Shown here: one piece after another, positions 1 to 64,000 of the stretch
Numbering within the stretch: position 1 is the stretch's first letter
Layout of the letters: each line of letters begins with the position of its first letter
IMG/VR virus record: IMGVR_UViG_3300002350_000001
Source of the DNA: a virus
Length of the DNA: 64,000 nucleotides
Direction: 5' to 3' (one strand)
Position numbers and translations under genes: made by a program
The notes under the pieces: generated by a model
Told to the model about the DNA's origin: nothing
Databases searched by the model: none
Seen by the model: only the letters and a program-made list of their open reading frames with translations

Positions 1-3000
1 GAGGACATCATTTGCGTGTCAAATCTTCCTCCGCCAGCACCTCCACTACCGCCAACTGTTACTGGAAGATTTCCTATATTTGCATTCTTAGCATATAGCT
101 CATTTGCTTCTGCAAGAGCAGCATCTGCCTCTGCTTTCTTTCTTAATAGTTCATCAAACTTCCACCATTGACCAGAATTTGCTGCATCATCAAATGCATT
201 TGCTGCATTTTCTGCAGATAGCAATGCTGCATCCAATAACTCTGCTGATTCAATAAGAGCATCTAGTGCTGCTGCTGCATCTGCCTCTGCTGCTGCTATT
301 ACAGACGCATCGTTTCCATCAACAACTAAATCACCGTTGTCATCAATTTCTGTGTTTCCGCCTATTACAATATTACTTTTAATTTTACCCTTAATACTAT
401 TAAATGCTGCAACAATTCCATCAACAATACTTTTCATTGTTGCAAGCTCACCCATATTTATTTCTTTTAAGGCAAGCTCATATGCATCAAGAGCAAGCCC
501 AGTTGCTTCCCATGATAATCTTTCTTTATCTATTGCATCTATTTTTGCATCTAGGATTGCTTGATGCTTATCTACCTGTGCTTGCAAATCATCTAAACGA
601 TTTTGAGCATTAGCCAAATCTTTAGTTCTATAATCATCAATAGCTTTTTCATGACCACGGATTGCAAGAATAAGACCCTCTCTTGCTTCTTGCTTTAAAT
701 AAAGGCTGTCTTCAAGCTTAACAATTTCTTCTTGATTTTTCTTTTTTGCTTGCTCAAGATTAAATGATTTTTGACTAATCTGAAACTGCTCTTCTTCAAT
801 TTGCTTTCTTGTCATCCCAGATGCAGATACTAAAGATCCCAATTCTTGTTGTCTTGCAGCATTTATCAAATTACCCGACTGTTGTGCTGCAGCACTTGCT
901 GCTTGAGATCTCATTTCTTGTGCAGCTTTTGCTGCAGAAGCAATATCTCCTTGACTTAAAGCGCTAGCAAGATCAAGCTGTCCCTTTTGCTGATTAATAA
1001 TATCTTGATTGATTTGAGAAACTTGCTCTAATGCCTTTGCTTGTGCATCATACTTCTCATTAATTTTATCCGCAGCACGATCCATTAACTCAAGATCATT
1101 AGATAAAATTGTAGATCTACCTGATAACGCAGATAAAGGTCTATCATATACTTCTTCAATAGTTCTTTGCATATCGTTAATTTCTTCTTGCAAGTCTGCC
1201 ATTGGTATATCAAATTCATATTTAACCTTTAAGTTAATAGCATCAATCTTATCTTGCTCTTCTTGAATCTTTTTATTAATATCATCAATATCCTTTTGCG
1301 CTACCTTAATTTTTAATCTTATATCAAAGGTGTCTGTGTCAAACTTGTTTTGAGCCTGTGCTGCCTGAAGATCAAGAACCTCTTTATTAAATGTAATTGC
1401 TTCTCGTGCTTTCTCCTGCATTGTTTTTTGTTGTTCAGCTTGTTTCTTTAAAAGTCCTAAATATTTTTCTGTTTTAGCAATAATTTCATCAATACCTTGT
1501 CCAGTTACAACAGCCATTACATATGCTTGGTTCTTTAATATTTCTAAAATAGTTTGTTCATCTATTTGTTTGTTTTTCAAAATATCATATGCTTTTGCTT
1601 GGTTTTCTAATGAATCAATTTGATTATCTAATGATGTTAAAGCTTCATCTTTCTTTAAAGCTATTGTCTCTTTTATTTTTTCATTTAATTTAGTTCTTTC
1701 ATCAATTGAAAGAGACAAAAATCCTTGGTCTGCAATCATTGCAACCATAGTCTCATCTTGCAAAATTCTTTCAATTTCCATGCGGTTATAACCCTGCTTG
1801 ACTAATATCTTGTATGCATCAACTTGTCTTTTTATTCCAGCATTTTCTTCATCTATTTTCTTAATAAGTTCAGCAGCAGCAAGACTTCTTAGGCCAGCGT
1901 TGATGATTCTGAAGTCATTATTTATTCCCTTTACGTTGCCACCCTTTCCAAGTATTAAAAAGTCTTTCGCAAAATTCTTAAATTCATCTGCGCTAAATCC
2001 TTCAATAATGCCCATAAACTCTTCACTAAGAACAATTCCAGTGTCTTTTGCAGATTTTCTTATAGCATCAAGTGCACCCTTTTGATATTGCAATACTGGA
2101 TTAACAGTATCCGAAGTTTTTTCTCCATAGAATTTTCTTAATTCTTTAAGAGGTGACAGCGCATCAAAGCTGCTTTCTTTAAGAAGCTTTAGTCTTTGTC
2201 CAATATCTTGTAGCCAAGACCCCTTAGATCCACCCTCTTTGCTCTCTGCAGGGACTGCTCCTGGCACTTTAGATGTATCTGTTGGATCATATCCAAATAT
2301 TTCAGTAAGAGCTTTTGCTTCTGCATTCTTTCTAATAGCAGATCCTTCTTTAGCATTTGTCTGTAACCATCTAGAGTATCTTTCTGCATATTGAGGAATA
2401 ATTGATTTATCGCTAGTTGCTTTTTGATAAGCTGCTTCTAGTTCTCTGCTAACAACACTTTCAAATGAATCTGATGTTTTTAAAGTTGTTAGTGTAAATA
2501 CTGCTTGGAACCTTAGCTCCTTTGGAAGTTTAGATATAACATCCCATTGATCAATAGCATTTTGTAATGTAGTTGGAACTGCCTGTCCAGATTTAGTCAA
2601 ATCTTCTTTTACCTTAGTTAATACATCTAAGCTTATTTGTCCATCTGGTATTAATTTCTTAAGTAATCCAATTTCTTTTCCAAGCTTTAACATATCTTTA
2701 TAATCTTCTGGGTTAGTTTCCATGTCTAAAATTATGCCAATATACTTAGGAATTTTAATTAATTCTTCTATACCAGCAAGAGTAGCGTCTGCTTCTTCTT
2801 TATCTTTTCTTTGAATATCAAGAAATAGCTGTTTTCTATTTTTTTCGTTTGGAATAAATGTCATTATTGTTGAAAGGCGCTGTAATCCTTCAGTTCCTTG
2901 AACATCAATAAGTGCAGTTAATTGTTTTTCTGCTTTCTTGGTGTCTGAAGATAGATTTTGAACAACCATTGCTGCTTCTCTTGGAGTCAAAACATCAGAG

Positions 3001-6000
3001 TCTATTAGTGTTTGAATTTTGAGAGTAATTGCATCGCCTTCACCCCTACCAAATTTTCCTTCAAGTAAACTTGTTAGTGTTGTAAGATCTGCTGTTGCAG
3101 CTGCATTTCCTTTAAATTTTTCTTTTAATCCTATGTCAAATGACTCCATAAACTTTTCACGTAAAGCGCCACGTTCTGTACCACCAGGAATAAAAGTTTC
3201 CCAAAATGTTCTTTTATCTATTTGCTCAAATTGTGTGCCAACATCTCTTAAAATATCTCCTTGAGCTTTTCTAATATCTTTTCCGCCAGAAGCTCTTTGT
3301 GCTTCGAGATCTAAAATTCTTGATTCAATATCTGCACGTTCTTTTGCTGTTTTAGCTGCTTTCTTTTTTGCCTCTAGATTTTTAATGGCAATTCCTATTT
3401 CAACATTTAGTGCATCCAGTGCCTGTTGAGATGCCTTCATATTTTCAGATGCTATGCCCTGGAATAATCCTGCTGCTTTTCCAATTGCTTGTTTTTCTTT
3501 ACCTTGTTGGAATTTTCTTATTCCTAATTCAATACCACCAAAAATAATAGTTCCAAGAATTGCAGATGCCCATCCAGCAATTGGAACTGTTGCTGAAGCC
3601 TTAGAAGCAATGTTCATGGCACGAGCACCAGTTGCTATTTTACCTAATGCTCCAACCTTACCCGCAGCATCTCCAGCCATAGCAACATTCATTGCTCCGA
3701 CACCGTATGCTGCTGCTCCAGCAGCTGGTATAGCACCTAAAGCTAGTTGTCTGCCTTCTGCTCCACCAATTCCAACAATACCACTTCTTTGTTGTCCAAT
3801 AACATTCTGTAAATTTGCAAATGCGCCACGTTGCAATTCTTTATTGCTGGCAATGATGTCAAGCTGTACCTGTAATGGTTTTTCTAAAATGTTTTGTCCA
3901 TTTGGACCAATAAGCTCTGTCAGTCTGCTACGAACATCCAGCTCAAGCCTTGCATCTTTTAAATCTCTTGTTATAGCAATAGCAATAGACTCTGCCTGAA
4001 TTGCAGTTAAAACTCCCTGAGAAACTCCAGTAGCAAGCTGACCTACTAAAGATCTAGCACCAGCATCTACTCCAAGAGTAGCTACAGTTTGATCAAATGC
4101 TGCCTTAAGTTGCTTTCCATAATCAGAGTTGCTAATTATATTTTTACCAAAATCCATACTTACTGGAACAATTTCTGTTGTTCTTGATCTACGCTTTGCT
4201 TCTTCTTCTTGTGCTATTGAAACAGTACCAGTTATCTTGCCCAAAGCTTCAAGATTATCAGTAGTCATCATCATAGACTTGGCTTGTTTTTGTCCATCAA
4301 TAATAGATTTTTTTATTTGTGCTGATTGCAATTTAAACAGTGCTGTTATTCCAATAACACTAGCAATCATCATTTTTAATGGTGAATTAATCATTGGAAG
4401 CAATCCAGCAAAAACAGTAAGCGCCATAATGAGATTCATGTTTTGACCAGCAAAACTCTCTGGTTTGGCCATTCCATACATCATTGCCATAGAGCCAGCC
4501 ATGCTTGCTGCCATAGATGGCATCATTAAAGCATTTGTGCGTTGCATTCTTACATTTTGTCTATAATTTCTTTTTTCTGCGTAGCTTAATTTTCTTCCGC
4601 TTTCTGGATCAGTATCTGGAACTTTTCCATATCCCAACATTAATCCTGGGATACCTCTTGTTCTTGCTAATCTTCTTTCTTCCTGTGCTGTTTGTTTTGC
4701 TGTTTGAGTAGAAGATTTTGTAGCATCTGTATCACCTTGTACTGCTGCAGTATTTTTTTCTACTGAATCTTTTAAATCTGAAAATACTGGCATTGGAACT
4801 GTTCTGGCTGCAGATTTTGCTACTGCGTCAGCCAAGTTTTTTGTTTCAGATCCTGTAGCTCTAGACCCAATCTGTCTTGCTTTATTCTTAAGCTTATCTA
4901 AATTGCTTTCTTCAAACCCTGGAACCTGATCTGCCACAATAGATCTAATAAGTGGCATATACTTTTCACTTTGTCTTGCTGGAATTACAGCCTCTCCAGG
5001 AGACAACATTGCTGGCTGAATATCTCCTGCACCCTTTGGGCCAGGTACAGAGATAATTCCATTTGCCAAATTCATTGTCTTTGGCATTCTCTTCATCATT
5101 GCATTGTCTACAATAACAAAATCGTCATAAAACGATGGTTTTCTATTTATACGATATTGTAGTGCTGCTAACAAACCTTGCTGTCTTGCAGATAAATCTT
5201 GTCCTAAAGATTTTTTGTTTTGTCTTTTAAGAAGTAAACTGTTAATAATTTCTTGTGCTTGTACAGCATTTAATGGGTGTGCACCAGACACATTTCCCAT
5301 TTTAGTTCCAATAAGTGCTTTATTAAACCAGTCCCAGTCTCTAGCTATTTTATCTGGAGTCCATGATCCAGCTCTTTCTGTACCAACCTCTCTTATATGG
5401 CTTGGCGCAAGTCTTTTAGCCTCAAAGTTTAAAGTACTAAAAACTTCTGGTGATAAAACACGTCTTAAATATTCTTTTTCTTCTGTTTCTAAATAATTCT
5501 TTAACTTTAATAGATGTGGATTTTTTGATTTAAGAAGTAGATCATATCTTTTATTTGCTACATCTATACCTTGAGTTCTATTTCTTGCTTGTCCCCATTT
5601 TGGAAGTGTTTTATAAAACTCTGAGGGAGTAATTGTTCTTCCTTGGTGTGGTGCTCTTGGATTTTTACCACCGCCTGGTCTTTTTATTTGTTTAATAATT
5701 TCTGATAAAGTTTTACTTCCTTCACCAGATGAAACCATAAACTCTTGATGCTCTTTCATAGCACCTTGTAATTTTGGAAGACCGTCTTTCTTAATATAGA
5801 AAAAGGCATCTCCAGCCATAACTTTAATTAAACCATTAGACGATTCTTCAAATACAAGTCCAGGGATTTGTGGAATTAATGGTTTTGCATTTATAGATAA
5901 TCCTTTACGAGCAGCATCTCTTGCTGCATACCTTGCTTGTTGCGCTTCACGAAATGCTGCAGGTCCTGCTGATAATGGAACTCCTTTTCCAACAGTTGAT

Positions 6001-8192
6001 GCTGCTCCAAATGCTGGGAATAATCCTCCAGCAAAACCTGGAACCTTATCTTGAATAATTTGACTAATAAATCCAGAATATTTCTCTGATTGTTTTGCTG
6101 GAATGACTGCTTCTCCAGGGGAGAGCATTGATGGAACGATATCTCCTGCACCTCTTGGACCTGGCACTGAAGTAGTACCTGTTGCAAATCTTTTAGGAGG
6201 AACTCCTCTTCCAGGCATAAACAGACCTGGATTTTTTGAAGCAAAACCACCCATTGCAACATTTGCTTGATTGTATGTAGCAATAAGAGAAGCAAGAGCT
6301 TGCTGCTCTAATCTATAGGCTGCAGAAAGCTGTTCGTGTTTTGAGTACAAAGAATTTGTTACAGATATATTTTCTAATTCTTCATTAGTTAAGTATTGTG
6401 TTTTTAATGCAGCATCGGATGATCCGTATGCTAGTTGCTGATATCCTTTTCTTAAAAGGTTTACACCTTTAAGCCCATTAGCAAAAGCGTTAGCAATAAG
6501 ACCAAAAGTCATTAAGAATATTGGACCCAAACCTCCAATAATACCAACAATAACAGCAATAGCTTTTTTAACACCATCTGGAAGCTTGCTAAATTTTTCT
6601 GCAATTTTTCCAATATACTCAATTACTGGGGTTAAAACTTCTGCAAATAGCTGGCCAATAGGGGCAATTGCTTTCTTTAATCTTTCTACTGCTCCTGCTA
6701 ACTTGTTCATTGGAGAATCTGCTTGAACTTTTAATTCTCGCTCTGTTAGTATTGCTAACTCTTCTACAGATGCATTAGCAAGTTGTAAAACACGTGCAGC
6801 CTGAGAACCTTCTTTTGTTACGTTATTAAGAAGTGCCGAAATTCTAGCAAACTGATATTTACCAAATATTTGTTCAATAATTCTTGATTTTTGTAAATCT
6901 GTAAGTGGTTGTAATGACTTTGCAAAAGCCATAATTATATTTCGTAAGTTTCCAGCATTTTCTTCTACAATGCCTTTTAAATTAATGCCAAGCTCTGCTG
7001 CACTAGCAGATGCTTTTTTGCTAGGATTAATTAAAGATGCAAGACCTGACTTAAGTGCGTTAGCTCCTTGTGCAGCACTAATACCACCTTCTTGCATGGC
7101 TGCCATAAAGAATGCAAGATCTTTAACATCTCCACCTAATTGCTGAACAACTGGAGCAACACGTGGAATAGCTTCTGTTAAATCTTCAAGAGCAACAACG
7201 GTTTGGTTTTCAACTGCGTTTAAAAAATCTATTGTTCCAGAGAGTTTGCTCTCATCAATCTGAAATGCATTTCTAAGAGCAATCGTAGTTTCAAGTGCTT
7301 TTTCTTGTGCAACTCCTCCAAGAACCGCAAGCTTGTTAGTTTGTTCTACTAAGTTTTCTAAACCTTTACCACTAAAGCCAGCAGCGGCTGCCTCAGCAGC
7401 CATTCCAATAGTGTCTGCTACCTTTAATCCATACTTAGTATACTCATCAGCAAGTGCACGAATATTTTTTAACGCCTGATCCGTTGCTCCCTGATCTGTA
7501 AAAATATCACCATAAACCTTTTTAAATCTAATTACTTGGGTTTCAATTTCTTTAAAAGTTTTTACTGCCTGTGCACCAAAAAGCATAAGAGGAATAGTAA
7601 AACCAACCATAAGTTGGCGACCAGCCCACTGTGTATTTTTACCAAAATTTAAAAGTTTTGTTGCGCCGTCATCAAGAAGCTTATTAAATATTTGTTGACG
7701 CTGAACAGCCATCATTAGCTGTGTTGTTACGTCTTTATAATTTAAAGCTTTTGGTGTAAATTTAAGAGCATTCATTGCTCCTTGGGCATCACGCCCTAAC
7801 TGTACATACTGCTGCTGTAATACTTTAACACGTTTTTCAACAAGCTTTCCTACAGTATCAAATTCATTACCAAAAAGTCTTCCAAATGTTTTTGTAGATG
7901 CCATTCCATAGCGGAAATACTCTTTGAGAGAAAGCTTAGATTTATCAAGAGAAGATGCAAATTGCTCACTAGCAGTTCTCATTCTGCCAACAGAAGCAGT
8001 CCATTGGCCTGTTGCATTTACATTATGAAGTAATGATTGTGCATATTTTGATTGAGCTTGTGATGCAGTTTTTGTTCCAACTACAAGAGCACGGTTAAGG
8101 GCAGTTAATTCTTTCTCAAGGGCACGAAGTTGTGCCATAGCCTGAGTTGTATCAATATTAATAAAAATATTGCTATTAACATCTCCTGCCAT
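1..8192 (-). CDS. Tail tape measure protein, >2,730 aa, 3' end outside the window
   Basis: ATG at 8192 (MAGDVNSNIFINIDTTQAMAQLRALEKEL) behind an AGGAG RBS. The same frame is open wherever I translated it (8192 start, 6190-4900, and 60-1: TVGGSGGAGGGRFDTQMMS). It carries a TP901-type TMP core (GRQLMVGFTIPL...LAVLGGV...FLNAVENQTVVALEDLTEAIPRVAPVVQQLGGDVKDLAFFMAAMQEGGISAAQGANALKSGL) and follows the tail tube and chaperone genes. It is absent from the ORF track, consistent with no stop in the window. Confidence 0.93.
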   Translation of the reverse strand, partial: MAGDVNSNIFINIDTTQAMAQLRALEKELTALNRALVVGTKTASQAQSKYAQSLLHNVNATGQWTASVGRMRTASEQFASSLDKSKLSLKEYFRYGMASTKTFGRLFGNEFDTVGKLVEKRVKVLQQQYVQLGRDAQGAMNALKFTPKALNYKDVTTQLMMAVQRQQIFNKLLDDGATKLLNFGKNTQWAGRQLMVGFTIPLMLFGAQAVKTFKEIETQVIRFKKVYGDIFTDQGATDQALKNIRALADEYTKYGLKVADTIGMAAEAAAAGFSGKGLENLVEQTNKLAVLGGVAQEKALETTIALRNAFQIDESKLSGTIDFLNAVENQTVVALEDLTEAIPRVAPVVQQLGGDVKDLAFFMAAMQEGGISAAQGANALKSGLASLINPSKKASASAAELGINLKGIVEENAGNLRNIIMAFAKSLQPLTDLQKSRIIEQIFGKYQFARISALLNNVTKEGSQAARVLQLANASVEELAILTERELKVQADSPMNKLAGAVERLKKAIAPIGQLFAEVLTPVIEYIGKIAEKFSKLPDGVKKAIAVIVGIIGGLGPIFLMTFGLIANAFANGLKGVNLLRKGYQQLAYGSSDAALKTQYLTNEELENISVTNSLYSKHEQLSAAYRLEQQALASLIATYNQANVAMGGFASKNPGLFMPGRGVPPKRFATGTTSVPGPRGAGDIVPSMLSPGEAVIPAKQSEKYSGFISQIIQDKVPGFAGGLFPAFGAASTVGKGVPLSAGPAAFREAQQARYAARDAARKGLSINAKPLIPQIPGLVFEESSNGLIKVMAGDAFFYIKKDGLPKLQGAMKEHQEFMVSSGEGSKTLSEIIKQIKRPGGGKNPRAPHQGRTITPSEFYKTLPKWGQARNRTQGIDVANKRYDLLLKSKNPHLLKLKNYLETEEKEYLRRVLSPEVFSTLNFEAKRLAPSHIREVGTERAGSWTPDKIARDWDWFNKALIGTKMGNVSGAHPLNAVQAQEIINSLLLKRQNKKSLGQDLSARQQGLLAALQYRINRKPSFYDDFVIVDNAMMKRMPKTMNLANGIISVPGPKGAGDIQPAMLSPGEAVIPARQSEKYMPLIRSIVADQVPGFEESNLDKLKNKARQIGSRATGSETKNLADAVAKSAARTVPMPVFSDLKDSVEKNTAAVQGDTDATKSSTQTAKQTAQEERRLARTRGIPGLMLGYGKVPDTDPESGRKLSYAEKRNYRQNVRMQRTNALMMPSMAASMAGSMAMMYGMAKPESFAGQNMNLIMALTVFAGLLPMINSPLKMMIASVIGITALFKLQSAQIKKSIIDGQKQAKSMMMTTDNLEALGKITGTVSIAQEEEAKRRSRTTEIVPVSMDFGKNIISNSDYGKQLKAAFDQTVATLGVDAGARSLVGQLATGVSQGVLTAIQAESIAIAITRDLKDARLELDVRSRLTELIGPNGQNILEKPLQVQLDIIASNKELQRGAFANLQNVIGQQRSGIVGIGGAEGRQLALGAIPAAGAAAYGVGAMNVAMAGDAAGKVGALGKIATGARAMNIASKASATVPIAGWASAILGTIIFGGIELGIRKFQQGKEKQAIGKAAGLFQGIASENMKASQQALDALNVEIGIAIKNLEAKKKAAKTAKERADIESRILDLEAQRASGGKDIRKAQGDILRDVGTQFEQIDKRTFWETFIPGGTERGALREKFMESFDIGLKEKFKGNAAATADLTTLTSLLEGKFGRGEGDAITLKIQTLIDSDVLTPREAAMVVQNLSSDTKKAEKQLTALIDVQGTEGLQRLSTIMTFIPNEKNRKQLFLDIQRKDKEEADATLAGIEELIKIPKYIGIILDMETNPEDYKDMLKLGKEIGLLKKLIPDGQISLDVLTKVKEDLTKSGQAVPTTLQNAIDQWDVISKLPKELRFQAVFTLTTLKTSDSFESVVSRELEAAYQKATSDKSIIPQYAERYSRWLQTNAKEGSAIRKNAEAKALTEIFGYDPTDTSKVPGAVPAESKEGGSKGSWLQDIGQRLKLLKESSFDALSPLKELRKFYGEKTSDTVNPVLQYQKGALDAIRKSAKDTGIVLSEEFMGIIEGFSADEFKNFAKDFLILGKGGNVKGINNDFRIINAGLRSLAAAELIKKIDEENAGIKRQVDAYKILVKQGYNRMEIERILQDETMVAMIADQGFLSLSIDERTKLNEKIKETIALKKDEALTSLDNQIDSLENQAKAYDILKNKQIDEQTILEILKNQAYVMAVVTGQGIDEIIAKTEKYLGLLKKQAEQQKTMQEKAREAITFNKEVLDLQAAQAQNKFDTDTFDIRLKIKVAQKDIDDINKKIQEEQDKIDAINLKVKYEFDIPMADLQEEINDMQRTIEEVYDRPLSALSGRSTILSNDLELMDRAADKINEKYDAQAKALEQVSQINQDIINQQKGQLDLASALSQGDIASAAKAAQEMRSQAASAAAQQSGNLINAARQQELGSLVSASGMTRKQIEEEQFQISQKSFNLEQAKKKNQEEIVKLEDSLYLKQEAREGLILAIRGHEKAIDDYRTKDLANAQNRLDDLQAQVDKHQAILDAKIDAIDKERLSWEATGLALDAYELALKEINMGELATMKSIVDGIVAAFNSIKGKIKSNIVIGGNTEIDDNGDLVVDGNDASVIAAAEADAAAALDALIESAELLDAALLSAENAANAFDDAANSGQWWKFDELLRKKAEADAALAEANELYAKNANIGNLPVTVGGSGGAGGGRFDTQMMS

Positions 8193-8217
8193 TAACCGTT
8201 ACTCCTATATTAACTTA

Positions 8218-8544
8218 TTACTGCTCTGATGCCAAAGCTAGAAGAGCTGAGTCTGAAAGGTTAATTCCAGAAGCTGCTTCTATAATTTGATAAACTGTTG
8301 GTAAGTCAATAACTTCCTCAAGCTTATCTGTGTCATCCCCCAAATCTGGCTTGTACTGTTGCATTGCAATCTGTACACATTCCATTAGCAGTGTCATAGA
8401 CTTATCATTGTCATTTTGAACTGCACCAAGACCTTCAAACTTCTTCATAAACTGACGAAGAAGAGAGATTTTCAGTGGTCTTACCTTGATTTTGGTTCCG
8501 TCAATAAGGGTAATTATTTTTTCCTCATGCACGGTTGTAGCCAT
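8218..8544 (-). CDS. Tail assembly chaperone, short form (108 aa)
   Basis: Lies between the tail tube and TMP genes; AGGAGG RBS; paralog of the N-terminal half of 8589..9308 (LIDGTxIxxxPLKIxxLRxFM; LEExIDLP). Confidence 0.75.
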   Translation of the reverse strand: MATTVHEEKIITLIDGTKIKVRPLKISLLRQFMKKFEGLGAVQNDNDKSMTLLMECVQIAMQQYKPDLGDDTDKLEEVIDLPTVYQIIEAASGINLSDSALLALASEQ

Positions 8545-8588
8545 TGATCCTCCTTATATATAAGTATGTTAATTATAGCACGAATAGG

Positions 8589-9308
8589 CTAATTTTTCAT
8601 AAGGCCTGGGTCTCTTGCATCCTCATATTCAAGACCCATTCCAATTCCAAATCCTGCTTTTTTAGCATTTTGTCCTTGCAAAGCTAATACATCATTACTA
8701 TCTGTAGTCTGACCCTTGCTAAATACCCTGGCTTTTAGGTCTTCCCATTCTTTTTGACCACGTTCTTTCCCAGACTCTTTATCTAAGTCCACACCTTGAA
8801 TTGCTGCTAAAAATTTTTTTTCTTGATAATCTAAATCTCTCAAAGATGAAAGCGTAGCAAGTAGCTCTGGCATTGATATATTTTTTTCTAATTCTTCATA
8901 ATCTTTCCAAATACCAAGCAAAAATATTTCTGACTCTAGCCGTGCTAAGTCTAAATCATCCCATGTTTGTCCAGATGCTTCTTTGTTAATAGCCTGCTCT
9001 TTTAATGTTTTGTCAGAGTCTTGTTCTATTTTTAATGTTCCAGAGGTATTTACTAATTTGTATAAATTTGGAAGATCAATTAGCTCTTCTAAATCATCTA
9101 TAGTTTTTATTTGTGGATAAAACTGTTGGCAGGCAACAATGCCACATAAAGAAAGCCAGGACAGACTTTCTATCTCATTTTCGGCATTTTTTATTTGATT
9201 AAAAAATTCCATAAAGCGTCTAAGATATTTAATTTTTAATGGTGATATTTCTATCTCAGTTCCATCAATTAAATAAATATAATCATAGTTATATACCTGT
9301 GTTGCCAT
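8589..9308 (-). CDS. Tail assembly chaperone, long form (239 aa; chaperone domain plus C-terminal extension)
   Basis: Position next to the tail tube gene; N-terminus paralogous to 8218..8544; C-terminal part (WDDLDLARLESEIFLLGIWKDYEELEKNISMPEL) occupies the place of a gpT-like extension. Confidence 0.7.
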   Translation of the reverse strand: MATQVYNYDYIYLIDGTEIEISPLKIKYLRRFMEFFNQIKNAENEIESLSWLSLCGIVACQQFYPQIKTIDDLEELIDLPNLYKLVNTSGTLKIEQDSDKTLKEQAINKEASGQTWDDLDLARLESEIFLLGIWKDYEELEKNISMPELLATLSSLRDLDYQEKKFLAAIQGVDLDKESGKERGQKEWEDLKARVFSKGQTTDSNDVLALQGQNAKKAGFGIGMGLEYEDARDPGLMKN

Positions 9309-9332
9309 TTTATCTATTCTATCATAACAACA

Positions 9333-9358
9333 AAGCCCACCCCCGAAGGGATGGGCTT
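9333..9358 (-). terminator. Intrinsic terminator after the tail tube gene
   Basis: Minus strand AAGCCCATCCC-TTCG-GGGGTGGGCTT followed by TGTTGTT. Confidence 0.75.
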
Positions 9359-9378
9359 GTTATTAATCTAAAATTAGA

Positions 9379-10014
9379 TTATGATGCTGGAGCCCAAGTA
9401 CGATCTACGATCTTACCATATGACCCAGATGTGTCTTCTGGAAGAAGACGGAATGAAACCTCGAACATTGATGCTTCGTCACGCTTTGCAGATACAGTCA
9501 CATTCTCAATTGAGAGTGCACGGTATGCTGAATAAACACGCTCAACATATGCGGAGTCTTCGCAGTCTCCAGTTCCAGGTCCAACAGCAACAATACCACG
9601 CTCTACTGGGCACTCACCAATATCTCCTGCGGAGAGATTAAGTGTTTGTCCATTAGAAGATGACTTTGTTCCTGTAAGTTCATCTGAGCTAAAAGCAAGA
9701 GCCAATAGAAGGTTCTCAAGTGTAGCTTCAGCAAAAGCAGTAGCAAGATTTACTTGCATACCCTGCTTGTATAGTTTAGCAACGTCAAGAATCTGGTCAA
9801 CCTGTACTTCACCGAAGTCTGGTTGGAACTGCAATTCAAGACCGTTCATGGTATAACCTACGTTTGTATAAGCTGCATCATCAGAAAGGGTATCCTTAAA
9901 AGACTCAGAACTTACGAACGGCTCCAGTGTACCTGGAGTAAGGGTTGTATCTGCTACGAAAAGTGCAGCAGCACCAACGATAATGTTGGTCGACGTACCA
10001 CGAGTATATGCCAT
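9379..10014 (-). CDS. Major tail tube protein (211 aa)
   Basis: Siphovirus tube pattern NVGYTMNGLELQFQPDFGEVQVDQ...V.AKRDEASMFEVSFRLLP; GAGGTG RBS; own terminator; upstream of chaperones and TMP. Confidence 0.85.
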   Translation of the reverse strand: MAYTRGTSTNIIVGAAALFVADTTLTPGTLEPFVSSESFKDTLSDDAAYTNVGYTMNGLELQFQPDFGEVQVDQILDVAKLYKQGMQVNLATAFAEATLENLLLALAFSSDELTGTKSSSNGQTLNLSAGDIGECPVERGIVAVGPGTGDCEDSAYVERVYSAYRALSIENVTVSAKRDEASMFEVSFRLLPEDTSGSYGKIVDRTWAPAS

Positions 10015-10088
10015 TTTTTCACCTCTACTTTCAATAGAATCTATATGAAGTTTTTGGCGGGTTTCCTCTCCTTAATTATAACATTGTT

Positions 10089-10715
10089 TTATATAATAAT
10101 TTTATTAGCAGGCTTAGGCTCTGGTGCCCATTCATTATTTGTAAGCCCTGGCATTTGATGATAGTCAAAATCAATAATGACTTTATTTCCAGCATAGGTT
10201 CTGGCTGTTCCAAAGTCAATAATATCTCTTACCTCTTCTAGCTGATATACCTTGAAATTATGAAAGTAAAACATATTATTTATTGGGTTTTCATTTTCAT
10301 TAAGTCTAATTTGTCTATTAGAACACCAGTCGTTTACCTCTTCGGCAGACTCATCTCCACGATCTAGCAGTCTAAGAACCTCTTCAAGTACCTGAATCAT
10401 ATTTGGGACTGCATTTTCTTCTGTTGCATAAAAGTAATATAGGATTTGTTCACACTTAATATGAGGAAATGGCTTTCTTCTCATTCTAAACATTCTATCC
10501 CAAGTAGCCATTACACCCTCAAAGCCGTATTGTTGAACCTGTGATGGAGTAAGTGTATCTGGATTAATCAAAACAAAGTTTTCTGTTAAATCATCAATTG
10601 ACGATGGAACAGATGGAAAAAGCGGTACACCAATTCCAACAGTAGTAGCAAGCTTTGCCTGTAAATATTTGTTAACCCATAGTACTGGTGTATTCAGAGA
10701 TGTTGTATCTGCCAT
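10089..10715 (-). CDS. Tail terminator / tail completion protein (208 aa)
   Basis: Syntenic position immediately upstream of the tail tube gene. Confidence 0.55.
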   Translation of the reverse strand: MADTTSLNTPVLWVNKYLQAKLATTVGIGVPLFPSVPSSIDDLTENFVLINPDTLTPSQVQQYGFEGVMATWDRMFRMRRKPFPHIKCEQILYYFYATEENAVPNMIQVLEEVLRLLDRGDESAEEVNDWCSNRQIRLNENENPINNMFYFHNFKVYQLEEVRDIIDFGTARTYAGNKVIIDFDYHQMPGLTNNEWAPEPKPANKIII

Positions 10716-11392
10716 TATCTATTAACTCCTGCATTTGCTATCCATCTAAAACCTGTTTCAATGCCCTTTGATCTACCGCCCTTTTTTGCAGACCGCAGAT
10801 TCTTCTTATATAGTATAGGATTGTTTAAATAATCATATACGCCAGTTGATCTTAAAAATGCTTGTGTAAAATATTTACTAAAGAAACTATCAAAAACATC
10901 TTCAAATGATCCTTGTGTTTGTATTCCTCCAGGATTGTCTACGTACACTGGATTTTTTGTAAATACCGTTTCTCCATTTTCCTCAAATACAAGTACATCT
11001 GACTTAGATGGTCGAATAACAACTGGAATTCCCTGCTCCATAATTCTAGCCTTATCATAAAATGGAACATTAGATCCATTTTTGATAGATGTTGATTGTT
11101 TAAAAGTAGATATAAAAGATAGTCCAAGATTGCTTACTGTGTATTGAATATCAAATAATCTAGATCCAGAGTTTCCTACTCTATCCCATTCATAAATATG
11201 GTGAAGAGCATTTGGGTTCATTCTTGCATTAGCGTCTATATATTCTTCAAGAACCTCTTTTACCATACCGCCAATATTGTTTAAAAACACAGATTTTCCA
11301 GCTTTTACTCCATCAATGAACCCATAAGAATATTCTATAATATTGTTCATTTCTTTTTGAAATTGCTTGCTACTGATAGACATTTTAATCAT
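10715..11392 (-). CDS. Neck / tail completion protein, HK97 gp10-like position (225 aa)
   Basis: Synteny between head closure and terminator genes; basic C-terminus. Confidence 0.5.
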   Translation of the reverse strand: MIKMSISSKQFQKEMNNIIEYSYGFIDGVKAGKSVFLNNIGGMVKEVLEEYIDANARMNPNALHHIYEWDRVGNSGSRLFDIQYTVSNLGLSFISTFKQSTSIKNGSNVPFYDKARIMEQGIPVVIRPSKSDVLVFEENGETVFTKNPVYVDNPGGIQTQGSFEDVFDSFFSKYFTQAFLRSTGVYDYLNNPILYKKNLRSAKKGGRSKGIETGFRWIANAGVNR

Positions 11393-11838
11393 AGGTCGCT
11401 GGCCTGATTCTCTGATCTACGAACGATTAACTTATAGTATTCTATTGATCCAAATGGACCAACTACTGGCTCTTGTGTTGCTATTTCAAATATAGTAGAC
11501 TTTCCAGCTCTTGGGCCTGCTGTTTCTAAATAAATTGGGCTATCATTTTTAGTTCTAATATTAGTAATAATTATATTAGTTATTGCTTCCTTTGATTCGT
11601 GGGAAGAAATTCTAATATCCAATCTTGATCTTCCTATTAGTGATGATTCTTGATTAATTTTTACATTTGGTTTTACATCTTCTGCCCATGCAGTCCCAGC
11701 TACAGAAAAATCACAAGCAAAAGTTCTGTCTAAAACCCAAGTCTTTTTTAGGTTTCCATATGCCTGTTGCTCTACTATTGGATAGTATACATCTGCTTTA
11801 AGTGGATACATAAAGTCTGTGTCTTCACAGATTACCAT
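11389..11838 (-). CDS. Head closure (stopper) protein (149 aa)
   Basis: Beta-rich; KADVYYPIVEQ..YG...KTW pattern; follows the connector gene with overlapping stop/start. Confidence 0.6.
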   Translation of the reverse strand: MVICEDTDFMYPLKADVYYPIVEQQAYGNLKKTWVLDRTFACDFSVAGTAWAEDVKPNVKINQESSLIGRSRLDIRISSHESKEAITNIIITNIRTKNDSPIYLETAGPRAGKSTIFEIATQEPVVGPFGSIEYYKLIVRRSENQASDL

Positions 11839-12806
11839 TATAGTACTCCAGGTGTACCGAAGTTTGTTATATACTTTTCTAAAATTTTATCTACAACAAG
11901 ATTTCCAGTACCGCCAAAAGATTCTTTTTCAAATTCAATTCTAAATTGATCTGTTGAATATTTAGATACATATCTCTTGTGATAATCAAGCTTTCCACAT
12001 TTTAGATCTTCAATTAACATCATAACTGCATCTTTAATATCGTACGGAACTACCTTATACCCAGTTTCTAGTGAGAATAAATAGTTCCATCCCATTGGAA
12101 ATGTAACTCCTGGAGCAACTGCCAAAGTGTTTGGGCTGTCTTCTGTATCATATAAATACAAAGAATCTGAGTATGCCAAAGGAACTCCCTTGGGGTTTCC
12201 AGTCATTCTTATATATGAATCATCTTGCTGCACCCAGTCTTTAATGATAGATGTTTTATCTTTAGTAAGCAAATAATTCCATTGACCTATAGCTTGTGGA
12301 TCTTGACTATAATCCCAAACAAGTGAGTTATTTTCATATGCCTTTAAAATTTTGTATGTTCTATCCCATACTGGCATAAAGTCAGTATTGTTTCCTATTG
12401 TTTCATACCATGATCTTTCAAAATAAAAACCGCCAGGAACCATGGCATCTATTATTGCTCTTGCTAAACCTTCTAGTTGAACATATTCATTTTTTTCTGT
12501 TGCAGTAGTTCCAAGAGAGTATGGGTCAACATATGGCCTCATAATCTCAAGATTGTCCTCTACAACTATTTCTGACTGCTCACCATCAACATCATCGTAA
12601 ATTGCTAAATAGTATGATTCATCATATGTATTAAATAATGAAGGCAATGTATACTCTATCTTAGAGTCTGAGTTAGATGTTAAGTTTTCTTCTACCTCTA
12701 CAACGTTTCTAGAACTATCTTGAATAACAAGGATATAGTCACTATTTGCCTGTGGCACATCATAGGTAATTGAAAGCGGATATGGTGGTAAGCGCAAAAC
12801 CTGCAT
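11838..12806 (-). CDS. Head-tail connector (adaptor) with N-terminal extension (322 aa)
   Basis: C-terminal GYKVVPYDIKDAVMMLIEDL...VDKILEKY matches the gp15/gp6-type adaptor pattern. Confidence 0.7.
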   Translation of the reverse strand: MQVLRLPPYPLSITYDVPQANSDYILVIQDSSRNVVEVEENLTSNSDSKIEYTLPSLFNTYDESYYLAIYDDVDGEQSEIVVEDNLEIMRPYVDPYSLGTTATEKNEYVQLEGLARAIIDAMVPGGFYFERSWYETIGNNTDFMPVWDRTYKILKAYENNSLVWDYSQDPQAIGQWNYLLTKDKTSIIKDWVQQDDSYIRMTGNPKGVPLAYSDSLYLYDTEDSPNTLAVAPGVTFPMGWNYLFSLETGYKVVPYDIKDAVMMLIEDLKCGKLDYHKRYVSKYSTDQFRIEFEKESFGGTGNLVVDKILEKYITNFGTPGVL

Positions 12807-13162
12807 TATATTTTGCCGTAATGTTTAGCTACTTCAGCTGGAGATGCCTCACGGACACCTTTTTGCTTAAGCCACTTTACAGACTCCTCCTTTGTGACAA
12901 TGTTATACCCCTTTTCAAGGCTTCCCACGCCACTCCAATGAAGATTCTTTGCTGAAAACAAAGCTACTTTCTTTTTTGGAGACTCTTGTTCCTTTTTTGC
13001 TTTTGTTTTTTCTTCTGTAGGTACAAAAGGAAGTATTGCTTCTAATATCTCTACCTTAGTATTTGCACCGACAAGATCAATATGATTCTTTTTAGCATAT
13101 GCTCTTAATTGTGGAACTGTCTTTTTCTTAAATTCTTCTACTGCTTCTAATGTTGTTGTCAT
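12806..13162 (-). CDS. Small head-module protein with Rho-N/HeH-like helix-extension-helix motif
   Basis: KKKTVPQLRAYAKKNHIDLVGANTKVEILEAI; GGAGG RBS supports the ATG at 13162 (track starts at GTG 13174). Confidence 0.55.
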   Translation of the reverse strand: MTTTLEAVEEFKKKTVPQLRAYAKKNHIDLVGANTKVEILEAILPFVPTEEKTKAKKEQESPKKKVALFSAKNLHWSGVGSLEKGYNIVTKEESVKWLKQKGVREASPAEVAKHYGKI

Positions 13163-13195
13163 TTTTTCCTCCACTGCTATTATATCAGAATTACA

Positions 13196-13408
13196 TTATT
13201 TGTACAAACTTTGTGGCTTTCTAACTCCTGCTGGAGTTCCACTCATAATTATATTTTCTCCAAAATTTGCTGTAGGAATACATCCCATAGCAAATCTTTC
13301 TGTAATAATTCCATTAGGACCACTAATAACTGTTCCTATTCCACCAGCAGCTATTGTACCGTCACCACTATGCTGATGGTCTACTACTGGATTTCCTGGA
13401 TATGACAT
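13196..13408 (-). CDS. 70-aa paralog of the major capsid N-terminal arm; candidate capsid accessory protein
   Basis: YPGNPVVDHQHSGDGTIAAGGIG versus capsid YPGAPTVAHQHAGDGAFASGDIG; AGGAG RBS. Confidence 0.7.
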   Translation of the reverse strand: MSYPGNPVVDHQHSGDGTIAAGGIGTVISGPNGIITERFAMGCIPTANFGENIIMSGTPAGVRKPQSLYK

Positions 13409-13427
13409 ATTGTCTCCTAATGCGTAA

Positions 13428-13453
13428 GGAGGGCAGGTTTTACGCTGCCCTCC
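13428..13453. terminator. Stem-loop immediately after the major capsid gene
   Basis: GGAGGGCAG-gttttacg-CTGCCCTCC, 9-bp perfect stem; no clear U-tract on the minus strand. Confidence 0.55.
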
Positions 13454-13474
13454 CTACAAAATAGTTTTTACAAA

Positions 13475-14614
13475 CTATGCGGTTGGGTCAACTGCTGCAT
13501 CTGCATAAGCAACTGCATCAAGTTCTTCCCACTGAATACCAAAGCGGACGAATACTGTGTATTCAATTGTATCCTTCTTTGGCTTGTATTCACGGTTTAC
13601 AGTGATATCACGCTGGAAGCCCCATACACGGTTTGCAGGGAATGTCAAATCGACATAATCTGCTGGGTAATAAGGAACTTCTTGTACATCAATTCCGAGA
13701 ACACGAGTTGTACGTGCTCCACCGAATGTCTGACCAACGCCATCAAGATATGACTGACGATTGCGCTCTGTACCACCAGTACGTGGTGCAAATGCTTCAG
13801 CAATAGCGTCAGCAAGTGTACCGTTGTTCTTAACGATACCCTGGAATGCATCTGTACCAGCATAGAACTTTAGGTTCTGCTTTAGTGCACGATACTTACG
13901 TGGCATTGCAAGGATAATATCCTGCATTACTTCTGTTGTCCAGTTGTCATCGCTTACTGTAACAAGTGCTTCGTGAGCATCTGATCCAGTTGTAACCTTG
14001 TTAACGAAACCTTCCATAATTGAAAGGAATGGTGAAGTTGTACCATCGCCATTAATAGCTAGGTCTTCAATATCATTAGCAAATGCATTGGTCATCAAGC
14101 GAACTAGATGATCTTCCAACGCACCTCCTTCAATATTGTCTTCAAGTGCTTCAGTTGAAACTTCCCAGTCAAGACGAATCTTCTTTGTAGTCAATTCAAC
14201 CTTTGAGAATGTTGCACCTGCGTTTGTGTAGTCGTTGCTTGCCTGTGCAGCAGCACGGATTACACGCTCACCAACGTTAACTTTTTCAAGTTCCATTGTA
14301 TTTGCTCGCATAGTAACTCTACGACCATCTTTGGCGAGAACTGTTGCATCCCACACATAGTCGATGAAGCGGCGAGCCTGCTCTGGAAGTAGTATACCGC
14401 CTGGAGTACCAGTTGGATTAACTGCGTTTGGTCCTGCGGTTGTACCCCATGCAGGGGTTGCAATGTTACCTAGGTTTGCACCAATATCATTTGATGTAGG
14501 GCTTGTAGCCGTAGCACCTCCGATATCACCTGAAGCAAAAGCACCATCACCTGCGTGTTGGTGTGCTACGGTTGGAGCACCTGGATAATTTTTTACGATT
14601 TCTTGTTCCGACAT
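13475..14614 (-). CDS. Major capsid protein, HK97 fold (about 379 aa)
   Basis: GGILLPEQARRFIDYVWDATVL...EALEDNIEGGALEDHLVRLMTNAFANDIEDLAINGDG; AGGAGGTG RBS before ATG 14614; downstream of the protease. Confidence 0.92.
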   Translation of the reverse strand: MSEQEIVKNYPGAPTVAHQHAGDGAFASGDIGGATATSPTSNDIGANLGNIATPAWGTTAGPNAVNPTGTPGGILLPEQARRFIDYVWDATVLAKDGRRVTMRANTMELEKVNVGERVIRAAAQASNDYTNAGATFSKVELTTKKIRLDWEVSTEALEDNIEGGALEDHLVRLMTNAFANDIEDLAINGDGTTSPFLSIMEGFVNKVTTGSDAHEALVTVSDDNWTTEVMQDIILAMPRKYRALKQNLKFYAGTDAFQGIVKNNGTLADAIAEAFAPRTGGTERNRQSYLDGVGQTFGGARTTRVLGIDVQEVPYYPADYVDLTFPANRVWGFQRDITVNREYKPKKDTIEYTVFVRFGIQWEELDAVAYADAAVDPTA

Positions 14615-14641
14615 ATTGTTCACCTCCTAGTGAATATTACC

Positions 14642-15970
14642 TTATTTAAATAGGTCGGCATTTGTGAGGAAACGGCCGCCCCATAGGGATTTTTGAGTTC
14701 TCGTTTCTGAAAACTCCTGCACGATCTCGCCTAGATCGCCAGACTTGCGGAAAGCTGTATCTTTTTCTACAAGATCAACTCGCTTTCCAAACTCATTAAA
14801 AGAACCCTTTACTTGGCTAACCTCACTTGCTACAGACTTTACTTCACCTGTAACGGTTTCAAGGGACTTTGTTATTGCATCAACATTGGCTTGCATAGCC
14901 TTAACTGTTTCTGCAAGATTGCTCAAGGCATTAGTTAGAGAATTATTAATATCGGCAACAGACTTTGCAATCTCTGCTGTTGCATCAACAACTGCATCTA
15001 CTGACTTTTCTGCTGCTTCTTCAGCAACTGGAGCATCTGCAAATGGTGCATCTACTTCTGGTGCTGCCTCTACCGCTGGCTCTGCTGCAGGTGCTTCTTC
15101 CGCAGGAACTTCTGCTGGAACATCTGCTACAGCGTCTGCTGGAGCCTCTGGAGCAACCTCAACATTTTCAACAACTTCGTCAGACTTTGCAATCTCTACA
15201 TTATCTACGATTGTGGTTTCTTCTGTCATAGGATTTTCCTCCTTTGTCATCTTAATTGTTCTAATGCCTTTTGCACTATCAACTAAGAACTTTACTGTTT
15301 TTATATCTTCTTGATCTTCAACAAATCCAATATTCTTCATAGAAGAATTACAAGATGGACAACTTTCATCTGCATCTTTTGATAAACGAACAATGTCATC
15401 CGTACCGCACCAATAAACTGTATCAACTACAGCTTTTGCAAGATATCCACCAAGCTGACCCTTTTCAATTGAGATAACATTAGCAAATTGATTTGCTGGA
15501 TTGTCTACAAGAGAAAGTTCATGTAAGTCGTATTCTTTAATTATACGCACTGATTTATCAACTTTTTCATCGTACATATCTTCAGTTTTTGTTATATTGC
15601 CACCGATAGAAAAACCAGTTAGTGTGCCGTCAAGAACTTTTTCCCAAGTATCTTGTGCACCTTTTGAAACATATGCAGAGACGTATACACCACTATAAAA
15701 CTTTTTATCTTTTGGGTCAAAATAACGATCTTCTTTAAAAGAAACAACCTTTCCTACAGCGCTAGGCTGATGCATTTCACGAAGATTTCCACGGAATTTT
15801 TTAAATGCCTCTATACTTGCTTCTGTGGTAACAATGTCACCCTGCTTATCTACATTATCTAAAGTAGCAAAGCCAGAAACAATGCGGCGTTCTTGATCTA
15901 CCTTGCCAATTGGCATAGAGAAGCGAACGTTGTCACCATCAGTAATCCAGTGTGCTTTATTTATAGTCAT
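14642..15970 (-). CDS. Prohead protease (HK97-type) fused to a Zn-ribbon, acidic linker and scaffold-like coil (442 aa)
   Basis: RIVSGFATLDNVDKQGD...LREMHQ...GFSIGG...LHELSLVDNPANQ protease motifs; WCGTDD...CPSC; Ala/Glu/Pro-rich linker; heptad C-terminus. Confidence 0.88.
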   Translation of the reverse strand: MTINKAHWITDGDNVRFSMPIGKVDQERRIVSGFATLDNVDKQGDIVTTEASIEAFKKFRGNLREMHQPSAVGKVVSFKEDRYFDPKDKKFYSGVYVSAYVSKGAQDTWEKVLDGTLTGFSIGGNITKTEDMYDEKVDKSVRIIKEYDLHELSLVDNPANQFANVISIEKGQLGGYLAKAVVDTVYWCGTDDIVRLSKDADESCPSCNSSMKNIGFVEDQEDIKTVKFLVDSAKGIRTIKMTKEENPMTEETTIVDNVEIAKSDEVVENVEVAPEAPADAVADVPAEVPAEEAPAAEPAVEAAPEVDAPFADAPVAEEAAEKSVDAVVDATAEIAKSVADINNSLTNALSNLAETVKAMQANVDAITKSLETVTGEVKSVASEVSQVKGSFNEFGKRVDLVEKDTAFRKSGDLGEIVQEFSETRTQKSLWGGRFLTNADLFK

Positions 15971-16010
15971 GGCAGTATTATTATATCATTTGTTTATAAT
16001 AGTTTCTCAA

Positions 16011-17654
16011 CTATTGAGATGATCTTCCCTCACCTTGTGGATTTCTTCCAGAAATAGTAGTAGGGGAATCTGAAGCATTATTTGTTCTCTCTGCGTCTCT
16101 TTCTCTGGTGCCAGCTAAGTTTGCTCTGGCATCAGTGGCTTGTCGTGGAGACATTATAAAAGGGCTATCACCATCTGGGCGTTGTGACATATTAAGCATT
16201 TCACGAGCCTCATTAGGGGTGATAACCTGGGTTTTTACATAGCGCTCAATAATCTGAGACTGTGCAATTTCATCTGTTAGAGTCAATTCATTAAACTTTA
16301 ACTCTAAAATATCAGTCTTTTCTTTAATAATCTTATTTACAATTTTCTCTAAATGACGTTGAGCTGGGCGAGATACCTGCTCTTTAAATGTTCTGTCTTG
16401 AGAAAGAGCTGCAGCAATAGCAGCAGAATCAGATCCACCTAGTTTGGAAATAGGGACTTGATGGGCTATTAAAATCTCATCACGGTTTTGTTTACGATAT
16501 TTTTCAAACGATCCTTCTTGAACGCCACTTTCAATAGGCTGCATATTGAAATCAACTTTATTATTATCAGTGTCTCCAGGAAGAGGTATATAGAGGGTTC
16601 TATGATTCTGACCCTTTAAGCTAGTCTGCATAAACCTAAACATCTTGTCTTCTGCATCAGCAGATAGCTTTGCACCTTTAACAGTAATTATATATCTTGG
16701 CACCGCTTTATTTTGGAAATAATCAATATTGTATTGTGCTGCTAAAGAGTCTCCTATTAAAGCAGAAATTGCAGACAAAACATCTGGAACACCGTAATAT
16801 GTATTTAATGGAGAATACTGCTTAAAATGCAAGATTTCATTTGGTCTTGGATCGGATGTAAGTGGGTTATTGTTTGTAGCTCCAAAATTTCTAAAATATA
16901 CTAACTTCTGTCCAATAATTTGTACATATCCGTCACGTAAACGTCGAACACGAATTGTTGTTGCTGGTATATGCCCAACATATCCAATTTCTCCAGTTAC
17001 CGTTCTACCAATTTCAAGGAATCCATTTCCAGTTGCCTGTACGTCGGTATAAAACTTTTCCATTGTTTGCTGAAATGTGTCTTCATCATTAAGAGATTCT
17101 AGCCAATCACGAACCTCTAACTTCATTCTTTCAATACGGCGACGAGCACGATCTACTTGTTCTGCATCATCATTCATTTCAAATCTAAGCATTGTACGAT
17201 CTGTTAAATCAAATTTATATCCAAGTCCTACAACGTTTTCCACTTTAGCATCAATAGCAGCATGATTAGCAAAAGAAGTATCATAATAGCTTGCTAATTC
17301 ATATGTGTTATACGGTGGTGTAATTACGTCAAATAGACCGTATCCATTTCTATATACCGTTCCAGGATTTATCTGTTTTGACTGAGCTCCGTCTTGACCG
17401 CTTTGAAATGCTCCAGCATTTTCTAAATATCTTGGAGTTGGCTCTACTGCTGGATATCTTGGGCTGTAGACATCTGATGGAGGAACATATTTTGAAATAT
17501 TTCTTGTTGTCCTACGCTTAAAGTTTGTATCTATTCCAGAAAGATCTTTTAATTGATCCCAGGACTTTAAAAATGGATCTTTTTCTTTAAAAGTATTTTC
17601 ATCATGATACTCTGTATTTAAACTTGCTTGAATATATTCAAAATCTTCACTCAT
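16011..17654 (-). CDS. Portal protein (about 547 aa)
   Basis: HAAIDAKVENVVGLGY, GNGFLEI.R, NEILHFKQYSPLNTYYGVPD, YNIDYFQNKAVP, ILIAHQVP, TPNEAREML. ATG 17654 overlaps the upstream stop (track start 17675). Confidence 0.92.
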   Translation of the reverse strand: MSEDFEYIQASLNTEYHDENTFKEKDPFLKSWDQLKDLSGIDTNFKRRTTRNISKYVPPSDVYSPRYPAVEPTPRYLENAGAFQSGQDGAQSKQINPGTVYRNGYGLFDVITPPYNTYELASYYDTSFANHAAIDAKVENVVGLGYKFDLTDRTMLRFEMNDDAEQVDRARRRIERMKLEVRDWLESLNDEDTFQQTMEKFYTDVQATGNGFLEIGRTVTGEIGYVGHIPATTIRVRRLRDGYVQIIGQKLVYFRNFGATNNNPLTSDPRPNEILHFKQYSPLNTYYGVPDVLSAISALIGDSLAAQYNIDYFQNKAVPRYIITVKGAKLSADAEDKMFRFMQTSLKGQNHRTLYIPLPGDTDNNKVDFNMQPIESGVQEGSFEKYRKQNRDEILIAHQVPISKLGGSDSAAIAAALSQDRTFKEQVSRPAQRHLEKIVNKIIKEKTDILELKFNELTLTDEIAQSQIIERYVKTQVITPNEAREMLNMSQRPDGDSPFIMSPRQATDARANLAGTRERDAERTNNASDSPTTISGRNPQGEGRSSQ

Positions 17655-18045
17655 TCTCGTACGCATCTCTTCCATGTTTATTTAATGTATCTTGTGCAGC
17701 CTTCCAAGCTCCAAGATCGTTCATAGATGGAATAAGCCCTTGCTTCATTCTATCTAACTGCTCAGAATGCTCTTCTTCTGAAATTCTTGTTAGGCCAGGA
17801 ATAAATACTGCCTCTCCTTCACCATCATCACCATAATACTTTGCTGCATTCTTAAGTTTGGTAATCTGTGCTATATCTCCACGTACAGATTCAATATTTA
17901 GTACGCTACCTTCTCCATCAGTGAACCATTTTCCATCTGATTTCTTATAAACATATAGACCCCAGTTATATTTTTTTTCAATTACCTGACGACGCACATT
18001 TTTGACAAGTGGTTTACCAGTTTTTTGACTAATTAAAGGATTCAT
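17647..18045 (-). CDS. Hypothetical protein (132 aa), first gene of the portal operon
   Basis: ORF with a leaderless TGGTATACT promoter 7 nt upstream of the ATG. Confidence 0.7.
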   Translation of the reverse strand: MNPLISQKTGKPLVKNVRRQVIEKKYNWGLYVYKKSDGKWFTDGEGSVLNIESVRGDIAQITKLKNAAKYYGDDGEGEAVFIPGLTRISEEEHSEQLDRMKQGLIPSMNDLGAWKAAQDTLNKHGRDAYENE

Positions 18046-18063
18046 GTACTAAAGTATACCAGA

Positions 18064-21000
18064 CTATACTGGTGTACCCACCCTTATAGTCCAAGTTGTT
18101 TGACTATATACCTTTATTTTATCTGCATCTACCATAAGTCCCTCGTCATCATCAATTATTATTTTGTTTGTTCCAACATAAGATTTATATACGTCGGACG
18201 GATTTACACCATATAGCTCTGAGGCAGATATTATTAAAACACCTTCCCATGTATAGTTATTTAGCCAATATACCCACTCATATTGAGATAAACCATCTTC
18301 TTTTACTCTAGCCCATGGTCTATTTATTGTACTTTGAACCTGCTGCAAGCTATTGGCTTGATAATACGCAATATTATTAAATACTATAGGGCCATTAAGA
18401 TTAAGTGATCCAAGATATGAGTCAAACACGAGAGATGTTGAAAACGCTACTCCAAGAACTCCCCACTCTTTTACTGTAATTACTGGCTCACGAACTATTG
18501 CCCCATTCCAATAATACGATATTCCATTTGATGGTAATCCAGTTGACTTATTAATTGCATATACTGTTGCTCTGTCTGCTGAATCACTGTTTGGCTGCAT
18601 ATAAAACTCAATAGTGTCGCCTTTATAATCTATTTCAAATAATTTAACAGAGTCACCTGGAAATTCATCATTATCACACCTCATCCATAGTTGGATAGCG
18701 CTTATTCTATAGTTGTTTGATAAATTTGAATTAATGGGCATTGATATTCCACGATCTATAAGTGGACTATAATCTCCTCTTACCTCTATACCAGATGTTC
18801 TAGTTAGATATAGGTATGGGGTGCTTCCTTTATAAATACTAAATGGATTTTTTGCTTTATAGTCATAATAAAATCCAGACCTTGTGTAGGGAAATAAATT
18901 AGATCCAAATCTTGTGCCAACTGGAGTAGCGGAGCTATTACTTAATGCTTGAGATGTTATCTCTAGTTTTTTAAGATTTATAGGTTTACTTAAAATTCCA
19001 CGAATATTAAAATCTAGATGATACACCAATGCCATCTTGTTAAAATCAATACCCACGCCTGGATAAATTATTGTGTTATCAACAACCTCAAACTTTGTTG
19101 ATTCCCAATTTGGAAAATCTGATACATTGATAACAGAAGATAGCGATGCTGGCTCTATATTTGCAAAATAAGACTCTGGAGCATTTGCTCCATCTTTAAT
19201 ATACTGAATGCTTATATAGCTACGTATTGATGCATCTTGTGTGTCGTATTGATAAAAACTAATAGCATTTTCACTCATGTCTTGATAATCGTCCCAGCCA
19301 GTTAAAAGCTTATTATCTAAATCTGCGTATGGTTTAACTGGACTAGAAGAATATTCTGCTTTTAATTCATTATACGTCCATGTAGTTGTTTGCTCTACTT
19401 CAGAAACTGAAGCTGGTTTTGGATAGTTAATATTAAACTGCAAAAAATCTAAATCATAATATGTGTTTCCAACATCGTTTGTCACATACTGGCCAAAATA
19501 TGAAAGTGGCAAATAGTCTTCCCATGATCCAGCCACGCCTATGTCTAAAAAGTATGTTCCATAGGCTTCTGTTGGCAACAATGTATAGCTAGCAGTGTGC
19601 TGTAATAACTCTATTGCATTTAATGATTCTTCACTACCAGTTGCTAGGTAGCTATCCAAAATAACAAATCCATCAGAATCAAAATTATTTTTTATCTTAT
19701 CATAGTTGTATGATGTACATAATCCAACAGAGTATATTTTTCCAGTAAATTGCCTGTCTCCAATATTATCGCCAGCAATATAAATATTTAATCCGTTTTG
19801 ATTTCCAAAAAATGCAGAAACATATCCACCAAATTTTTGTGAAATTGTGGAAACATTAACTCCTACAGCAAACTTTTCATCTTCAACTATAATATCTGTT
19901 CTATAGATTTCTTGATTATTTCCATTATAATTTATAGAATAAACTATCTCGTCTAAATCTTTGTATATAATAAAATAGTTTCCTGTTATAGAGCTATATA
20001 TTTTAAACAATATCTCTGTTGTTAATAAATTATCTGATGAAAATACTCCATAGAGTGCAGATATAGGTGAACCTAAAATGTTAAACTTATTAAAATTAAA
20101 ATAACAATTATCTGAATTCCAAGAGCTATTAGGCCTAAATGTAATAAACCTGTAATCTAAAGAGTTTTGCTCTAATAAGTTATCTTCATACAAATCATCT
20201 AATGTTTTTGTATTTAAAACTATATCTGGCAAAGAGTATTGTGGTGTTGATAAAAATAAACCAGTTGCATTTAAATTATCAAAGGTTCCTTGTTCCCATG
20301 TTCCAATATCTGGATAAATATAATTATTTGTGTAATCAGAAAATGGATAATCTATAAAAGCTGATGTTCCTCCGTACCCAGAGTTAATTCCTTCTGGAGA
20401 AAGAACTCCTTGCCCGTATACCCATCTTCTTTTTGCCACATTGTTAGCAACTGAATACGGATAAATTGCAATACAATCAATTTCTATTGGAGTAATGTCT
20501 TGGTATGAATAAAATCCAAGCCAGTCCTGGTCGTCTCCGTATTCATTTAGTTTTTCTGGCAAAGTCAAGCTTGATGTCATAATATTTAGGTTGATTATTT
20601 CTTCACCATTAAGAAGAACGGTGGCAGAGTTACGAATAACTCTGACATGAATCAGCATTGGTCTAAACCATTCACCAACAAAGTATGAAGAAAATTGTTT
20701 TCCAATAACTAATGTTAAAAATCCAGACTCTACGTATAATCCATCGGAAGATCCTATTGGACCAAATATTTTTCTTGCTTCATATGCACTAGAATTAATT
20801 CTAATCCAAAACTCAACAGTATATTCTTTATACTGACCATCTTTATTTAAAAATCCATAACCTGGAACTATTAGCGAAGGCTCTTGTAAATTTTCACTAT
20901 TTGGCCTTAGTCTTGTAATATTGGATCCACCGTATACCATCGGTAATCCTGTATTTCTTGCTTTAAGACTATTGCTATCAACAAGATAATATCCAACATC

Positions 21001-21690
21001 TCCACCAAGACCATAAGGGTCTGACGGTATGCACTGACTAGTTGATAGTGCAATATTAGAAGGCAAAGAAATTGGTGTCACACCAAGAGAGTAAGCATTA
21101 AAATCTTCAGACCACTGTCCAAGAGTTATTCCGTTTAAATAAAAAACATAGTCTGACGATGATGCTCCGCCATCTGTATAAGTAAATTGTATAACAAGCC
21201 TTAAGTCGGTATTTTCTTCTGGTATTGTAAATGTTTCAGAAACAAATGACCAAAACTGAAAAACAGAAGTATTAAAGGTTTTAAGATTTTGAATTATTTG
21301 CGATGTTGTTGTATCTGTGTATTCATATCCTATAGAAACAGAAGAAAGGTATGCGCTATCAGAATAGAAATATGATCCAACACTAAATGTTTTTAATTCT
21401 TGACTTAGGTTAGAAAAATTTATTATATTGTCGCTTACCAAAGAAACTGTTTTAATATTTCCAGCAGGAACATCGCCTTCTATCATAGCCATGTAGCTAG
21501 TTAAAAACGGTTGATTCAAGCTAGATGTGCTTGTTGTAACAGTACAGCCTGTTGCTATCCACTCATCTTGTATATTTCTTTGTAATTCTGATATCAAAGA
21601 AATATAATCAGATTTGTCGTCTAAAGCCCAAAGAGCTAACGGTTGCTCTGAATATACTTTCTCTGCATATAGATTAGATGGGGTAGTCAT
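18064..21690 (-). CDS. Large virion protein with LamG/concanavalin-like beta-sandwich domains (1208 aa)
   Basis: LYAEKVYSEQPLALWALDD start; YTVEFWIRIN...FLTLVIG...MLIHVRVIRNSATVLLNGEEI is a LamG-like pattern; own promoter and RBS. Confidence 0.6.
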   Translation of the reverse strand: MTTPSNLYAEKVYSEQPLALWALDDKSDYISLISELQRNIQDEWIATGCTVTTSTSSLNQPFLTSYMAMIEGDVPAGNIKTVSLVSDNIINFSNLSQELKTFSVGSYFYSDSAYLSSVSIGYEYTDTTTSQIIQNLKTFNTSVFQFWSFVSETFTIPEENTDLRLVIQFTYTDGGASSSDYVFYLNGITLGQWSEDFNAYSLGVTPISLPSNIALSTSQCIPSDPYGLGGDVGYYLVDSNSLKARNTGLPMVYGGSNITRLRPNSENLQEPSLIVPGYGFLNKDGQYKEYTVEFWIRINSSAYEARKIFGPIGSSDGLYVESGFLTLVIGKQFSSYFVGEWFRPMLIHVRVIRNSATVLLNGEEIINLNIMTSSLTLPEKLNEYGDDQDWLGFYSYQDITPIEIDCIAIYPYSVANNVAKRRWVYGQGVLSPEGINSGYGGTSAFIDYPFSDYTNNYIYPDIGTWEQGTFDNLNATGLFLSTPQYSLPDIVLNTKTLDDLYEDNLLEQNSLDYRFITFRPNSSWNSDNCYFNFNKFNILGSPISALYGVFSSDNLLTTEILFKIYSSITGNYFIIYKDLDEIVYSINYNGNNQEIYRTDIIVEDEKFAVGVNVSTISQKFGGYVSAFFGNQNGLNIYIAGDNIGDRQFTGKIYSVGLCTSYNYDKIKNNFDSDGFVILDSYLATGSEESLNAIELLQHTASYTLLPTEAYGTYFLDIGVAGSWEDYLPLSYFGQYVTNDVGNTYYDLDFLQFNINYPKPASVSEVEQTTTWTYNELKAEYSSSPVKPYADLDNKLLTGWDDYQDMSENAISFYQYDTQDASIRSYISIQYIKDGANAPESYFANIEPASLSSVINVSDFPNWESTKFEVVDNTIIYPGVGIDFNKMALVYHLDFNIRGILSKPINLKKLEITSQALSNSSATPVGTRFGSNLFPYTRSGFYYDYKAKNPFSIYKGSTPYLYLTRTSGIEVRGDYSPLIDRGISMPINSNLSNNYRISAIQLWMRCDNDEFPGDSVKLFEIDYKGDTIEFYMQPNSDSADRATVYAINKSTGLPSNGISYYWNGAIVREPVITVKEWGVLGVAFSTSLVFDSYLGSLNLNGPIVFNNIAYYQANSLQQVQSTINRPWARVKEDGLSQYEWVYWLNNYTWEGVLIISASELYGVNPSDVYKSYVGTNKIIIDDDEGLMVDADKIKVYSQTTWTIRVGTPV

Positions 21691-21717
21691 TATTTTCTCC
21701 TACCCCAATTATAGCAG

Positions 21718-23748
21718 TTAGGATATTTTTATCATACATGTATCTGTAGTGCAGTATGCTTCGCCTTCAGCTTCTAAATTGTCTACCCCATCATAAATAG
21801 CAGACCAATTAATCTTTTTAATCTGTCCAATATATGCGTTATATTCATCCTTAGTAATCTGGGTATATGGTTGCTGAGGGTATGTTTTATTACCCATTGG
21901 CAAGAAGGATACTGCTTTTAGCTGACCCTCATACATATGAAGTGCTGGAGCTACATGCTTTGTTTCTGTTTCTTTATCAAATGAAAGAGTAACTGAAACA
22001 CCATTATCTGACCAATATTTTTGAGTTGTTGCAGCAAGTGCAATCTTTTCAAATAATGTTACATCTTTTTCAGAGCGTGGATGTCCAGAATGTACTGGGA
22101 AATATACAACAGTTGTATTTGCAGATACTAAATCTGCTTCCATTTTATATCCCGCTGCTTTAAACAAACTGATCATAGGATCTTGATTGCCAAAACGAAT
22201 TGCACGAAGGAAAAAGTTTCCTCCTGGCCCCCAGTGAACACCTGGAGTTGCTCCAGATAGTAGTGATACTGAACCTGATGGCTTAACCGTTGTTACACGA
22301 ATTGATTCACGAACACACAACCATTCAGAATATGAGTGATCATATTTACGAATTGTCTTATATCCCTCATCCATCCATTCACGAACTGCTGGCAAACCCT
22401 TTTGATCAGCAAAGGATGCAATGCCAGTGAGGGATGTTCCTATGCGACGATTGCGCTGCATAATGCCATTTGTAATCTGCCAATGTGTAGGCACAAGTGT
22501 AACTGTCTTTCCATACAAATATGCAAACTTTAGAGTACGCAAAAAGTCTTCTTTAGATTCATGACGATTTAAATGTACTTCAACTAAAGTACAGAGCTCA
22601 TAACTCTCTAATGGTTGTTCGGCACATGGATTAAATCCCATCACACGATAGTCTTTACCATCTGCAGGATCTGCAAGACGACCAAAGTTTCTAGCAACAT
22701 CTAACCAAATAAATCCTGGCTCTCCATTATCTGCAATTAAATCAACATAATCTTCATACTTAGTTCCAACTGAAGCAGAAATAGAATTATTACTCATCCA
22801 TGCCCATCCTGGATTTTCTGGATCAAAAGAATTTCTATCTGGAAAAACTTCTGCATTTTTTAAATTAATAAAGTTTTTATCTTCTGGAGCTCCCAACGCT
22901 AAAGTAGCAGAGCGACGAACATTTCCAGCAACAACACAAGTTCCAATAAGATTTACAACATCTACAATTGCACGAGAATCAAGAGTCTGTCCTGATCTGT
23001 CTCCAATTACAGTACGCAAAGTATCATGTAATTTAATCAAAGGAGCTGGGCCAGATGCTGTTCCGCCAAAACCTTTAATTGGTGCTCCTAATGGTCTAAT
23101 CTCAGAATAATCAAAATTAATCTTAGCCTGACCTTGTTTCAAATATGAATTAAGTAATAGTCTTACAGACTCTACCCATCCTTCTCTTGTATCAGGTATA
23201 ACGTATGTTATTTCTTCTTTAGTGTTAGAGTATATTTCCATACCCTTTTCTTGTCCAAGAGTGTCAAACCCTACTCCTACTCCAAGCATTAGGGCATCCA
23301 TAACCCAGGCAAAAAGGGCTCCAGGGTCGTTTCTATCTATGTCCCTAGTAGAAACCATGGCGCAGTTCTGTAAAGCTGCAGAATTGCGTCTTTCCATTGT
23401 CATAGGGGTGCCAAAAGCCCATAGCCCACGTCCTGGTGGAGTCCACTTAAGATTAAACATACGGTCATAAGCTTCTTGAGCAGATTTTTGTGCCTTATTG
23501 TCATTCCATGGAAGACGATTTTCTTTGGCATGGTTTTTTTGCACTGAATACATACCCTCAATTACACGCTTACAAACCTCATGCCAGCGTTCTTTCATTC
23601 CATTTTCTTTGATTCTTGAATAAGTACGAATAAAAGTGATCTCACCTAAAGAATTGCCACCTGCGTCGGTAAATCCAAAAGGAGGTTCAACCTCTTTATA
23701 CTTGTTTACAAATTCATCCAATAACCTAAAAGAAAATACATCTGACAT
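21718..23748 (-). CDS. nrdJ: Class II (adenosylcobalamin-dependent) ribonucleotide reductase, monomeric RTPR type (676 aa)
   Basis: WTPPGRGLW, LQNC, GNVRRSA, GFNPCAEQPLESYELCTLVEV, TTVKPSGSVS and C-terminal CTTDTC redox pair; length leaves no room for an intein. Confidence 0.93.
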   Translation of the reverse strand: MSDVFSFRLLDEFVNKYKEVEPPFGFTDAGGNSLGEITFIRTYSRIKENGMKERWHEVCKRVIEGMYSVQKNHAKENRLPWNDNKAQKSAQEAYDRMFNLKWTPPGRGLWAFGTPMTMERRNSAALQNCAMVSTRDIDRNDPGALFAWVMDALMLGVGVGFDTLGQEKGMEIYSNTKEEITYVIPDTREGWVESVRLLLNSYLKQGQAKINFDYSEIRPLGAPIKGFGGTASGPAPLIKLHDTLRTVIGDRSGQTLDSRAIVDVVNLIGTCVVAGNVRRSATLALGAPEDKNFINLKNAEVFPDRNSFDPENPGWAWMSNNSISASVGTKYEDYVDLIADNGEPGFIWLDVARNFGRLADPADGKDYRVMGFNPCAEQPLESYELCTLVEVHLNRHESKEDFLRTLKFAYLYGKTVTLVPTHWQITNGIMQRNRRIGTSLTGIASFADQKGLPAVREWMDEGYKTIRKYDHSYSEWLCVRESIRVTTVKPSGSVSLLSGATPGVHWGPGGNFFLRAIRFGNQDPMISLFKAAGYKMEADLVSANTTVVYFPVHSGHPRSEKDVTLFEKIALAATTQKYWSDNGVSVTLSFDKETETKHVAPALHMYEGQLKAVSFLPMGNKTYPQQPYTQITKDEYNAYIGQIKKINWSAIYDGVDNLEAEGEAYCTTDTCMIKIS

Positions 23749-23834
23749 TTAAAATTAAAACCTCTCACTAAAATATTAATAGAACTTTGTTAATCACAAA
23801 GTACTGTAAGTATATCACAAAATTTACAATAAGA

Positions 23835-23860
23835 AAAACCCCTATATTTCAAGGGGTTTT
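23835..23860 (-). terminator. Intrinsic terminator after the tail-fibre gene
   Basis: AAAACCCC-10 nt-GGGGTTTT followed on the minus strand by TCTT. Confidence 0.6.
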
Positions 23861-23910
23861 AACTTATTCAACCTTTAGTTTAGGTTGAGTACTTTTGTTT
23901 TATTAAAGTA

Positions 23911-25428
23911 CTAAGATGTTGCTAGGTCTCCAAGAAGTACCCATGTGTCAGTATTTCTCTTAATAAGAGTTGCAGTTGACCACTGAGTTCTTAGCTTTAA
24001 TGTAGTAGCAGTATTTATTGTTACTCCACCAGTTGCTACCACTGTAGTTTGTCCAGCCCCAGTTTGTACTAAGTTTATCTGTGTTCCTACTGGATACGCT
24101 ACAGAAGAATTTAAAGGAACTGTTAGGTTATTTGCTGAAGCTACGTTCATTTCAACAACCTTATCTTTATCAGCTAAAACCAATGTATAAGATGCTGTTT
24201 GAGCATTTGTTTTCAATGTAGATGATGCAAATTCACGAGCAGTAGATCCATCACCGACAAGAATCTTATCAAGTGTTGAATCCCATGCAATTACACCTTC
24301 TGTAGTTGAAGATGATGTAGAAAGTGTTAGAGTTGGTGTTGTAATTGTAGGGCTTGTAAGTGTTTTATTTGTTAAAGTTTGTGCTGTAGAAAGATCAGCT
24401 GTTACTCCTGTGTTTATACTAAATGATGTTCCAGTTAGTGTAAGTCCATTACCAGCGGTATATGTTCCAGCTCCAGAGAATTGACTAAATGCTATTGGGT
24501 CAGTTCCTACAGTACCTACTGTGTTTGTTTGTACCCAGCCAGTATTATCATTTACAGTACCGCCAGTTACGAATACAAAGTCTCCGCCATCAATTTCTGC
24601 TGGGGTATCAAAATCTGTTGCACGAGAAGGTGCTCCAGAAGCTGCTACAACATAAATACCATTTTGAGACTGTGTTGTTTGATTCTTTACAAGAATTCTG
24701 TTTCCAGTAGCTAAAGTAACACCGTCAAGAATATCTCCATTTTCAACATCAGTTGCAAGTGTAATATTTGCAGTTGTTGCTGCTACAGCTGATGGGTGAA
24801 TATGAAGTCCTTCTGCAACTGCATCAACATATTGTTTTGTTGCTGCCTGCAGAGCGTCTGATGGGTCTGCATGAAGAGTTAGGTATCCAGTCATAGTGGA
24901 TCCTGTTGTATAAACTCCATTTGTTACTGTGCCAGCATTACCGCTGACATTTCCTGTTACGTTACCTGTGACATTTCCTGTTACGTTACCTGTAAGATTT
25001 GCAGTAACTGTTCCAAAAGTAACATTATCTGTTGTTGCTACAGCCTGACCAATTGACAATGTAATTGTGCTATTTGGATCATCGTAAACTTTTGTTACAC
25101 CAGTCCCGCCTACAAGAACATCGTTCATCTCGTCTGCAGTAATTTCACCAAGATCTGGAATCTGAGAAGATGTAAGCTTTCCGCTACCATCAAGTGTTGC
25201 TACACCATTGGCTACAGCAAGATCAGCTGTTTCTACATAATCACCAAGAGTTGTATCAAGTGCTGTCTCATCAATAAAATAATCTAGGCTAGACCAAGTA
25301 TTTGTACCGTCGCCAATTTTAAGTTTGTTTGTATCTGATTCCCAGCCAATTTCACCAGCATTGAGAACAGGATTCGCAGTGGTCCATTGGCTGGCAGTAC
25401 CTCTGCGCTGTTGCATTCTTGTTGCCAT
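23911..25428 (-). CDS. Tail fibre with Mtd_N/hyaluronidase-like N-terminal domain (505 aa)
   Basis: MQQRRGTASQWTTANPVLNAGEIGWESDTNKLKIGDG; GNVT repeats; RILVKNQT..SQNGIY module. Confidence 0.8.
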   Translation of the reverse strand: MATRMQQRRGTASQWTTANPVLNAGEIGWESDTNKLKIGDGTNTWSSLDYFIDETALDTTLGDYVETADLAVANGVATLDGSGKLTSSQIPDLGEITADEMNDVLVGGTGVTKVYDDPNSTITLSIGQAVATTDNVTFGTVTANLTGNVTGNVTGNVTGNVSGNAGTVTNGVYTTGSTMTGYLTLHADPSDALQAATKQYVDAVAEGLHIHPSAVAATTANITLATDVENGDILDGVTLATGNRILVKNQTTQSQNGIYVVAASGAPSRATDFDTPAEIDGGDFVFVTGGTVNDNTGWVQTNTVGTVGTDPIAFSQFSGAGTYTAGNGLTLTGTSFSINTGVTADLSTAQTLTNKTLTSPTITTPTLTLSTSSSTTEGVIAWDSTLDKILVGDGSTAREFASSTLKTNAQTASYTLVLADKDKVVEMNVASANNLTVPLNSSVAYPVGTQINLVQTGAGQTTVVATGGVTINTATTLKLRTQWSTATLIKRNTDTWVLLGDLATS

Positions 25429-25473
25429 TGATATTCCTCCGTTAGCAATCTATGTTCATATTATAACAGATAA

Positions 25474-25935
25474 TTAGTTAAAGTTATCTGTTGCAATTCC
25501 GCCATCCCAGAGGTAAACCCAGGAGTTCGTATTGTAGGATCCTGCATCTTCAAAATCACCAGCTGATTCTGTTACCAGTCCAGCGTCTTTGAAAATACTA
25601 ACCACAAGACCAGTTCCATCGATAGCAGTATCGTGAATGTGTTGTGGTAAGTCTGTTGTATCTATAACAAATGCAATTGGATTCCATGTAGAGTTATAGT
25701 AAACAAACAGTCTTTGTTCTACTGAATCAAAATATAGTTCTCCATTAGTAGCACTAAGTGGAGCAGAAGATTCTACTGGAACTATTACTGTATCAAATAA
25801 GTCATCTACGTAATCTTTTGTAGTTGCATGTGTTCCAAGAGTAGGGGTGGCAACAGTAACTGTGCCTCCAAAAGTACCGCCCAAAGTTACACTAAGGCCG
25901 TTCTTTACCTTGAAGTCTTTGTCTGTTGTTGCCAT
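25474..25935 (-). CDS. Tail fibre-associated protein (153 aa)
   Basis: Shares the N-terminal MAT..KDFKVKNGL with 25956..27731; HATTKDYVD repeat; GELYFDSVEQRLFVYYNSTW. Confidence 0.65.
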   Translation of the reverse strand: MATTDKDFKVKNGLSVTLGGTFGGTVTVATPTLGTHATTKDYVDDLFDTVIVPVESSAPLSATNGELYFDSVEQRLFVYYNSTWNPIAFVIDTTDLPQHIHDTAIDGTGLVVSIFKDAGLVTESAGDFEDAGSYNTNSWVYLWDGGIATDNFN

Positions 25936-25955
25936 CCCTTACTCCTTAACTTTTA

Positions 25956-27731
25956 TTACTTAATTAAAGTTCCAACAACAGCAACATCTGTGTTGTTGTT
26001 AATTGTTGTTACTCTTATTCTTACGTCTGCACCAGAAACATCTGCAGTAACATCAAATAGATTTCCATTTGTGCCAACCATTGCATATTCTGTAATTGCT
26101 ACGTTATTTGAAGCATCAAGAGTCAAAAGAATCTCAGATACTTCTGTGTGAGAAGCTGTTTGAGCCTTTATGATAAACTTTGCAGAACGATATGTTGCAT
26201 GTGCAAAATCATATGCTGTAACTGTGCTCGCTGTAGCAACTGTTGAAGTTGCTGCAACATGTGTTACAACATTGTTAATATCTACTTCTGTAAAGTTTGG
26301 AACTACTGCCTCAAGAGCAGATACTGCACGAGCATCTGTAAAGTAAAGATTTGTTCCTTCAGCAAGAGCTGTTGTGTTGTGATTTGCAAGGCTTGACACT
26401 GTACCAGTAACATTACCTGTTACATCTCCAGTTACGTTTCCTGAAACGTTTCCAGTAAGATCACCAGTAACATTTCCAGTAACATTTCCAGTTAGATTTC
26501 CAGTTACGTCGCCAGTTACGTTGCCAGACACGTTGCCTGTAAGATCACCAGTTACGTTACCAGATACATTTCCAGTTACGTCGCCAGTTACGTTACCAGA
26601 AAGGTTTCCAGTTACGTCGCCGTTAACATTTCCTGTTACGTTACCTGTAAGGTCTGCTGTAACAGTAGATAAAGTAATATTATCTTGTAGTGCAAATGTA
26701 TTTCCAGTAAGATCAAGGTTTGTTCCTGCCTGATATGTGCCAGCACCTGAGAACTGTGTAAATAGAATTGGAGAAGATCCAATTGTAGTTACTACCTGTG
26801 TCTGTACCCATCCAGTATCTCCGTATGTTGAACCGCCTTCTACGAATGTGAAGTCTCCAGGTACAACTTCTGTTGGTGTATCAAAGTCTGAAGCACGTGA
26901 CCATGCTCCAACAGCTGCAACGTAAATACCATTCTGTGAAGTAGTTGACTGATCCTTAACAAGGATACGGTCTCCCGCAACTGTCTGGTATCCATCAATC
27001 ATTAGCAAGCCACCAGTTGCTAAATCAATATTTGCTGTAGTAGCAGCCTTTGATGAAGCGTGAATGTTCAAGCCTTCAGCTACAGAATCAACATATGCCT
27101 TTGTTGCTGCATCATCTGCAGCACTTGGTGTATCTAGATTTGTAACTCTAAATCCACCTGCATTAAGATCAGTTCCAAGTGTTTTATTAGAAACTGTTTG
27201 ATTTCCTGTGTCAGTTAATACTGAGCTATCAATTGCTATTGCACCAGCTTCAATATGAAGACCAGTGCCTAGGTCAGCAGAAAAAGCTCCGCTTGTTGAA
27301 TTATAATCAAGTCCGTCTCCTGCAGATACTGCTCCACGAGCAAGTGTGTCTGAGAAGTACTTGTTTGTTGTACCTTCTGCCAAATCATCAGTGTCATGAT
27401 TTGAAATATCTGATACTGTACCAGTTACGTTGCCAGTAACATCACCTGTAACGTTACCTGAAACGTTTCCTGTTACGTTACCAGTTAAATCACCAGTTAC
27501 GTTACCAGACAATGAAGCAGTTATTGTTCCTGCAGCAAAGTTTCCTGAAGCATCACGTAGTACAACTGTGTTTGGTGTGTTAGAAGGTGTCGCTGCTCCG
27601 CCAATCAAACCAATGATATAAGTTTGATCTGCTTCGCTCTTTGTAAGAATGTCATAATTATTGATGGTACCTGTAGAACCTTCAACAATCAGACCATTCT
27701 TTACCTTAAAGTCTTTTGTGACTGTTGCCAT
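25956..27731 (-). CDS. Tail fibre with long (T/S)G(N/D)(V/L) tetrapeptide repeats (591 aa)
   Basis: Two GNVT repeat blocks; DAATKAYVD; RILVKDQS..QNGIY module; C-terminal YRSAKFII..E..EIL..ITEYA domain. Confidence 0.8.
   Translation of the reverse strand: MATVTKDFKVKNGLIVEGSTGTINNYDILTKSEADQTYIIGLIGGAATPSNTPNTVVLRDASGNFAAGTITASLSGNVTGDLTGNVTGNVSGNVTGDVTGNVTGTVSDISNHDTDDLAEGTTNKYFSDTLARGAVSAGDGLDYNSTSGAFSADLGTGLHIEAGAIAIDSSVLTDTGNQTVSNKTLGTDLNAGGFRVTNLDTPSAADDAATKAYVDSVAEGLNIHASSKAATTANIDLATGGLLMIDGYQTVAGDRILVKDQSTTSQNGIYVAAVGAWSRASDFDTPTEVVPGDFTFVEGGSTYGDTGWVQTQVVTTIGSSPILFTQFSGAGTYQAGTNLDLTGNTFALQDNITLSTVTADLTGNVTGNVNGDVTGNLSGNVTGDVTGNVSGNVTGDLTGNVSGNVTGDVTGNLTGNVTGNVTGDLTGNVSGNVTGDVTGNVTGTVSSLANHNTTALAEGTNLYFTDARAVSALEAVVPNFTEVDINNVVTHVAATSTVATASTVTAYDFAHATYRSAKFIIKAQTASHTEVSEILLTLDASNNVAITEYAMVGTNGNLFDVTADVSGADVRIRVTTINNNTDVAVVGTLIK
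26399..26650. repeat. Degenerate 12-nt tandem repeat (about CCAGTTACGTTA) encoding GNVT units
   Basis: About 20 visible units; shorter blocks near 27420-27500 and 24945-25000. Boundaries are approximate. Confidence 0.8.
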
Positions 27732-27751
27732 TTTTTATCTCCTAAGTTAAA

Positions 27752-28198
27752 TTAAGCCTTGAGTCCCATACGTGCAAAACGTACAGTTATAGGCGTAATA
27801 CCCACTTGCGGTGTTACAGTTATGTTAACCGTTCCACCTGCTTTAGAGACGCTAACGGTGCCAATATTCCCATCGTTGTCTATTGTTCCATACTCTGTGA
27901 CTGATACATCTTCATTATCAATTAGTATGGTCAATTCTGTTGCGTAGAATAAATTATCTCCCGCACTTGTTTTAGAAATTCCAATTAAGTACTTTACCAT
28001 TCTCCAGCTTGCTGCGGTAAAGTTATCAATTACAGTTGCATTTTCAATTCCTGTAATTGTATTTTCATTATTACCAAATGTACCAAGGTCTAACGCTTGC
28101 GCTGCAGTGGTATCAATAAGGTCTGCGTAATCTTCTTGAGACGGACGATCACCAGTCTCATACTTAGATTTTACGGATGCAATTGATATACGGGCCAT
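27752..28198 (-). CDS. Tail fibre-associated protein (148 aa)
   Basis: FETGDRP-like N-terminus (YETGDRPSQEDYADLIDT); C-terminal domain paralogous to that of 25956..27731; leaderless promoter. Confidence 0.65.
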   Translation of the reverse strand: MARISIASVKSKYETGDRPSQEDYADLIDTTAAQALDLGTFGNNENTITGIENATVIDNFTAASWRMVKYLIGISKTSAGDNLFYATELTILIDNEDVSVTEYGTIDNDGNIGTVSVSKAGGTVNITVTPQVGITPITVRFARMGLKA

Positions 28199-28221
28199 GA
28201 GTAAATTATAACATATTTTTG

Positions 28222-28443
28222 TTAAAGAATATAGTTAGAAAAACCAATAACTTGTAAAGGAATGGGCGGTACATTAGATGGACTAACTCCAGGAACTTGT
28301 ATTGCAGTAAATCTAACTCTAAATGGCAAAACCTCTTCAATTACTGATAATTTTGAAGGACCAAGTATTGTTGAGTTAAAACCTTCTAACTCTATATTTT
28401 TTGTTAATACAAATGGATTGTTTAATATTTTTGAAGAAGCCAT
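28222..28443 (-). CDS. Hypothetical protein (73 aa)
   Basis: ORF coupled to the upstream gene by an overlapping stop/start. Confidence 0.6.
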   Translation of the reverse strand: MASSKILNNPFVLTKNIELEGFNSTILGPSKLSVIEEVLPFRVRFTAIQVPGVSPSNVPPIPLQVIGFSNYIL

Positions 28444-28862
28444 TATGGAGTAACATCCTCAAGCACAACGATATACCCTTGTGCTACTGTCCAAACAATT
28501 TCATCACTTGGAAGAGATAGCTCAATATCAAAAATATCATTGGTTTGAAGAAGTTCAGAATCTGATGCACTTAAAAATACAGTAAATTCTCCTGGACCAT
28601 CATCAGCATCTGCTGCTGGTGTCAAAGTCAAAATAACTGTTGCATCATCTGTAATTTTTCCAGGTACTACTGGAGGATTTGGTCTTGCTATATCCATAAC
28701 AATTGTCCAATCTGGAATATTTAATGGTTGACGATTATCATCAGTTACATAAACACGAAATGAAGATGTATCTCCATTAACAATTGTCCATTTTACTTGT
28801 GGTGGTGCTGAACCAATATCGTACTGATTTTGTCCGCTTCCTCTGTATGTTGCCATTATGCT
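28443..28862 (-). CDS. BppU_N-like baseplate/fibre adaptor (about 139 aa)
   Basis: PPQVKWTIVNGDTSSFRV...FTVFLSASDSELL...DIFDIEL...WTVAQG.I.V.EDVT. The likely start MATYRG overlaps the upstream stop; track start is 28886. Confidence 0.55.
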   Translation of the reverse strand, partial: SIMATYRGSGQNQYDIGSAPPQVKWTIVNGDTSSFRVYVTDDNRQPLNIPDWTIVMDIARPNPPVVPGKITDDATVILTLTPAADADDGPGEFTVFLSASDSELLQTNDIFDIELSLPSDEIVWTVAQGYIVVLEDVTP

Positions 28863-29371
28863 AAACCTGCTTTCAATGATCCCCAAGTACCGTTGCCTTT
28901 TGGACTTCTAAATAATAAAGATCCAGTTGATGCATTTGATGATAAAACAATTCCAATAGCACCAGAGCCTAAAGCGGCATTGTTAGTAAGTCCGCCAGAA
29001 TTCCCAACATATAAAATATCTCCAGCTGCAAATGATGATGTATCAATATTGTTAAATACACCAGAAACTAAAATCTCTCCATCGCTACCATTTGTAATAT
29101 TTGACAACGCTAAACCAACAACTGGGAATGTTGTTAGATCTGTTGCTTCACATTTTGCAACTGTTGTTTTTGTAGAAAATCCAGTTACATAAACTGGATC
29201 GCCTTTATTGATTGTTACTCCGCTATTATTTCTAACTTCTGTATCTTGAATTGCAATTGTCTGTAAAACTAAATCTAATCTTTGTGCAAGTGCTGCAAAA
29301 TCTCCAGCTACGTCAACATTATCTGTTGGAAGTGGGTAAGGTAAATCAAATACTGGTGTCTCTGCTGCCAT
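28856..29371 (-). CDS. Virion structural protein, fibre-related (171 aa)
   Basis: TPVFDLPYPLPTD N-terminus; RNNSGVTINKGDPVYVTG...GDILYVG..GGLT motif typical of decoration/fibre proteins. Confidence 0.6.
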   Translation of the reverse strand: MAAETPVFDLPYPLPTDNVDVAGDFAALAQRLDLVLQTIAIQDTEVRNNSGVTINKGDPVYVTGFSTKTTVAKCEATDLTTFPVVGLALSNITNGSDGEILVSGVFNNIDTSSFAAGDILYVGNSGGLTNNAALGSGAIGIVLSSNASTGSLLFRSPKGNGTWGSLKAGLA

Positions 29372-29436
29372 GATTAATATATTATAGCATTAAAACTAAC
29401 TTGACTAGTGAGTAATATTTATGTTATACTAGTGCT

Positions 29437-30030
29437 ATGGCACTGTTAAGGTGCCATATGCATTTTAGGAGGAAAAACTTGATAAACAATAAAATGCTGG
29501 TAGGGGTAATTAGTGGTGCGTTTCTGTTAGTATCTATTTTAGGTGCTATACCGTCACATGCTGCTAAAAATAATTTATCTAAACAGGAAGTATCTAACCT
29601 TGCCACCCTAGAGGTGGCTTTTGTGCTATCTGAGGATAAAAATAACAAAATACTTACTAAGTATGAAAATGCGACAAGTTTGACTGACAGCCAGTTGGTT
29701 GAATTACTTAAGGCAGTAGGGTTCAAAGGAAAAGGTCTTAGAACTGCTTGGGCAGTTGCAAAGGCTGAATCCAATGGTCGTCCATTTGCTTTTAATGGAA
29801 ACACCAATACTGGAGACTCCTCATTTGGAATCTTTCAGATCAATATGCTTGGCACACTTGGTCCAGACAGACGAGATAAATTTGAGCTAGATCTTAATGC
29901 TGAGTTATTTAGCCCTGTCAAAAACGCTGAAATTGTCTATCATATGACAAAAGGTGGTATTGATTGGAGTTCATGGTCATCTTATAATAAAGGTGCTCAT
30001 TACAAATGGCTAAATAAATTTCCAAACTAG
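29437..30030 (+). CDS. Lytic transglycosylase (SLT/lysozyme-like) with N-terminal membrane or signal segment (197 aa)
   Basis: AWAVAKAESNG (catalytic Glu), SSFGIFQINM, WSSWSSY; hydrophobic VGVISGAFLLVSILGAI; TTGACT-18-TATACT promoter. Confidence 0.85.
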   Translation: MALLRCHMHFRRKNLINNKMLVGVISGAFLLVSILGAIPSHAAKNNLSKQEVSNLATLEVAFVLSEDKNNKILTKYENATSLTDSQLVELLKAVGFKGKGLRTAWAVAKAESNGRPFAFNGNTNTGDSSFGIFQINMLGTLGPDRRDKFELDLNAELFSPVKNAEIVYHMTKGGIDWSSWSSYNKGAHYKWLNKFPN

Positions 30031-30046
30031 CTATTTAGCTATAAAG

Positions 30047-30081
30047 ATCCCTCCCTGAAACATGGGAGGGATTTTTTATTT
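30047..30081 (+). terminator. Intrinsic terminator after the transglycosylase gene
   Basis: ATCCCTCCC-tgaaacat-GGGAGGGAT followed by TTTTTATTT. Confidence 0.85.
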
Positions 30082-30807
30082 ATAGACCTTAGACTGTCTA
30101 AAAAATTTTTTATAAGAACTATAAAATACTGATCTTAAAAGACTTAAATCTTTTTTAGCTTTAATAATTGTTTTTTCATTATTTTCTGTATTCATTGTCC
30201 AGCTATCTCTTTTAAATGGAATGACTTGAACCATTGGAGTTCCTGCTGGTATTGTTCCTTCATAATTAATATCTTTTAACATAAAGGGAAAATTTATTGG
30301 TCCGTGATATTTGTCGGTATCTACTACGCCAGAAAATACAGTAAATGGTAGATCATGGTGTATTGGTGGTATAAAAAGACAAGAATACCCTGGCGGGGTT
30401 TCTATTATCCAATCGTTTACAAATTTTGGAATACCAGCTTTTGACCCTAGATGCAATGGATAAACTTCTGCCTGACCTCTTGGATGTATTTCAATTCCAG
30501 GTCCAGAAGGCCAGTAGTAGTGTGGAGCTATTTCTCCAGTATCTTCATTTTCTTTTTGTACTATATAAAAATCTGTTGGTGTTTTTAACATATAGCCAGA
30601 AGATATTGCATCAAATACTGGCATACAACGTTTTATTGTTGCAGTAGTTTCATTATGTACTGTTGCATCTTCAATTTTTGCATCTTCTACATATGCTTGA
30701 GTTTTTTTATACCATTCTGGTATATTTTTACTAGCTGGTTCTGGTGGATTGACATGGTTATTGCCATCAACATGTACAAAATTTATTTTTTTCATTCTAC
30801 CCCCCAA
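30076..30807 (-). CDS. Uncharacterised dUTPase-fold-like protein, paralog 1 of 5 (243 aa)
   Basis: IPEWYKK, TIKRCMP..D....GY, TPPGYS, SGVVDTDKYHGPINFPF, GTPMVQVIPFKRDSW. Confidence 0.65.
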   Translation of the reverse strand: MGGRMKKINFVHVDGNNHVNPPEPASKNIPEWYKKTQAYVEDAKIEDATVHNETTATIKRCMPVFDAISSGYMLKTPTDFYIVQKENEDTGEIAPHYYWPSGPGIEIHPRGQAEVYPLHLGSKAGIPKFVNDWIIETPPGYSCLFIPPIHHDLPFTVFSGVVDTDKYHGPINFPFMLKDINYEGTIPAGTPMVQVIPFKRDSWTMNTENNEKTIIKAKKDLSLLRSVFYSSYKKFFRQSKVYK

Positions 30808-30828
30808 AAAAAATATTATTGTTAAATA

Positions 30829-31173
30829 TTAAATTTGAACTGCAATCCAAGAGATTGTTGTTTCGTCCCATACAAATCTAATATTTGCTTGTGGATCATC
30901 TGTTGGTGGGGCAATTGGTGGCATCCAACCAGTTGCACCGTTTGGAAATTCTCCCCAAACCCAGGATTCAAATGGTTTTGGAGATTTAAATACTGAACCA
31001 TCATAAGATGCATCAACCATAACATGATGATTAAATCTATCTTCAACTAAAACATATAAATCTGATTCTTGAAGCTCTTTAACGTGATCTAAAAATGATT
31101 CGGATGGATCTTCAAACACAAGAATGTTTTTTACTATACCATCTTTTATAAAAGCATAAACTGTTTCAGCCAT
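30829..31173 (-). CDS. Small partner of the Gly-rich fibre gene (114 aa)
   Basis: YAFIKDGIVKNILV...PKPFESWVW...WMPPIAPP; directly downstream of the fibre gene. Confidence 0.6.
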   Translation of the reverse strand: MAETVYAFIKDGIVKNILVFEDPSESFLDHVKELQESDLYVLVEDRFNHHVMVDASYDGSVFKSPKPFESWVWGEFPNGATGWMPPIAPPTDDPQANIRFVWDETTISWIAVQI

Positions 31174-31185
31174 TTTTATTATCCT

Positions 31186-32514
31186 TTACTTTTCATAAAT
31201 AACAACTCGTCCAGTACCGCCAGATCCAGCTCCGTATGGTCCAAAATATTTGCTTCCATAATAGTTGCAGCCAAATCCACCAGCTCCTCCTCCGCCACCT
31301 CCTGGTGAGCCTCCTGAATTTCCAGAGCTTCCGTTGTTAGATTCACTGTCGCTTCCTCTACCACCGCTACCACCGCTTGGTGATCCTCCACCACCACCAG
31401 AACCACCGCTTCCTCCTCCAGCATATGGATAAAAGCTCCAGTGATTCCAACCATTTCCACCAGATCCACCTCCACCACCATATGTAACTGTTCCAGGTAG
31501 ATTTGTTCCGCTTAAAGTTATTGATGTTGCGGCTCCACCAGTTTGACCTGCAGATCCGTTTGAAGTAGTGTTATTATTTGCTCCAGAGCCACCACCTCCA
31601 ACAGAAGAATTTGCTGGACCAGAAGATGAATTTGCAATACCAGAAATAGATGAGGCTCCGCCATTACTTCCAACAGTGATTGTTAAATTTTGTCCGCCAG
31701 ATACTGGATAGTCTTTAAATGCACATGCACTACCACCAGCTCCTCCTCGTCCACCGTACCCAGGTGCCCATTGTCCCCATGGTCCACCATAGCCTTGAGC
31801 TCCTTGGCCATTGGTTCCACCAGCAACTAATATAGCAGCAATCTGTGTTTTACCAGAACTTACTGTGTGTGTTGTAGATGAGTTATATGTGATAGCAGAT
31901 CCATATTGTGGTGTATCTGTTGTAATTGAATTAGATGCTGATGAAGCAGGTGATGTTCCATTAGCATTTGTTGCTGTAACTGTAAATGTATATGAAGTTG
32001 CTCCAGTAAGACCGCTTACAGATATTGGACTTGATAAACCTGATCCACTACCACCAGATGGTGATGATGTGGCTGTAAATGCTGTAATGGCAGATCCGCC
32101 AGTTGCATTTGCAGTATATCCTACTGTTGCAGTATTTACACCAGTTTTTGTTGCAGAACCAATTGTTGGTGCTTGTGGAATAGTTGTAGCAGTAATGCTA
32201 TTAGATGCTGCAGAAGGGTTTCCAGTTCCAGCAGCATTTGTACCAGTTACAGTAAAGGTGTATGCTGTTGCAGACTGTAGACCTGTAACTGTTAAAGGAG
32301 AAGATGCCCCAGTTGCCGTGTATCCTCCTGGAGAGGATGTTACTGTGTAAGATGTAGCGGGTGCACCTGATGCACTTGGTGTAAATGTTACAGTGGCAGC
32401 ACCATTATTATAGGAACGACCTGTTCCTGCATCTGTTGCTGTACCAATTGTTGGTGGCTGTGGCTGCAAAAAGTTTTTGGTATTTTGCGATCCAGTAATT
32501 CCGATAATAGGCAT
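31186..32514 (-). CDS. Tail fibre/spike with two FN3-like domains and a glycine-rich C-terminus (442 aa)
   Basis: Two APTIGxAT...YTFTVTxTNAxGTxxxSxASNSIT repeats; long G-rich tract. Confidence 0.75.
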   Translation of the reverse strand: MPIIGITGSQNTKNFLQPQPPTIGTATDAGTGRSYNNGAATVTFTPSASGAPATSYTVTSSPGGYTATGASSPLTVTGLQSATAYTFTVTGTNAAGTGNPSAASNSITATTIPQAPTIGSATKTGVNTATVGYTANATGGSAITAFTATSSPSGGSGSGLSSPISVSGLTGATSYTFTVTATNANGTSPASSASNSITTDTPQYGSAITYNSSTTHTVSSGKTQIAAILVAGGTNGQGAQGYGGPWGQWAPGYGGRGGAGGSACAFKDYPVSGGQNLTITVGSNGGASSISGIANSSSGPANSSVGGGGSGANNNTTSNGSAGQTGGAATSITLSGTNLPGTVTYGGGGGSGGNGWNHWSFYPYAGGGSGGSGGGGGSPSGGSGGRGSDSESNNGSSGNSGGSPGGGGGGAGGFGCNYYGSKYFGPYGAGSGGTGRVVIYEK

Positions 32515-32551
32515 ATATGTCTCCTTTGTGAATATTATATCATGTATTTTA

Positions 32552-33334
32552 TTAGAAGGCTAGGTCGCCGTACAAAATAAATGATGTTGGTGTTATACAA
32601 ACTAGGGTAGCTGCTGAATATTGTGTTCTTAAATTTAAAGATGGTGTAGCATTTACAGTAACCCCAGAAGCGCCAACAACAGATACCTGACCTGATCCAG
32701 ACTGTGCGATATTAATTTGTTGTCCAGCAGTAAAGGTAGAGTCTGGCACTGTAACAGATATTGATGAACTATTGGTAAATCTAACAAGTTTGCTATTAGC
32801 ATCTGTAGCAACTAAAGTATATGAAGTTCCAGACTGATCATTTATTGTTAAAGCTTTATCTTCTTTTGTGTCTAATCCAGTTTTTAAAGCATTTGCTGTT
32901 GGAGCTAATACGGTTGATGTGCTAGCATATGTATCGTTAAGCTGAACAATACCTGCCCCTGTTGTAGACGCTGTTGGAAGAGCACTCCATTTAATTCCAA
33001 GAGTTTGTGAATTATCTGCTGTAAGAACGAAATTATTACTTCCAACGGAAAGTTTAGATGGGTTATCGGATGAAAGTCCAACTATTAAATCACCTTTAGC
33101 ATCAATGATAGCTTTAGAAATTGATCCTGAAGGGTCTAAATTTGTTATTTGATCTTGTAAATCATTTAATGTATAGGCAATAGACGGATTTATTAATTCT
33201 GCTGGGTCTTCATTTTCTGGATCATAAGCAAGAGATCCATAATGATAAAGTTTGAAGGCTGCCTGAATGTCTGCTGAGTCTGCGTACCCAGGTATTTCAG
33301 TGGGGTAAAGAAAACCGATAGATTCAGAAGCCAT
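32552..33334 (-). CDS. Tail fibre protein (260 aa)
   Basis: IIDAKGDLIVG, ASTTGAGIVQLND; C-terminal module shared with 23911..25428 (YTLVxxD...LRTQxSxATL...GDL). Confidence 0.7.
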   Translation of the reverse strand: MASESIGFLYPTEIPGYADSADIQAAFKLYHYGSLAYDPENEDPAELINPSIAYTLNDLQDQITNLDPSGSISKAIIDAKGDLIVGLSSDNPSKLSVGSNNFVLTADNSQTLGIKWSALPTASTTGAGIVQLNDTYASTSTVLAPTANALKTGLDTKEDKALTINDQSGTSYTLVATDANSKLVRFTNSSSISVTVPDSTFTAGQQINIAQSGSGQVSVVGASGVTVNATPSLNLRTQYSAATLVCITPTSFILYGDLAF

Positions 33335-33352
33335 TGCATATCACCTTTGTTA

Positions 33353-33949
33353 TTATAGCACAATCGTTATAAATGTATGAGCAGAAAACGGTATTGGGGA
33401 AACACCGCTATCAAGGTTTGACCAAGAAGATCCAGAGTATTCTGCTGCCTTAAAATTAATAACTAAGTCTGTGCCAGATATGGCTACAGATGAAATTGAA
33501 GATGCAATTGGATTATTGTTTACCAAGCTATATTGTATAGAAAAGTTTGAAGCCACAAGTGATGCAGCTGGAATAGATGTAATGTTAGAAATAGGAATTT
33601 CTATAGTTCCATCCCCATCAGTAAAATATACGTCGTGTATATCTGAATATATGGTAGGATTTATTTTTATTAATTTAAACCAAGCATTTGAGCTACCGCC
33701 TGCACCAGTTCTATATTGATATAAGTAAGAGTAGTCTGATCCAGGTGCTGCATTTATATAGTAATCATTTATGTATAAATCTTGTCCAAAAATTTGACCT
33801 CCAGAAGTAAAGTCTGCTGGCTCTCCAATTCCAGAAAATATCTTGCTTCCTCTTTGTCCAGTTGGACCGTAATCTAGCAAAAGCTCTATTGTATCTGGAG
33901 GAGCAAGAACTGTTAAGTCATCAGTAGATATTACAACTTCAGTTGTCAT
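33353..33949 (-). CDS. Tail-associated protein (198 aa)
   Basis: GPTGQRGSKIFSGIGEP and DLYIND.Y motifs; lies within the fibre cluster. Confidence 0.55.
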   Translation of the reverse strand: MTTEVVISTDDLTVLAPPDTIELLLDYGPTGQRGSKIFSGIGEPADFTSGGQIFGQDLYINDYYINAAPGSDYSYLYQYRTGAGGSSNAWFKLIKINPTIYSDIHDVYFTDGDGTIEIPISNITSIPAASLVASNFSIQYSLVNNNPIASSISSVAISGTDLVINFKAAEYSGSSWSNLDSGVSPIPFSAHTFITIVL

Positions 33950-34305
33950 GCTGGAGTGGCTCCGCTTACGTGGTCTGTTACAGATATTGTTCCAGTAAGC
34001 AAGGTATACACAACACCTGCTCCATTATCTATTTGAATATCATAAACATATGACGTTCCAGCATTTAAAAGTAATCCCTCTGAAGGCTGTATAGTACAAG
34101 TTACAACATTTTCTCCTATATTTACAACAGCATCACAATCTACCTGTGTGGCCCCGTCACCACGTGAAGTTGCTACTGTAAAAAGAGCATTATTTTCATA
34201 ATCTTCTAAATCAAAAACACTACCATCAGAATTTTTTGGACGGATTTTAAATTGATACGTGTCACCACGATAATAACTAAAATTATATGTACCTGGAAAT
34301 GCCAT
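33946..34305 (-). CDS. BppU_N-like adaptor (119 aa)
   Basis: YNFSYYRGDTYQFKI...YVYDIQI.....VYTLLTGTISVTDHV. Confidence 0.55.
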   Translation of the reverse strand: MAFPGTYNFSYYRGDTYQFKIRPKNSDGSVFDLEDYENNALFTVATSRGDGATQVDCDAVVNIGENVVTCTIQPSEGLLLNAGTSYVYDIQIDNGAGVVYTLLTGTISVTDHVSGATPA

Positions 34306-34329
34306 TATTCCTCCTGCTTTATTATACCA

Positions 34330-35049
34330 TTATGAAACTGATATATATATTGATTTTACTCTAAATATAGCGTCATGATCAGTTCTTAGTTGTGGCATAC
34401 CGCCAGCTGCCTGGATGCCCTTGTTTTCCACAAAAATAGTATGCTCCATAGATAAGTCATATACGAATTGATATTTTAAAGAACCCACATATGTTGTTGG
34501 ATGGTCATCTGCTCCAGATAGGTGTGTTCTAAACCAAACCTCAGTATTATTAGTAAAAGTCTCTAATTCTATATCATAACGAATTGTTACAATTGAACCT
34601 ATTTTTAATGTTTTAAAGTTTATCTTTTGTATTTCACTACTCCACAAAGATACTGATTCTTTTGGCAAATAAAGTTCATTAGTAAAAGATCCTTTATTAT
34701 CTACCCCAAATCTTACCCATCCATCATTTCCTCTATCTGCGCCAGATCTAATATCTTTTCTTTCTAGATTATCGTATCTTGCCCATCCTATATTTTGTTC
34801 TGAAGGAGATAGTATATTTTTGCCATCTTTTCCATTAATACCGTCTCTACCAGCTGGGCCTGGATCACCTTTTGCACCTTGTTGCCCCTGTGGTCCAGAA
34901 TCTCCTTTTGGTCCTTTTGGTCCAGGCTCTCCCTGTGGTCCAGGAACTGCGATATACATTGCAGGATCAACAATAAGCGAATTATCTACGTTGTCTGAAT
35001 ATTTTTTCTTTTTTGAAGCGGCATTTGGAAAGTCCATGCTTTTAGCCAT
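34330..35049 (-). CDS. Collagen-like repeat protein (239 aa)
   Basis: About 13 G-X-Y triplets (GPQGEPGPKGPKGDSGPQGQQGAKGDPGPAGRDGINGKDG). Confidence 0.75.
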   Translation of the reverse strand: MAKSMDFPNAASKKKKYSDNVDNSLIVDPAMYIAVPGPQGEPGPKGPKGDSGPQGQQGAKGDPGPAGRDGINGKDGKNILSPSEQNIGWARYDNLERKDIRSGADRGNDGWVRFGVDNKGSFTNELYLPKESVSLWSSEIQKINFKTLKIGSIVTIRYDIELETFTNNTEVWFRTHLSGADDHPTTYVGSLKYQFVYDLSMEHTIFVENKGIQAAGGMPQLRTDHDAIFRVKSIYISVS

Positions 35050-35146
35050 ACAGACTCCTACTACTTTTTAACTTTAAATACTTTATTATTTATTTTAATA
35101 ACTGGTGGAAATTTATCTTTAACTACTGTAACTTTGACTACTGGCA

Positions 35147-35560
35147 TTATAGGCTGCCTCCTGGAGTAACATCACCAAGAACGCAGATAGTTCCTATAAC
35201 TGGTGTCCAAGTTGTACTTGGCTCAGTAGCTCCACTAACTGTAGCTCCTGGTATCACTACCTGTAAATCAAAAGGTAGCTCTGCAACAACTGTTGTATAT
35301 TTGCTTCCCCAGTATTCAGTTATTGTTGAGGGAATTTGTATTTCAGCATACCCATCTCCAGATACTACTGGTAGATCGTCTAAGACCTGTCCGTTAGCAT
35401 CGTATGATGTTGCGGTATATCCCCAACCATCGGTATCAAAATATGTAGACTCATCATCTTCAAAAAATTCTATCTTTAAAGTAGCGTCATCGCCACGTAC
35501 AACAGTCCATTGAATGTAAGCTGGACTTGCTCCATGTTTTTCGATTGTTGGGGTGCACAT
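35147..35560 (-). CDS. BppU_N-like adaptor (137 aa)
   Basis: PAYIQWTVVRGDDATLKI...LPFDLQV...WTPVIGTI.V.GDVT; leaderless promoter. Confidence 0.55.
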   Translation of the reverse strand: MCTPTIEKHGASPAYIQWTVVRGDDATLKIEFFEDDESTYFDTDGWGYTATSYDANGQVLDDLPVVSGDGYAEIQIPSTITEYWGSKYTTVVAELPFDLQVVIPGATVSGATEPSTTWTPVIGTICVLGDVTPGGSL

Positions 35561-35579
35561 AATGAAATTATACCATTAA

Positions 35580-35640
35580 ATAAGGCTGAACCCGCTAGGG
35601 GCAGTGGGGGTGGGTAGAGAGCAACCTAGCGGGTCAGCAT
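35580..35640 (-). ncRNA. Candidate 60-nt hairpin small RNA with a C-rich loop
   Basis: TGTTATAAT promoter at 35645-35653; 14-bp stem GCTGA-CCCGCTAGG/CCTAGCGGG-T-TCAGC; loop includes CTCTCTACCCACCCCCACTGCC; no ORF. Confidence 0.5.
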
Positions 35641-35848
35641 ATAGATTATAACATTTGTTTATTAAAAAACGGACATTTTATATCAAACCAGACAGTGTTA
35701 TTAAAAGTTATAAAAGAGTTATAAAGTAAAAGCGGTATAAAGTTGAAAAAGCCAGAGAACACGTGTATACTTTAAATATATATAAAAGAAAAGAATATCT
35801 TAATAAATTTAATATCTTTTATATATTATATATAGTAAATAATAAAAA

Positions 35849-36073
35849 TTACTTATTATGATTTTCTAGATGGGTAATCATCATATCAAACATTTTATCC
35901 ATTTTATCTTCAAGCCGTGTTACTTGATCTTTCATTGAAGATCCACTATTTGGCTTTAATTCAGAAATAATTTGTTCAACGTATTTTATCACTATCCATC
36001 TCCCTATAACTCCGACAGCTCCAAGTATGGATATAATCGTTAAAACAAATCCTGCCCAATCTTGTGCTGACAT
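35849..36073 (-). CDS. Small membrane protein, holin-like (74 aa)
   Basis: One N-terminal TM helix then ELKPNSGSSMKDQ coil; leaderless promoter. Confidence 0.55.
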   Translation of the reverse strand: MSAQDWAGFVLTIISILGAVGVIGRWIVIKYVEQIISELKPNSGSSMKDQVTRLEDKMDKMFDMMITHLENHNK

Positions 36074-36106
36074 AAAACAAATTATATCATTATTTGAAAC
36101 AAAATA

Positions 36107-36679
36107 TTAGCCAACTTGGTTAATTGTAACAATGGCCGAAGGAATTGCTGGTCCACCCATAGACCCAGTATTATACTCCACTACAATATTTAAATTATCG
36201 GTAGCCCAATATAATTCTAAATAATCTCCAACATTCATTTGTTGAAAAAAGTTCCATGCAGCAACAATATATGGACTATTAGTATTAACCGCCACACGTG
36301 TATTAGTATCTGGAACTGCTATTCCATTTTTTGTAAGCCAAATTTCAGCAGTTGTTCCATTTCCACCACCGCCACGATTATGTAACTGAAGAGAAAATGC
36401 AAGATTATATATTCCAGCATTTGCTGCAACTATTCTTGTATTACCACTTCTAGAAAAACCACTAACAATATCTTGTTGTCTAATTAAAACTGCTTGACCA
36501 ACTGAAGCAATTGCTGCTATTTGATCTCCTGTATCATACCAAGATCCATAAGATCCAAATCCTCCAGCTGTTCCTGGATTACCTTGTGGACCTTGCGGAC
36601 CAGTTTCTCCTTGAGGACCTTGTGGGCCAGTCGGACCTGGTATTGAAGCAGCGTCTGGTGGTGTATAGAAACGTGCCAT
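36107..36679 (-). CDS. Collagen-like protein with C-terminal beta-sandwich (190 aa)
   Basis: GPTGPQGPQGETGPQGPQGNPG followed by a C1q/BclA-like strand pattern (AGIYNLAFSLQL...GDYLELYW). Confidence 0.7.
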   Translation of the reverse strand: MARFYTPPDAASIPGPTGPQGPQGETGPQGPQGNPGTAGGFGSYGSWYDTGDQIAAIASVGQAVLIRQQDIVSGFSRSGNTRIVAANAGIYNLAFSLQLHNRGGGGNGTTAEIWLTKNGIAVPDTNTRVAVNTNSPYIVAAWNFFQQMNVGDYLELYWATDNLNIVVEYNTGSMGGPAIPSAIVTINQVG

Positions 36680-36960
36680 TATGATCCTTGTTCAAGCGCT
36701 GTACTAAGTACTGCTACGTTAAGCCCATTCGTACTTGAAATAGCATACATAGAATCTTTTCCATTTAGTTCAATTGAAATTGCATGGCTTGGGTCAATTC
36801 TAAATCCATAATTTGAGGATGTTAAATTCTCGCCGCCAATATAGATATATCCTTCGGAATTTACATTTTGCATAGTAAGATCCACGCCTGAGTGAGTTCC
36901 TGGCGGGCTCAAAAGAACAGGAGATGATGTAGTTAATGTCACAATTTTATGTGCTGTCAT
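36679..36960 (-). CDS. Hypothetical virion-associated protein (93 aa)
   Basis: Leaderless promoter places the start at 36960 (MTAHKIV); track start 37050 is probably an over-extension. Confidence 0.6.
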   Translation of the reverse strand: MTAHKIVTLTTSSPVLLSPPGTHSGVDLTMQNVNSEGYIYIGGENLTSSNYGFRIDPSHAISIELNGKDSMYAISSTNGLNVAVLSTALEQGS

Positions 36961-37102
36961 ATAGGTATTATAACAGAAAATACGACGGTATAAAGCGACG
37001 CCGAAAATAGAGATATAAACCCCTCTATAGACAATACATGAATGAAACATTCACTATGTCTGGATATTAGTTAATATCTTCTTATAGGCTATAATCATAT
37101 AT

Positions 37103-37303
37103 ATGTCAGATGATGTAAAACCATGGGATTTATTAAATCCTAATAAACCTAGAAGCTCAGAAGAATTGGCTGAATACCGTTTAGACATTTGTAAGGCATG
37201 TCCTGCATATCGTCCTAAAACCAATACATGCCGCAAATGCGGATGTTTCATGAAGCTTAAGACATCTTTGCAGGATGCCAAATGTCCTATCGGTAAATGG
37301 TGA
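37103..37303 (+). CDS. Small Cys-rich Zn-binding protein (66 aa)
   Basis: RLDICKAC...TCRKCGCFM.LKT....KCPIGKW. Confidence 0.75.
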   Translation: MSDDVKPWDLLNPNKPRSSEELAEYRLDICKACPAYRPKTNTCRKCGCFMKLKTSLQDAKCPIGKW

Positions 37304-37939
37304 TTACAAGACTTTTACAAGTACTTGCTGTCTATTCAATCCCATATACTTATATTCAATATTATGTTCTTGAACAAACTCTTTCCATGCTTTAAATTGA
37401 TGTTCTCTCCAATTTGGATACCCGAAATATTCACCAAATAAAATAACAGTTCCAGAATTAATTCGCTCTGGCCCTGATGCATTAAGAATAGCACTTGTTG
37501 ATTCATAGGTATCAGAATCTATATGTAGATATGCAAATTCCCCTGGATTTTCTTCTAGCCATCCAGGAAGAGATTCATCAAACCATCCTTTTACAAAAGT
37601 TACATTTGGCTCTAGGTGTTCAATTTTATCTACCGCAAATGATCCTGCCTGCCATTCATAACCTTCCCAGTCTACTTTTAAACCTTCCATTGAATCAAAG
37701 GCGTATACAGTTTTATCTGGGACCTTCTTTGAAATATAGTTAACAGAGTTTCCTTGCCATACGCCAAATTCTGCAATGTGTCCTTCTTTAGAAATTATCT
37801 CTAGTGAATAGTCCCACATTCTTTGCTTGCTTTCATCAAACATTATTATGGCTCTTGGCATTTTTTCTTTTGCATAGTTTGCAGAGTCAATTAAAGACTC
37901 TTCAAATAGTACATGCGCTACTCGTCTCATAATAAACAT
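37304..37939 (-). CDS. Class I SAM-dependent methyltransferase, TylF/MycF-like (211 aa)
   Basis: AEFGVWQGNS, YAFDSMEGL, VKGWFDESL, LHIDSDTYES. GEY replaces the usual DEY. Confidence 0.8.
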   Translation of the reverse strand: MFIMRRVAHVLFEESLIDSANYAKEKMPRAIIMFDESKQRMWDYSLEIISKEGHIAEFGVWQGNSVNYISKKVPDKTVYAFDSMEGLKVDWEGYEWQAGSFAVDKIEHLEPNVTFVKGWFDESLPGWLEENPGEFAYLHIDSDTYESTSAILNASGPERINSGTVILFGEYFGYPNWREHQFKAWKEFVQEHNIEYKYMGLNRQQVLVKVL

Positions 37940-37969
37940 ATATTCTCCTTTTTTAAAATTATATCATAT

Positions 37970-38698
37970 TTATGGTTTCTGATGATCTGGAAAGTCATTT
38001 CCATACACATCCTTGCCTAAAAAATAAAAGCGATTTACATGATTTTTTAATGTTGGCTCTACATCTTTTCTAAAATTACTAAAGTCTTTTATAGACTGTT
38101 TTTCCTCATCAACCGTGTTTTTATCAAAAATATCACTAGCATTTTTTAAATCAAAGCTATCTGGAAAATATCTTTGAACAGGCATTATCGCAGCAATCGG
38201 TGCACCCTTTTTATATTTAACAGTTAGGTCTGGTATCTGTACCTTTATATTAATAGTAAAGTTATGTCTTAGGTTATCTGTTTCTATTGATCCAGACATT
38301 ACCGTTGAATTTGGAATTATATAGTTTGGTGGATTTATTGTCATTAGATTGATACCAGGAGGTGTTCTTAAGACAAATGGTAGGCCTACTGTAAATATAC
38401 CGCTTCCAAAATGAGAATCAACACTTATCTTGCTGTTGTCGCTATATCCATCTCTTTCTATGACTAAATCTTCTATTGAGTCCCCACCATTCCATGTTAC
38501 AGAAAAATCGTAATCGACTGCAACCAGAAAACCGTATTGATTTGCTATAGTTAAAGGAAGACATCTATAGAAGTGTGGTGTAAACCAAGATCTTTTCTTG
38601 TCTGGTTTAAAGATAATATCGCTATAGTCAACATTATCACCTTGATTTGGTATCAAAGCTATAGTATTGTCTGGAACTTTTTTATTTTTATTTATCAT
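37970..38698 (-). CDS. Uncharacterised dUTPase-fold-like protein, DUF6065-like, paralog 2 of 5
   Basis: FYRCLPLTIANQYGF, LRTPPG, MSGSIETD, KKGAPIAAIMP. Confidence 0.6.
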   Translation of the reverse strand: MINKNKKVPDNTIALIPNQGDNVDYSDIIFKPDKKRSWFTPHFYRCLPLTIANQYGFLVAVDYDFSVTWNGGDSIEDLVIERDGYSDNSKISVDSHFGSGIFTVGLPFVLRTPPGINLMTINPPNYIIPNSTVMSGSIETDNLRHNFTINIKVQIPDLTVKYKKGAPIAAIMPVQRYFPDSFDLKNASDIFDKNTVDEEKQSIKDFSNFRKDVEPTLKNHVNRFYFLGKDVYGNDFPDHQKP

Positions 38699-38741
38699 AG
38701 TACCCTTCAAAAAATTATATCATATGATGTATAATCTATAT

Positions 38742-39548
38742 GTGGGTAAACAATATTTCTTCTTAGCTGGCTTGTTTCGTTCAGGTAATACTTTGTTGTC
38801 TAGTATATTAAATCAAAATCCTAATATATATAGCAGCCCGATTAGTGTTGTTTCAGAAATACTTTGGCAAACGCACCTTATCAAAAATTCACAACATTAT
38901 AAAATGAACAAAGATAAAAGCCAGCTTGACAACTTTGCTAGATCAGTTATGGATGTATATTATAAAGATATAGATAAACCAATAATAATTGATAGAGAAA
39001 AGGGTTGGGCTACCCCGCCAAATTTATCTTTAATAAAAAAATATATAACGCCTACACCTAAAATAATTTATACTACTAGGCCAACGCTTGAAGTGATTGC
39101 ATCTTTAATTAAGACTGGGCGTGATGTTTATCTTGATTCAATGCATAGCTCTAACTATATATATAAAAACTATTTATCAGAAAACGATAATTTAGCAGAT
39201 TTTATAATGTCAAATGAAGGAGTTATGAATAATGCATTTAGTGCAATTAATTCAATAAATGACCCAGAAAATGCTGGTGTGTTTTATGTGGTTGATTACC
39301 ATGATTTAGTTAATACCCCCGAAAAAGTTATTGATGGTTTATATGATTTTTTAGAAATTGAAAAATTTAATCATGATTTTAATAATATAAAAACCTTAGA
39401 AGTTTATGATGACTCTAGTGCAGGACTTTACGAAAACTTACATAAGATTAGAGAATTGCTGTCGTTAAGCGATACGGATCCACAAAGTTATTTTTCAGAA
39501 TATATAATTAATAAATATAAAAACTATAATCTATCTACTTTTATTTAA
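38742..39548 (+). CDS. Sulfotransferase family protein (about 268 aa)
   Basis: PAPS-loop FFLAGLFRSGNTLLSSILNQNP; KIIYTTRP..EVIASL; YHDLVNTPE. TATAAT plus 6 nt supports the GTG start at 38742. Confidence 0.8.
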   Translation: MGKQYFFLAGLFRSGNTLLSSILNQNPNIYSSPISVVSEILWQTHLIKNSQHYKMNKDKSQLDNFARSVMDVYYKDIDKPIIIDREKGWATPPNLSLIKKYITPTPKIIYTTRPTLEVIASLIKTGRDVYLDSMHSSNYIYKNYLSENDNLADFIMSNEGVMNNAFSAINSINDPENAGVFYVVDYHDLVNTPEKVIDGLYDFLEIEKFNHDFNNIKTLEVYDDSSAGLYENLHKIRELLSLSDTDPQSYFSEYIINKYKNYNLSTFI

Positions 39549-40254
39549 AGTGTTTTTTTGTCCAAAACTTTTTTACATAATTATTAACTAGTGTTCCTTT
39601 AACATACTTGTCAATAATTATAGGCAGCTCGCCTTCTTTTAAAAATGAAAAAGAAGATTCCCAGTCATCACGTTTAAATGGGATCAGCTGTATCATTGGT
39701 GTCCCTTGTTCTACCACACCCTCAAACCCTTCTTTTACAAATACAGGTGGAGAAAGTGGATGTTTTGTTGAATCATAATCAATTATTGCAGACATACACC
39801 TAAAAGGTGAGTTTGGATATCCTACAGGTGGAATTACTAATAAAGAGTATCCTTTTGGAAGTTGTGGTATCCATGGATTTAGATATTTAAATTGTTGAAA
39901 TGAATATCCGTCAGGAATGTCTATATCTTGGTTTCCATGTAAATCAAATACTGGTTTATTTACTCTCCAATTTATTGACAAGTTTCCTTCTGTATTTTCA
40001 ACTGTTACCCCCGCCCATAGAGGAATTATATATCCAGATGTTAATAGATCTAGCATTGGTGTGCATTTTTTAAAAGTTGCATTAGACTCTTGATTACGTA
40101 TAACTATCTTCTTGCCGTCGGGGTTTTCAGGCATTCTTGCATAAGGATCTGCATTCTTCCACCAGGAAGGTAGGTATTGCGATGTTGGAACTGGTCTTGG
40201 AGCGACCTCATAGTGATATTCGCTTAAAGCTACAAATTCAATTTCTTTTGTCAT
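39541..40254 (-). CDS. Uncharacterised dUTPase-fold-like protein, paralog 3 of 5 (237 aa)
   Basis: LPSWWK, TFKKCTPMLD..TSGY, PKGYSL, AIIDYD, GTPMIQLIPFKRDDW. Confidence 0.65.
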   Translation of the reverse strand: MTKEIEFVALSEYHYEVAPRPVPTSQYLPSWWKNADPYARMPENPDGKKIVIRNQESNATFKKCTPMLDLLTSGYIIPLWAGVTVENTEGNLSINWRVNKPVFDLHGNQDIDIPDGYSFQQFKYLNPWIPQLPKGYSLLVIPPVGYPNSPFRCMSAIIDYDSTKHPLSPPVFVKEGFEGVVEQGTPMIQLIPFKRDDWESSFSFLKEGELPIIIDKYVKGTLVNNYVKKFWTKKHFK

Positions 40255-40407
40255 ATTTACCCTTTAAAAGTATAGCATAATTTCACTTTTACGAAAATCT
40301 GAAAATTTTTCTAAGATGTATGATACATATAATTTAAAAAATAATCAAAAATAAATAGTGAGCACACCACTGGTGCCACCATTTATTCTGATCACTACCG
40401 CCCCCAG

Positions 40408-40590
40408 TTATCTGAGGGGAGCGGTGCCCTGTAAATAGCCGTCAATGCCAAGCAAATCACAAGTGATTTTTACACGTTGATTTTTCTTGAGAGATTTCTT
40501 ATACATCTCCATAAAATAATAAACGTTTTCTTTTGTTGGCAAATCCATGTTAAACTCTTTGCCGTTCATGCTAGTTATCTTTAGTTTCAT
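40408..40590 (-). CDS. Early-region hypothetical protein (60 aa)
   Basis: Last gene of the leftward early operon. Confidence 0.6.
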   Translation of the reverse strand: MKLKITSMNGKEFNMDLPTKENVYYFMEMYKKSLKKNQRVKITCDLLGIDGYLQGTAPLR

Positions 40591-40684
40591 TTGTTTCTTC
40601 TTTCTTGTAATGGTCTCGTGGATAATTGTTTATAGTACCGCCTGACTTTAGCCAAGCCCTGCGCCTTTCTAGTTCCTCACTCAT
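40571..40684 (-). CDS. Micro-ORF (37 aa, MSEELERRRAWLKSGG...)
   Basis: Translated manually; ATGA overlap with the upstream gene. Confidence 0.5.
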   Translation of the reverse strand: MSEELERRRAWLKSGGTINNYPRDHYKKEETNETKDN

Positions 40685-40782
40685 ACACACTTGCAAGGGT
40701 CTATTCTTGTTTCGTGTTCATCAAATAAAATAATTCCTGTGTCTCCACATGTCTCGCATGTGTGTGCGTACATTGCGCTCAT
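40681..40782 (-). CDS. Micro-ORF with CxxC...CxC (33 aa)
   Basis: MSAMYAHTCETCGDTGIILFDEHETRIDPCKCV; starts directly after the upstream stop. Confidence 0.55.
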   Translation of the reverse strand: MSAMYAHTCETCGDTGIILFDEHETRIDPCKCV

Positions 40783-40956
40783 TTACTTACCCGCTCTCTT
40801 AGCAACGATAGCCTCTATCTGTGCTAGTTGTTCTGGTGTAGCGTTGCGAAACGCTTTCACACTTTCTCTAATCCATGGTGACTTAGCCATAGCCTTCTCA
40901 TGCTCTATTGCATAGCGAGCCTGTTGTTCTTGACGTATTCTGTTTAGTGTATCCAT
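40783..40956 (-). CDS. Early helical micro-protein (57 aa)
   Basis: AGAAAGG RBS; MDTLNRIRQEQQARY...; first gene after the leftward promoters. Confidence 0.65.
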   Translation of the reverse strand: MDTLNRIRQEQQARYAIEHEKAMAKSPWIRESVKAFRNATPEQLAQIEAIVAKRAGK

Positions 40957-41219
40957 TTAATGGGCTACCTTTCTTTAGTTTGTATAGGACTATCCTATAC
41001 TAGGGGACTGACAAATTGGGGTCTTATTTGCTTAGGCTCACTGTGATTTGCATCACATTTATTTGCTAAGGCTCATACCTTTTTTGTCACTATTTAATTT
41101 TGATAGGAGTATCCTAACACATACCCCGCCAAAAGTCAAGTCCTAACACGGCGTGTCGCATGTGATTTAGACCACATAATCTCCCCCCGCAGTCGGGCGT
41201 GTCGTTTTGTCGAAAAAAG

Positions 41220-41244
41220 TTATCCACAGGGGTGATGTGGATAA
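41220..41244. promoter_or_regulatory. Inverted pair of perfect DnaA boxes
   Basis: TTATCCACA (41220-41228) - 7 nt - TGTGGATAA (41236-41244). Confidence 0.65.
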
Positions 41245-41359
41245 GTCATGTGACCCTTATCACAAAAATAGTTTTGCGACACTCCCGAGAAACGGGCTAA
41301 TTTGTCAGTGGTCTATGTTAGGATACATAGTATAAAGATAAAAAAGAAAGGAGAACCAA

Positions 41360-41584
41360 ATGTTCTCACTAAAGTATAAAGTAGAGTATAACTCTAATCC
41401 TAACTACCCTCTATCAAAAGAGTTTGGTAATGTATCTATAACAGTACCTAGCGAACAATACGCTAATGACTACTTAGACCTAGTATCTCAGAAAGGTACT
41501 ATCCTAGAAGTTTCTCTAACAGAGTTAGAAAACTACACACCTAGCAAGCGCATGGTGTACGCTACTACTAGAAGTTGGGAGTAA
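41360..41584 (+). CDS. Early hypothetical protein (74 aa)
   Basis: GAAAGGAG RBS; first gene after promoter 41296. Confidence 0.7.
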   Translation: MFSLKYKVEYNSNPNYPLSKEFGNVSITVPSEQYANDYLDLVSQKGTILEVSLTELENYTPSKRMVYATTRSWE

Positions 41585-41588
41585 TCTA

Positions 41589-41696
41589 ATGGATAAAGTT
41601 AGAAACCTAGAATTAGAAAACTATCTTGATGAACCTCAAGATGAATTAGCAACAAGGTTAGATAACCTAATCAAGAAAGGAGTGTACACTAAATGA
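41589..41696 (+). CDS. Micro-ORF (35 aa)
   Basis: MDKVRNLELENYLDEPQDELATRLDNLIKKGVYTK; translated manually. Confidence 0.55.
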   Translation: MDKVRNLELENYLDEPQDELATRLDNLIKKGVYTK

Positions 41697-41839
41697 AAAA
41701 AAATGTACTAATTAGTTTCGTTACTGATGCAGAAACAGATCTGCAAGCAATCTTTGCACTAAACAGAATAATGGAGAAGCTCCCTGAATCTGATTTAGAA
41801 AAGTTTGAAGCATTTGAAGTTTTAGATGCTGTTCAATAA
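41693..41839 (+). CDS. Micro-ORF (48 aa)
   Basis: GAAAGGAG RBS; ATGA overlap with the upstream gene. Confidence 0.6.
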   Translation: MKKNVLISFVTDAETDLQAIFALNRIMEKLPESDLEKFEAFEVLDAVQ

Positions 41840-42094
41840 ATAAGTTTTTGCGGAAATAAAACACCGCAAAAATTTTCGACAAAATGTGGGGCAAATCACA
41901 ATATCTCATCGGCGTGTCGCCTTGACTTTTTGGGGTTTCTCGTGTAGTATTCTACCTATACAATTAAATAAATAGCAAAAAAGGTGTGACGCAATTCACA
42001 TTCAAAATGTCCTAAATGTCCGAATTTAGATTTGATTTTGTCAGCCAAAAATGCTAGACTTACAGAGTAACAAACTAAAGAAAGGTGACAACTA

Positions 42095-42295
42095 ATGTCA
42101 GCAAACATCTACACAATAGAAAGCCTACTCGTAGGAAAAACTTATCGCTCAAAAACCTTAACGGGTGAAATTGTTTCAGCAGAAAAACACCCTTCCCCTG
42201 TATGGTATGAGAACGCAGAGGCGTATCTCGTAGAGGTTAGAAATCAAAATGGCGGTTATGCTTATCGCACTCTCGCAGTATCAACAGAAAACTAA
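42095..42295 (+). CDS. Small beta-barrel (SH3/KOW-like) early protein (66 aa)
   Basis: LVGKTYRSKTLTGEI; related to 45479 and 46251; GAAAGGTG RBS. Confidence 0.65.
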   Translation: MSANIYTIESLLVGKTYRSKTLTGEIVSAEKHPSPVWYENAEAYLVEVRNQNGGYAYRTLAVSTEN

Positions 42296-42309
42296 GAAAG
42301 GAAAACTAA

Positions 42310-42453
42310 ATGACACTAGAGGAATTTAGACAGTATCAACAAGCCCAATACGCAAAACAGCGTGAGGCTAATAAAGAAAAAATCAACGCTATGTTTCATA
42401 GTAACTCTCGCCCATTAAATAATTCACACCTACTAAAGAAAGCAGAAAACTAA
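42310..42453 (+). CDS. Micro-ORF (47 aa)
   Basis: GAAAGGA RBS; MTLEEFRQYQQAQYAKQRE... Confidence 0.6.
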   Translation: MTLEEFRQYQQAQYAKQREANKEKINAMFHSNSRPLNNSHLLKKAEN

Positions 42454-42455
42454 AA

Positions 42456-42713
42456 ATGACTAACACTACTTACACAGACTTCCCATTCACCGCTAAGGGA
42501 ATCAACTTTGTTTCAAGAGTTTATTCTAACTCTCCATTCCTTTCACGCATTCAGCAATTGCCAGCAGGCGTATTTGAAAGCATGAACATTGACGCAGTTT
42601 CAGATTTGCTAACTATTGAAAAAGAATACACCCTAGATGAGGTTCAAGCAGAACTAGACCGAGTCAATGCAGGCGGAAGCCATGCGTTTATTTTGTTAGG
42701 AGAAAACAACTAA
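42456..42713 (+). CDS. Early hypothetical protein (85 aa)
   Basis: ORF within the operon. Confidence 0.65.
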   Translation: MTNTTYTDFPFTAKGINFVSRVYSNSPFLSRIQQLPAGVFESMNIDAVSDLLTIEKEYTLDEVQAELDRVNAGGSHAFILLGENN

Positions 42714-42904
42714 TGATGACACGAAAAGACTATGTAAAAACTTCAAACATTCTAAAGGGTTTTTCTGATGAAATTCATCCAGCAGTTTTTGAGGATTTGG
42801 TTGAGGAGTTTTGTCAATACTTTGCAAGCGATAATGAAAACTTTGATAAAGTAAGATTTGAAAAGGCTTGCGGTGTTGATGAGTTAGGATTGATGCTAGC
42901 ATGA
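42713..42904 (+). CDS. Early hypothetical protein (63 aa)
   Basis: MMTRKDYVKTSNIL...F..DNENFD..RF.KAC; coupled to the upstream gene. Confidence 0.7.
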   Translation: MMTRKDYVKTSNILKGFSDEIHPAVFEDLVEEFCQYFASDNENFDKVRFEKACGVDELGLMLA

Positions 42905-42999
42905 ATAGATTTATAACTTCCCTTGTTCAAATTCTTTTGTGGTTTCCAGTTATTCTTATTTTAGTATTTGCATACAGAGAACGCAAAAAGCAAAAGTAA
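42901..42999 (+). CDS. Single-TM micro-protein (32 aa)
   Basis: MNRFITSLVQILLWFPVILILVFAYRERKKQK. Confidence 0.55.
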   Translation: MNRFITSLVQILLWFPVILILVFAYRERKKQK

Positions 43000-43003
43000 A
43001 AAA

Positions 43004-43031
43004 AGATCCTAAGCATGATTTAAAACTGCTT
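43004..43031 (+). ncRNA. Repeated H-type pseudoknot element, copy 1
   Basis: P1 AGATC/GATTT, P2 AAGCA/TGCTT; 5 nt after a stop codon. Confidence 0.7.
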
Positions 43032-43181
43032 GAAGCTTCAACTAAAATTTTCGACCCCCGCAGTCGGGCGTGTCGCTTTACGTACGATGTGATTTTTACC
43101 ACAATTTTGAGCGGCGTGTCGTTTTGATTTTGTCGGTGATAAATGATAGGATTACAGAGTAATTAAATGAAAGGAAAACTA

Positions 43182-43346
43182 ATGAGTGAGTTTATTTTAA
43201 TTAAGTCAGTATGCGGAGAAAAGGGTTCTTTCGTAGATGTCTATGATTTAGACCTTAACCCTCATGGAGTTGTTTGTTGTGATAATTGTCGCAGCATTGT
43301 GGCTACTCGTGAAAATTGGTTTGCCGAACACGGCGTGTCGGTTTGA
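43182..43346 (+). CDS. Cys-containing micro-protein (54 aa)
   Basis: GAAAGGA RBS; C...CCDNC; the stop codon lies inside the next promoter's -35. Confidence 0.6.
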   Translation: MSEFILIKSVCGEKGSFVDVYDLDLNPHGVVCCDNCRSIVATRENWFAEHGVSV

Positions 43347-43399
43347 TTTTGTCAGACCACTATGGTAAGTTTGCAGTATTGAAAGAAAGGAAATGAAAA

Positions 43400-43600
43400 A
43401 TGGATAGAATAGAATACGCAGTAGAAAGAATTCACAATTGTGATGAGTGTGGAGGAACGGGCTCTCAGTTTTGGGCTAATGGTGAAGACTATGACTTTGA
43501 GACTTGTGAGGAGTGTAATCCTCACGAACTAATCTTTGACTATGATGGAAATGTAGTTTGGGATAACGGAACGCTATTTACAACACAGGAGGCTAACTAA
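43400..43600 (+). CDS. Zn-finger protein, CxxCxGxG...CxxC (66 aa)
   Basis: CDECGGTG...CEEC; GAAAGGA RBS. Confidence 0.7.
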   Translation: MDRIEYAVERIHNCDECGGTGSQFWANGEDYDFETCEECNPHELIFDYDGNVVWDNGTLFTTQEAN

Positions 43601-43601
43601 A

Positions 43602-43895
43602 ATGGGAAGTAATTTTGCTAATGATTTAGTTACGCTTGGAGATTTGGGTATTGTCTTAGACATTGAAAGTCAGATAGGTATGCACCTTCAGGCTAATCAT
43701 TATCCACCTGTTCCCAAGTCTATGGTCAAGCCTTGTGTTGAGGCTATTGATGCAGTAAATGATTTAGGACTATGGAATTTGGACATTGAGTTGCCTGAAG
43801 GTATCTCATGGCGTGGTTTGACTACCGCCCCCGCTTCGGCTATTATTGAAGCACACCACTTAGACGCTTGGATTATTGAACGAGAGGAATACTAA
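43602..43895 (+). CDS. Early hypothetical protein (97 aa)
   Basis: HLQANHYPPVP...AIIEAHHLDAW; His-rich. Confidence 0.7.
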   Translation: MGSNFANDLVTLGDLGIVLDIESQIGMHLQANHYPPVPKSMVKPCVEAIDAVNDLGLWNLDIELPEGISWRGLTTAPASAIIEAHHLDAWIIEREEY

Positions 43896-43896
43896 A

Positions 43897-44106
43897 ATGG
43901 AATACACTTACTCACTTACTACCTCGTATGACGGGGAACTAGTAAACACCTTGCGAGTATCAGACATGATGGAAGCAGTAGACGCATGGAATAAATGCGT
44001 AGACTATGGAAATGCTAAAGACTATGCTACTTATAACCTATCAGACCCAACAGGTAAAATGTATACAAAAACTTTCTATGCCAATGGCGAAGTAGTTATA
44101 AAATAG
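43897..44106 (+). CDS. Early hypothetical protein (69 aa)
   Basis: GAGGA RBS supports the start at 43897. Confidence 0.65.
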   Translation: MEYTYSLTTSYDGELVNTLRVSDMMEAVDAWNKCVDYGNAKDYATYNLSDPTGKMYTKTFYANGEVVIK

Positions 44107-44113
44107 GTATACA

Positions 44114-44326
44114 ATGAAAACTATGGATTATCGCATGGTTGATGTTCTCAACGCAGACCAATTAGAAGTAAATGATCTAATTGGTGTTGCGGATGAGATT
44201 GTAAAAGTTATTTCAATTGCCCCGCTTTCTGATGGGTTTTCACTTGTAATTGAAAATGAATTTGGTGAAAAAGATTTAATTGAAATTCTTGATGATGAAC
44301 AATTTGAGTTATTTATTTTAGAATAA
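44114..44326 (+). CDS. Early hypothetical protein (70 aa, acidic)
   Basis: ORF within the operon. Confidence 0.6.
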   Translation: MKTMDYRMVDVLNADQLEVNDLIGVADEIVKVISIAPLSDGFSLVIENEFGEKDLIEILDDEQFELFILE

Positions 44327-44418
44327 AAGCTGCAAAAAATTTCGAGGGGCCCGAAATGTCCGAATTGCCCCTTTACGTCCGATTTGATTTTTTCCCCTAT
44401 TTCTGATAAGATTATTCT

Positions 44419-44565
44419 ATGTTTAAGAAATCTAGTGAACAATTACGTCATCTGCAGGAGCTACGCAGATCTAATGCCGCTACCCCTTTACGTAACAAGA
44501 AAAAATACACTAGACAAAGTAACAAAAAAATGTTAGACTTAGAAAGTAAAGAGAGGCCCCAATGA
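44419..44565 (+). CDS. Leaderless basic micro-protein (48 aa)
   Basis: MFKKSSEQLRHLQELRRSNAATPLRNKKKYTRQ...; ATG 6 nt after TAAGAT. Confidence 0.6.
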   Translation: MFKKSSEQLRHLQELRRSNAATPLRNKKKYTRQSNKKMLDLESKERPQ

Positions 44566-45281
44566 AATTAAAACGCTCTAATGATAGGAAAGTTACTAAT
44601 GCTGTATCACCAAATGGAAAAACACCAACAATCGCCAACACTTTTGGATTACCTAGCGGCAAGGCTTACTCATGTCCTGGTGAGACCTCTGTATGCGCTA
44701 AAGTATGCTACGCAGGAAAGCTTGAAAAAGTCTACAAAGGTGTAAGAGATACACTATTACACAATTGGAATTTATTAAAAGACGCAGACCATGACACAAT
44801 GGAAGCATTACTTACAGACATGATTAATGATTTCAAGAAAGACTGTGAAAAACGAGAAGCCCCAATGTTATTTAGAATTCACTGGGATGGCGATTTCTTT
44901 AGTGACGAGTACGCATTCGCATGGAAGCATGTTATCTTAAATAATCCTGATGTTCAATTCTGGGTTTATACACGAGTAGCCTCTGCTGCCAATATGTTAA
45001 AAGATATAGATAACCTATCTCTCTATTTCTCAACAGATAGTGAGAATAAAGAAGTTGCTATTAGTCTTAATAAAGATAAGGGAATTCGTTTAGCATACCT
45101 TGCCGATACCTTCGCAATTGGGCAGGCAGATCTAAAGGCAATGATAGGCAAGCCTGGCGCTAAGTGCCCTGAAAATAAAAAAGCAATTCCGTTAATTGAC
45201 AAAGAGGGCTCTGCCTGTGTAAAATGTTCTCTGTGTGTCTATAATAAGGCGGACATAGTATTCTCTGCTAAAAAGCGGTAG
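44562..45281 (+). CDS. GP88-like protein with a Cys cluster (239 aa)
   Basis: SCPGETSVCAKVCYA, FRIHWDGDFF, FWVYTR, CP...CVKCSLC. Confidence 0.7.
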   Translation: MKLKRSNDRKVTNAVSPNGKTPTIANTFGLPSGKAYSCPGETSVCAKVCYAGKLEKVYKGVRDTLLHNWNLLKDADHDTMEALLTDMINDFKKDCEKREAPMLFRIHWDGDFFSDEYAFAWKHVILNNPDVQFWVYTRVASAANMLKDIDNLSLYFSTDSENKEVAISLNKDKGIRLAYLADTFAIGQADLKAMIGKPGAKCPENKKAIPLIDKEGSACVKCSLCVYNKADIVFSAKKR

Positions 45282-45478
45282 AGATAAACAGAAAGGCAAA
45301 ACTAGTGGAACTAATAATCCTATTAGGCATAGCCCTGCTAGCAACACTAATAATGGCTGGGGGGAAGTGATTTACCTCACAAATCTCAAATAATGAGATT
45401 TTTAGGGAAAATAACTTGACAAAGCCAAAAATAAATGAAATAATAAATACCATAACCAACAACAAAGGAGAAATACAA

Positions 45479-45643
45479 ATGACAGTATCAGTATCAACTT
45501 ACAAGGTCGGCGACACTTACACTTCACAGAAGTCAAAGGTCACAGGCGTTATCAAGGAAATCGTACCAACAGACAAGAACACAGTTCGTGTCAAACTTGA
45601 TGTAGAAGGTCAGACACGCTGGACAACTTGGAAAGCAAACTAA
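45479..45643 (+). CDS. Small beta-barrel (SH3/KOW-like) early protein (54 aa)
   Basis: AAAGGAG RBS; YKVGDTYTSQKSKVTGVIKEIVP. Confidence 0.7.
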   Translation: MTVSVSTYKVGDTYTSQKSKVTGVIKEIVPTDKNTVRVKLDVEGQTRWTTWKAN

Positions 45644-45664
45644 TTCCTAACAAAAAACAGGAAA

Positions 45665-45693
45665 AGTCCTGAGCATGACTACTAAAACTGCTC
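45665..45693 (+). ncRNA. Pseudoknot element, copy 2
   Basis: P1 AGTC/GACT, P2 GAGCA/TGCTC. Confidence 0.75.
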
Positions 45694-45766
45694 AATTTGA
45701 TTTCTTATCTAATAAATGTTAGACTAGATACCCCCAACAAAACACCAACAGAAAGGTAATACATAA

Positions 45767-46189
45767 ATGGCACGACAGAAAGCAATTAGCGTAAAAATCG
45801 CAACACCAAAGGTAATCAAGGCACTAGAAACTCGTCTAGCAGAACTAGAAAAGAACTATGCCTCACAAGAAGCCAACGAAGCAAAGCATGAAAAGGCTAT
45901 GGAGAAGTGGCGCAAGGAAGTAGCAAAGTTCGCTATGGCTAATTTTGCTAAGGCAGAAAACTTCCGCACAAACTATCGCTCATGGAACAAGACACTCAAT
46001 GTTGATTTTGATTTAACAGTTAGTGAAACAGACTTTCCTAAAGAGCCTGAGAAGGACTACGAAGTTCTACACCGCCACTCATACAATGAGATGAAAGAGG
46101 AGTTATCTAACGCTATCCGTATTCTCAAGATGACAGATGAGGAAGTAGTTTCTACTTCTACTTACAACGCTATCGCCCGATACTTGTAA
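45767..46189 (+). CDS. Early hypothetical protein (140 aa)
   Basis: GAAAGG RBS; own promoter. Confidence 0.75.
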   Translation: MARQKAISVKIATPKVIKALETRLAELEKNYASQEANEAKHEKAMEKWRKEVAKFAMANFAKAENFRTNYRSWNKTLNVDFDLTVSETDFPKEPEKDYEVLHRHSYNEMKEELSNAIRILKMTDEEVVSTSTYNAIARYL

Positions 46190-46195
46190 AATTAC

Positions 46196-46222
46196 TTTCC
46201 TGAGCATGAAATAAAACTGCTC
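46196..46222 (+). ncRNA. Pseudoknot element, copy 3
   Basis: P1 TTTC/GAAA, P2 GAGCA/TGCTC. Confidence 0.75.
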
Positions 46223-46250
46223 AACACCCCAACTAAGAAAGGAAAATAAA

Positions 46251-46418
46251 ATGACACTAGGCGGATACACTTACCAAATTGGTGATTTATTTACAACAAG
46301 CAAGACAGGCGTTACAGGACGAATTGAAAAGTTTGTTCCACAAAGTAAAAATGTAACTCGTGTAATGTTGCGCTTAGCAAACGGACAACAGCGTTTTGCT
46401 ATGGTAAAAACCTACTAA
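46251..46418 (+). CDS. Small beta-barrel (SH3/KOW-like) early protein (55 aa)
   Basis: GAAAGGA RBS; YQIGDLFTTSKTGVTGRIEKFVPQSKNVTRV; paralog of 45479; not in the ORF track. Confidence 0.7.
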   Translation: MTLGGYTYQIGDLFTTSKTGVTGRIEKFVPQSKNVTRVMLRLANGQQRFAMVKTY

Positions 46419-46423
46419 TAAAA

Positions 46424-46451
46424 TTATCCTGAGCATGATAAAAAACTGCTC
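46424..46451 (+). ncRNA. Pseudoknot element, copy 4
   Basis: P1 TTATC/GATAA, P2 GAGCA/TGCTC. Confidence 0.75.
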
Positions 46452-46563
46452 AAAAAATTTTCGAGAAAATGTGACCAAGATCACACAGCAGCTTTACGGG
46501 GGATTTGTATTTTTTCCATATTTCTGCTAGACTTGGTATATACCCAAAGAAAGGATGCCCCTA

Positions 46564-46827
46564 ATGATATCAACCGCATTAGCAATACAAGACGCAACAA
46601 AAGAAGCAATTCACGACGAGGATGTTATGGACATGGCTCGCTCTATTTATCTAAGCAGACATGAAGTTTCTGAGGATGAGTTTATCAGAATGATGTACAT
46701 TTATTCTGCTCATTTGTCTGCTATGACTGCTACTCTAGTTACTCATGCTTGCTTGACTGAAAGCCAACTAAATGATATGCTAGAAACAATAAAAGAAATG
46801 GAAGCCCTAGGAAAGGATATAGAATAA
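46564..46827 (+). CDS. Early helical hypothetical protein (87 aa)
   Basis: GAAAGGA RBS. Confidence 0.7.
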   Translation: MISTALAIQDATKEAIHDEDVMDMARSIYLSRHEVSEDEFIRMMYIYSAHLSAMTATLVTHACLTESQLNDMLETIKEMEALGKDIE

Positions 46828-47237
46828 TGGAAGAAACAAATACACACTACATGACACGAGAGTTTCTTGAAACTACCCTTGTACAAAACAAGGAGCGCAT
46901 TCAGCAACTTGAAGAGCACATACAGACAGTAACTCAGCGCTCATATGGTGAGGCTGCAGAGCGTAACCGTATGCGTAATGAAATGCAAGAATGGACCTTA
47001 GAAAACTTAAGCGACGGTACCATTTCAGAAGGTTCTGCAGAAGAGATTGCAAGCATTTGCGGTTTTGAGTTAACAAATGAATTTGAATTAGAGGTTACAG
47101 TTCAATATTCAGTTACAGTTAATGCTCGTGATGAAGAATCAGCAATTAATTTAATTCATGATATTGATTTTGATTCAGTGTCATATCCTGAAGGTGTTAC
47201 ATATCTATCATCCACTGTTGACAGAATAGATTTGTGA
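46827..47237 (+). CDS. Early hypothetical protein, coiled coil plus beta domain (136 aa)
   Basis: Coupled ORF. Confidence 0.7.
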   Translation: MEETNTHYMTREFLETTLVQNKERIQQLEEHIQTVTQRSYGEAAERNRMRNEMQEWTLENLSDGTISEGSAEEIASICGFELTNEFELEVTVQYSVTVNARDEESAINLIHDIDFDSVSYPEGVTYLSSTVDRIDL

Positions 47238-47250
47238 TAGGGGGCTATCC

Positions 47251-47279
47251 AAGGACCTGAGCACGTCTTTAAACTGCTT
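47251..47279 (+). ncRNA. Pseudoknot element, copy 5
   Basis: P1 AAGGAC/GTCTTT, P2 GAGCA/TGCTT. Confidence 0.7.
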
Positions 47280-47350
47280 TCGCCAGGCTGATTAGGGCGA
47301 TCATAGAAATACTATAGAGCTAGTTCATTGGGGGACTAAAAGAACCCATA

Positions 47351-47377
47351 CTACCTGAGCATGTAGGAAAAAGGCTC
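47351..47377 (+). ncRNA. Pseudoknot element, copy 6
   Basis: P1 CTAC/GTAG, P2 GAGC/GCTC. Confidence 0.7.
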
Positions 47378-47512
47378 AAAAAATTTTCGACCCGCTGTGA
47401 TTTTGATCACATTTACGATGGTGTCCGATTTTTCCCAATTTCTAATAACCCTATTTGACTTTGTCAGTCCTGTCTGCTAAGATTGATTCATATCAAGAAA
47501 GGATATTAATAA

Positions 47513-48529
47513 ATGGCACATGAACTAGAAACCCAAAATGGCGTTGCCTCATTCGCATCATTCCGTGAACCTGCTTGGCATGGTTTAGGAACTGTATTCA
47601 CAGAAGAAAAAACAACAACAGAAATGTTGTCTGCTGCTAATCTATCTAATTGGAATGTTCGTCTTGAAGACGTAAATATTCCATCTCACTTATCATCAGA
47701 TAAGAATTACCAATATGTTGTTCGTACTAATCCTACTGACAATTCCCAGACAGACATTTTAGGTGTTGTCGGTGAGCGTTACCATGTTTTGCAGAATGAG
47801 GATTTATTCTCATTTGGTGATAACATTCTTGACGGTGGAGGTCGTTGGGAAACTGCTGGCTCTATTCGTGGAGGTCGTGTAGTATTTGGTTCTCTTGCTC
47901 TTGAACGTGAGACAGTACTAGACCCTAGCGGTGTTGCAGATAAGGTAAAAACTTATTTGCTCATTAACACATCACATGATGGCTCAATCGCTATTCAAGC
48001 AAGCATTACACCTGTTCGTGTAGTGTGCGCTAACACTCTCAATCTTGCTTTAGGCTCTAAGCGTGGCAAGAACGCTATCAAGCAATCTTTCAAAATCCGT
48101 CATACTCAGACGGCTAATGGTAAGGTTCAAATTGCTCGTGAGACTTTAGGTCTTGCTAATAAATACATGGACGCTTTTGATGTTATGGCTAAGGCTATGA
48201 TTGAAAAAGAAATCACCGCTGGTCAATTCAATGACATTATTCTTGCTGCTTACCCTAAGCCTGAAAAAGATGCTAAGGGCGCAATCAAGAAGTGGGAAAA
48301 CAAGGTTGATGTTATCAATGACATTTACACAGGCGAATTCAATGGTATGATTGCTAATACCGCTTGGGGTGCTTTCAATGCTCTAACTGAACGCCTTGAT
48401 TGGCACCGCTCTGCTCGTGGTGGGAATAACGAAAGTATTCTTGCTGCTGCTTCTGGTTTTGATGCTACAATTACAGCAGAAAAAAATCGTTTGCTAAAAG
48501 TTGTAAAAGATGTTTTAGCGATAGCGTAA
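47513..48529 (+). CDS. DUF932/DUF945 family phage/plasmid-like protein (338 aa)
   Basis: MAHELE...REPAWHGLG, LGVVGERYHVLQNEDLF, WETAGSIRGGRVVF, NTSHDGS, TPVRVVCANTL, TAWGAFNALTE. Confidence 0.85.
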   Translation: MAHELETQNGVASFASFREPAWHGLGTVFTEEKTTTEMLSAANLSNWNVRLEDVNIPSHLSSDKNYQYVVRTNPTDNSQTDILGVVGERYHVLQNEDLFSFGDNILDGGGRWETAGSIRGGRVVFGSLALERETVLDPSGVADKVKTYLLINTSHDGSIAIQASITPVRVVCANTLNLALGSKRGKNAIKQSFKIRHTQTANGKVQIARETLGLANKYMDAFDVMAKAMIEKEITAGQFNDIILAAYPKPEKDAKGAIKKWENKVDVINDIYTGEFNGMIANTAWGAFNALTERLDWHRSARGGNNESILAAASGFDATITAEKNRLLKVVKDVLAIA

Positions 48530-48540
48530 ATAAATACGCA

Positions 48541-48567
48541 ACTCCTGAGTAAGAGTATAAACTGCTC
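48541..48567 (+). ncRNA. Pseudoknot element, copy 7
   Basis: P1 ACTC/GAGT, P2 GAGTA/TGCTC (U-G wobble); followed by a T-tract. Confidence 0.75.
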
Positions 48568-48700
48568 ACTTTTTTATTTAGATCAAAAGCTGCTAAAAAA
48601 ATTCGAAACCATGATATTTTTTTATATTGTTTAATTACGAACGACTTGCTTTTTTCCCCAGTTTTTGGTATTCTTTATTTACCACAGAAAGGAAAAATAA

Positions 48701-48934
48701 ATGTCTAGTTTTCTAGAAAATGAAAATCAAATGGTTATTGATGCTATCTATCATGAGATTGGAGAAATGCTAGTTGAAGACTGGGTTAACTCCAATTTAG
48801 ATGAAGGGCAGATGTTTGCAGATTTTAGATTTGCAGAGATGTCTGATGATAATTACATTAAGGGTAGATTTAATCTATTCTATGATTTAAAACCAGGGGA
48901 CCAATACTATCTAGAATGGGATGAGGAAGCATAA
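48701..48934 (+). CDS. Acidic early protein (77 aa)
   Basis: GAAAGGA RBS; own promoter. Confidence 0.7.
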   Translation: MSSFLENENQMVIDAIYHEIGEMLVEDWVNSNLDEGQMFADFRFAEMSDDNYIKGRFNLFYDLKPGDQYYLEWDEEA

Positions 48935-49104
48935 TGTTGGGTTATGACTTAGAGGATTTAAACATAATGATGGATTCACTAGCAGAGGTTATTCAGATTG
49001 AAGAATCTTCTCAAACCCCGTCAATTTCTGATAGGAATCTAGGAGGACTTAAAACAAGCTTGTTTTTCTTACAAGGCTTGTGGGCAGAAGGGTATTTTGA
49101 CTGA
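48934..49104 (+). CDS. Micro-ORF (56 aa)
   Basis: MLGYDLEDL...FLQGLWAEGYFD; TAATG overlap with the upstream stop. Confidence 0.6.
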   Translation: MLGYDLEDLNIMMDSLAEVIQIEESSQTPSISDRNLGGLKTSLFFLQGLWAEGYFD

Positions 49105-49206
49105 GGGGCATGTGTCCTAAATCACACCCAAAAGGCTTTACGAACGCTTGACAAAAACCCCCATTTTTTGAGATAATTGCATTACGACCAACAGAAAGGA
49201 CCCTAA

Positions 49207-49959
49207 ATGCCAAATTATTGTTTTAATACCTTGACTATTCAAGGACCGAAAGAACAAGTAGACTCTATTAAGGCTAAGTTAAATGAGCCTTTTCAAAGAC
49301 ATCATGACCAATGGAATACAGAAACTCAGCAAATGGAAATAAAAGAGTATTTCTATAATAATCCTGTGTTTGCATTTTGGAATATTTATAATCCAGTACA
49401 AGACGGTATCTCTAACGAGGTCTACCTAGGTCAGCCTGACCATACTATTCCATTTGCAGAACAAATGAAATTTAAGACTAATGATTGGTATTCATGGAAT
49501 GTCCGTAATTGGGGAACCAAATGGGATGTTGCTGTAGGAGATGAAGATAACTATCCTGATACAGAGTTATTAGAACATATGGATAGAGGAGAAGACCAGT
49601 GGGTTATTTATAAGTTCAATACCGCTTGGTCTCCACCTGCTCCTGCTATGGAGAAGTTGTCTGCTCTAGTTCCTAACTGTGTAGTTACTCTTTCCTTTGA
49701 GGAAGAAACAGGTTGGGGTGGCGAGTATGAGTTTGTCAATGGAGAAATGACTGCAGAATCTAATTATGATTCTAAGTGCCGTGACTGTGATGCAGAAGAC
49801 CAAATGGAATACTGCGAAAACGATTGTGGAGAAATCTGCAGTGCTTGTCATTGGTTAGGTGAGGCAGACCTAGAGTGTGTTGCAGAATGTGATGAGCACA
49901 AGATATACTTGGACGAGGAACATGTACCAGATTACAGAAAGGATGAAATCAATGTCTAA
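49207..49959 (+). CDS. DUF1281/YubB (Api92-like) ferredoxin-fold protein with Cys-rich C-terminus (250 aa)
   Basis: MPNYCFNTLTIQG, WYSWNVRNWGTKWD, FNTAWSPP, FEEETGWGG; CRDC..C...C..C..C tail. Confidence 0.8.
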   Translation: MPNYCFNTLTIQGPKEQVDSIKAKLNEPFQRHHDQWNTETQQMEIKEYFYNNPVFAFWNIYNPVQDGISNEVYLGQPDHTIPFAEQMKFKTNDWYSWNVRNWGTKWDVAVGDEDNYPDTELLEHMDRGEDQWVIYKFNTAWSPPAPAMEKLSALVPNCVVTLSFEEETGWGGEYEFVNGEMTAESNYDSKCRDCDAEDQMEYCENDCGEICSACHWLGEADLECVAECDEHKIYLDEEHVPDYRKDEINV

Positions 49960-50155
49960 TTACTTATTAGAATATATGAAGATACATCTAATTAGTTTAG
50001 AACAAGATTTAGAGAATATAGCCCAAGAAATGGAATTGCTTGACCCTGAATCTAAAGCCTGTAAAGAATTAGACTATGAATATAATCATATGTCAGGACA
50101 GATTCTTTCTACCCGCCATTTTATACAGGTAGGAGAAGAACATGCAGGCAATTAA
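49952..50155 (+). CDS. Coiled-coil early protein (67 aa)
   Basis: GAAAGGA RBS before ATG 49952. Confidence 0.65.
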   Translation: MSNYLLEYMKIHLISLEQDLENIAQEMELLDPESKACKELDYEYNHMSGQILSTRHFIQVGEEHAGN

Positions 50156-50417
50156 TGAGTTAGAACCATATCTGCAGAAGGCTGTTGACGCTGGCATATC
50201 TGGATTGGATATCATGCACGGTCATCTCAAAACATTAATGCTGGAGGCTGAGCGGGAACTAGAAGAGGCAAGCCGCATTGAGATTGAGAACGACTATTCA
50301 GACGCAATAGAATCCATGGAGCGTAAATACTGGGAAGGCCAATGTGACGCTCTTTCACACCTATATGCATTAACATATCAACTATCATTTGCCATAGCAG
50401 AAAGGGACGGGCAATGA
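50142..50417 (+). CDS. Early hypothetical protein (91 aa)
   Basis: AGGAG RBS. Confidence 0.65.
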   Translation: MQAINELEPYLQKAVDAGISGLDIMHGHLKTLMLEAERELEEASRIEIENDYSDAIESMERKYWEGQCDALSHLYALTYQLSFAIAERDGQ

Positions 50418-50749
50418 GTTTAGATCTACAAGAACAAACACGTATGCTAGATGTATATCGTGATATTGAAGATATCATTGACAGAATTAGTAAACTTCCT
50501 ATTGGAATGCCGCTAGTCTGGGTATATGTCTGGGATGTTGCTCGTCAACTATGGCATGACATCATGGAAGGTCAGGAAGAAGAATTCTGCACAGCCATGG
50601 ATGAAGAAGAGATGTGGGAACTGTTTTGGACCCAGGCTGATAAGAATGGGTTTACTTTAGAATACGGAACAGAGGACCTATATGAGTCTATCCGTGATTG
50701 GATGTTTGACCAGGGTATTATTGAAGAAGTAGAAGAGGAAGAGGAATGA
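50414..50749 (+). CDS. Acidic early protein (111 aa)
   Basis: ATGA overlap; strongly acidic composition. Confidence 0.7.
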   Translation: MSLDLQEQTRMLDVYRDIEDIIDRISKLPIGMPLVWVYVWDVARQLWHDIMEGQEEEFCTAMDEEEMWELFWTQADKNGFTLEYGTEDLYESIRDWMFDQGIIEEVEEEEE

Positions 50750-50816
50750 TGTACGAGCAGTTGACATTAAACTTAGATTTTGATATCATTGAGCAAACTA
50801 TAGAAAGGGAAGAGTA

Positions 50817-51164
50817 ATGGGAGCTCGTTGTACATTTGTATTTAAACAGTCAGAGGAGCAAGCTGTAGCACTATACAGTCATTGGGGTGAAGACTCTATG
50901 TATGAGGACCTAGCAGCAGCATTGCGACATGCAGCACCACGGGTAGGAGACCAATCCTACTACGTAAGAATGGCAGTTAGTTATTTACTGCAGCATAGTA
51001 TTTTGGATGAGACAGGTTATGGCCTATATGCATGTAATCCTAATGACCTAGGTTTCATGGACCATCCAATTGTAATTAATCTATTAGATAGTACAATTCA
51101 AGATGACACTGGAATTCACACTATTGATGAATTTGTTAATTATCATGCAGGCCTAAAGGTTTAG
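50817..51164 (+). CDS. Early hypothetical protein (115 aa)
   Basis: MGAR...LYSHWG motif; own promoter at 50761. Confidence 0.7.
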   Translation: MGARCTFVFKQSEEQAVALYSHWGEDSMYEDLAAALRHAAPRVGDQSYYVRMAVSYLLQHSILDETGYGLYACNPNDLGFMDHPIVINLLDSTIQDDTGIHTIDEFVNYHAGLKV

Positions 51165-51297
51165 TTGAGGGTCCGTGTGGTGAGCGGACTGTATACGTGG
51201 GACGAGGGGTCCTCCCACGACAATAAGGGTGGAGCGCAGGCTGTGGTGGGCTTGCGCTCCCCCAACATCTTTGATACAATAAGAGAGGGTATAAATA

Positions 51298-51537
51298 ATG
51301 ACATACAGGATTAGTAAGGGGATTACCCCCGAAGAGCGAGTAGCCAAAAGACTAAAAACAATTGTAGAAGACTTAGATTTAGACCTAGAACAAACTGGAG
51401 TAATGCTTGCTAGAGTATTGCCACATTTGACTTATACAAGATTAGTCACTATGATAGAAGCGGCACAAGAGGAAAAAGAGTTTATTCTAAACCCTAAGAA
51501 GCGACATGAAAGTTGGATACAAAATGGACTATGGTAA
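51298..51537 (+). CDS. Hypothetical protein (79 aa)
   Basis: TGATACAAT promoter and GAGGG RBS. Confidence 0.7.
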   Translation: MTYRISKGITPEERVAKRLKTIVEDLDLDLEQTGVMLARVLPHLTYTRLVTMIEAAQEEKEFILNPKKRHESWIQNGLW

Positions 51538-51832
51538 GGTAGCAGACATACTAGCAGTAATCTATAATGATGGTGTAGATTTAGAAGCAGTAGAATACCT
51601 GCCTTCTGAGTATTGGTTAGAGTGTGAGGACGGGATAACCCTTGCTACATTTATTTCATCTGGTTGGGCAGAGCCTACCGAAATGGGTAAATCTCAGTTA
51701 GAGTATGCCTGGCGTGTTCTTTGTGCTGCCAGAAGTCTTGACCCTGAAATAATGTATGAAACTCCACTTGAGTTTTTTGAGGCACAGATAGTAGAAGCTG
51801 ATGTTATCCCAATTGAGGAGGGTAGAAAGTAA
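51524..51832 (+). CDS. Hypothetical protein (102 aa)
   Basis: Acidic; resembles 51832..52116 (K..IL..(I/L).......F.....GL.LA). Confidence 0.65.
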   Translation: MDYGKVADILAVIYNDGVDLEAVEYLPSEYWLECEDGITLATFISSGWAEPTEMGKSQLEYAWRVLCAARSLDPEIMYETPLEFFEAQIVEADVIPIEEGRK

Positions 51833-52116
51833 TGCTTGACTATAAAACAAAATGCAATATTCTATCAGATCTATGGGAGAACTATAGAGATGAAGAATCT
51901 TTTATAGATTTTATTGAATATAACGATCTTGGATTACCTATGGCATATATGCTACGGGAAGGTTTAGTCAACGAGGTAACAGAAACAGGACAGTTATATA
52001 TCAATGAGACATTTAATTTATTTATTGCTGCCCTTCAAATTAAAGAAGAAGAAATCAAAGAAGGCACAACATTAGATATCTTATTAGATATGGCTGAGAA
52101 AAAGCAAAACCCATAA
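51832..52116 (+). CDS. Hypothetical protein (94 aa)
   Basis: GAGG RBS; KCNILSDLW..Y....F.DFIEYNDLGLPMAY. Confidence 0.7.
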   Translation: MLDYKTKCNILSDLWENYRDEESFIDFIEYNDLGLPMAYMLREGLVNEVTETGQLYINETFNLFIAALQIKEEEIKEGTTLDILLDMAEKKQNP

Positions 52117-52810
52117 GATTTTTCGACAAACCTTTTAGGAATTTATTAGATTACGAACATCGAATATTTTTCCCATTTTTTTAGATTACGAACAAACAAT
52201 ATTTTTCCCCAAACCCTATATCCAAACATATCTATATCCTTATACCAGGTATACTTCTTATAGTAGTAATTGGTATTCTTTATATACCCCGCCATTTTTG
52301 AAAAAATAAGATTACGAACGAGCTTTTTTAAGCCCAGCATTTTGACGGGCATCTTACCACACGACGGGCGTTTTGTCAAGGGGCGCAAAAAACGGGACGG
52401 TATAAAAAAGATTACAACCAATACCCTATATACAAACACTATATCCTGGATAAAATAGATTACGAAAGCTATAAATTTTTTCCTGGATTTTCCAAATATT
52501 ATCCATATATTTTATAACATTTTGTTATTGTTTTCCACAATTTTGAGCAATTTTTATAACATTTCTATATCAAATATTGAGACATGTTTTGCTCATATTG
52601 TGGGTAAATGGATACTTGACAAACAATTTGATATGTGGTATATGGGGAAATTCCCTGTTTTAAAATTTGGAAAGGGGGTTTTGCCGCTGCAGCATTACGA
52701 ACGCCCCTCTTAAAAGTGGTCCATTCCCCACTATCCTCCACTTTCCTCCATTCATAGAATATAAAATTATCCACAGTAAGATTTAAATGTGGATAAACCT
52801 GTGGATAACT
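52117..52810. other. Non-coding region with DnaA boxes and iteron-like AGATTACGAAC repeats; candidate origin
   Basis: Perfect DnaA boxes at 52767, 52788 and 52800; one-mismatch boxes at 52499, 52531 and 52599; AGATTACGAA(C/A) at 52148, 52183, 52309 and 52457; ATTACGAAC at 52694. Confidence 0.6.
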
Positions 52811-52815
52811 ATGAA

Positions 52816-53448
52816 TTATTGCCTATATTTTTGTCTATTTATTTCCCAATTGTCAATATCTCTTGGTAGATCAAAGTCTTCTGTCCAATCATTTATCTTT
52901 ACTACATCAAAGCTATGCTTGTTAGTTTTTAACTGTTCGTATAAACACCAACCACCAGGTAGATTAAAATAATCAGAAGACTCTATAATAGAGCGTATTG
53001 TATTATCTAGTATAGGTATAGACTTTCCATTAAACCCAATTCCCCATATTTCTTTCCAAGGCTTTCCAGTTATCTCTGAAGCCCTATCCCTAAGATAAAA
53101 TGATAGATCAGATTTATCATTCATTATTGTTTCAACTGCTTCATCTGTAAAATATACATCTGCAAAAACGAGAATATTTCTCTCTGATGACCATATATCC
53201 CTGCTAGACCAAAACTTGGCTACATCTTTCCATGCTTTATCAACAGGGGGGACATAGGTTTGAGCCCCATTTACGGTATCTTCTCCATCATTACACACTA
53301 TAACAATATTATCTGTATACTTAGAAAACTGCCTATAAGTTCTTTCAATTAATACTTCTTCTTCAATTAATAAACGATGCTTGGGGGTTCCCCTATAATT
53401 TCCCCACCTGGTTCCATTTCCTGCAGCTAATATTAAAACCTTTATCAT
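52816..53448 (-). CDS. Sugar/nucleotidyltransferase (NTP_transf-like, 210 aa)
   Basis: VLILAAGNGTRWG, PKHRLLI.EEVLIERT, FADVYF, EDFDLP.D. Confidence 0.8.
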   Translation of the reverse strand: MIKVLILAAGNGTRWGNYRGTPKHRLLIEEEVLIERTYRQFSKYTDNIVIVCNDGEDTVNGAQTYVPPVDKAWKDVAKFWSSRDIWSSERNILVFADVYFTDEAVETIMNDKSDLSFYLRDRASEITGKPWKEIWGIGFNGKSIPILDNTIRSIIESSDYFNLPGGWCLYEQLKTNKHSFDVVKINDWTEDFDLPRDIDNWEINRQKYRQ

Positions 53449-53482
53449 AAATCAAGAATACCATATCTGGTATCATAGATAT

Positions 53483-53638
53483 ATGTATTGTCGTCATGTT
53501 TATGAGTATGTTTATGCAGATATCTGCCCTCATTGTGGGAAAGATACTCATGAAACTGATTGGAAATTTGAAGCAGAATTACATAAAGAGTGGATATCAT
53601 CTGGTAAAGCATCTTCTCAGGGGTGGTGGTCTATCTAA
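53483..53638 (+). CDS. Cys/His micro-protein (51 aa)
   Basis: MYCRHVYEYVYADICPHCG; leaderless promoter. Confidence 0.6.
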   Translation: MYCRHVYEYVYADICPHCGKDTHETDWKFEAELHKEWISSGKASSQGWWSI

Positions 53639-53862
53639 TGCCTAGCCAAGAATCAAAATGGTATAAAGATATAAGACTGATTAAGGCTTTGGACGAAATT
53701 CGTCAGAAGAATCTGGCCTTTATGTCTTATTGTTATTATTGTGACGCTAAGTCCATAGATATAAAAGCAGTCAAAGAAAAGCTATATCCTGTATGTGAAA
53801 AACATGATCAGGAAAATAACATAAATAAACTATTGGAGTCTCAATCCTCATTTGAGGAATAA
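53638..53862 (+). CDS. Hypothetical protein with CxxC...C (74 aa)
   Basis: CYYC...VCEKH; TAATG overlap with the upstream stop. Confidence 0.6.
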   Translation: MPSQESKWYKDIRLIKALDEIRQKNLAFMSYCYYCDAKSIDIKAVKEKLYPVCEKHDQENNINKLLESQSSFEE

Positions 53863-54050
53863 TACGAGGGTAGATCAGTAAAATCCCCATATGCTTCTTC
53901 GCATAATGGGCAATAACTATTAGCAGTATTTGTTTGATCTAGGCTAATCAGCAATAATCCCTTATCCTGCATATCTAATATTTCTGGATCTACTCGTCCA
54001 TGGATTATAGGTATTAATTTAGCTTTACATGTTATACAGTTTGTTATCAT
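53841..54050 (-). CDS. Zn-ribbon micro-protein (69 aa)
   Basis: CITC..LIPIIHG...CPLC; TGCTAAACT promoter. Confidence 0.6.
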   Translation of the reverse strand: MITNCITCKAKLIPIIHGRVDPEILDMQDKGLLLISLDQTNTANSYCPLCEEAYGDFTDLPSYYSSNED

Positions 54051-54126
54051 ACTAGGATAAGTTTAGCATACTTCTATATACCGCCCTGATTTGCATACTG
54101 CCCATATATGCGCTATAATTGATACT

Positions 54127-54199
54127 AGAGACGTTAGCCCTCCCTTTCTGGGGCTATTTCCTCTTCTCCTGAGCATGAGGTTAAAAGGCTCCCTTTCTG
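54127..54199 (+). ncRNA. Candidate small RNA: anti-SD hairpin plus pseudoknot copy 8 (54165-54191)
   Basis: Promoter TTGCAT-17-TATAAT (54091-54119); TAGCCC/GGGCTA stem with loop CCCTTTCT; P1 TCTC/GAGG, P2 GAGC/GCTC; no ORF. Confidence 0.55.
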
Positions 54200-54236
54200 T
54201 ATTGAAATACTGCCCATGTTGTGAGATAATGAATAT

Positions 54237-54425
54237 ATGAGTGATTTAGATGAATTTATGAAAGACCCATGGAAACGATTTAATGAAATGCGTAAAACCC
54301 CACATGAATGTGATTATGACTATAGAATAGACTCATCAGGAACAATGTTTTTTGAAATATGTAAATTATGCTTAGATACAAAAGGGGTCGTTGAAATGAA
54401 TAATAATGAGGAATTAAATGATTAA
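54237..54425 (+). CDS. Cys/His micro-protein (62 aa)
   Basis: HECDY...ICKLC; leaderless promoter. Confidence 0.6.
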   Translation: MSDLDEFMKDPWKRFNEMRKTPHECDYDYRIDSSGTMFFEICKLCLDTKGVVEMNNNEELND

Positions 54426-54531
54426 AAATGAATGTAAAAAATGTGAGATGAGCTTTAAAGATCCTTTATATTGGGATGTTCATCAAACTATGTCAGATAA
54501 TAGTATTTGGTGTGTAGTTAGAAAACCTTAA
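54418..54531 (+). CDS. Micro-ORF with CxxC (37 aa)
   Basis: MIKNECKKCEMSFKDPLYWDVHQ; GAGGA RBS. Confidence 0.5.
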   Translation: MIKNECKKCEMSFKDPLYWDVHQTMSDNSIWCVVRKP

Positions 54532-54630
54532 CCATACCGCCCTGTTTAGGGCATATGTTGGTTTTAGTTTTCTATTTTCCGCCGAACTTAAAAGATTGAC
54601 TTTGGCCTATTTTTTCGCTATACTTGATAT

Positions 54631-54735
54631 ATGGGTAGAGTTGTAATTTGTGACATTTGTAAAAAAGAAATAGAGTTGCGATGGGGCATTTTTGGACATG
54701 ATACTTTATACCGTCATAGAAAGGAACATAAGTGA
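54631..54735 (+). CDS. C2H2-like micro-protein (34 aa)
   Basis: CDIC...HRKEH; TATACT plus 6 nt. Confidence 0.55.
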   Translation: MGRVVICDICKKEIELRWGIFGHDTLYRHRKEHK

Positions 54736-54857
54736 ACGAGCAAGAATTACGTGAACAGATAGCAAAAGAGATTGAAACAATTGAAATTCAAACAAGTATT
54801 ACAAACGCACTAGGTATGCGTATTATGGCTGCAAAAGTTGCAAGAGGAGAAAAATGA
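54732..54857 (+). CDS. Micro-ORF (41 aa)
   Basis: GAAAGGA RBS; GTGA overlap. Confidence 0.5.
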   Translation: MNEQELREQIAKEIETIEIQTSITNALGMRIMAAKVARGEK

Positions 54858-55021
54858 AAAAACAAAAATATTTTACTAAAAACATAAATAATGAGTTGGA
54901 AGTCATTGATGAAGATATTGTTAATGATGTTATTAGGCAATACATTGAGAGAAAGTATATAGGGGTAATAGTACTATCTACCTTTATTATTAGCTTTCTT
55001 CTTGGAGTTATTGCTTCTTGA
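54854..55021 (+). CDS. C-terminal TM micro-protein (55 aa)
   Basis: GAGGAG RBS; hydrophobic C-terminus. Confidence 0.55.
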   Translation: MKKQKYFTKNINNELEVIDEDIVNDVIRQYIERKYIGVIVLSTFIISFLLGVIAS

Positions 55022-55089
55022 CATACCGCCCCACTTATGCTAAACTATTAAAGCAAGGGAATGCGTAACTATACAGAAAAGAGAGAGCA

Positions 55090-55467
55090 ATGAATCCTGA
55101 AATAACGCTAGTGGGTCGTCTTGGTACAGATCCAGAAAAAATCGGAGACAAGGGTGTACGTCTTCGTATTGTAACAAGTGATCGTGTAAAAAGTGCATCT
55201 GGTGAATGGTCGGACAAGGATACTTCTTGGTGGACTGTTAAGCTTTGGAATAAGCCAGCAGAGCAAGCATTTACAACGATTAAGAAGGGCCAAGAAGTTA
55301 TGGTCCGTGGAACAATTTATCAAGACACTTGGACTGATAAAGATGGTTCAAGTCGTAGCACTTACGAAGTAAGAGGAGAGTCTATTGGAGTAACATCCTA
55401 TACTCTTGCAAAGAATGCGTCGCCATCAATGGCAATGACAGTATCCACTGAGGATCCGTGGAAATAA
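55090..55467 (+). CDS. ssb: Single-stranded DNA-binding protein (125 aa)
   Basis: ITLVGRLGTDPE, WWTVKLW...AE, KKGQEVMVRG.IYQDTWTDKDG..RSTYEV OB-fold motifs. Confidence 0.88.
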   Translation: MNPEITLVGRLGTDPEKIGDKGVRLRIVTSDRVKSASGEWSDKDTSWWTVKLWNKPAEQAFTTIKKGQEVMVRGTIYQDTWTDKDGSSRSTYEVRGESIGVTSYTLAKNASPSMAMTVSTEDPWK

Positions 55468-55586
55468 AAATGCGTCATTAATATGACTTCATTGAAGATT
55501 GGAGGGCGGTAAGAATTGATAACTTCCGTCCTCCACTTCGGTGGATTGCAAATTTAGCTATTATTATCGTCAATTGCTTTATTTAA
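55458..55586 (+). pseudogene. Possible gene remnant with an internal TAA, cut at the end of the opposing GT gene
   Basis: Frame VEIKMRH*YDFIEDWRAVRIDNFRPPLRWIAN then runs into the antisense of the GT stop at 55554. Confidence 0.35.
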
Positions 55587-56357
55587 TACTGCAAAATCAA
55601 CAAATGATCCAGTAAACAACATACTTCCCATATGCTGTAGTTTTACCCAAGGCATTAACCAAGTTTTATATCCAATTTTATTTGCCCAACGTGTAAAGAA
55701 ATAGTCCTCTGACAAATATGTATTGTCAATTTCATCAATCTTACAATCAAAATAAGCAAACATAGGTTCTTCAGTTTTTGCATTTACATATCTTTGCTCT
55801 GGGTATGCTTCGTAAAACTTTTCAAATACTTCTCTTGCAATGAGCATAAATCCAGTACTGCCATCTTTAATTTCTACTGGGTTGGTTAATGATATTTCTC
55901 TTTTTTCACCATAAAAATTAATACCGTATCTACCAGAATATTTCATATAATCAGATTCTTGTTTAATTAGTCCAAGATCTTTTGCTTTTTGTATTCTGTC
56001 CCATACAATTGTTTTATGTGGATATGGTCCAACAATTATCTGCTTGTCATCGTTTGTAGCAGCAAGATATACAGCATGTATAAAATCAATATAATCAAAA
56101 GAGATATCGCCATCAATAAAAAATAGATAGTCGTAGTCACTATCTAAAAATTGTTTAACAATTTCGTTTCTTCCACGAGCAATCAGTGACTCTGAAGTTA
56201 TATATGTCATTCCTAGCTTTATATTTTCTTTAGCACAAAAAATAGAAAGCCTCATCATTGACTCAAAATAATTGGCAAAGCTCATACCGCCATACATTGG
56301 AGTACCAACCATGACGGATTTTCCTCTAACTACATTTAAATCTATATTGTTATCCAT
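55554..56357 (-). CDS. GT-A fold glycosyltransferase (267 aa)
   Basis: VGTPMYGG, ESLIARGRN, YLFFIDGDI (DxD), GSTGFMLIAREVFE, YLSEDYFF. Confidence 0.8.
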   Translation of the reverse strand: MDNNIDLNVVRGKSVMVGTPMYGGMSFANYFESMMRLSIFCAKENIKLGMTYITSESLIARGRNEIVKQFLDSDYDYLFFIDGDISFDYIDFIHAVYLAATNDDKQIIVGPYPHKTIVWDRIQKAKDLGLIKQESDYMKYSGRYGINFYGEKREISLTNPVEIKDGSTGFMLIAREVFEKFYEAYPEQRYVNAKTEEPMFAYFDCKIDEIDNTYLSEDYFFTRWANKIGYKTWLMPWVKLQHMGSMLFTGSFVDFAVLNKAIDDNNS

Positions 56358-56422
56358 AATTCCCCTTTCCTAAATTATACACCATAGTTGCACTATTTGA
56401 TGTTTTCTGATATCATGTATGT

Positions 56423-56551
56423 ATGGCTGAGGTATCTTTTAATATTACAAAAATAGGTCACGAAGTGGTATTTTGTACCCTTTGTTTTGCCATGGTACCG
56501 TCAGACAAGCAGTCAAATCATGTTCGTTGGCACGATAGGATGAAAGAATAA
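56423..56551 (+). CDS. C2H2-like micro-protein (42 aa)
   Basis: CTLC...HVRWH; leaderless promoter. Confidence 0.55.
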   Translation: MAEVSFNITKIGHEVVFCTLCFAMVPSDKQSNHVRWHDRMKE

Positions 56552-56787
56552 TGGCATACGTTATAACAGATGCATGTAATGATATTAAAGATAAATCTTG
56601 TATTGATGAATGCCCTGTAAATTGTATTTATGAAGGAGATCAACAGCTTTTCATAAACCCAGATGACTGTATAGATTGCGGTGCTTGTGAGCCTGTTTGT
56701 CCAGTTAATGCAATATATTATCAAGATGATTTACCACAAAACAAAAAAATATTTATAGAAATTAATAAAAATTTCTTTAATAACTAG
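56551..56787 (+). CDS. fdxA: 7Fe-type ferredoxin (78 aa)
   Basis: YVITDAC.DIKDKSCIDECPVNCIYEG...INPDDCIDCGACEPVCPVNAIY. Confidence 0.9.
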   Translation: MAYVITDACNDIKDKSCIDECPVNCIYEGDQQLFINPDDCIDCGACEPVCPVNAIYYQDDLPQNKKIFIEINKNFFNN

Positions 56788-56797
56788 GGAATTGGTT

Positions 56798-57502
56798 ATG
56801 TCAAAAAAAATTATTTTTAAAGCAATGGATGAAGAAGGTTTTAATATTCAGGATAGACCATATCCAGCATCCAAAGCTATTCCAGAATGGTGGAAAAATC
56901 ATAGCATATATGATAATGGCTCAAACAAGCTTGAATTGATTAACAGAACTCCAAACTTTTCTTTTAAAAAATGTACTCCAATGCTAGATGCATTAACGTC
57001 TGGCTATATAATACCCTTACACGCAGATGTATTAGTTTCAAGACAAGAAGACAGAGTTTTTCTATCTTGGAAAACAGAAAAAGATATTTTTCAACTACAT
57101 GGTCAATCATCACATAATGTAGAAGCACCACCTGGATATAGTAATTTAGTTTTTAAATATTTAAATACTTGGATTCCAATTACTCCAAAGGGTTATTCTG
57201 TATTAATTACAAGTCCATTTGGATATAGAAATTTGCCAATGATGGCTATACCAGCTATAATTGACTCAGATAGATCTTTATTAGACATGGCAAACCCTAT
57301 GTGGATTAAAGATGATTTTGAAGGCATTATAGAGAAAGGAACTCCATTGATACAAGTTACTCCATTTAAAAGAGATGATTGGGAAGCCTCTTTTGAGCAC
57401 TTTAAAAAAGATGAATGGAAAACTCATACTGAAAAGAACTTTTCAGCAAACATAGTAGGACACTATATTAAGAATATTTGGTCAAAAAAAAACTATAAGT
57501 AG
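56798..57502 (+). CDS. Uncharacterised dUTPase-fold-like protein, paralog 4 of 5
   Basis: IPEWWK, SFKKCTPMLDALTSGY, TPKGYS, AIIDSD, GTPLIQVTPFKRDDW. Confidence 0.65.
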   Translation: MSKKIIFKAMDEEGFNIQDRPYPASKAIPEWWKNHSIYDNGSNKLELINRTPNFSFKKCTPMLDALTSGYIIPLHADVLVSRQEDRVFLSWKTEKDIFQLHGQSSHNVEAPPGYSNLVFKYLNTWIPITPKGYSVLITSPFGYRNLPMMAIPAIIDSDRSLLDMANPMWIKDDFEGIIEKGTPLIQVTPFKRDDWEASFEHFKKDEWKTHTEKNFSANIVGHYIKNIWSKKNYK

Positions 57503-57510
57503 GGGTAAAA

Positions 57511-57675
57511 ATGAAAACAATTAAGTATATCTTCAAACACCTTAAAATGTTTTTAAAGCAAAAAAGATGTAGTCATGAAAGTGTTGATATGTCATCATGT
57601 CCATTTACTGGAATGACATATAAAACATGCAATGCCTGCTGGAAAAGAATCTCTGCTACAAAAACAAACGATTAA
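57511..57675 (+). CDS. Cys-rich micro-protein (54 aa)
   Basis: CSH...SSCPFTGMTYKTCNACWKR. Confidence 0.55.
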   Translation: MKTIKYIFKHLKMFLKQKRCSHESVDMSSCPFTGMTYKTCNACWKRISATKTND

Positions 57676-57681
57676 GAACTT

Positions 57682-57758
57682 GCAGCAATAGCTCAGTTGG
57701 TTAGAGCCCCCGACTCATAATCGGGTCGTCGTAGGTTCAAGTCCTACTTGCTGCACCA
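57682..57758 (+). tRNA. tRNA with CAT anticodon, probably Ile2 (lysidine type)
   Basis: GCAGCAA acceptor; arm CCCGA-CTCATAA-TCGGG; TTCAAGT T-loop; encoded CCA. The CGACTCATAATCG arm is typical of Ile2 rather than Met. Confidence 0.85.
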
Positions 57759-57759
57759 A

Positions 57760-57830
57760 GGGATTGAAGCATTAAAGTGATGCTCAGGACTTTTAATCCT
57801 GAGAAGAAGGAGCATTACCTTCCAGTCCTA
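57760..57830 (+). tRNA. tRNA-Lys(UUU) with an atypical T-loop
   Basis: GGGATTG/CAGTCCT acceptor; CAGGA-CTTTTAA-TCCTG; T arm GAAGG-AGCATTA-CCTTC. Confidence 0.75.
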
Positions 57831-57831
57831 C

Positions 57832-57905
57832 GCATCTGTAACTCAGTTGGTTAGAGTACCTGCCTTATATGCAGAGAGCCGTAGGTTCAAGTCCTACCAG
57901 ATGTA
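57832..57905 (+). tRNA. tRNA-Ile(UAU)
   Basis: GCATCTG/CAGATGT; CTGC-CTTATAT-GCAG; GTAGG-TTCAAGT-CCTAC. Confidence 0.85.
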
Positions 57906-57909
57906 CGAT

Positions 57910-57981
57910 ACCTCTGTAACTCAGCGGAAGAGTAACGGACTTCTAATCCGTAAGTCGTAGGTTCGATCCCTACCAGGGGTG
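57910..57981 (+). tRNA. tRNA-Arg(UCU)
   Basis: ACCTCTG/CAGGGGT; ACGGA-CTTCTAA-TCCGT; TTCGATC T-loop. Confidence 0.88.
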
Positions 57982-58002
57982 CTACAATTAATATTCATTT
58001 TA

Positions 58003-58076
58003 GGTCTGTTAGCTCAGTTGGTTAGAGCGCTACCCTGTCACGGTAGAGGTCGTGGGTTCAAGTCCCATACAGATCG
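58003..58076 (+). tRNA. tRNA-Asp(GUC)
   Basis: GGTCTGT/ACAGATC; CTACC-CTGTCAC-GGTAG. Confidence 0.9.
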
Positions 58077-58081
58077 CATAA

Positions 58082-58156
58082 GGCACTATCGTCTATCGGT
58101 TAGGACATCGCCCTTTCACGGCGGAAAGACGGGTTCGATTCCCGTTAGTGCTGCCA
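58082..58156 (+). tRNA. tRNA-Glu(UUC)
   Basis: GGCACTA/TAGTGCT; CGCC-CTTTCAC-GGCG; encoded CCA. Confidence 0.9.
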
Positions 58157-58172
58157 ATGATATAATAAATAA

Positions 58173-58322
58173 ATGTCAATAGAAGAAGATATTAAAAACG
58201 TTTTATTTCAAATTGGTAAAGACATTAAAATACATAAAATAGACTCTCAAAATTCAATCATTGAAATAGACTATGATAAATACGTTAATGCTATAATTGA
58301 TCTTATAAACAAAAAGGGGTAA
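58173..58322 (+). CDS. Micro-ORF (49 aa)
   Basis: Leaderless TGATATAAT plus 6 nt; MSIEEDIKNVLFQIGKD... Confidence 0.55.
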   Translation: MSIEEDIKNVLFQIGKDIKIHKIDSQNSIIEIDYDKYVNAIIDLINKKG

Positions 58323-58324
58323 TC

Positions 58325-59266
58325 TTGGCAAAAATAGTTTTTCTTGGTAATTTTCGTGTTGACTATACTAGTGAAACGCATCATGCAAATACCCTGGAGT
58401 CTCTGGGTCATAAGGTAATAAGGCTTCAAGAATCTGAAGCAAAAAGTGAAGAAATTTTAAAATATTCAATAGATTCAGACTTGTTTATTTGGGTTCATAC
58501 ACATGGCTGGAAAACTCCTGGAAAATTTGAAATGGACAAGGTTTTATTGACACTTTCCGATTATAAAATACCCACAATAACATATCATTTAGATTTATGG
58601 TTTGGTTTACAAAGACAAAAAGATTTAAATAAGCATCCAGTTTATAAAAATATAGGTCATTTTTTTACTGTTGACAAAAAGATGGCAGATTGGTTTAATT
58701 CTAAAACAAATGTACAGGGTCATTACGTACCTGCTGGTGTTTATGATAAAGAATGTTACCTGAAAGATTTTCCTAAAACACATGATGTTATTTTTGTTGG
58801 AAGTAAAAGATATCACCCTGAGTGGGAATATAGACCTAAGTTGATTGATTGGTTAGAAGAAACATATTCAAATAAATTTGAGCATTATGGAAGCGGTGGA
58901 AAGCCATCAATTCGTGGAGCACAACTGAATAAGCTGTATGCAACATCAAAAATAGTTGTTGGTGATACTCTTTGTATAGGCTTTAAATACCCAGACTACT
59001 GGTCTGATCGGGTATATGAAACTATGGGTCGTGGTGGTTTTATTATTCATCCATATGTAAGAGGTATGGAAAGAGAATTTGAAGATAAAAAACATTTAGT
59101 GTTTTATGAATACGGAAACTTTGTTCAATTAAAAGAATTAATAGATTATTACTTAGAGCATGACGAAGAGCGTGAAGAAATTAGAAGAGCAGGGCACGAA
59201 TTGGTTAAGTCTAACTATACCTATAAAAATAGATGGCAACAGATACTCAAGGAATTGAATATATGA
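58325..59266 (+). CDS. GT-B glycosyltransferase, CgeB/Glyco_trans_1_2-like (313 aa, TTG start)
   Basis: DVIFVGS, YWSDRVYETMGRGGFIIHP, ELIDYYL...ERE.IRRAG.ELV..NYTY.NRW. Confidence 0.85.
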   Translation: MAKIVFLGNFRVDYTSETHHANTLESLGHKVIRLQESEAKSEEILKYSIDSDLFIWVHTHGWKTPGKFEMDKVLLTLSDYKIPTITYHLDLWFGLQRQKDLNKHPVYKNIGHFFTVDKKMADWFNSKTNVQGHYVPAGVYDKECYLKDFPKTHDVIFVGSKRYHPEWEYRPKLIDWLEETYSNKFEHYGSGGKPSIRGAQLNKLYATSKIVVGDTLCIGFKYPDYWSDRVYETMGRGGFIIHPYVRGMEREFEDKKHLVFYEYGNFVQLKELIDYYLEHDEEREEIRRAGHELVKSNYTYKNRWQQILKELNI

Positions 59267-59919
59267 TTTACACAGTCCCAGAAACCAGCACTGTAATTTT
59301 TGATGTTAGAGAAAACTACCTAACAGATCAAATTGTAATTAGAGAGATTTGGGAAGAAGATGTTTATGAGGTAAAAAATACACGATTTAATAATGGTGGG
59401 GTTGTAATTGATATTGGTGCAAATATTGGGGCATTCTCTCTATATGCTTCATATCATGGAGCAATTGTGTATGCAATTGAACCTGAGCCACATAATCTAG
59501 AGGCATTAAAGAAGAATATTGAACTTAATAACAAAGAAGATAGTGTTTATGTATGTCCATATGCAATAAGTGATTATAAAGGAACAGCAGTTATATCAGA
59601 TGAAGGTGGCGGAGCAACAATCGTAGATGATGGTATCTTTGGTGCAGAGGTAGAGGTAATGCCATTAGATATGTTTTTTGATCTATATCACATAAAAGAA
59701 GTTGATGTTTTAAAGATAGATGTTGAAGGTGCAGAGCCAGAAATAATTCTTGGCGCTTCAAAAGAAACCCTGCAAAAATGTAAATATATTACTATGGAGT
59801 TTGATATTCGCACTGGAAATAGGCTTGGGGAAATGACACAAAAACTTTCCGAGACACATCATGTTAGAACTATGGGCTCTTGGGAACGTGGAGGAATGGT
59901 TTGGGCATGGCTTTACTAG
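59263..59919 (+). CDS. FkbM family methyltransferase (about 218 aa)
   Basis: VVIDIGANIGAFS, VYAIEP, LKIDVEGAE.EII.G. Confidence 0.88.
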   Translation: MIYTVPETSTVIFDVRENYLTDQIVIREIWEEDVYEVKNTRFNNGGVVIDIGANIGAFSLYASYHGAIVYAIEPEPHNLEALKKNIELNNKEDSVYVCPYAISDYKGTAVISDEGGGATIVDDGIFGAEVEVMPLDMFFDLYHIKEVDVLKIDVEGAEPEIILGASKETLQKCKYITMEFDIRTGNRLGEMTQKLSETHHVRTMGSWERGGMVWAWLY

Positions 59920-60602
59920 AGACAGATTATATAATTTGCATACCAGTATATAAAGTAACAGAGCGTGTATATAAATGCATGGAATCTATAAAAGATAAAA
60001 ATGTTTTACTTATAGACAATAGTGGAAACAGAGAGTGTGAAATATTTGAAAAGAAGTATGGATTTCAAGTAGAGTATCAATCAGAAAATATTGGCTTAGC
60101 AAGAGCATGGAACATAGGATTAAAAAAGAATCATGAATGGACATTTGTTGTTTCATCTTCAATGCTATTCAATAAGCCTTTTTCTCATATCGTTGATATG
60201 CTTGATGACTTTAAGGGCTTAATGTTTAGAACACAGCACGGTTGGCATCTTTGTGCAATAAATAAAAAGTTAGTTTTAGAAATTGGATATTTTGATGAAA
60301 ATTTTTATCCATATAATTTTGATGATTGTGACTGGGATCAAAGAACAAGAGTATTAAAAATAGCAGAGTATGGAAACCACGAAGTTGATGTAACATGTCA
60401 GATAGACGGCGCTGCAACAATAGACGGACTAAGAATTAAAATTGAACCGCTTCATGATTACTTTAAGGCTAAGTGGGGTGGAGATAGAACAAGGGAAGGT
60501 TTTGGCGAGTATAAATATCCATTTAACGATCCAACAAAGTCTTTAGACTATTGGGAAGTAAATGATATAGCAACACTAAAGAAACGGTATGGGCTAAAAT
60601 AA
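59907..60602 (+). CDS. GT2-like glycosyltransferase (about 231 aa)
   Basis: LLIDNS, NIGLARAWNIG, IGYFDENFYPYNFDDCDW. Confidence 0.78.
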   Translation: MALLETDYIICIPVYKVTERVYKCMESIKDKNVLLIDNSGNRECEIFEKKYGFQVEYQSENIGLARAWNIGLKKNHEWTFVVSSSMLFNKPFSHIVDMLDDFKGLMFRTQHGWHLCAINKKLVLEIGYFDENFYPYNFDDCDWDQRTRVLKIAEYGNHEVDVTCQIDGAATIDGLRIKIEPLHDYFKAKWGGDRTREGFGEYKYPFNDPTKSLDYWEVNDIATLKKRYGLK

Positions 60603-61267
60603 TGAGAACAATAGGGGTTTTACCAGCATCTGGAAAAGCATCTAGAATTGGTGGCATACCAAAGTTTTGTTTGCCAATTTCAGATGAAAGATCTTTACTT
60701 CAATGGCATGTAGAGCAGATGCTAGAAGTGTGTGATGAAGTTCGTGTATCAACTAGGGCTGAGTGGGTTCCTATTATACAAAATATGGACATGAATATCA
60801 AGTTAATTGTTCGTGAACCAACAACCATGTCTGATGCAGTTAAGTTTATGATTGGTGACTATAATGATACTGTTCTTGTTGGAATGCCAGATACTTATAT
60901 ATTAAATGCACCAGTAAATATTTATAAAGAAATGATGAAAGAAACAAATGCTGATTTGGTTTTAGGTGTTTGGGAATGTGGTGATGATTTAAAGGGTCGT
61001 GTTGGACAGGTACTTTTGTCTGGCGACAAGGTAATTGCTTCTGAAGATAAAACAGAAAGTTGTGATTACCCAGATATGTGGGGGACCATGATGTTTAGAA
61101 AGAATATGATCAGATATATAGATCCATCATTAGAGCACCCTGGAAAACAATTAAAAGAGTGGCTACTAGAAAGCTCTAACATAAGAGCAGTAAGACCTGG
61201 TGGAAAATATATGGATATTGGAACACTAAAAGGATTAAAACAGTTATACAAAGAAATGGACCTATGA
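60602..61267 (+). CDS. Sugar-phosphate nucleotidyltransferase (221 aa)
   Basis: GVLPASGKASRIGGIPKFCLP, GMPDT, YMDIGT. Confidence 0.82.
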   Translation: MRTIGVLPASGKASRIGGIPKFCLPISDERSLLQWHVEQMLEVCDEVRVSTRAEWVPIIQNMDMNIKLIVREPTTMSDAVKFMIGDYNDTVLVGMPDTYILNAPVNIYKEMMKETNADLVLGVWECGDDLKGRVGQVLLSGDKVIASEDKTESCDYPDMWGTMMFRKNMIRYIDPSLEHPGKQLKEWLLESSNIRAVRPGGKYMDIGTLKGLKQLYKEMDL

Positions 61268-62295
61268 GACTAGGAATTATTGCAAGATCAGACAATACTG
61301 GTCTTGGTAATCAAACTAAAGAGTTAACTAATATGCTACAACCTGCAAAGGTTATGCTAATTAACTCTACTTCATTTAATAAAAATAAACAACATCCTGA
61401 ATGGTATGAAAAATATGATTGCCAACATATTCGTGGATTTCCAAAACCAAGTGATATAAATATATTTCTTCGTGGGCTAGATGCTGTACTATCTTGTGAA
61501 ACATTTTATAATAAAGATTTTATATTTTTAGCCAGAAAAAGAAATGTTAAGACTATTCTTCAATATAACTATGAGTTTTTAGATAACCTTCAAAGACCAG
61601 AGCTAGACCTTCCAGATGTCCTTCTAGCACCCAGTTTATGGGGTTTTGAAGCTATTACAGAGGCTTTTGGAGCTAAGTCTAATGTTATTCACCTTCCCCC
61701 TCCAACTACGCATGAAGGCTTCTCTAAGGTAAAGGCTAATAACTTAAGTAAAGACTATAAAAGATTATTACATGTTGGCGGAAAAGCAGCACATTTGGAT
61801 CGCAATGGAACAAATACAATAGTTGAAATGCTTAAATATTCTAAAACAGATTATGAAATTGTTATAAAATCTCAGTCTGATCTTGATATAAATATTAATG
61901 ATAGTCGTTTATCTATTGACACTTCAAGTCCAGAAAATAGGGAAGATTTGTATTCTGGCTTTGATGGTATGGTCTTGCCAAGACGGTATGCTGGGTTATG
62001 TCTTCCAATGAATGAAGCTTTGTTGTCTGGACTACCAGTTTTTATGACAGACATATCTCCAAATAATACTATTTTGCCAAAAGAATGGTTAGTTAAATCT
62101 AATAAGATAGATCAATTTAGAGCAAGAACACTGATTGATGTTTATGAAGCTAATCCAAAAATGCTTGCTAAATTAGTTGATGAATATATTGGTAGTTCAG
62201 ATAAAACAAAACAAAAACAAAAAGCATTTGACATTGGTTACAATAATTTTTCTGTTGATGTTTTAAAAAATAAATATATTGATATATTAAAATAG
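61264..62295 (+). CDS. GT4-like (GT-B) glycosyltransferase (343 aa)
   Basis: LYSGFDGMVLPRRYAGLCLPMNEALLSGLPVFMTD. Confidence 0.85.
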   Translation: MRLGIIARSDNTGLGNQTKELTNMLQPAKVMLINSTSFNKNKQHPEWYEKYDCQHIRGFPKPSDINIFLRGLDAVLSCETFYNKDFIFLARKRNVKTILQYNYEFLDNLQRPELDLPDVLLAPSLWGFEAITEAFGAKSNVIHLPPPTTHEGFSKVKANNLSKDYKRLLHVGGKAAHLDRNGTNTIVEMLKYSKTDYEIVIKSQSDLDININDSRLSIDTSSPENREDLYSGFDGMVLPRRYAGLCLPMNEALLSGLPVFMTDISPNNTILPKEWLVKSNKIDQFRARTLIDVYEANPKMLAKLVDEYIGSSDKTKQKQKAFDIGYNNFSVDVLKNKYIDILK

Positions 62296-62337
62296 GGCGA
62301 GACCATTTCTGGCCCCGCCCCATCTTGAGTAAATAAA

Positions 62338-62589
62338 TTACTCTTCAGACTTCTTCTTTGGTTTTGCAGCCTTTAAAGCTTTTTCAACCACTGAAGTTCC
62401 TGGCATACGACCAAATGCTGGATCGTTAGGATTAACTGCACGTGCTGCTACTGGAATAAGAGCACCAACAAGTGCTGCCCATAGATCCTTTGGATCTGTT
62501 ACTCCAGCTACATATAAAGCTGCTACTGCACCAACAATTGAACGACCATATGATGCGAGCATTGCCTTATGTTTATTGTTTAGTTCCAT
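62338..62589 (-). CDS. Small two-TM membrane protein, holin-like (83 aa)
   Basis: Two hydrophobic segments, NPNDPAFG motif, basic tail; AGGAGG RBS. Confidence 0.55.
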   Translation of the reverse strand: MELNNKHKAMLASYGRSIVGAVAALYVAGVTDPKDLWAALVGALIPVAARAVNPNDPAFGRMPGTSVVEKALKAAKPKKKSEE

Positions 62590-62599
62590 GTTTTTCCTC

Positions 62600-62758
62600 C
62601 TAGGATAGAACCTTAATTAGTATAGCGTAACCAGCCCATAGACCAATAATTCCTGCAACTCCTGCAAAAACTGGTGGTGCTGGAACTGGTAATTTGAATG
62701 CAGCAAATACTACACCACATCCAAAACCTGTTATCGTTGATAGCAATATATCTTTCAT
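62600..62758 (-). CDS. XapX/DUF1427-like small membrane protein (52 aa)
   Basis: MKDILLSTITGFGCGVVFAAFKLPVPAPPVFAGVAGIIGLWAGY; not in the ORF track. Confidence 0.75.
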   Translation of the reverse strand: MKDILLSTITGFGCGVVFAAFKLPVPAPPVFAGVAGIIGLWAGYAILIKVLS

Positions 62759-63472
62759 TTATACCCCCCTATAGAACTTAAAATACTTGGTTTTTAAGTT
62801 TATATTATGTTTGTTTATTTTTTTTAAATCTTTTTCTGTAGCATCTCTTACCTCAATTAATGGTTTTTCTTTTTTAAATGGTATAAAATGTGCAATTGGA
62901 GTTCCTCTCTCAATAAATATTTCTTTTTTATCTGAATGAATTAAAAACTGTATATTCATTTCATTGTATTTATCAATTTGTCTAACTCCAGGTACTATAC
63001 TGAAATCTTCATTAAAATGAAAATATGTTGGTAATTGATACATTAAGTATTCTTGATCTGAAAAAACCATCCAAGGACATTTCATTTTTAAAACCGCATA
63101 AGAATTTTTTCCAAAAAATTTATGTTGTGAATAATCTAAATACTGATTATTTGGATGCGTTCCCCATTCAAAAAGTGTGTTAGGAGTTCTCCATCTCCAT
63201 TCTCCAGTTGATGAATCCACATAAATAACTGTATCTGTCCACATAGGCATTATGTATCCATTAGAAAAATAATCAGCAAAAGATGGACATATTTTTGCAT
63301 TTCCAAAAAATGGTCCATTTTCTATATTTATGTTATTTTTTTCTGTTGGCATATTTTTCCACCAGTCTGGTATATATTTAGATACTGGTTTTGGAACACA
63401 GCTTTCAATACTTTCTAATCCTGGAATAGTAGAAATGAAACTTATCTCTGGTTTATTTTTTTTGCTAATCAT
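62759..63472 (-). CDS. Uncharacterised dUTPase-fold-like protein, paralog 5 of 5 (237 aa)
   Basis: IPDWWK, AKICPSFADYFSNGY, PGVRQID, IERGTPIAHFIPFKK. Confidence 0.6.
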   Translation of the reverse strand: MISKKNKPEISFISTIPGLESIESCVPKPVSKYIPDWWKNMPTEKNNINIENGPFFGNAKICPSFADYFSNGYIMPMWTDTVIYVDSSTGEWRWRTPNTLFEWGTHPNNQYLDYSQHKFFGKNSYAVLKMKCPWMVFSDQEYLMYQLPTYFHFNEDFSIVPGVRQIDKYNEMNIQFLIHSDKKEIFIERGTPIAHFIPFKKEKPLIEVRDATEKDLKKINKHNINLKTKYFKFYRGV

Positions 63473-63662
63473 TTTTTACGTCACTATCTGGACTATCTAA
63501 TGGTGTTGGTGCGGTACAAAAAGTTCCGCATTCGTGACACTCTATATCTAAATGATACATACCTATGGTATATGTTTCTGAATCAAATGCAACTAATGCT
63601 CTAAATAAAGTGCCACCACAATTTGGACACTCACATGTAGGAATTCCCCTAGCGTCTATCAC
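63465..63662 (-). CDS. Zn-ribbon protein (65 aa)
   Basis: CPNCG...CHECG. Confidence 0.7.
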   Translation of the reverse strand: MIDARGIPTCECPNCGGTLFRALVAFDSETYTIGMYHLDIECHECGTFCTAPTPLDSPDSDVKND

Positions 63663-63999
63663 TAGAATCCTCTGGAAGTAATTTTTTTAATTCTTTTAAT
63701 TCTAAAGATATTTTTTTAAGGGCATTATCATGCGAAATAATCATTCCTTCTACAGCCTGCCCATATTTATCATAATACTCTATGTGTGGTTCAACTTCAT
63801 TGATAAATTTTTCTAGTCCAGATTGAACACTATCTATATAGTCATATGCCCATTCTCTAGAATCAGACAAAAATTTTATAAAATTTTCTTTATGGATATC
63901 TTCTTCTTCTTTGGTTGGCATATCATCAACTAAAGATCTTAATATTTGATTTGCCTCATAAAGCTTTTGAAAACCACTAACAAGATTTATTAATCTTTT
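63649..63999 (-). CDS. Hypothetical coiled-coil protein, 5' end outside the window
   Basis: The frame stays open upstream of the track start 63921 to the window edge (KRLINLVSGFQKLYEANQILRSLVDDMPTK). Confidence 0.65.
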   Translation of the reverse strand, partial: KRLINLVSGFQKLYEANQILRSLVDDMPTKEEEDIHKENFIKFLSDSREWAYDYIDSVQSGLEKFINEVEPHIEYYDKYGQAVEGMIISHDNALKKISLELKELKKLLPEDSSDRR

Positions 64000-64000
64000 T

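Follow-up and report, generated by a model that had tools for sequence, protein, structure and literature searches.

A Free-Standing Paralog of the Capsid Protein N-Terminal Insert in the Head Module of Uncultured Freshwater Phages

In a group of uncultured freshwater phages, a small protein of about 70 residues is encoded directly behind the gene for the major capsid protein (MCP), and this small protein is a paralog of an insert at the N-terminus of the MCP itself. Here, we describe this gene in a window of 64,000 nucleotides (IMG/VR virus record IMGVR_UViG_3300002350_000001), which is a portion of a complete 107.7-kb viral genome, and in related loci. The gene is real, kept by purifying selection, and accessory. 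We tentatively read its product as a mimic of the MCP insert that acts in trans, is dispensable and would dock at the insert's site during head assembly.

The Head Module and Its Signals

The head module lies on the minus strand in the order portal (16011-17675), protease-scaffold protein, MCP, small ORF, a gene with a Rho_N/SAP-like N-terminal domain and an adaptor-like gene of 322 aa. The protease-scaffold protein (14642..15970, minus strand, 442 aa; Pfam S78 / S78_2, phrog_9427) is a prohead protease of the S78 family fused to a coiled-coil, scaffold-like C-terminal part, and is a candidate partner of the MCP N-terminus. It contains a long linker rich in Ala, Pro, Glu and Val, and its C-terminus is almost invariant across the relatives (DTAFRKSGDLGEIVQ ... 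KSLWGGRFL..DLF) apart from one short variable patch between the two blocks. The MCP gene (13475..14614, minus strand), identified by Pfam PF05065 and phrog_1623 as encoding an HK97 fold, was delimited by its RBS and start codon: translation starts at the ATG at 14614, which has an AGGAGG upstream, and the listed GTG falls inside that RBS. With this start, the MCP is 379 aa long and the match to the small protein covers MCP residues ~9-83.

The small ORF (13196..13408, minus strand; 70 aa, MSYPG...SLYK) was characterized from the ORF listing, BLASTP, hhalign and dN/dS as a free-standing paralog of the MCP N-terminal insert. Its ATG start lies 66 nt downstream of the MCP stop codon. An earlier note on this DNA, made from the letters only, had given the gene a ribosome-binding site of its own, and an AGGAG is indeed read 5 nt before the ATG (13414..13418, minus strand); AGGAG or AAGGAG occupies the same place in relatives. 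Among 80 related IMG/VR loci, every carrier genome has the small ORF 66-72 nt after the MCP stop and with an RBS. Read-through of the stop codon or a frameshift fusion to the MCP was ruled out by an in-frame TAG in the spacer and by the varying spacer length (66 to 72 nt) among relatives. A RiPP precursor or a membrane peptide was likewise rejected upon sequence inspection, as the conserved head module contains no modification genes and no segment of the protein has the length and hydrophobicity of a membrane helix.

Between the MCP stop and the small ORF lies a G+C-rich hairpin without a U-tract (13424..13458, minus strand). The stem-loop that the earlier note had seen behind the capsid gene is substantiated by its folding energy (dG -32.4 kcal/mol, z=-6.3 vs shuffles) and by compensatory changes in 8 of its 11 pairs among 18 relatives. 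Every lineage has the hairpin, whether or not the small ORF is present, and it probably serves as a terminator, an attenuator or an mRNA-stabilising element. On the other side, an extended -10 promoter-like site of the next gene (TGATATAAT; 13179..13206, minus strand; promoter scan) overlaps the 3' end of the small ORF. All relatives have the conserved element TCTGRTATAAT immediately ahead of the gene that follows the MCP; where the small ORF is missing, this element adjoins the hairpin, indicating that transcription restarts directly after the capsid gene. The extended -10 site is the downstream edge of the small-ORF cassette. Placed between the covarying hairpin and the promoter of the next gene, the small ORF has no promoter of its own and must therefore be transcribed together with the MCP gene, through the hairpin, so that the small protein is probably made late and in lower amounts than the MCP.

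The next gene (12806..13174, minus strand, about 118-122 aa) is conserved in all relatives including Streptomyces phages, and was assigned by synteny and by a match of its N-terminal domain to Pfam Rho_N that is below the curated cutoff (E=2e-4). Its C-terminal domain (..ALYS..N..W.G.G.L..GYNIV..) is kept in all relatives, and in some lineages (L008, L061, L064, L073) long acidic stretches rich in Pro, Glu and Val replace the N-terminal domain.

Homology Between the Small Protein and the MCP

The earlier note had matched the 70-aa protein to capsid residues ~10-75. The match is here extended to residues ~9-83, and the count of 15 of 23 identities in YPG..IG, together with the shared G.I.T...G and GTP.G, was reproduced from the sequences. 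BLASTP of the small protein against the MCP yields 27/72 identities (E=6e-10), and a profile-profile comparison of 32 small proteins with 31 MCP N-termini (hhalign: 99.2%, E=8.3e-20, 69 columns) places small-protein residues 2-70 on MCP residues 9-83. The two are collinear across the entire small protein. The paralogous part of the MCP gene, codons ~9-83 (GGILLPEQARRF), lies at 14366..14590 on the minus strand, as delimited by hhalign and by relatives without the insert; beyond this segment and the small ORF, no further copies were found in the 107.7-kb genome.

What the small protein retains are the best-conserved stretches of the insert (YPG...GxG; LG[NC]I.T..FG; GTP.G[IV]..P.Q), and what it lacks are the N-tip of the MCP (MSEQEIVKN) and the entire HK97 body. 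The middle third is strongly diverged and more hydrophobic than that of the MCP (mean hydropathy 0.75 vs 0.19). The family is narrow: homologues fall into 38 protein clusters of 69-89 aa, down to ~61% identity, and a profile search of 1.8 billion representatives recovered only about six true clusters. The small protein matches no Pfam or PHROG family, 32 members searched at E<=10 giving only scattered single-member noise, and a search of 50,697 phage records gave no match.

The Copied Segment Is Mostly a Clade-Specific Insert

The earlier note had called the copied segment the N-terminal arm of the capsid protein. It is the N-terminus of the MCP that was copied, but most of the segment is not the HK97 N-arm, as the capsid models PF05065 and phrog_1623 begin only at MCP residue ~73-75. 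The cultured relatives are Streptomyces siphoviruses of ~130 kb, of which the MCPs (331 aa, 43% identical) align only from residue 72 on ('GGLL.AEQ..RFIDY') and lack the insert. Since both the capsid models and the alignments with the cultured relatives begin at the arm, the copied segment consists of a clade-specific Gly-rich insert followed by ~8 residues from the beginning of the arm, and within the small protein the canonical arm is matched by no more than the final ~8 aligned residues.

The insert sits between the conserved N-tip of the MCP and the N-arm. Comparison with 87 further MCPs showed conservation of the N-tip (MS.EL.EKVI; here MSEQEIVKN) and of the beginning of the N-arm, and judged from these alignments both are ancestral. 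The Gly-rich linker in between becomes longer in steps across the family, from ~10 aa in the Streptomyces phages through ~30 aa in a freshwater group of intermediate type to 55-70 aa in the clade of the window (window 14381-14614, L084-L170). The motif type of the MCP switches inside MCP-core clades (L014, L045), from which it follows that the N-terminus of the MCP is itself mosaic.

Selection, Distribution and History

The small ORF is confirmed as a real gene under purifying selection, with a dN/dS of 0.05-0.22 (median 0.14, unsaturated pairs) and a pN/pS below 0.5 in all four sub-regions. Had the protein been absent from virions and not conserved, the earlier note would have seen in it a decaying duplication. 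Either such a partial duplicate or a spurious ORF without function would be in keeping with its absence from so many relatives (45/75), but the low dN/dS, the intact ORF and RBS in 30 loci plus 38 protein clusters spanning 35-90% identity, and the reciprocal monophyly kept since a single old duplication make this reading scarcely credible, and the purifying selection in particular rejects a decaying duplicate.

Among the 75 relatives that could be classified, 30 have the small ORF and 45 do not, while the MCP insert is present in all 75. Mapped on the MCP-core tree, this distribution takes 10 changes, at least 6 of which are forced by well-supported branches, and near-identical MCPs differ in the presence of the gene. 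The loci L031 and L033 have nearly identical flanks and differ by a clean indel of ~245 bp, which is exactly the RBS and the ORF, between the hairpin and the extended -10 (TGgTATAAT). The small ORF is an accessory, promoter-less cassette that is often lost.

In a joint tree, the small proteins and the MCP inserts are each monophyletic (99/98), which points to a single old duplication, after which the paralogs diverged side by side and the small ORF was lost many times, and rules out several independent duplications. The tree of the small ORF conflicts with that of the MCP, as the small ORFs of clade II nest inside the 70-aa type of clade IV (100/100), which indicates that the cassette has been exchanged by recombination. 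Two loci have unusual arrangements. In L057 (3497-5977), an MCP is followed by the first ~14 small-ORF codons joined out of frame onto MCP residues 59-377 and then by a complete small ORF; the two MCPs belong to different lineages (identity to the MCP of the window 87% vs 81%). Either the paralogous segments underwent an unequal crossover, or strains that occur together were joined into a chimera in the assembly. In L015 (670-1841), MCP residues 1-349 join directly to small-ORF residues 27-68, which is either a gene-fusing deletion or an assembly artefact.

No cultured member of this phage clade turned up; the isolated phages of 'Ca. Nanopelagicales' are 39 kb and unrelated in size. MAG bins that contain contigs of the clade (L164-L170) are labelled Actinomycetota and Aquiluna, and also Flavobacterium, Flavipsychrobacter, Polynucleobacter, Methylococcus and Bifidobacterium; such mixed labels are unreliable for assigning a host to this clade.

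The N-Terminal Motif Tracks the Resident MCP

The first ~20 residues of the small protein after YPG vary by lineage and contain HQH, HTH, HAH, HNH or no His. In clade IV, PTV.HQH.GDG is common to the small protein and the MCP. In most of clade I, its HTH subclade, both proteins have HTH..EG with an identical one-residue gap, and in clade III (L041, L052, L060) HxH is missing from both. Over the first 20 aa, identity to the MCP of the own genome exceeds that to the MCPs of other genomes (0.535 vs 0.439, p=3e-4, 10 dereplicated lineages), and this excess is limited to the motif (C-terminal part, p=0.24). At the level of the four clades, pairing each clade with its own MCPs is the best of 24 assignments, for which p~0.04 is the attainable minimum; with only about four independent clades, the evidence for co-variation is suggestive at this conservative value. 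Within the small ORF itself, the motif follows the clade of the resident genome (0.76 vs 0.52) and the body follows the type of cassette (0.68 vs 0.56).

The match of the motifs is kept at the protein level, since synonymous sites have no corresponding excess: codon identity at identical residues is 0.50 for own vs 0.51 for other genomes, and 0.52 vs 0.51 for clades. In L003, both proteins have an identical YPGSPTVSHQH, yet with serine codons of different families. Recent gene conversion is thereby ruled out. The motif is relaxed in both proteins (pN/pS ~0.45), a value that also rules out positive selection.

The earlier suggestion that the HQH motif could bind metal loses ground, as HxH is missing in ~40% of the MCPs of the clade (31/76 scored) and in the clade III pairs from both proteins, and is therefore not essential to the core function of the family. 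A third partner was sought by scanning the columns of the portal, the protease-scaffold protein, the SAP-like protein, p322, p149 and p225 for tracking of HxH; no clean association was found, the best columns reaching p=4e-8 and 1e-7 vs 1e-6 for the MCP-core background. Taken together, the comparisons are suggestive of a common contact that the N-termini of the MCP and the small protein may serve.

Structure Predictions

Predicted alone with AlphaFold2 (62 rows), the small protein reaches a pLDDT of 52, and its only clear feature is a long hairpin formed by residues 19-30 and 33-42. The MCP (50 close relatives) was predicted with a pLDDT of 35. A complex prediction of two MCP copies with the small protein gave an ipSAE of 0.00 with the fold of the partner uncertain, and therefore counts neither way on binding. 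A PDB sequence search with the MCP profile gave no match, and a look-alike search in the ESM Atlas returned only scores < 0.8, which are noise. With 12 Gly among 70 residues and a beta-hairpin at 19-42 predicted at low confidence, the small protein has no helical, coiled-coil character like that of scaffolding proteins or delta domains.

Cys18 occurs only together with Cys43: 13 members of the family have both, 6 have Cys43 only, none has Cys18 only and 13 have neither (family alignment columns 18 and 44). All members with Cys18/Cys43 have HxH. As the two cysteines flank the predicted hairpin, they could conceivably form a disulfide or take part in a His2Cys2 metal site.

The small-protein profile also matches propeller-repeat proteins (E 2e-6 to 5e-4), and an Asp-box/BNR-type blade (S-x-D-x-G-x-T-W) matches it weakly over 22 columns (hhalign 87.6%, vs 0.1% for the MCP insert). 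Such blades are repeated to close a propeller; the small protein is a single copy, contains no Trp and has no Pfam match. Homology to a propeller blade is considered unlikely because the paralogous MCP segment does not share the likeness, and the similarity is read as local to the hairpin only. An ENA contig of 587 bp (P0036) encodes an 89-aa product in which an NHL/propeller-like N-terminal stretch (..GLTIDGEGTIYFADSLNQVVRRV) is followed by the C-terminal 50 residues of the small protein. The junction is exactly at the GPNGIITE motif; the product comes from this one short contig, which may be chimeric.

Possible Functions of the Small Protein

The conserved stretches of the insert are kept in the small protein and the N-tip and HK97 body are absent, which makes molecular mimicry in trans the most likely of the explanations considered, although we hold even this one as tentative. 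In such a mechanism, the small protein would be made late, from a transcript that runs from the capsid gene through the hairpin, and would dock where the insert of the MCP is normally accommodated, on neighbouring MCP subunits or on the procapsid during assembly. There it might act as a sub-stoichiometric auxiliary head peptide that is cement-like or tunes assembly; the cement or decoration role, or that of an assembly modulator, which the earlier note had proposed is plausible. That the first ~20 residues track the motif of the resident MCP suggests that the N-termini of both proteins either touch or use a common site. Poor folding of the small protein alone is expected if it folds on a partner, and its accessory nature, which is also that of known decoration proteins, supports an auxiliary role in the head. 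We infer binding, a place in or on the head and an effect on assembly or stability from sequence comparison. Several points speak against such a mimic. All MCPs of the clade have the insert and 60% of the genomes lack the small protein, so that it is not strictly required at any structural site. If the icosahedral lattice were ideal, the MCP inserts would fill every docking site, and vacant sites are thus a postulate of mimicry. The co-variation comes from about four independent clades, and no column of the neighbouring head proteins was found to co-vary. The middle segment is diverged and hydrophobic, and the small protein and the MCP insert therefore need not bind the same surface.

The mimicry could also be directed at head maturation. 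If the MCP insert were part of a propeptide that faces the procapsid interior and is handled by the S78 protease-scaffold protein, the free copy might likewise enter proheads or engage the protease, and could be a competing substrate, a maturation timer or a small packaged peptide. The insert does precede the HK97 fold, which is the usual place of delta domains and propeptides, the protease has a scaffold-like coiled coil fused to it, many members of the family have a basic C-terminal tail (RASRR, RRRR), and T4 and giant phages target head proteins via shared propeptides (PMC9958956; PMC5694885). However, the small protein carries no cargo beyond the shared segment, lacks the N-tip MSEQEIVKN that is common to all relatives and is the likeliest scaffold contact, and shares no recognisable cleavage motif with the MCP; moreover, the C-terminus of the scaffold is invariant though the motif varies, and no protease or scaffold column clearly tracks the motif. 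We consider this reading unlikely. Somewhat less likely again is that the homology is merely historical and the segment was recruited for a function outside the head, for instance another late function, in which a hydrophobic Gly-rich hairpin would do something new. The diverged middle third with its gained hydrophobic hairpin and weak likeness to an Asp-box blade (87.6% vs 0.1% for the MCP insert) would fit such a recruitment, as would the dispensability of the gene, but its position beside the MCP gene is fixed in all carrier genomes, its MCP-like end segments are kept under constraint and its N-terminal motif co-varies with the resident MCP.

By analogy, a host sensor might recognise the variable N-terminal motif of the MCP, and a co-expressed free mimic might soak up or mis-engage this sensor. 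A small, accessory and patchy gene with very recent gain or loss between near-identical genomes, on a cassette exchanged among lineages, is what such an immune decoy could look like, and the residues that track the resident MCP coincide exactly with the stretch in which the MCP varies most. Yet there is no positive selection on the motif in either protein (pN/pS ~0.45), the conserved C-terminal two thirds are also constrained and would be superfluous for a decoy, no defence-related signal was found, and the idea is built on analogy only; we regard it as improbable. About equally improbable is a cement protein newly born from the MCP's own arm, in which the paired HxH of the MCP and the peptide would form a metal-bridged contact.

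Comparison With Known Head Proteins

Known decoration or cement proteins are made late with the MCP and are thought to bind assembled MCP lattices. Like the small protein, lambda gpD, T4 Soc and Hoc, SPP1 gp12, P4 Psu and L Dec are small, encoded in the head module, dispensable and patchy in distribution; the small ORF lies in the head module, always directly after the MCP gene, and is dispensable among close relatives. They differ in that they have folds of their own, whereas the small protein derives from the N-terminal insert of the MCP and its capsid binding is putative. In Pfam and PHROGs, no sequence or profile similarity of the small protein to lambda gpD, Soc, Hoc, gp12, Psu or Dec was found. 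Extra sequence at the N-terminus of the MCP is also present in the HK97 delta domain and in extensions of the N-arm (e.g., the lasso-like arms of the thermophilic phage P74-26), where it mediates assembly or inter-capsomer contacts. These segments act in cis within the MCP and the delta domain is helical, whereas the insert described here is Gly-rich, in a beta or extended conformation, and also exists as a free-standing protein.

A head protein derived from a duplicated capsid gene is known from T4, in which the vertex protein gp24 is a paralog of the adjoining MCP gp23 (PMC5694885). As with the small ORF, the duplicate lies next to the MCP gene. However, gp24 is a paralog over its full length, has the HK97 fold and takes the place of the MCP at the vertices, while in the present case the copy comprises no more than ~70 residues from upstream of the fold, and the small protein therefore cannot be a lattice subunit. 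Capsid-targeting sequences of the T4 type and propeptides of giant phages are N-terminal segments that are common to head proteins, are removed by the prohead protease and are believed to direct these proteins to the same place in the prohead (PMC9958956; PMC5694885). Here, too, an N-terminal segment is common to the MCP and a small protein of one phage. The T4-type leaders are attached to cargo and cut off, whereas here the segment is the whole 70-aa protein, without cargo, and is found in two proteins only. No described free-standing gene that copies only the N-terminal extension of an HK97-fold MCP was found.

Auxiliary head proteins are common and their origins are mostly obscure. In this case the origin can be read, as an MCP insert of ~70 residues was copied once into a separate gene. 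The resulting cassette is kept by selection and is gained and lost cleanly in a very abundant uncultured freshwater phage group, and genomes that have or lack it provide a natural comparison from which the function of N-terminal extensions of the MCP may be learned. If the peptide does dock at the site of the insert, it would show how a capsid protein can itself give rise to a cement or assembly factor. If it is instead a protease mimic or an immune decoy, it would represent a new kind of self-mimicry in phage heads.

Follow-up and report, generated by a model that had tools for sequence, protein, structure and literature searches.

Phased CRP-type palindromes in the early control regions of a freshwater actinophage

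Our analysis supports the presence of a real and selected CRP-type palindrome, TGTGA-N6-TCACA, which is confined to the early control regions of a lake phage and lies upstream of most of its early promoters, always on one face of the DNA helix. These findings suggest that a dimeric regulator, probably a host cAMP-receptor-type protein, may tune the start of infection.

The window (the whole stretch of 64,000 nucleotides that was analysed) is part of a 107,731-bp lake phage genome (107.7 kb) with 36% GC. Because this phage encodes WhiB, its predicted host is actinobacterial. It represents an abundant and uncultured lineage of freshwater actinobacterial phages, whose nearest cultured relatives are the Streptomyces BE/BK phages. 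Freshwater actinobacteria rank among the most abundant bacteria of lakes and, to our knowledge, regulation in their phages is almost unstudied.

Occurrence and properties of the box

Five perfect boxes were found, at 41042, 41249, 41985, 46470 and 47396, compared with 0.10 expected from shuffles (none of 100 shuffles reached five), and no further perfect box occurs in the whole genome. If one mismatch is allowed, the genome contains 13 boxes, 11 of which, including all the perfect ones, fall within approximately 8 kb (41042-49126). An earlier note on this DNA had listed ten boxes, five of them perfect, and had treated them as a feature of the early region. The list, whose one-mismatch members lie at 41161, 41885, 43088, 45366 and 49111, was recovered, and an eleventh one-mismatch box absent from that list was found at 43278. 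When the spacing between the arms was scanned from N0 to N12, N6 gave five boxes, N7 gave one, and N0-5 and N8-12 gave none.

The arms of the box are invariant, the N6 spacer and the flanks are variable, and the identical box occurs in unrelated flank contexts. Among 249 one-mismatch sites, 204 have the mismatch at arm positions 1 and 5 and 45 at positions 2-4, the GTG/CAC core being the least tolerant part. The centre is A/T, with A following TGTGA in only 4% of sites and G at the central position in only 2%. The published GlxR consensus is TGTGANNTANNTCACA, and the strict N6, the GTG/CAC core and the A/T centre are, as judged from the sequence, properties of a CRP/GlxR-like site. We know of no other actinobacterial regulator with exactly the TGTGA-N6-TCACA site.

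Control regions and promoters

A divergent control region of 403 bp (40957..41359) separates the leftward genes from the rightward early genes, and contains three boxes, an inverted DnaA-box pair and two GGCGTGTCG words. On its leftward side, a 57-aa ORF (40783-40956) is followed by DUF6065 paralogues and a methyltransferase. DnaA boxes (TTATCCACA) share the box-bearing control regions in this phage and its relatives, and the early region is composed of shuffled short modules, namely AAAATTTTCGA, the box, CTTTACG, GGCGTGTCG and TTGTCAG.

Distances were measured from the box centre to the first -35 base. Within the divergent region, the perfect box TGTGATTTGCATCACA (41042..41057) stands 29.5 bp from a leftward promoter with a weak -35 element (CCCAAT, 41020-41015), TTGTCAG at 41014-41008 and the -10 element TAGGAT at 40997-40992. 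The one-mismatch box TGTGATTTAGACCACA (41161..41176) is also 29.5 bp from a leftward promoter (TTGACT, 41139-41134; TAGGAT, 41116-41111). The perfect box TGTGACCCTTATCACA (41249..41264) precedes a rightward promoter by 39.5 bp (GCTAAT, 41296-41301; TTGTCAG, 41302-41308; TAGGAT, 41319-41324), for which the promoter scorer offered TTGTCA-18-CATAGT at 45.5 bp as an alternative. The promoters of the boxes at 41042 and 41249 have a non-canonical -35 and were called by analogy, via the conserved TTGTCAG spacer word and the TAGGAT -10.

Further into the early region, promoters with a 17-bp spacer follow the one-mismatch box TGTGGGGCAAATCACA (41885..41900) at 29.5 bp (TTGACT, 41922-41927; TAGTAT, 41945-41950), the perfect box TGTGACGCAATTCACA (41985..42000) at 39.5 bp (TTGATT, 42032-42037; TAGACT, 42055-42060) and the one-mismatch box TGTGATTTTTACCACA (43088..43103) at 28.5 bp (TTGATT, 43124-43129; TAGGAT, 43147-43152). 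The same spacer length is found at the one-mismatch box AGTGATTTACCTCACA (45366..45381), which is 42.5 bp from TTGACA (45416-45421) with AATAAT at 45439-45444 preceded by TG, at the perfect box TGTGACCAAGATCACA (46470..46485; 27.5 bp; TTGTAT, 46505-46510; TAGACT, 46528-46533) and at the perfect box TGTGATTTTGATCACA (47396..47411; 51.5 bp; TTGACT, 47455-47460; TAAGAT, 47478-47483), whose predicted promoter drives a DUF932 gene (47513-48529). An 18-bp spacer is present downstream of the one-mismatch box TGTGTCCTAAATCACA (49111..49126), 29.5 bp from TTGACA (49148-49153) with GATAAT at 49172-49177. The status of the additional one-mismatch box TGTGATAATTGTCGCA (43278..43293) is doubtful; it lies within an ORF (43182-43346), 57.5 bp from TTGATT (43343), which is followed by a 17-bp spacer and TAAGTT. 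A second palindrome, TCTCA-N5-TGAGA (45384-45398), was observed between the box at 45366 and its promoter.

All ten distances reported in the earlier note were reproduced, eight of them being picked automatically by the promoter scorer. Scanning the region for a generic sigma-70 consensus yielded 26 matches against 23.9 expected from shuffles, which is no enrichment, and the promoters were therefore called from their context (an intergenic position, an RBS and ORF downstream, and conservation in relatives). The box-bearing promoters look like the first-transcribed ones. Early promoters that have no box were also identified, at approximately 43343, 44385, 45690 and 48654.

Conservation and helical phasing

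The related early regions contain 334 perfect boxes in 80 loci (1.13 Mb). In each of five near-complete relatives, all of the 1-9 perfect boxes fall within one region of 10-14 kb, and the reversed-pattern control gave zero. A strong promoter lies 6.5-54.5 bp away from 71% of 261 unique boxes, compared with 12% of random positions and 12% of lone TGTGA half-sites. Across the family, distances peak at 18.5, 29.5, 39.5/40.5 and 49.5/50.5 bp, a period of approximately 10.2 bp; the vector length R is 0.72 for boxes, as against 0.05 with random anchors and 0.22 with lone half-sites. In the 76 clusters obtained at 70% identity, the phasing was retained (best period 10-10.25 bp; Rayleigh p ~3e-8). Thus, the one-turn steps and the phasing in both divergent directions that had been proposed from the ten distances extend to a deep phage family: the phasing is symmetric for leftward and rightward promoters, and the random-anchor and half-site controls are flat. 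A gap of at least 10 bp separates the box edge from the -35 element downstream in all assigned promoters. The location of the sites upstream at whole-turn distances points to the geometry of an activator acting from an upstream face of the helix.

These patterns bear on two alternative explanations. The boxes might be bound by host Crp and serve mainly for titration, as a decoy draining Crp from host promoters, or for repression or insulation. One phage genome brings 5-9 perfect boxes in 10 kb compared with about two per sampled actinobacterial genome, so replicated phage DNA would outnumber the host sites by orders of magnitude; moreover, strong core elements are already present in most box promoters. 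However, a pure decoy requires neither promoter proximity nor helical phasing, whereas 71% of boxes have a promoter within 55 bp, with phasing of ~10.2 bp, and boxes are absent elsewhere in the genome, although a decoy would be just as effective there. We consider this explanation improbable. Slightly less probable again is that the boxes belong to another host dimeric regulator or a DNA-bending protein, or are functionless passengers of duplicated promoter cassettes. The assembly of the early region from shuffled short modules would agree with it, as would a phase offset unlike that of E. coli CRP. Against it, the arms are conserved while spacers and flanks diverge, the box recurs in unrelated flank contexts, phasing survives the 70%-identity clustering, and no other actinobacterial regulator known to us has this exact site.

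Candidate regulators

The boxes are predicted to bind, with high affinity, a dimeric helix-turn-helix regulator whose specificity is of the CRP type. Bound upstream of sigma-A-type early promoters, this regulator would share a face of the helix with RNA polymerase and would modulate promoter firing, most likely stimulating it as class I activators do. The binder would most likely be the host Crp/GlxR orthologue. Host Crp would already be present on arrival of the phage DNA, so that the early programme would be tied to the cAMP/Crp state of the host. A pre-existing host factor fits the first-transcribed appearance of the promoters, the lack of a Crp-like HTH in the phage and the DnaA boxes alongside, which are sites for another host protein. 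Protein binding of the boxes, its activating effect and the identity of the binder as host Crp are what we infer from these data, and to activation of the early promoters by host Crp we give somewhat less than an even chance.

Of the 201 Actinomycetota genomes sampled, 163 have a Crp-family HTH, among them 16 of the 18 rhodopsin-bearing ones. An aquatic-type, rhodopsin-bearing genome of 1.8 Mb (L223) encodes a Crp whose best PDB match is M. tuberculosis CRP (E 1e-34), with a recognition helix of GASRERVNKA compared with GASRETVNKA in the latter; RE(T/R)VNK or RETVGR was the recognition helix sought in a candidate host Crp. In the remaining 38 genomes, no such HTH was found at E <= 1e-8; they are mostly 1.3-2.2 Mb in size, as are the dominant lake actinobacteria. 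The 201 genomes contain approximately 450 perfect boxes in total, an approximately 8-fold enrichment over the reversed control. On the other hand, the smallest genomes have 0-2, near the control, and thus streamlined hosts give no indication of a corresponding regulon. The proposal that the early programme may be gated by a host cAMP/CRP-type sensor of nutrient status is only partly supported: the CRP-type palindrome, its phasing, the WhiB-marked actinobacterial host and the presence of Crp in an aquatic-type genome argue for it, whereas the phase is ~3 bp off, and the genomes that lack a Crp HTH and the near-absence of boxes in small genomes argue against it.

Additional considerations count against host Crp. 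Natural host-regulated CRP sites are seldom perfect palindromes, and 5-9 perfect palindromes per phage look more like dedicated operators. Most box promoters also have good -35 and -10 hexamers already, and an activator is thus not obviously needed. The boxes could instead serve as operators of a dimeric regulator, its fold unrecognised, that the phage encodes or the virion delivers; made from a box-free early promoter, it would then boost or time the box promoters from a fixed helical face. phi29 p4 acts in this way from an upstream site. Perfect or near-perfect palindromes at very high density are typical of phage operators, three of them occur in one divergent control region, and the four box-free early promoters could make the factor first. 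A blind IMG/VR scan placed every box-rich locus it found in this phage lineage, and Jay2Jay, a distantly related Streptomyces phage, shows no box enrichment. Furthermore, many small actinobacterial genomes lack both Crp and boxes, and about 35 early ORFs of the phage have no known function. Nevertheless, HTH_Crp_2 had no match in the phage, even at E <= 1, and no Pfam DNA-binding domain or recognisable regulator was found in 50 tested proteins of the window, although small ORFs of unknown function could hide one. Box specificity is unchanged across relatives with only ~52% identity in the DUF932 protein, whereas phage-encoded operator/repressor pairs usually diversify. In sequence, spacing and tolerance profile, the site matches the CRP family, and its copies are placed upstream of the core promoters, not over them. 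On balance, a phage-encoded regulator is a serious rival, though less probable than host Crp.

In the most far-reaching reading, nearly the whole early programme of this lake actinophage family would be wired, via perfect palindromes, to one CRP-type reader, with sites in ~10.2-bp phase, a ~3-bp offset from the E. coli rule and a class of centres at -53.5. The reader may be an unknown phage-borne regulator mimicking CRP specificity, or a host Crp of genome-streamlined freshwater actinobacteria for which the phage, and not the cell, would be the largest set of high-affinity targets, so that infection would both sense and drain the host cAMP/Crp system. We hold this reading to be possible but less likely than not.

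Comparison with known systems

For E. coli CAP, class I centres are at -61.5, -71.5 and -82.5. The phage sites resemble those of class I CRP promoters, M. tuberculosis Rv3676 and C. glutamicum GlxR in being 16-bp palindromes with N6, a GTG/CAC core and an A/T centre, and share with class I CRP promoters the position upstream of the -35 element at distances one helical turn apart. Measured to the first -35 base, the E. coli class I distances are 26.5, 36.5 and 47.5 bp, and those of the phage are 29.5, 39.5 and 49.5 bp. Phage centres do not coincide with the E. coli class I positions but are displaced by ~3 bp further upstream, in keeping with the 2-4 bp given in the earlier note. With the first -35 base set at -35, centres in the phage and its relatives are at approximately -53.5, -64.5, -74.5 and -84.5, absolute positions that are provisional. 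The 18.5-bp class (~-53.5), common among the relatives, has no counterpart for E. coli CRP. Unlike actinobacterial Crp/GlxR sites, those studied here are mostly perfect palindromes, lie on a phage and are ~800 times denser than in the sampled genomes. M. tuberculosis CRP is reported to be associated with activation where it binds upstream, and with repression where it binds close to the start site (PMC4117774).

The phi29 p4 and lambda OR/OL systems also have repeated short palindromes in an early control region that includes a divergent promoter pair, and a p4-type activator works from a fixed upstream face via RNA polymerase contacts. The lake phage differs in that no DNA-binding protein was detected among the phage proteins tested, the sites lie off the core promoters, at least 10 promoters over 8 kb are involved, and specificity is constant between divergent relatives.

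Another comparison is offered by NtcA, which reads GTA-N8-TAC and typically replaces the -35 element (class II-like). The NtcA promoters of cyanophages are similar to the present ones in that a lytic phage carries many sites for a CRP-family nutrient-status regulator, the host's NtcA there and a candidate here. T4-like cyanophages have 1-16 sites per genome for this CRP-family regulator (Sullivan et al. 2010, PMC3037559), and it has been proposed that this regulator links the expression of phage genes to the physiology of the host. The cyanophage sites are scattered over diverse genes, whereas the lake phage boxes are confined to the early region and phased upstream of intact -35 elements, with a candidate host regulator. 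In a limited literature search, no paper was found on Crp/GlxR-type boxes at actinophage promoters.

Implications

The approximately 260 natural box-promoter pairs, with four phased distances, constitute a ready spacing series for upstream activation on actinobacterial RNA polymerase, and the box promoters could provide compact, regulated promoters for use in low-GC actinobacteria. A binder encoded by the phage would be a novel regulator of CRP-like specificity. Should the boxes prove to be host Crp sites, infection would be tied to the nutrient or cAMP status of the host, and the carbon supply of lakes would be linked to viral lysis, in parallel to NtcA in cyanophages.

Distribution of CRP-Type Boxes

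The window has five perfect copies of the CRP-type palindrome TGTGA-N6-TCACA (the box), where 0.10 would be expected, and none of 100 shuffles got to five. A scan of the whole genome returned the same five perfect boxes and no others, together with a total of 13 boxes at up to one mismatch, 11 of which, including all five perfect ones, lie within 41042-49126; the link between boxes and the early region drawn in the earlier note was borne out. When two mismatches are allowed the count is no different from chance, which restricts the meaningful boxes to those with one mismatch or none. With respect to arm spacing, N0 to N12 were compared, and the window holds five boxes with N6, a single one with N7 and no others. 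Ten of the 11 boxes are intergenic, and the eleventh (43278) lies inside a small ORF, toward its 3' end. Looping between boxes was considered and dropped, since the box-to-box spacings (119, 88 and 100 bp) have no obvious phasing, and an attempt to find repeated motifs by simple k-mer counts was abandoned when AT-rich words drowned the signal.

By examining 261 unique perfect boxes from the phage family, the arms were seen to be fixed and the spacer and flanks nearly without information. When the arms were symmetrised, the base after TGTGA was T > G > C, with A at only 4%, and the central position was A or T, with G at only 2%, in agreement with the A/T centre of the GlxR consensus. Among 249 unique one-mismatch sites, 204 mismatches fell on arm positions 1 and 5 and 45 in the GTG core, the latter being about the number expected from chance sites. 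The boxes look selected, and their tolerance profile is the same as that of CRP-family sites. Judged by sequence, spacing and tolerance, the box is a predicted member of the CRP group.

Promoters and Helical Phasing

Eight of the ten distances between box centre and first -35 base listed in the earlier note were recovered unaided by a simple -35/spacer/-10 scorer, and the other two were assigned by analogy. The promoters of boxes 41042 (leftward) and 41249 (rightward), which have poor -35 elements (CCCAAT and GCTAAT), were assigned via the family-typical word TTGTCAG directly after the -35 and a TAGGAT -10. The leftmost and rightmost -10 elements, at 40992 and 49177, are exactly the ends of the interval that had been reported, and approximately 10-11 of the 14 promoters assignable between 40957 and 49206 carry a box. 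Within the AT-rich early region, a scan for generic sigma-70 promoters gave no enrichment over shuffles and thus cannot alone validate promoters, so that the predicted promoter calls rest on context. Short contigs of relatives, 85-100% identical, were present in four lake metatranscriptome assemblies over the genes for the 54-aa, 140-aa and DUF932 proteins and one other early gene; they give no more than a hint that the early region is expressed in nature, as they show neither starts nor strands and DNA carry-over is possible.

A much larger set of boxes (334 perfect and 318 with one mismatch) was obtained from 80 related loci covering 1.13 Mb around the DUF932 gene (47513-48529 in the window). 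As the distances vary, a fixed-register profile showed no conservation in the flanks, and a distance analysis was therefore performed. A strong promoter-like site was detected for 71% of the 261 unique boxes, its -35 starting 6.5-54.5 bp from the box centre, as against 12% for random positions and 12% for lone TGTGA half-sites in the same loci. These distances fall into sharp peaks at 18.5, 29.5 (with 27.5 and 28.5), 39.5/40.5 and 49.5/50.5 bp. As had been claimed, the phasing holds in both directions, the exact word TTGAC peaking, relative to the box start, at +37 and the complementary word at -26, which equals 29.5 bp each way.

Since the loci are related, the box-to-(-10) segments were clustered at 70% identity, and the distance peaks were kept among the 76 clusters within 60 bp. 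The proposed clustering of distances one helical turn apart was confirmed in these clusters by a Rayleigh maximum at a period of 10-10.25 bp (p ~3e-8), and the vector length R reached 0.72 with boxes, compared with 0.05 with random anchors and 0.22 with lone half-sites. Intervening sequences are unlike between clusters of one distance class, and one duplicated cassette therefore cannot account for four phased classes. With the first -35 base set at -35 by convention, the box centres would lie near -53.5, -64.5, -74.5 and -84.5, on one helix face. Class I activation by CRP, for which the E. coli positions are -61.5, -71.5 and -82.5, is the closest mechanism, although the E. coli positional rule does not hold. 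The boxes had been placed roughly 2-4 bp beyond the class I positions; an offset of about 3 bp (approximately 100 degrees of rotation) was indeed seen, but the -53.5 class has to be added, which is intermediate between class I and class II and which E. coli CRP is not known to use.

Other Elements in the Control Regions

Several further elements were identified. Inside the divergent control region (40957-41359), an inverted pair of perfect DnaA boxes (TTATCCACA / TGTGGATAA; 41220-41228 and 41236-41244) sits 5 bp before box 41249, and a tandem TTATCCACA lies directly beside a box in the related loci L039-L042 and L108. Three more DnaA boxes (52767, 52788 and 52800) are located in an ORF-free stretch near 52.8 kb, and the whole genome has eight. 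The word GGCGTGTCG is present in six copies on the + strand (41150, 41196, 41911, 43067, 43113 and 43332), all within 2.2 kb, most of which end 2 nt before a -35 (41911, 43113 and 43332); it is preceded twice by CCCCGCAGTCGG and is frequent beside boxes in relatives, in either orientation. Box 45366 is separated from its -35 by a second palindrome, TCTCA-N5-TGAGA (45384-45398), and the 49.5-bp class of relatives has GAGCGTCTCA...TGAGA at the matching position; this palindrome may be the site for a second factor.

The element CCTGAGCATGA-N7-9-CTGCTCA (45667-45695, 46198-46226 and 46427-46455, and near 43009, 47257, 47354, 48543 and 54167) is conserved downstream of early-gene stop codons, in some cases without a promoter behind it, and the copy upstream of the DUF932 gene is kept in nearly all relatives. 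The word AAATGTCCGA(A/T)TT, repeated upstream of promoters at 42005-42025 and 44353-44364, is almost invariant in relatives about 45-60 bp before the -35 of the DUF932 promoter, and may be either a tandem-promoter remnant or another protein site. The region upstream of the DUF932 gene, aligned in 59 distinct relatives, is a mosaic of short modules in which many relatives have a box and others have different modules in its place; no single box is indispensable.

Candidate Binding Factors

A factor serving the first promoters would have to exist in the cell already, which would fit a host Crp/GlxR orthologue. The assignment of the box to the CRP family, as far as it can be read from DNA, would favor this reading, and HTH_Crp_2 had no match in the phage even at E <= 1. 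No convincing sigma factor was found in the phage, nor any Pfam DNA-binding domain in 50 window proteins. The DnaA boxes, as putative sites of another host protein in the same control regions here and beside boxes in relatives, would point the same way. In 201 sampled Actinomycetota genomes, the box is approximately 8 times commoner than the reversed control (about 450 vs. 57), and a Crp-family HTH is encoded in 163 of them, including 16 of the 18 that bear rhodopsin, which is carried by aquatic photoheterotrophs; these aggregate counts take in four unpublished genomes (G009, G056, G096 and G128), on which no individual claim is based. One rhodopsin-bearing genome (1.8 Mb, 53% GC) encodes a Crp with best PDB matches to M. 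tuberculosis CRP (3D0S, 3MZH and 3I54; E 1e-34) and GlxR, its recognition helix being GASRERVNKA vs. GASRETVNKA in M. tuberculosis CRP. In M. tuberculosis, upstream CRP sites are associated with activation, and the top ChIP sites include -62.5 and -69.5 (PMC4117774).

On the other hand, 38 of the 201 genomes, mostly the smallest, lack a Crp-family HTH, and the smallest (about 1.3-1.5 Mb) hold 0-2 perfect boxes. Perfect palindromes this dense also resemble dedicated operators, and good core elements are present in most box promoters. Activation of the box promoters by host Crp is therefore only tentatively favored, at somewhat short of an even chance. Binding by a phage-encoded or virion-borne factor is less likely, a main role for bound Crp as decoy or repressor is improbable, and only a slim chance is left to other explanations.

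A search of genome contigs with WhiB gave matches only on short phage-like contigs binned into unrelated MAGs. These include the public MAG contigs L088-L091, which are short, have 33-39% GC and carry the WhiB of the phage family in bins labelled Saccharibacteria, Acidimicrobiaceae and Chitinophaga pinensis; they are most likely phage contamination of the bins. Rhodopsin was sought in five genomes of 1.3-1.5 Mb and was absent, so these cannot be equated with acI. G013, the only small genome with a strong Crp-family match, was set aside owing to its FNR-like E--SR helix and 56% GC. Literature searches brought up no report of Crp in Nanopelagicales or Planktophila.

The Phage and Its Relatives

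The window (GC ~36%) corresponds to bases 3247-67246 of a 107,731-bp IMG/VR virus record rated complete by CheckV, with phage-like portal, protease and capsid genes. Judged by protein identity, its closest cultured relatives are the large Streptomyces phages in clusters BE and BK of the family Stanwilliamsviridae (45-47% for portal, 53% for the DUF932 protein and 41-47% for WhiB); megablast and blastn searches with the region among 50,697 phage records gave no DNA match, cultured relatives being found at the protein level only. The phage-encoded WhiB, which scores above the Pfam cut-off, indicates an actinobacterial host. Its gene (G000:72438-72611 of the phage genome, - strand; about 69.2 kb on the window scale, just outside it) has its orthologue in the Streptomyces BE/BK phages, and the next gene downstream encodes a 253-aa protein in which an adenylylsulfate-kinase-like P-loop domain is fused to a nucleotidyltransferase-like domain.

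The leftward operon from the divergent region (37304-40254, - strand) encodes a TylF-like methyltransferase and two DUF6065 paralogues (37970-38710 and 39541-40254, both - strand), the second recognised by structure and feature search only. DUF6065 occurs elsewhere in fusions with 2OG-Fe(II) oxygenase or JmjC domains, and the operon may be a DNA-modification or anti-restriction module; a protein atlas search with the 57-aa first leftward gene returned nothing. The cluster at 55554-62295 contains glycosyltransferases, an FkbM-type methyltransferase, two MobA-like nucleotidyltransferases, ferredoxin, SSB and five tRNA genes (57682-58156), and may serve as a cassette for sugar or DNA modification.

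As biological precedent, the set of NtcA promoters in T4-like cyanophages comes closest, each genome having 1-16 sites for this CRP-family nutrient regulator (PMC3037559). In a limited literature search, no paper describing Crp/GlxR boxes on promoters of actinophages came to light, and Streptomyces phage Jay2Jay had no box enrichment (4 sites vs. 4 in the control at up to one mismatch). DNA of the phage is present in lake and freshwater metagenomes from 2016-2024, with 24 runs containing it, and relatives of the DUF932 gene are encoded on at least 425 IMG/VR contigs, indicating that the phage belongs to an abundant family of low-GC freshwater actinophages that is uncultured. Each of five near-complete relatives (101-117 kb) has 1-9 perfect boxes, which all lie inside one 10-14 kb stretch, and the reversed-pattern control gave 0. 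When all IMG/VR contigs were scanned blind with ATGTGANNTANNTCACAT, 80 loci came up, and every locus with at least three boxes is a relative of this phage. Some of these box-rich relatives are distant, with a DUF932 identity of only 51-54%, which implies that the association between the box and the early region is old in the lineage and that its specificity has not drifted.

Follow-up and report, generated by a model that had tools for sequence, protein, structure and literature searches.

Eight motif copies in the window

The window, i.e., the whole 64-kb stretch of DNA that was analysed, carries eight copies of a short motif on the + strand, listed with their adjoining genes in Table 1; the source phage is a freshwater actinophage. 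Read from the sequence, the copies follow the layout NNNC-CU-GAGCA-U-GNNN-(N)UAAA-C-UGCUC. A covariance model (R1), searched with filters off, returned exactly eight matches in the window (36–46 bits, E-values of 7e-12 to 8.5e-9), with the next-ranked match at 14.5 bits. When a degenerate pattern was applied to the whole 107,731-bp phage genome, eight forward and no reverse matches were obtained, i.e., no further copies elsewhere in the 107.7 kb, and the reversed-pattern control gave none.

Table 1. Motif copies, their helices and their genomic surroundings (window coordinates)
Copy	Position	Strand	P1	P2 and other features	Bits	Context
1	43004..43031	+	AGAUC/GAUUU	AAGCA/UGCUU, compensatory A-U	36.0	4-5 nt past stop of 32-aa ORF 42901-42999
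2	45665..45693	+	AGUC/GACU	Longer L3, spacer 10	36.3	21 nt past stop of ORF 45416-45643; -35-like TTGATT begins 3-4 nt downstream
3	46196..46222	+	UUUC/GAAA		45.8	6 nt past stop of ORF 45767-46189; ATG 46251 is 28 nt downstream
4	46424..46451	+	UUAUC/GAUAA		46.4	6 nt past stop (double stop) of ORF 46251-46418
5	47251..47279	+	AAGGAC/GUCUUU	GAGCA/UGCUU with G-U; L2 = C	36.2	15 nt past stop of ORF 46827-47237, counted to 4-bp P1 core
6	47351..47377	+	CUAC/GUAG	Variant tail AGGCUC, 4-bp P2	36.5	~70 nt past copy 5; no adjoining stop codon
7	48541..48567	+	ACUC/GAGU	GAGUA/UGCUC with U-G; L2 = A	38.1	11 nt past stop of DUF932 gene 47513-48529; then T-run
8	54165..54191	+	UCUC/GAGG	Variant tail AGGCUC	36.0	Promoter-like site and hairpin 54135-54156 upstream, no ORF; ATG 54237 45 nt downstream

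These results bear out the preliminary description, which had reported eight copies at these positions with a shared layout. Every P1 pairing that it listed is correct, although P1 differs in each copy, and so are its P2 variants, namely the compensatory change in copy 1 and the wobbles in copies 5 and 7. The tail of copies 6 and 8, in which the A14-U26 pair is lost, had been glossed over. Six copies were said to lie 5–22 nt past a stop codon, in agreement with the distances for copies 1–5 and 7 in Table 1, and most were said to lack a terminator U-tract; only three of the eight have at least five T within the next 8 nt.

Covariation and spread of the family

The eight repeats belong to a large and uncatalogued family of classical H-type RNA pseudoknots, each ~27 nt long. 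No family in Rfam 15 matched the motif, even at an E-value of 10 or less (cmscan), in line with the earlier failure to assign it to a known riboswitch or ribozyme class, and no paper describing it was found in the literature. The motif is present in at least 119 IMG/VR contigs and in cultured phages of Mycobacterium, Lentibacter, Paracoccus, Synechococcus and Vibrio; a motif scanner gave 177 matches compared to 3 in reversed-sequence controls.

At the level of sequence, both helices are proven by covariation. P1 is paired in ~96–98% of cells with all four Watson-Crick types represented, and columns 5-18 and 6-17 are paired in 77 of 77 sequences with four pair types each. The P1 covariation score was 0.418, compared with 0.084 in shuffles, and pairing fell to 25–40% when the partners were slid out of register. 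For P2, pair 10-30 occurs as GC (37), AU (7) or GU (3) and is never unpaired, pairs 12-28 and 13-27 have one AU and one UA, respectively, and in one locus (L098) A11-U29 is replaced by G-C, so that the compensatory changes include G-C to A-U, A-U to G-C and C-G to U-A. In the consensus, P1 has 4 bp, of which three vary freely and the closing C-G is invariant; L1 is C-U; P2 is GAGCA/UGCUC, possibly lengthened by a U9-A(+1) pair; the junction L2 is one base (U > A > C); and L3 is N-U/N-AAA-C. The 3' flank consists of an A followed by ~8 G-depleted bases. Mean nearest-neighbour energies are -2.0 kcal/mol for the P1 hairpin and -4.7 kcal/mol for the P2 hairpin, and this thermodynamic weakness makes it doubtful that the fold is a plain mechanical block unless base triples or a bound factor contribute.

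Carrier hosts belong to at least four bacterial phyla or classes (Actinobacteria, Alpha- and Gammaproteobacteria, Cyanobacteria), and the carriers include a T7-like phage, which has its own single-subunit RNA polymerase. The carriers range from 35 to 51% GC and have almost no proteins in common, while P2, L1 (C-U), A22-A24 and C25 are nearly invariant among them and P1 varies. No phage protein common to all carriers was found, the best candidate, GP88, being present in 15 of 41 records and 7 of 12 complete ones. Thus, no phage-encoded partner is evident, and a partner must be universal or absent. The motif is confined neither to early genes nor to actinophages. Motif copies are also present in some cellular contigs, several with a T-rich tail, and one copy, in locus L139, immediately precedes an ArdC-like antirestriction gene.

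Placement at gene boundaries and candidate roles

The usual geometry is a stop codon, 5–9 nt, the pseudoknot, ~20–30 nt, and the next start codon or tRNA. Most copies (145 of 170) are intergenic and co-oriented with genes, with orientation agreeing in 135 cases against 6 for the upstream gene and in 121 against 15 for the downstream gene. The stop-to-P1 distance has an abrupt onset at 5 nt (three cases below 5 nt, 21 at 5 nt and 12 at 6 nt) and a tail extending past 30 nt; the motif is as near to the upstream stop as a terminating ribosome permits. The same order of stop, motif and start is found in the annotations of phages Labelle, ICBM1 and ParMal1, and in the depositors' annotation of Synechococcus phage S-EIVl, where four of six copies have 5–6 nt before and 21–27 nt after the motif.

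Since P1 and P2 covary and the motif is co-oriented with its flanking genes, it is strongly supported by sequence comparison that selection targets an RNA H-type pseudoknot rather than a duplex-DNA site, as first proposed. It is therefore very improbable that the motif acts as DNA, either as a single-stranded fold or as a protein-binding site: protein sites could explain the conserved words, but two interlocked covarying helices with G-U pairs and strict co-orientation with transcription point to RNA. We give the same low weight to a recoding signal that stimulates frameshifting or read-through. The spacing of 5–9 nt from the A-site codon is that of frameshift and read-through pseudoknots, but there is no enrichment of slippery heptamers (10 against 6 of 164), UAA makes up 71% of the stops upstream, a double stop precedes copy 4, and the tail of distances beyond 30 nt does not fit.

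The motif forms part of the transcribed phage mRNAs. In a relative, one metatranscriptome contig extends from the stop codon into that relative's motif copy. Contig depth, when summed, drops 15–20-fold across copies 3 and 7, but these data are contigs, in which transcript ends are not visible, so that the drop is only suggestive as RNA-level support. In syntenic slots, relatives bear a GC hairpin with a T-tract where others bear the motif, e.g., after DUF932 in locus L025 and after the 140-aa gene in a relative's RNA contig. This swap, together with placement after stop codons and often just ahead of promoters, would suit a transcription terminator or attenuator, intrinsic or factor-assisted, with the pseudoknot in place of a long GC hairpin. 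At least five T occur within 8 nt downstream in 24% of copies, including copy 7, ~3–4 times the chance rate by a binomial estimate, and the alternative nested fold, a bulged hairpin of 7 bp, ends at the +1 A. Nevertheless, the remaining 76% have no U-rich tail, the helices are weak, and the motif also occurs in the T7-like phage. Same-strand tRNAs lie 4–13 nt downstream of 14 copies and ORF starts 21–27 nt downstream of others, which leaves no room for a promoter and requires read-through. Termination, one of the functions initially listed, is thus improbable.

We tentatively favour, as the most probable single reading, a cis-acting inter-cistronic boundary element that caps the 3' end of the upstream message; protection and processing, also on the initial list, fit best. 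Upstream families retain the motif while the downstream neighbour differs (DUF932 in 16 of 19 loci, fam3 in 15 of 19 and fam4 in 13 of 18), and motif occupancy is greater for upstream than for downstream families, with the linkage counts inflated because the loci were picked for holding the motif. A tie to the upstream gene is also indicated by the 14 copies with a tRNA close downstream, as opposed to none with one close upstream, and by the promoter -35 that abuts copy 2 and its homologues, and the exchange of the motif for 3' hairpins in relatives likewise favours the boundary element. As punctuation within a long phage transcript, the motif would act after cleavage in the single-stranded G-poor stretch just 3' of it, with RNase P making the cut where a tRNA comes next. 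The compact pseudoknot, probably stabilised by base triples, would remain at the new 3' end and impede 3'-to-5' exonucleases, e.g., PNPase or RNase II/R, and it might also be a bulkhead against ribosomes or scanning nucleases entering the next cistron. Neighbouring genes on one transcript could then gain different half-lives and yields. A pure roadblock does not need the near-invariant P2, L1 and L3, which speaks against this reading; a universal host factor may read these bases.

Many copies end 10–12 nt ahead of a Shine-Dalgarno sequence, an arrangement that would suit a role for the downstream gene equally well. The motif may serve that gene as a 5' cap-like structure or barrier against RNase J 5'-to-3' decay or 5'-end-dependent RNase E scanning, or as a standby or enhancer platform or operator ~20 nt before the start. 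In either role it would be the equivalent, in bacterial viruses, of plant-virus xrRNAs such as coremin. We consider this possible but less likely than the boundary element. Distances from motif end to next start pile up at 20–39 nt, across an A/U-rich, G-poor spacer followed by the Shine-Dalgarno sequence. Loci of the HSP20 lineage have an extended -10-like TATAAT past the upstream stop and ahead of the motif, in three loci ~7 nt before P1. In L057, L058 and L086 it would set P1 1–3 nt from the start of transcription, a slot in which sister genes bear a 5' hairpin; the motif would then belong to the leader of the downstream gene or stand at its very 5' end. Against this, 14 copies directly precede tRNAs, which need no such protection, and no copy has a tRNA within 60 nt upstream. 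Several copies have a promoter immediately downstream, the -35 of copy 2 and its homologues abutting the 3' end of the motif, and the next gene's own transcript would therefore be without it. The greater upstream occupancy argues in the same direction, and the carrier hosts Vibrio, Aeromonas and Acinetobacter, to our knowledge, lack RNase J. The likeness to coremin (4-bp C-G-closed hairpin, loop C...A-D, spacer U(U)AAACU; PMC10520033), which also blocks scanning ribosomes, favours the downstream role, but the motif lacks both the G that coremin requires at loop position 2 and the second hairpin that is obligatory there.

The invariant core could also point to a site that is bound specifically by a conserved host factor (ribosomal protein or 30S subunit, PNPase, RNA chaperone) or a small ligand, with the pseudoknot as the recognition surface of a regulator of many phage messages at once. 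Near-invariance of P2, L1, A22-A24 and C25 with a free P1 among near-unrelated phages is typical of protein- or ligand-binding cores, and the order of P1, 2-nt L1, P2 and A-rich L3 mirrors the preQ1-I aptamer. We nevertheless regard such a site as unlikely, and ligand sensing, likewise proposed at first, is disfavoured: unlike a riboswitch, the motif occurs in up to eight copies per genome after functionally unrelated genes, L2 is a single variable base where preQ1-I has a ligand-pairing C, and neither a gene-function association, an Rfam riboswitch match nor a candidate factor was found.

Twister and hammerhead ribozymes cut at gene boundaries in other phages, and the motif could similarly be a self-processing or nuclease-targeted site, i.e., either a new self-cleaving ribozyme of very small size or a dedicated site for an endonuclease, at which polycistronic phage RNA is cut. 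Its invariant unpaired bases and P2 sequence would agree with this, as would its indifference to host phylum and RNA polymerase type, expected of a self-contained RNA. However, 27 nt with 9–10 base pairs leave very few bases for a catalytic core, we know of no ribozyme as small as 27 nt, no ribozyme family matched, and one RNA contig runs through the motif, although contigs cannot reveal ends. We find this reading quite improbable.

Comparison with known RNAs

The -1 frameshift stimulators of BWYV, PEMV-1 and ScYLV, which are H-type pseudoknots of the luteovirus/enamovirus type, are the same size (~27–28 nt) and share a short S1, a 1–2 nt L1 whose first base is C, a junction of one base and an A-rich L3 of 6–7 nt suited to minor-groove triples. 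Both lie 5–9 nt downstream of the ribosomal A-site codon; however, in our motif this codon is a stop, with no slippery heptamer or overlapping frame, P2 has 5–6 bp instead of 3, and many copies exist per genome, in DNA phages. The preQ1-I riboswitch aptamer (RF00522), an H-type knot of ~30 nt with P1, 2-nt L1, P2 and an A-rich tail, has the same element order and size, but the motif is not linked to queuosine genes, and no Shine-Dalgarno sequence is masked by its P2.

Coremin (xrRNA_C) of plant and fungal RNA viruses (Dilweg et al. 2019, 2023; PMC6546385, PMC10520033) is also tiny, intergenic or located in UTRs, and suspected of forming a pseudoknot. The two RNAs share a first hairpin of 4 bp with a closing C-G pair, a C at the start of the loop and A-(A/G/U) at its end, and a spacer with U(U)AAACU, of which the C-U is essential in coremin (PMC10520033) and more than 90% conserved in our motif. 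The motif differs in its loop, CUGAGCAU, with G at position 3 where coremin requires position 2, in the next 9 nt, which are G-depleted and unstructured instead of forming a second hairpin, in its 3' segment, which pairs with the loop with proven covariation, and in its bacterial hosts, some without a 5'-3' exonuclease. The STAXI RNA motif (RF01728; Weinberg et al. 2010, PMC2864571) is likewise a small pseudoknot unit of mobile elements and phage-like regions, and the position of the L139 copy beside an ArdC-like gene is a further point of likeness. It consists of 2–3 tandem units with UUCG tetraloops in Enterobacteriales, whereas our motif is dispersed as single units, one per gene boundary, and escaped the STAXI model in the cmscan search.

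RNase III sites and 3' stem-loops between phage T7 and T4 genes, and REP-type 3' stabilisers, place structure directly after stops in polycistronic mRNAs, and cleavage leaves a protective 3' structure that results in differential stability. Relatives of the source phage place GC hairpins in the slots of our motif, which strengthens the likeness. The T7, T4 and REP elements are long duplexes or GC hairpins without conserved sequence, whereas the motif is a sequence-conserved pseudoknot across phyla.

Pseudoknot fold and the eight copies of the window

The preliminary description had read eight sites of the window as NNNC-CU-GAGCA-U-GNNN-(N)UAAA-C-UGCUC, and this layout was borne out, on the plus strand only, when all eight sequences were inspected. 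Every P1 pairing listed there was correct, the claimed compensatory change and G-U wobbles of helix P2 are present (see table), and six copies do follow a stop codon, at a distance of 4–21 nt. The tail of copies 6 and 8 is a recurrent variant. The ORF preceding copy 1, missed under a 40-aa cut-off, encodes a membrane-peptide-like product of 32 aa. When a degenerate pattern was run over the entire source genome (107,731 bp, 36% GC, IMG/VR virus record), it gave 8 forward matches and none on the reverse strand, and the reversed control pattern gave none. A covariance model, proposed at the outset as a check, was built from 77 aligned instances (alignment A1); applied to the window with filters off, it recovered exactly the eight copies at 36–46 bits, the next best match scoring 14.5 bits. 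No motif copy was detected among the structural genes, which occupy 40 kb on the minus strand. A candidate ninth copy near 48115 on the minus strand was rejected: because the covariance model does not score this look-alike and it lies within the DUF932 ORF, it is probably a chance match.

Coordinates of the motif copies and of neighbouring features in the window (for copies, the start is given)
Feature	Position	Strand	Detail
Copy 1	43004	+	P2 compensatory change, AAGCA/UGCUU
Copy 2	45665	+	-35-like TTGATT begins 2–4 nt past motif, also in homologues
Copy 3	46196	+	
Copy 4	46424	+	preceded by double stop
Copy 5	47251	+	G-U wobble in P2
Copy 6	47351	+	variant tail AGGCUC, A14-U26 pair lost
Copy 7	48541	+	G-U wobble in P2
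Copy 8	54165	+	variant tail AGGCUC, A14-U26 pair lost
Cassette after copy 1	43040–43120		AAAA(A)TTTTCGA, then TTTACG and -10-like CAnAAT
Cassette after copy 4	46452–46520		as after copy 1, with perfect CRP/FNR-type box TGTGA-N6-TCACA ahead of TTTACG
Cassette after copy 6	47378–47440		as after copy 4
Cassette after copy 7	48568–48640		as after copy 1
GP88-family (PF17338) gene	44562–45281		
Gene for 140-aa protein	45767–46189		
Loose end of a relative's RNA contig	46193		hairpin and T-tract in place of motif
DUF932 gene	47513–48529		
Look-alike	48080–48115	-	CCGUC-UGAGUAU-GACGG, then distant UGCUU; opposite strand to DUF932 ORF
Stretch around copy 8	54090–54240		promoter-like TTTGCA-18-TATAAT without ORF, then hairpin, then copy 8
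Terminator-like hairpin	54135–54156		
Second promoter-like site	54202–54230		between copy 8 and ATG at 54237
tRNA array	57682–58153		six tRNAs, separate location

An exact-word scan of IMG/VR (CCTGAGCATG, N6-16, CTGCTC) returned at least 119 contigs. Among the matches listed, the P1 flanks pair in nearly all, and 96 of 132 have the 8-nt spacing of the window, which is not expected by chance. In alignment A1, P1 columns 5-18 and 6-17 are paired in 77 of 77 instances with all four Watson-Crick types, the P1 covariation score was 0.418 against 0.084 for shuffles, and sliding the P1 partner by one to three columns lowered pairing from 98% to 25–40%. Since the P2 sequence was fixed in the exact-word scan, degenerate copies were sought at the fetched loci both with the model and with a custom scanner, the latter yielding 177 matches compared with 3 in reversed-sequence controls. 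A second alignment, A3, is enriched for variants and takes in five cultured phages; there, P2 pair 10-30 is GC in 37 sequences, AU in 7 and GU in 3, and is never unpaired; pair 12-28 is A-U once, and pair 13-27 is U-G nine times and U-A once. In one copy with a spacer of 10 (locus L098), A11-U29 is replaced by G-C. The P1 covariation together with the P2 substitutions therefore supports both helices of an H-type knot, as proposed in the preliminary description.

Outside the helices, the junction base L2 is most often U (126 copies), with A, C and G found in 18, 6 and 1 copies, while loop L1 (C-U), A22-A24 and C25 hardly vary. In 72% of copies an A stands directly 3' of the motif, where it could lengthen P2 through a U9-A pair; the eight bases beyond it are strongly depleted of G (2–10% G). 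A scan of cellular contigs used a spacer of N7-10 plus AA; because this excluded the canonical 8-nt spacing, it gave mostly chance matches, which served as a negative control: P1 reaches at least 3 bp in only 17 of 120 of them, as opposed to nearly all of the viral matches.

Carriers of the motif and its place between genes

The phage of the window is a freshwater actinophage. Near-identical DNA was found in many lake metagenomes (2016–2024), homologues of the DUF932 protein belong mostly to phages of Mycobacterium, Streptomyces, Microbacterium, Arthrobacter and Gordonia, and WhiB genes occur at 16 motif-bearing loci. The nearest cultured relatives by protein are Streptomyces BE-cluster phages, of which Samisti12 was tested and has no copy. 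The search of other phages that had been suggested located the motif in forty IMG/VR records, with 1–7 clustered copies per record, and in cultured phages of several hosts. The latter were found with one copy as BLAST query followed by model scoring, and strong matches (36–48 bits) came from Mycobacterium phage Labelle, Lentibacter phage ICBM1, Paracoccus phage ParMal1 (a T7-like member of the Autographiviridae), Synechococcus phage S-EIVl (6 copies) and Vibrio phage D456 (2 copies). Additional BLAST matches were to Arthrobacter, Aeromonas and Acinetobacter phages and to gut Firmicutes phages. Ten full or nearly full carrier genomes range from 35 to 51% GC and have almost no proteins in common at BLAST level. 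Copies were also seen in two contigs binned as Methanobrevibacter MAGs, in a Polaromonas MAG and in a Ktedonobacter robiniae isolate, where the copy adjoins a tRNA array; among the copies in these contigs, one lies just 5' of an ArdC-like antirestriction/M78 peptidase gene and one 28 nt past a Mu-like gpT major head gene. The probable origin of these contigs is a prophage, a plasmid or mis-binned phage DNA.

The motif lies outside ORFs in 145 of 170 copies. It shares its orientation with the upstream gene 135 times against 6, and with the downstream gene 121 times against 15. The spacing between stop codon and first P1 base starts sharply at 5 nt (3 cases below 5 nt, 21 at 5 nt, 12 at 6 nt; 9–11 cases at 8–9 nt). 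The mRNA channel of the ribosome extends about 11–12 nt downstream of the P-site codon, and 5 nt may be about the closest at which a fold stays folded beside a terminating ribosome. The next start codon most often lies 20–39 nt past the motif. The depositors' annotations, a check independent of our own ORF calls, place 4 of the 6 copies of S-EIVl 5–6 nt past a stop and 21–27 nt ahead of the next start, and those of Labelle, ICBM1 and ParMal1 each fit the same order of stop, motif and start. Gaps of about 56 nt cannot accommodate a terminator plus a promoter, so the motif lies within polycistronic RNA. A same-strand tRNA gene begins 4–13 nt downstream of 14 copies, and no copy has such a gene within 60 nt upstream.

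This arrangement bears on the possibility of an intrinsic terminator. The tRNAs 4–13 nt and the ORF starts 21–27 nt downstream require read-through, only 24% of copies have at least five T in the next 8 nt (76% are without a U-rich tail), each helix is weak when taken as a separate hairpin (-2.0 kcal/mol for P1 and -4.7 kcal/mol for P2), and one carrier, the T7-like Autographiviridae phage, uses a single-subunit polymerase. The motif is probably not an efficient terminator. In some relatives, e.g., at locus L025, a GC hairpin with a T-tract replaces the motif in the same syntenic slot, and a further replacement of this kind was seen in the RNA contig of a relative. Linkage to the flanking genes is asymmetric: upstream families keep the motif although the downstream neighbour changes (16 of 19 for DUF932, 15 of 19 and 13 of 18 for two unknown families), and among families downstream of the motif occupancy is lower, with only one upstream partner. 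These results support a cis-acting RNA element of cistron boundaries.

Several further features were observed around the copies. Nine loci from phages related to that of the window combine the DUF932 gene, the motif and tRNA-Asp in a fixed unit in which the tRNA begins 4–13 nt past the motif, whereas the window has its tRNA array at a separate location. The common cassettes behind copies 1, 4, 6 and 7 look, from their sequence, like regulated early promoters, and the word AAATTTTCGA also occurs 3' of the motif in other phages (three loci). The stretch around copy 8 may encode a small RNA of its own, with the pseudoknot at its end.

Regarding a protein partner, clustering revealed no universal neighbour-protein family, and a proteome comparison of the ten carrier genomes revealed almost no common phage protein. 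The most widespread neighbour family, GP88/PF17338, occurs in 15 of 41 records overall and, among the complete records, in 7 of 12; as the other 5 complete carriers lack it, it is no obligate partner. As far as found, the motif depends on no phage protein. In many carriers the GP88-family gene lies inside or beside the motif cluster, and homologues were identified in thirteen carriers.

Proposed function and evidence from RNA

We tentatively propose, at somewhat less than even confidence, that the motif is a 3' end-cap or punctuation mark of the upstream cistron. The transcript would be cut in the G-poor single strand 3' of the motif, or by RNase P at the following tRNA, and the knot would remain at the new 3' end and slow 3'-5' exonucleases; it could also act as a bulkhead against ribosomes. 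By analogy with luteoviral pseudoknots, the fold is probably stabilised by major-groove triples of C8/U9 and minor-groove triples of A22-A24.

Environmental RNA was examined through Logan contigs of relatives from metatranscriptomes, from which transcript ends and strand cannot be read. River and lake contigs from four runs are 90–99% identical to the gene for the 140-aa protein and to the DUF932 gene, so phages related to that of the window turn up in environmental RNA libraries, with DNA carry-over a possible source of such matches. In one contig of a relative, the sequence continues from the stop codon into that relative's own copy of the motif. Across copies 3 and 7, summed contig depth falls 15–20 fold, a value affected by sequence conservation because the contigs stem from relatives. 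These data agree with the end-cap reading but fall short of proof.

The main rival is the mirror image, in which the motif protects or controls the downstream cistron. We consider this unlikely, although it is supported by the constant spacing to start codons, by a marked likeness to the plant-virus coremin xrRNA and by the leaders of one lineage. In this HSP20 lineage, an extended -10-like TATAAT lies between the HSP20 stop and the motif; at three loci, a transcript from this box would start only a few bases from P1, and the motif ends 10–12 nt ahead of a Shine-Dalgarno sequence. At five IMG/VR loci and others, the stretch between the HSP20 gene and the motif is conserved and structured, comprising the TATAAT box and two hairpins, AGUCUGC-ACCCCGUCACUGGGGAGUC-GCAGACU and CGGGUCGCUACCCG. 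A -10 box also belongs to the HSP20 gene itself, whose Shine-Dalgarno sequence adjoins a 5' hairpin that may be a thermosensor.

Unequal expression of neighbouring genes on one long phage transcript is poorly understood outside T7 and T4. A near-invariant yet covarying element of 27 nt, counted from the first base of P1 to the last of P2, behind stop codons in phages of Actinobacteria, Proteobacteria and Cyanobacteria and in gut phages points to a general, unnamed rule of phage mRNA architecture, one that probably involves a universal host machine, e.g., the ribosome or exonucleases. Because cultivable pairs exist (M. smegmatis/Labelle, Synechococcus/S-EIVl, Lentibacter/ICBM1 and Paracoccus/ParMal1), its function is directly testable, and these pairs, together with the breadth and near-invariant sequence of the motif, make it of high interest. 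Its size suits NMR or crystallography, and it could serve as a portable part, i.e., an mRNA insulator or stabiliser.

Comparison with known RNA elements

The motif belongs with the compact H-type pseudoknot cis-elements, and no catalogue entry or paper describing it was found. The comparison with Rfam advised in the preliminary description returned only 6 tRNAs at the gathering threshold of Rfam 15 across the whole window, and nothing on the motif even at E ≤10 (45600–48650, seven motif loci and five cultured-phage loci). Literature searches by RNA/DNA words and topic gave nothing relevant, although the '10,000 candidate structured RNAs in viruses' supplement might list it.

Several known classes were compared with the motif and rejected. 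A stimulator of -1 frameshifting or read-through would require a slippery heptamer or leaky stop 5–9 nt upstream, together with an ORF that is extended or overlaps, and the slippery pattern XXXYYYZ precedes 10 of 164 copies compared with 6 of 164 in a control window; moreover, 71% of upstream stops are UAA. The preQ1-I riboswitch has a conserved ligand-pairing C in L2 and occurs singly, in leaders of queuosine or transport genes; the motif has no Rfam match to it, a single variable base as L2, and multiple copies after unrelated genes, and is not a riboswitch of the usual sort. The boxA consensus is GCUCUUUAACAA-like, single-stranded and beside a hairpin, downstream of a host-polymerase promoter. 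With nut/rrn boxA-boxB the motif has UGCUC alone in common, in base-paired form and followed by A rather than U in most copies, and it also occurs in the T7-like Autographiviridae phage. ToxI-like type III antitoxins are tandem repeats of about 36 nt beside a ToxN-type toxin; motif copies are dispersed, and no toxin families were found among the neighbouring genes. A tRNA-like (TYMV-type) acceptor mimic is countered by ACCA 3' of the motif in only 9 of 167 copies. STAXI (RF01728) consists of two to three tandem pseudoknot units, often with UUCG tetraloops (PMC2864571), whereas the motif has the loop CUGAGCAU and single, dispersed copies, one per intergenic gap, without a cmscan match.

The closest likeness is to coremin, the xrRNA_C of plant and fungal RNA viruses. 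Both have a 4-bp hairpin with C-G closure (C7-G16 is invariant in the motif), a loop that begins with C and ends in A-D, and a U(U)AAACU spacer, in which A22-A24, C25 and U26 of the motif are at least 90% conserved; the C-U of the coremin spacer is essential (PMC10520033). The coremin loop follows YGAD or YGNNAD with G fixed at position 2, and moving this G abolishes activity (PMC10520033). In the motif, the loop reads C-U-G-A-G-C-A-U and position 2 is occupied by U in nearly all copies, and the second hairpin obligatory in coremin is absent, the 9 nt past the motif having 2–13% G and no conserved pairing; both points weigh against a downstream role argued from this likeness. It is quite improbable, in our estimate, that the motif is a new and self-sufficient RNA class, nuclease-resistant or self-processing, with which phages of many phyla cut and cap cistrons; this would make it the first bacterial-virus counterpart of eukaryotic-virus xrRNAs, as a roadblock of the coremin kind, or the smallest natural self-cleaving ribozyme. 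Unlike coremin, the motif has a UGCUC that pairs back to its loop.
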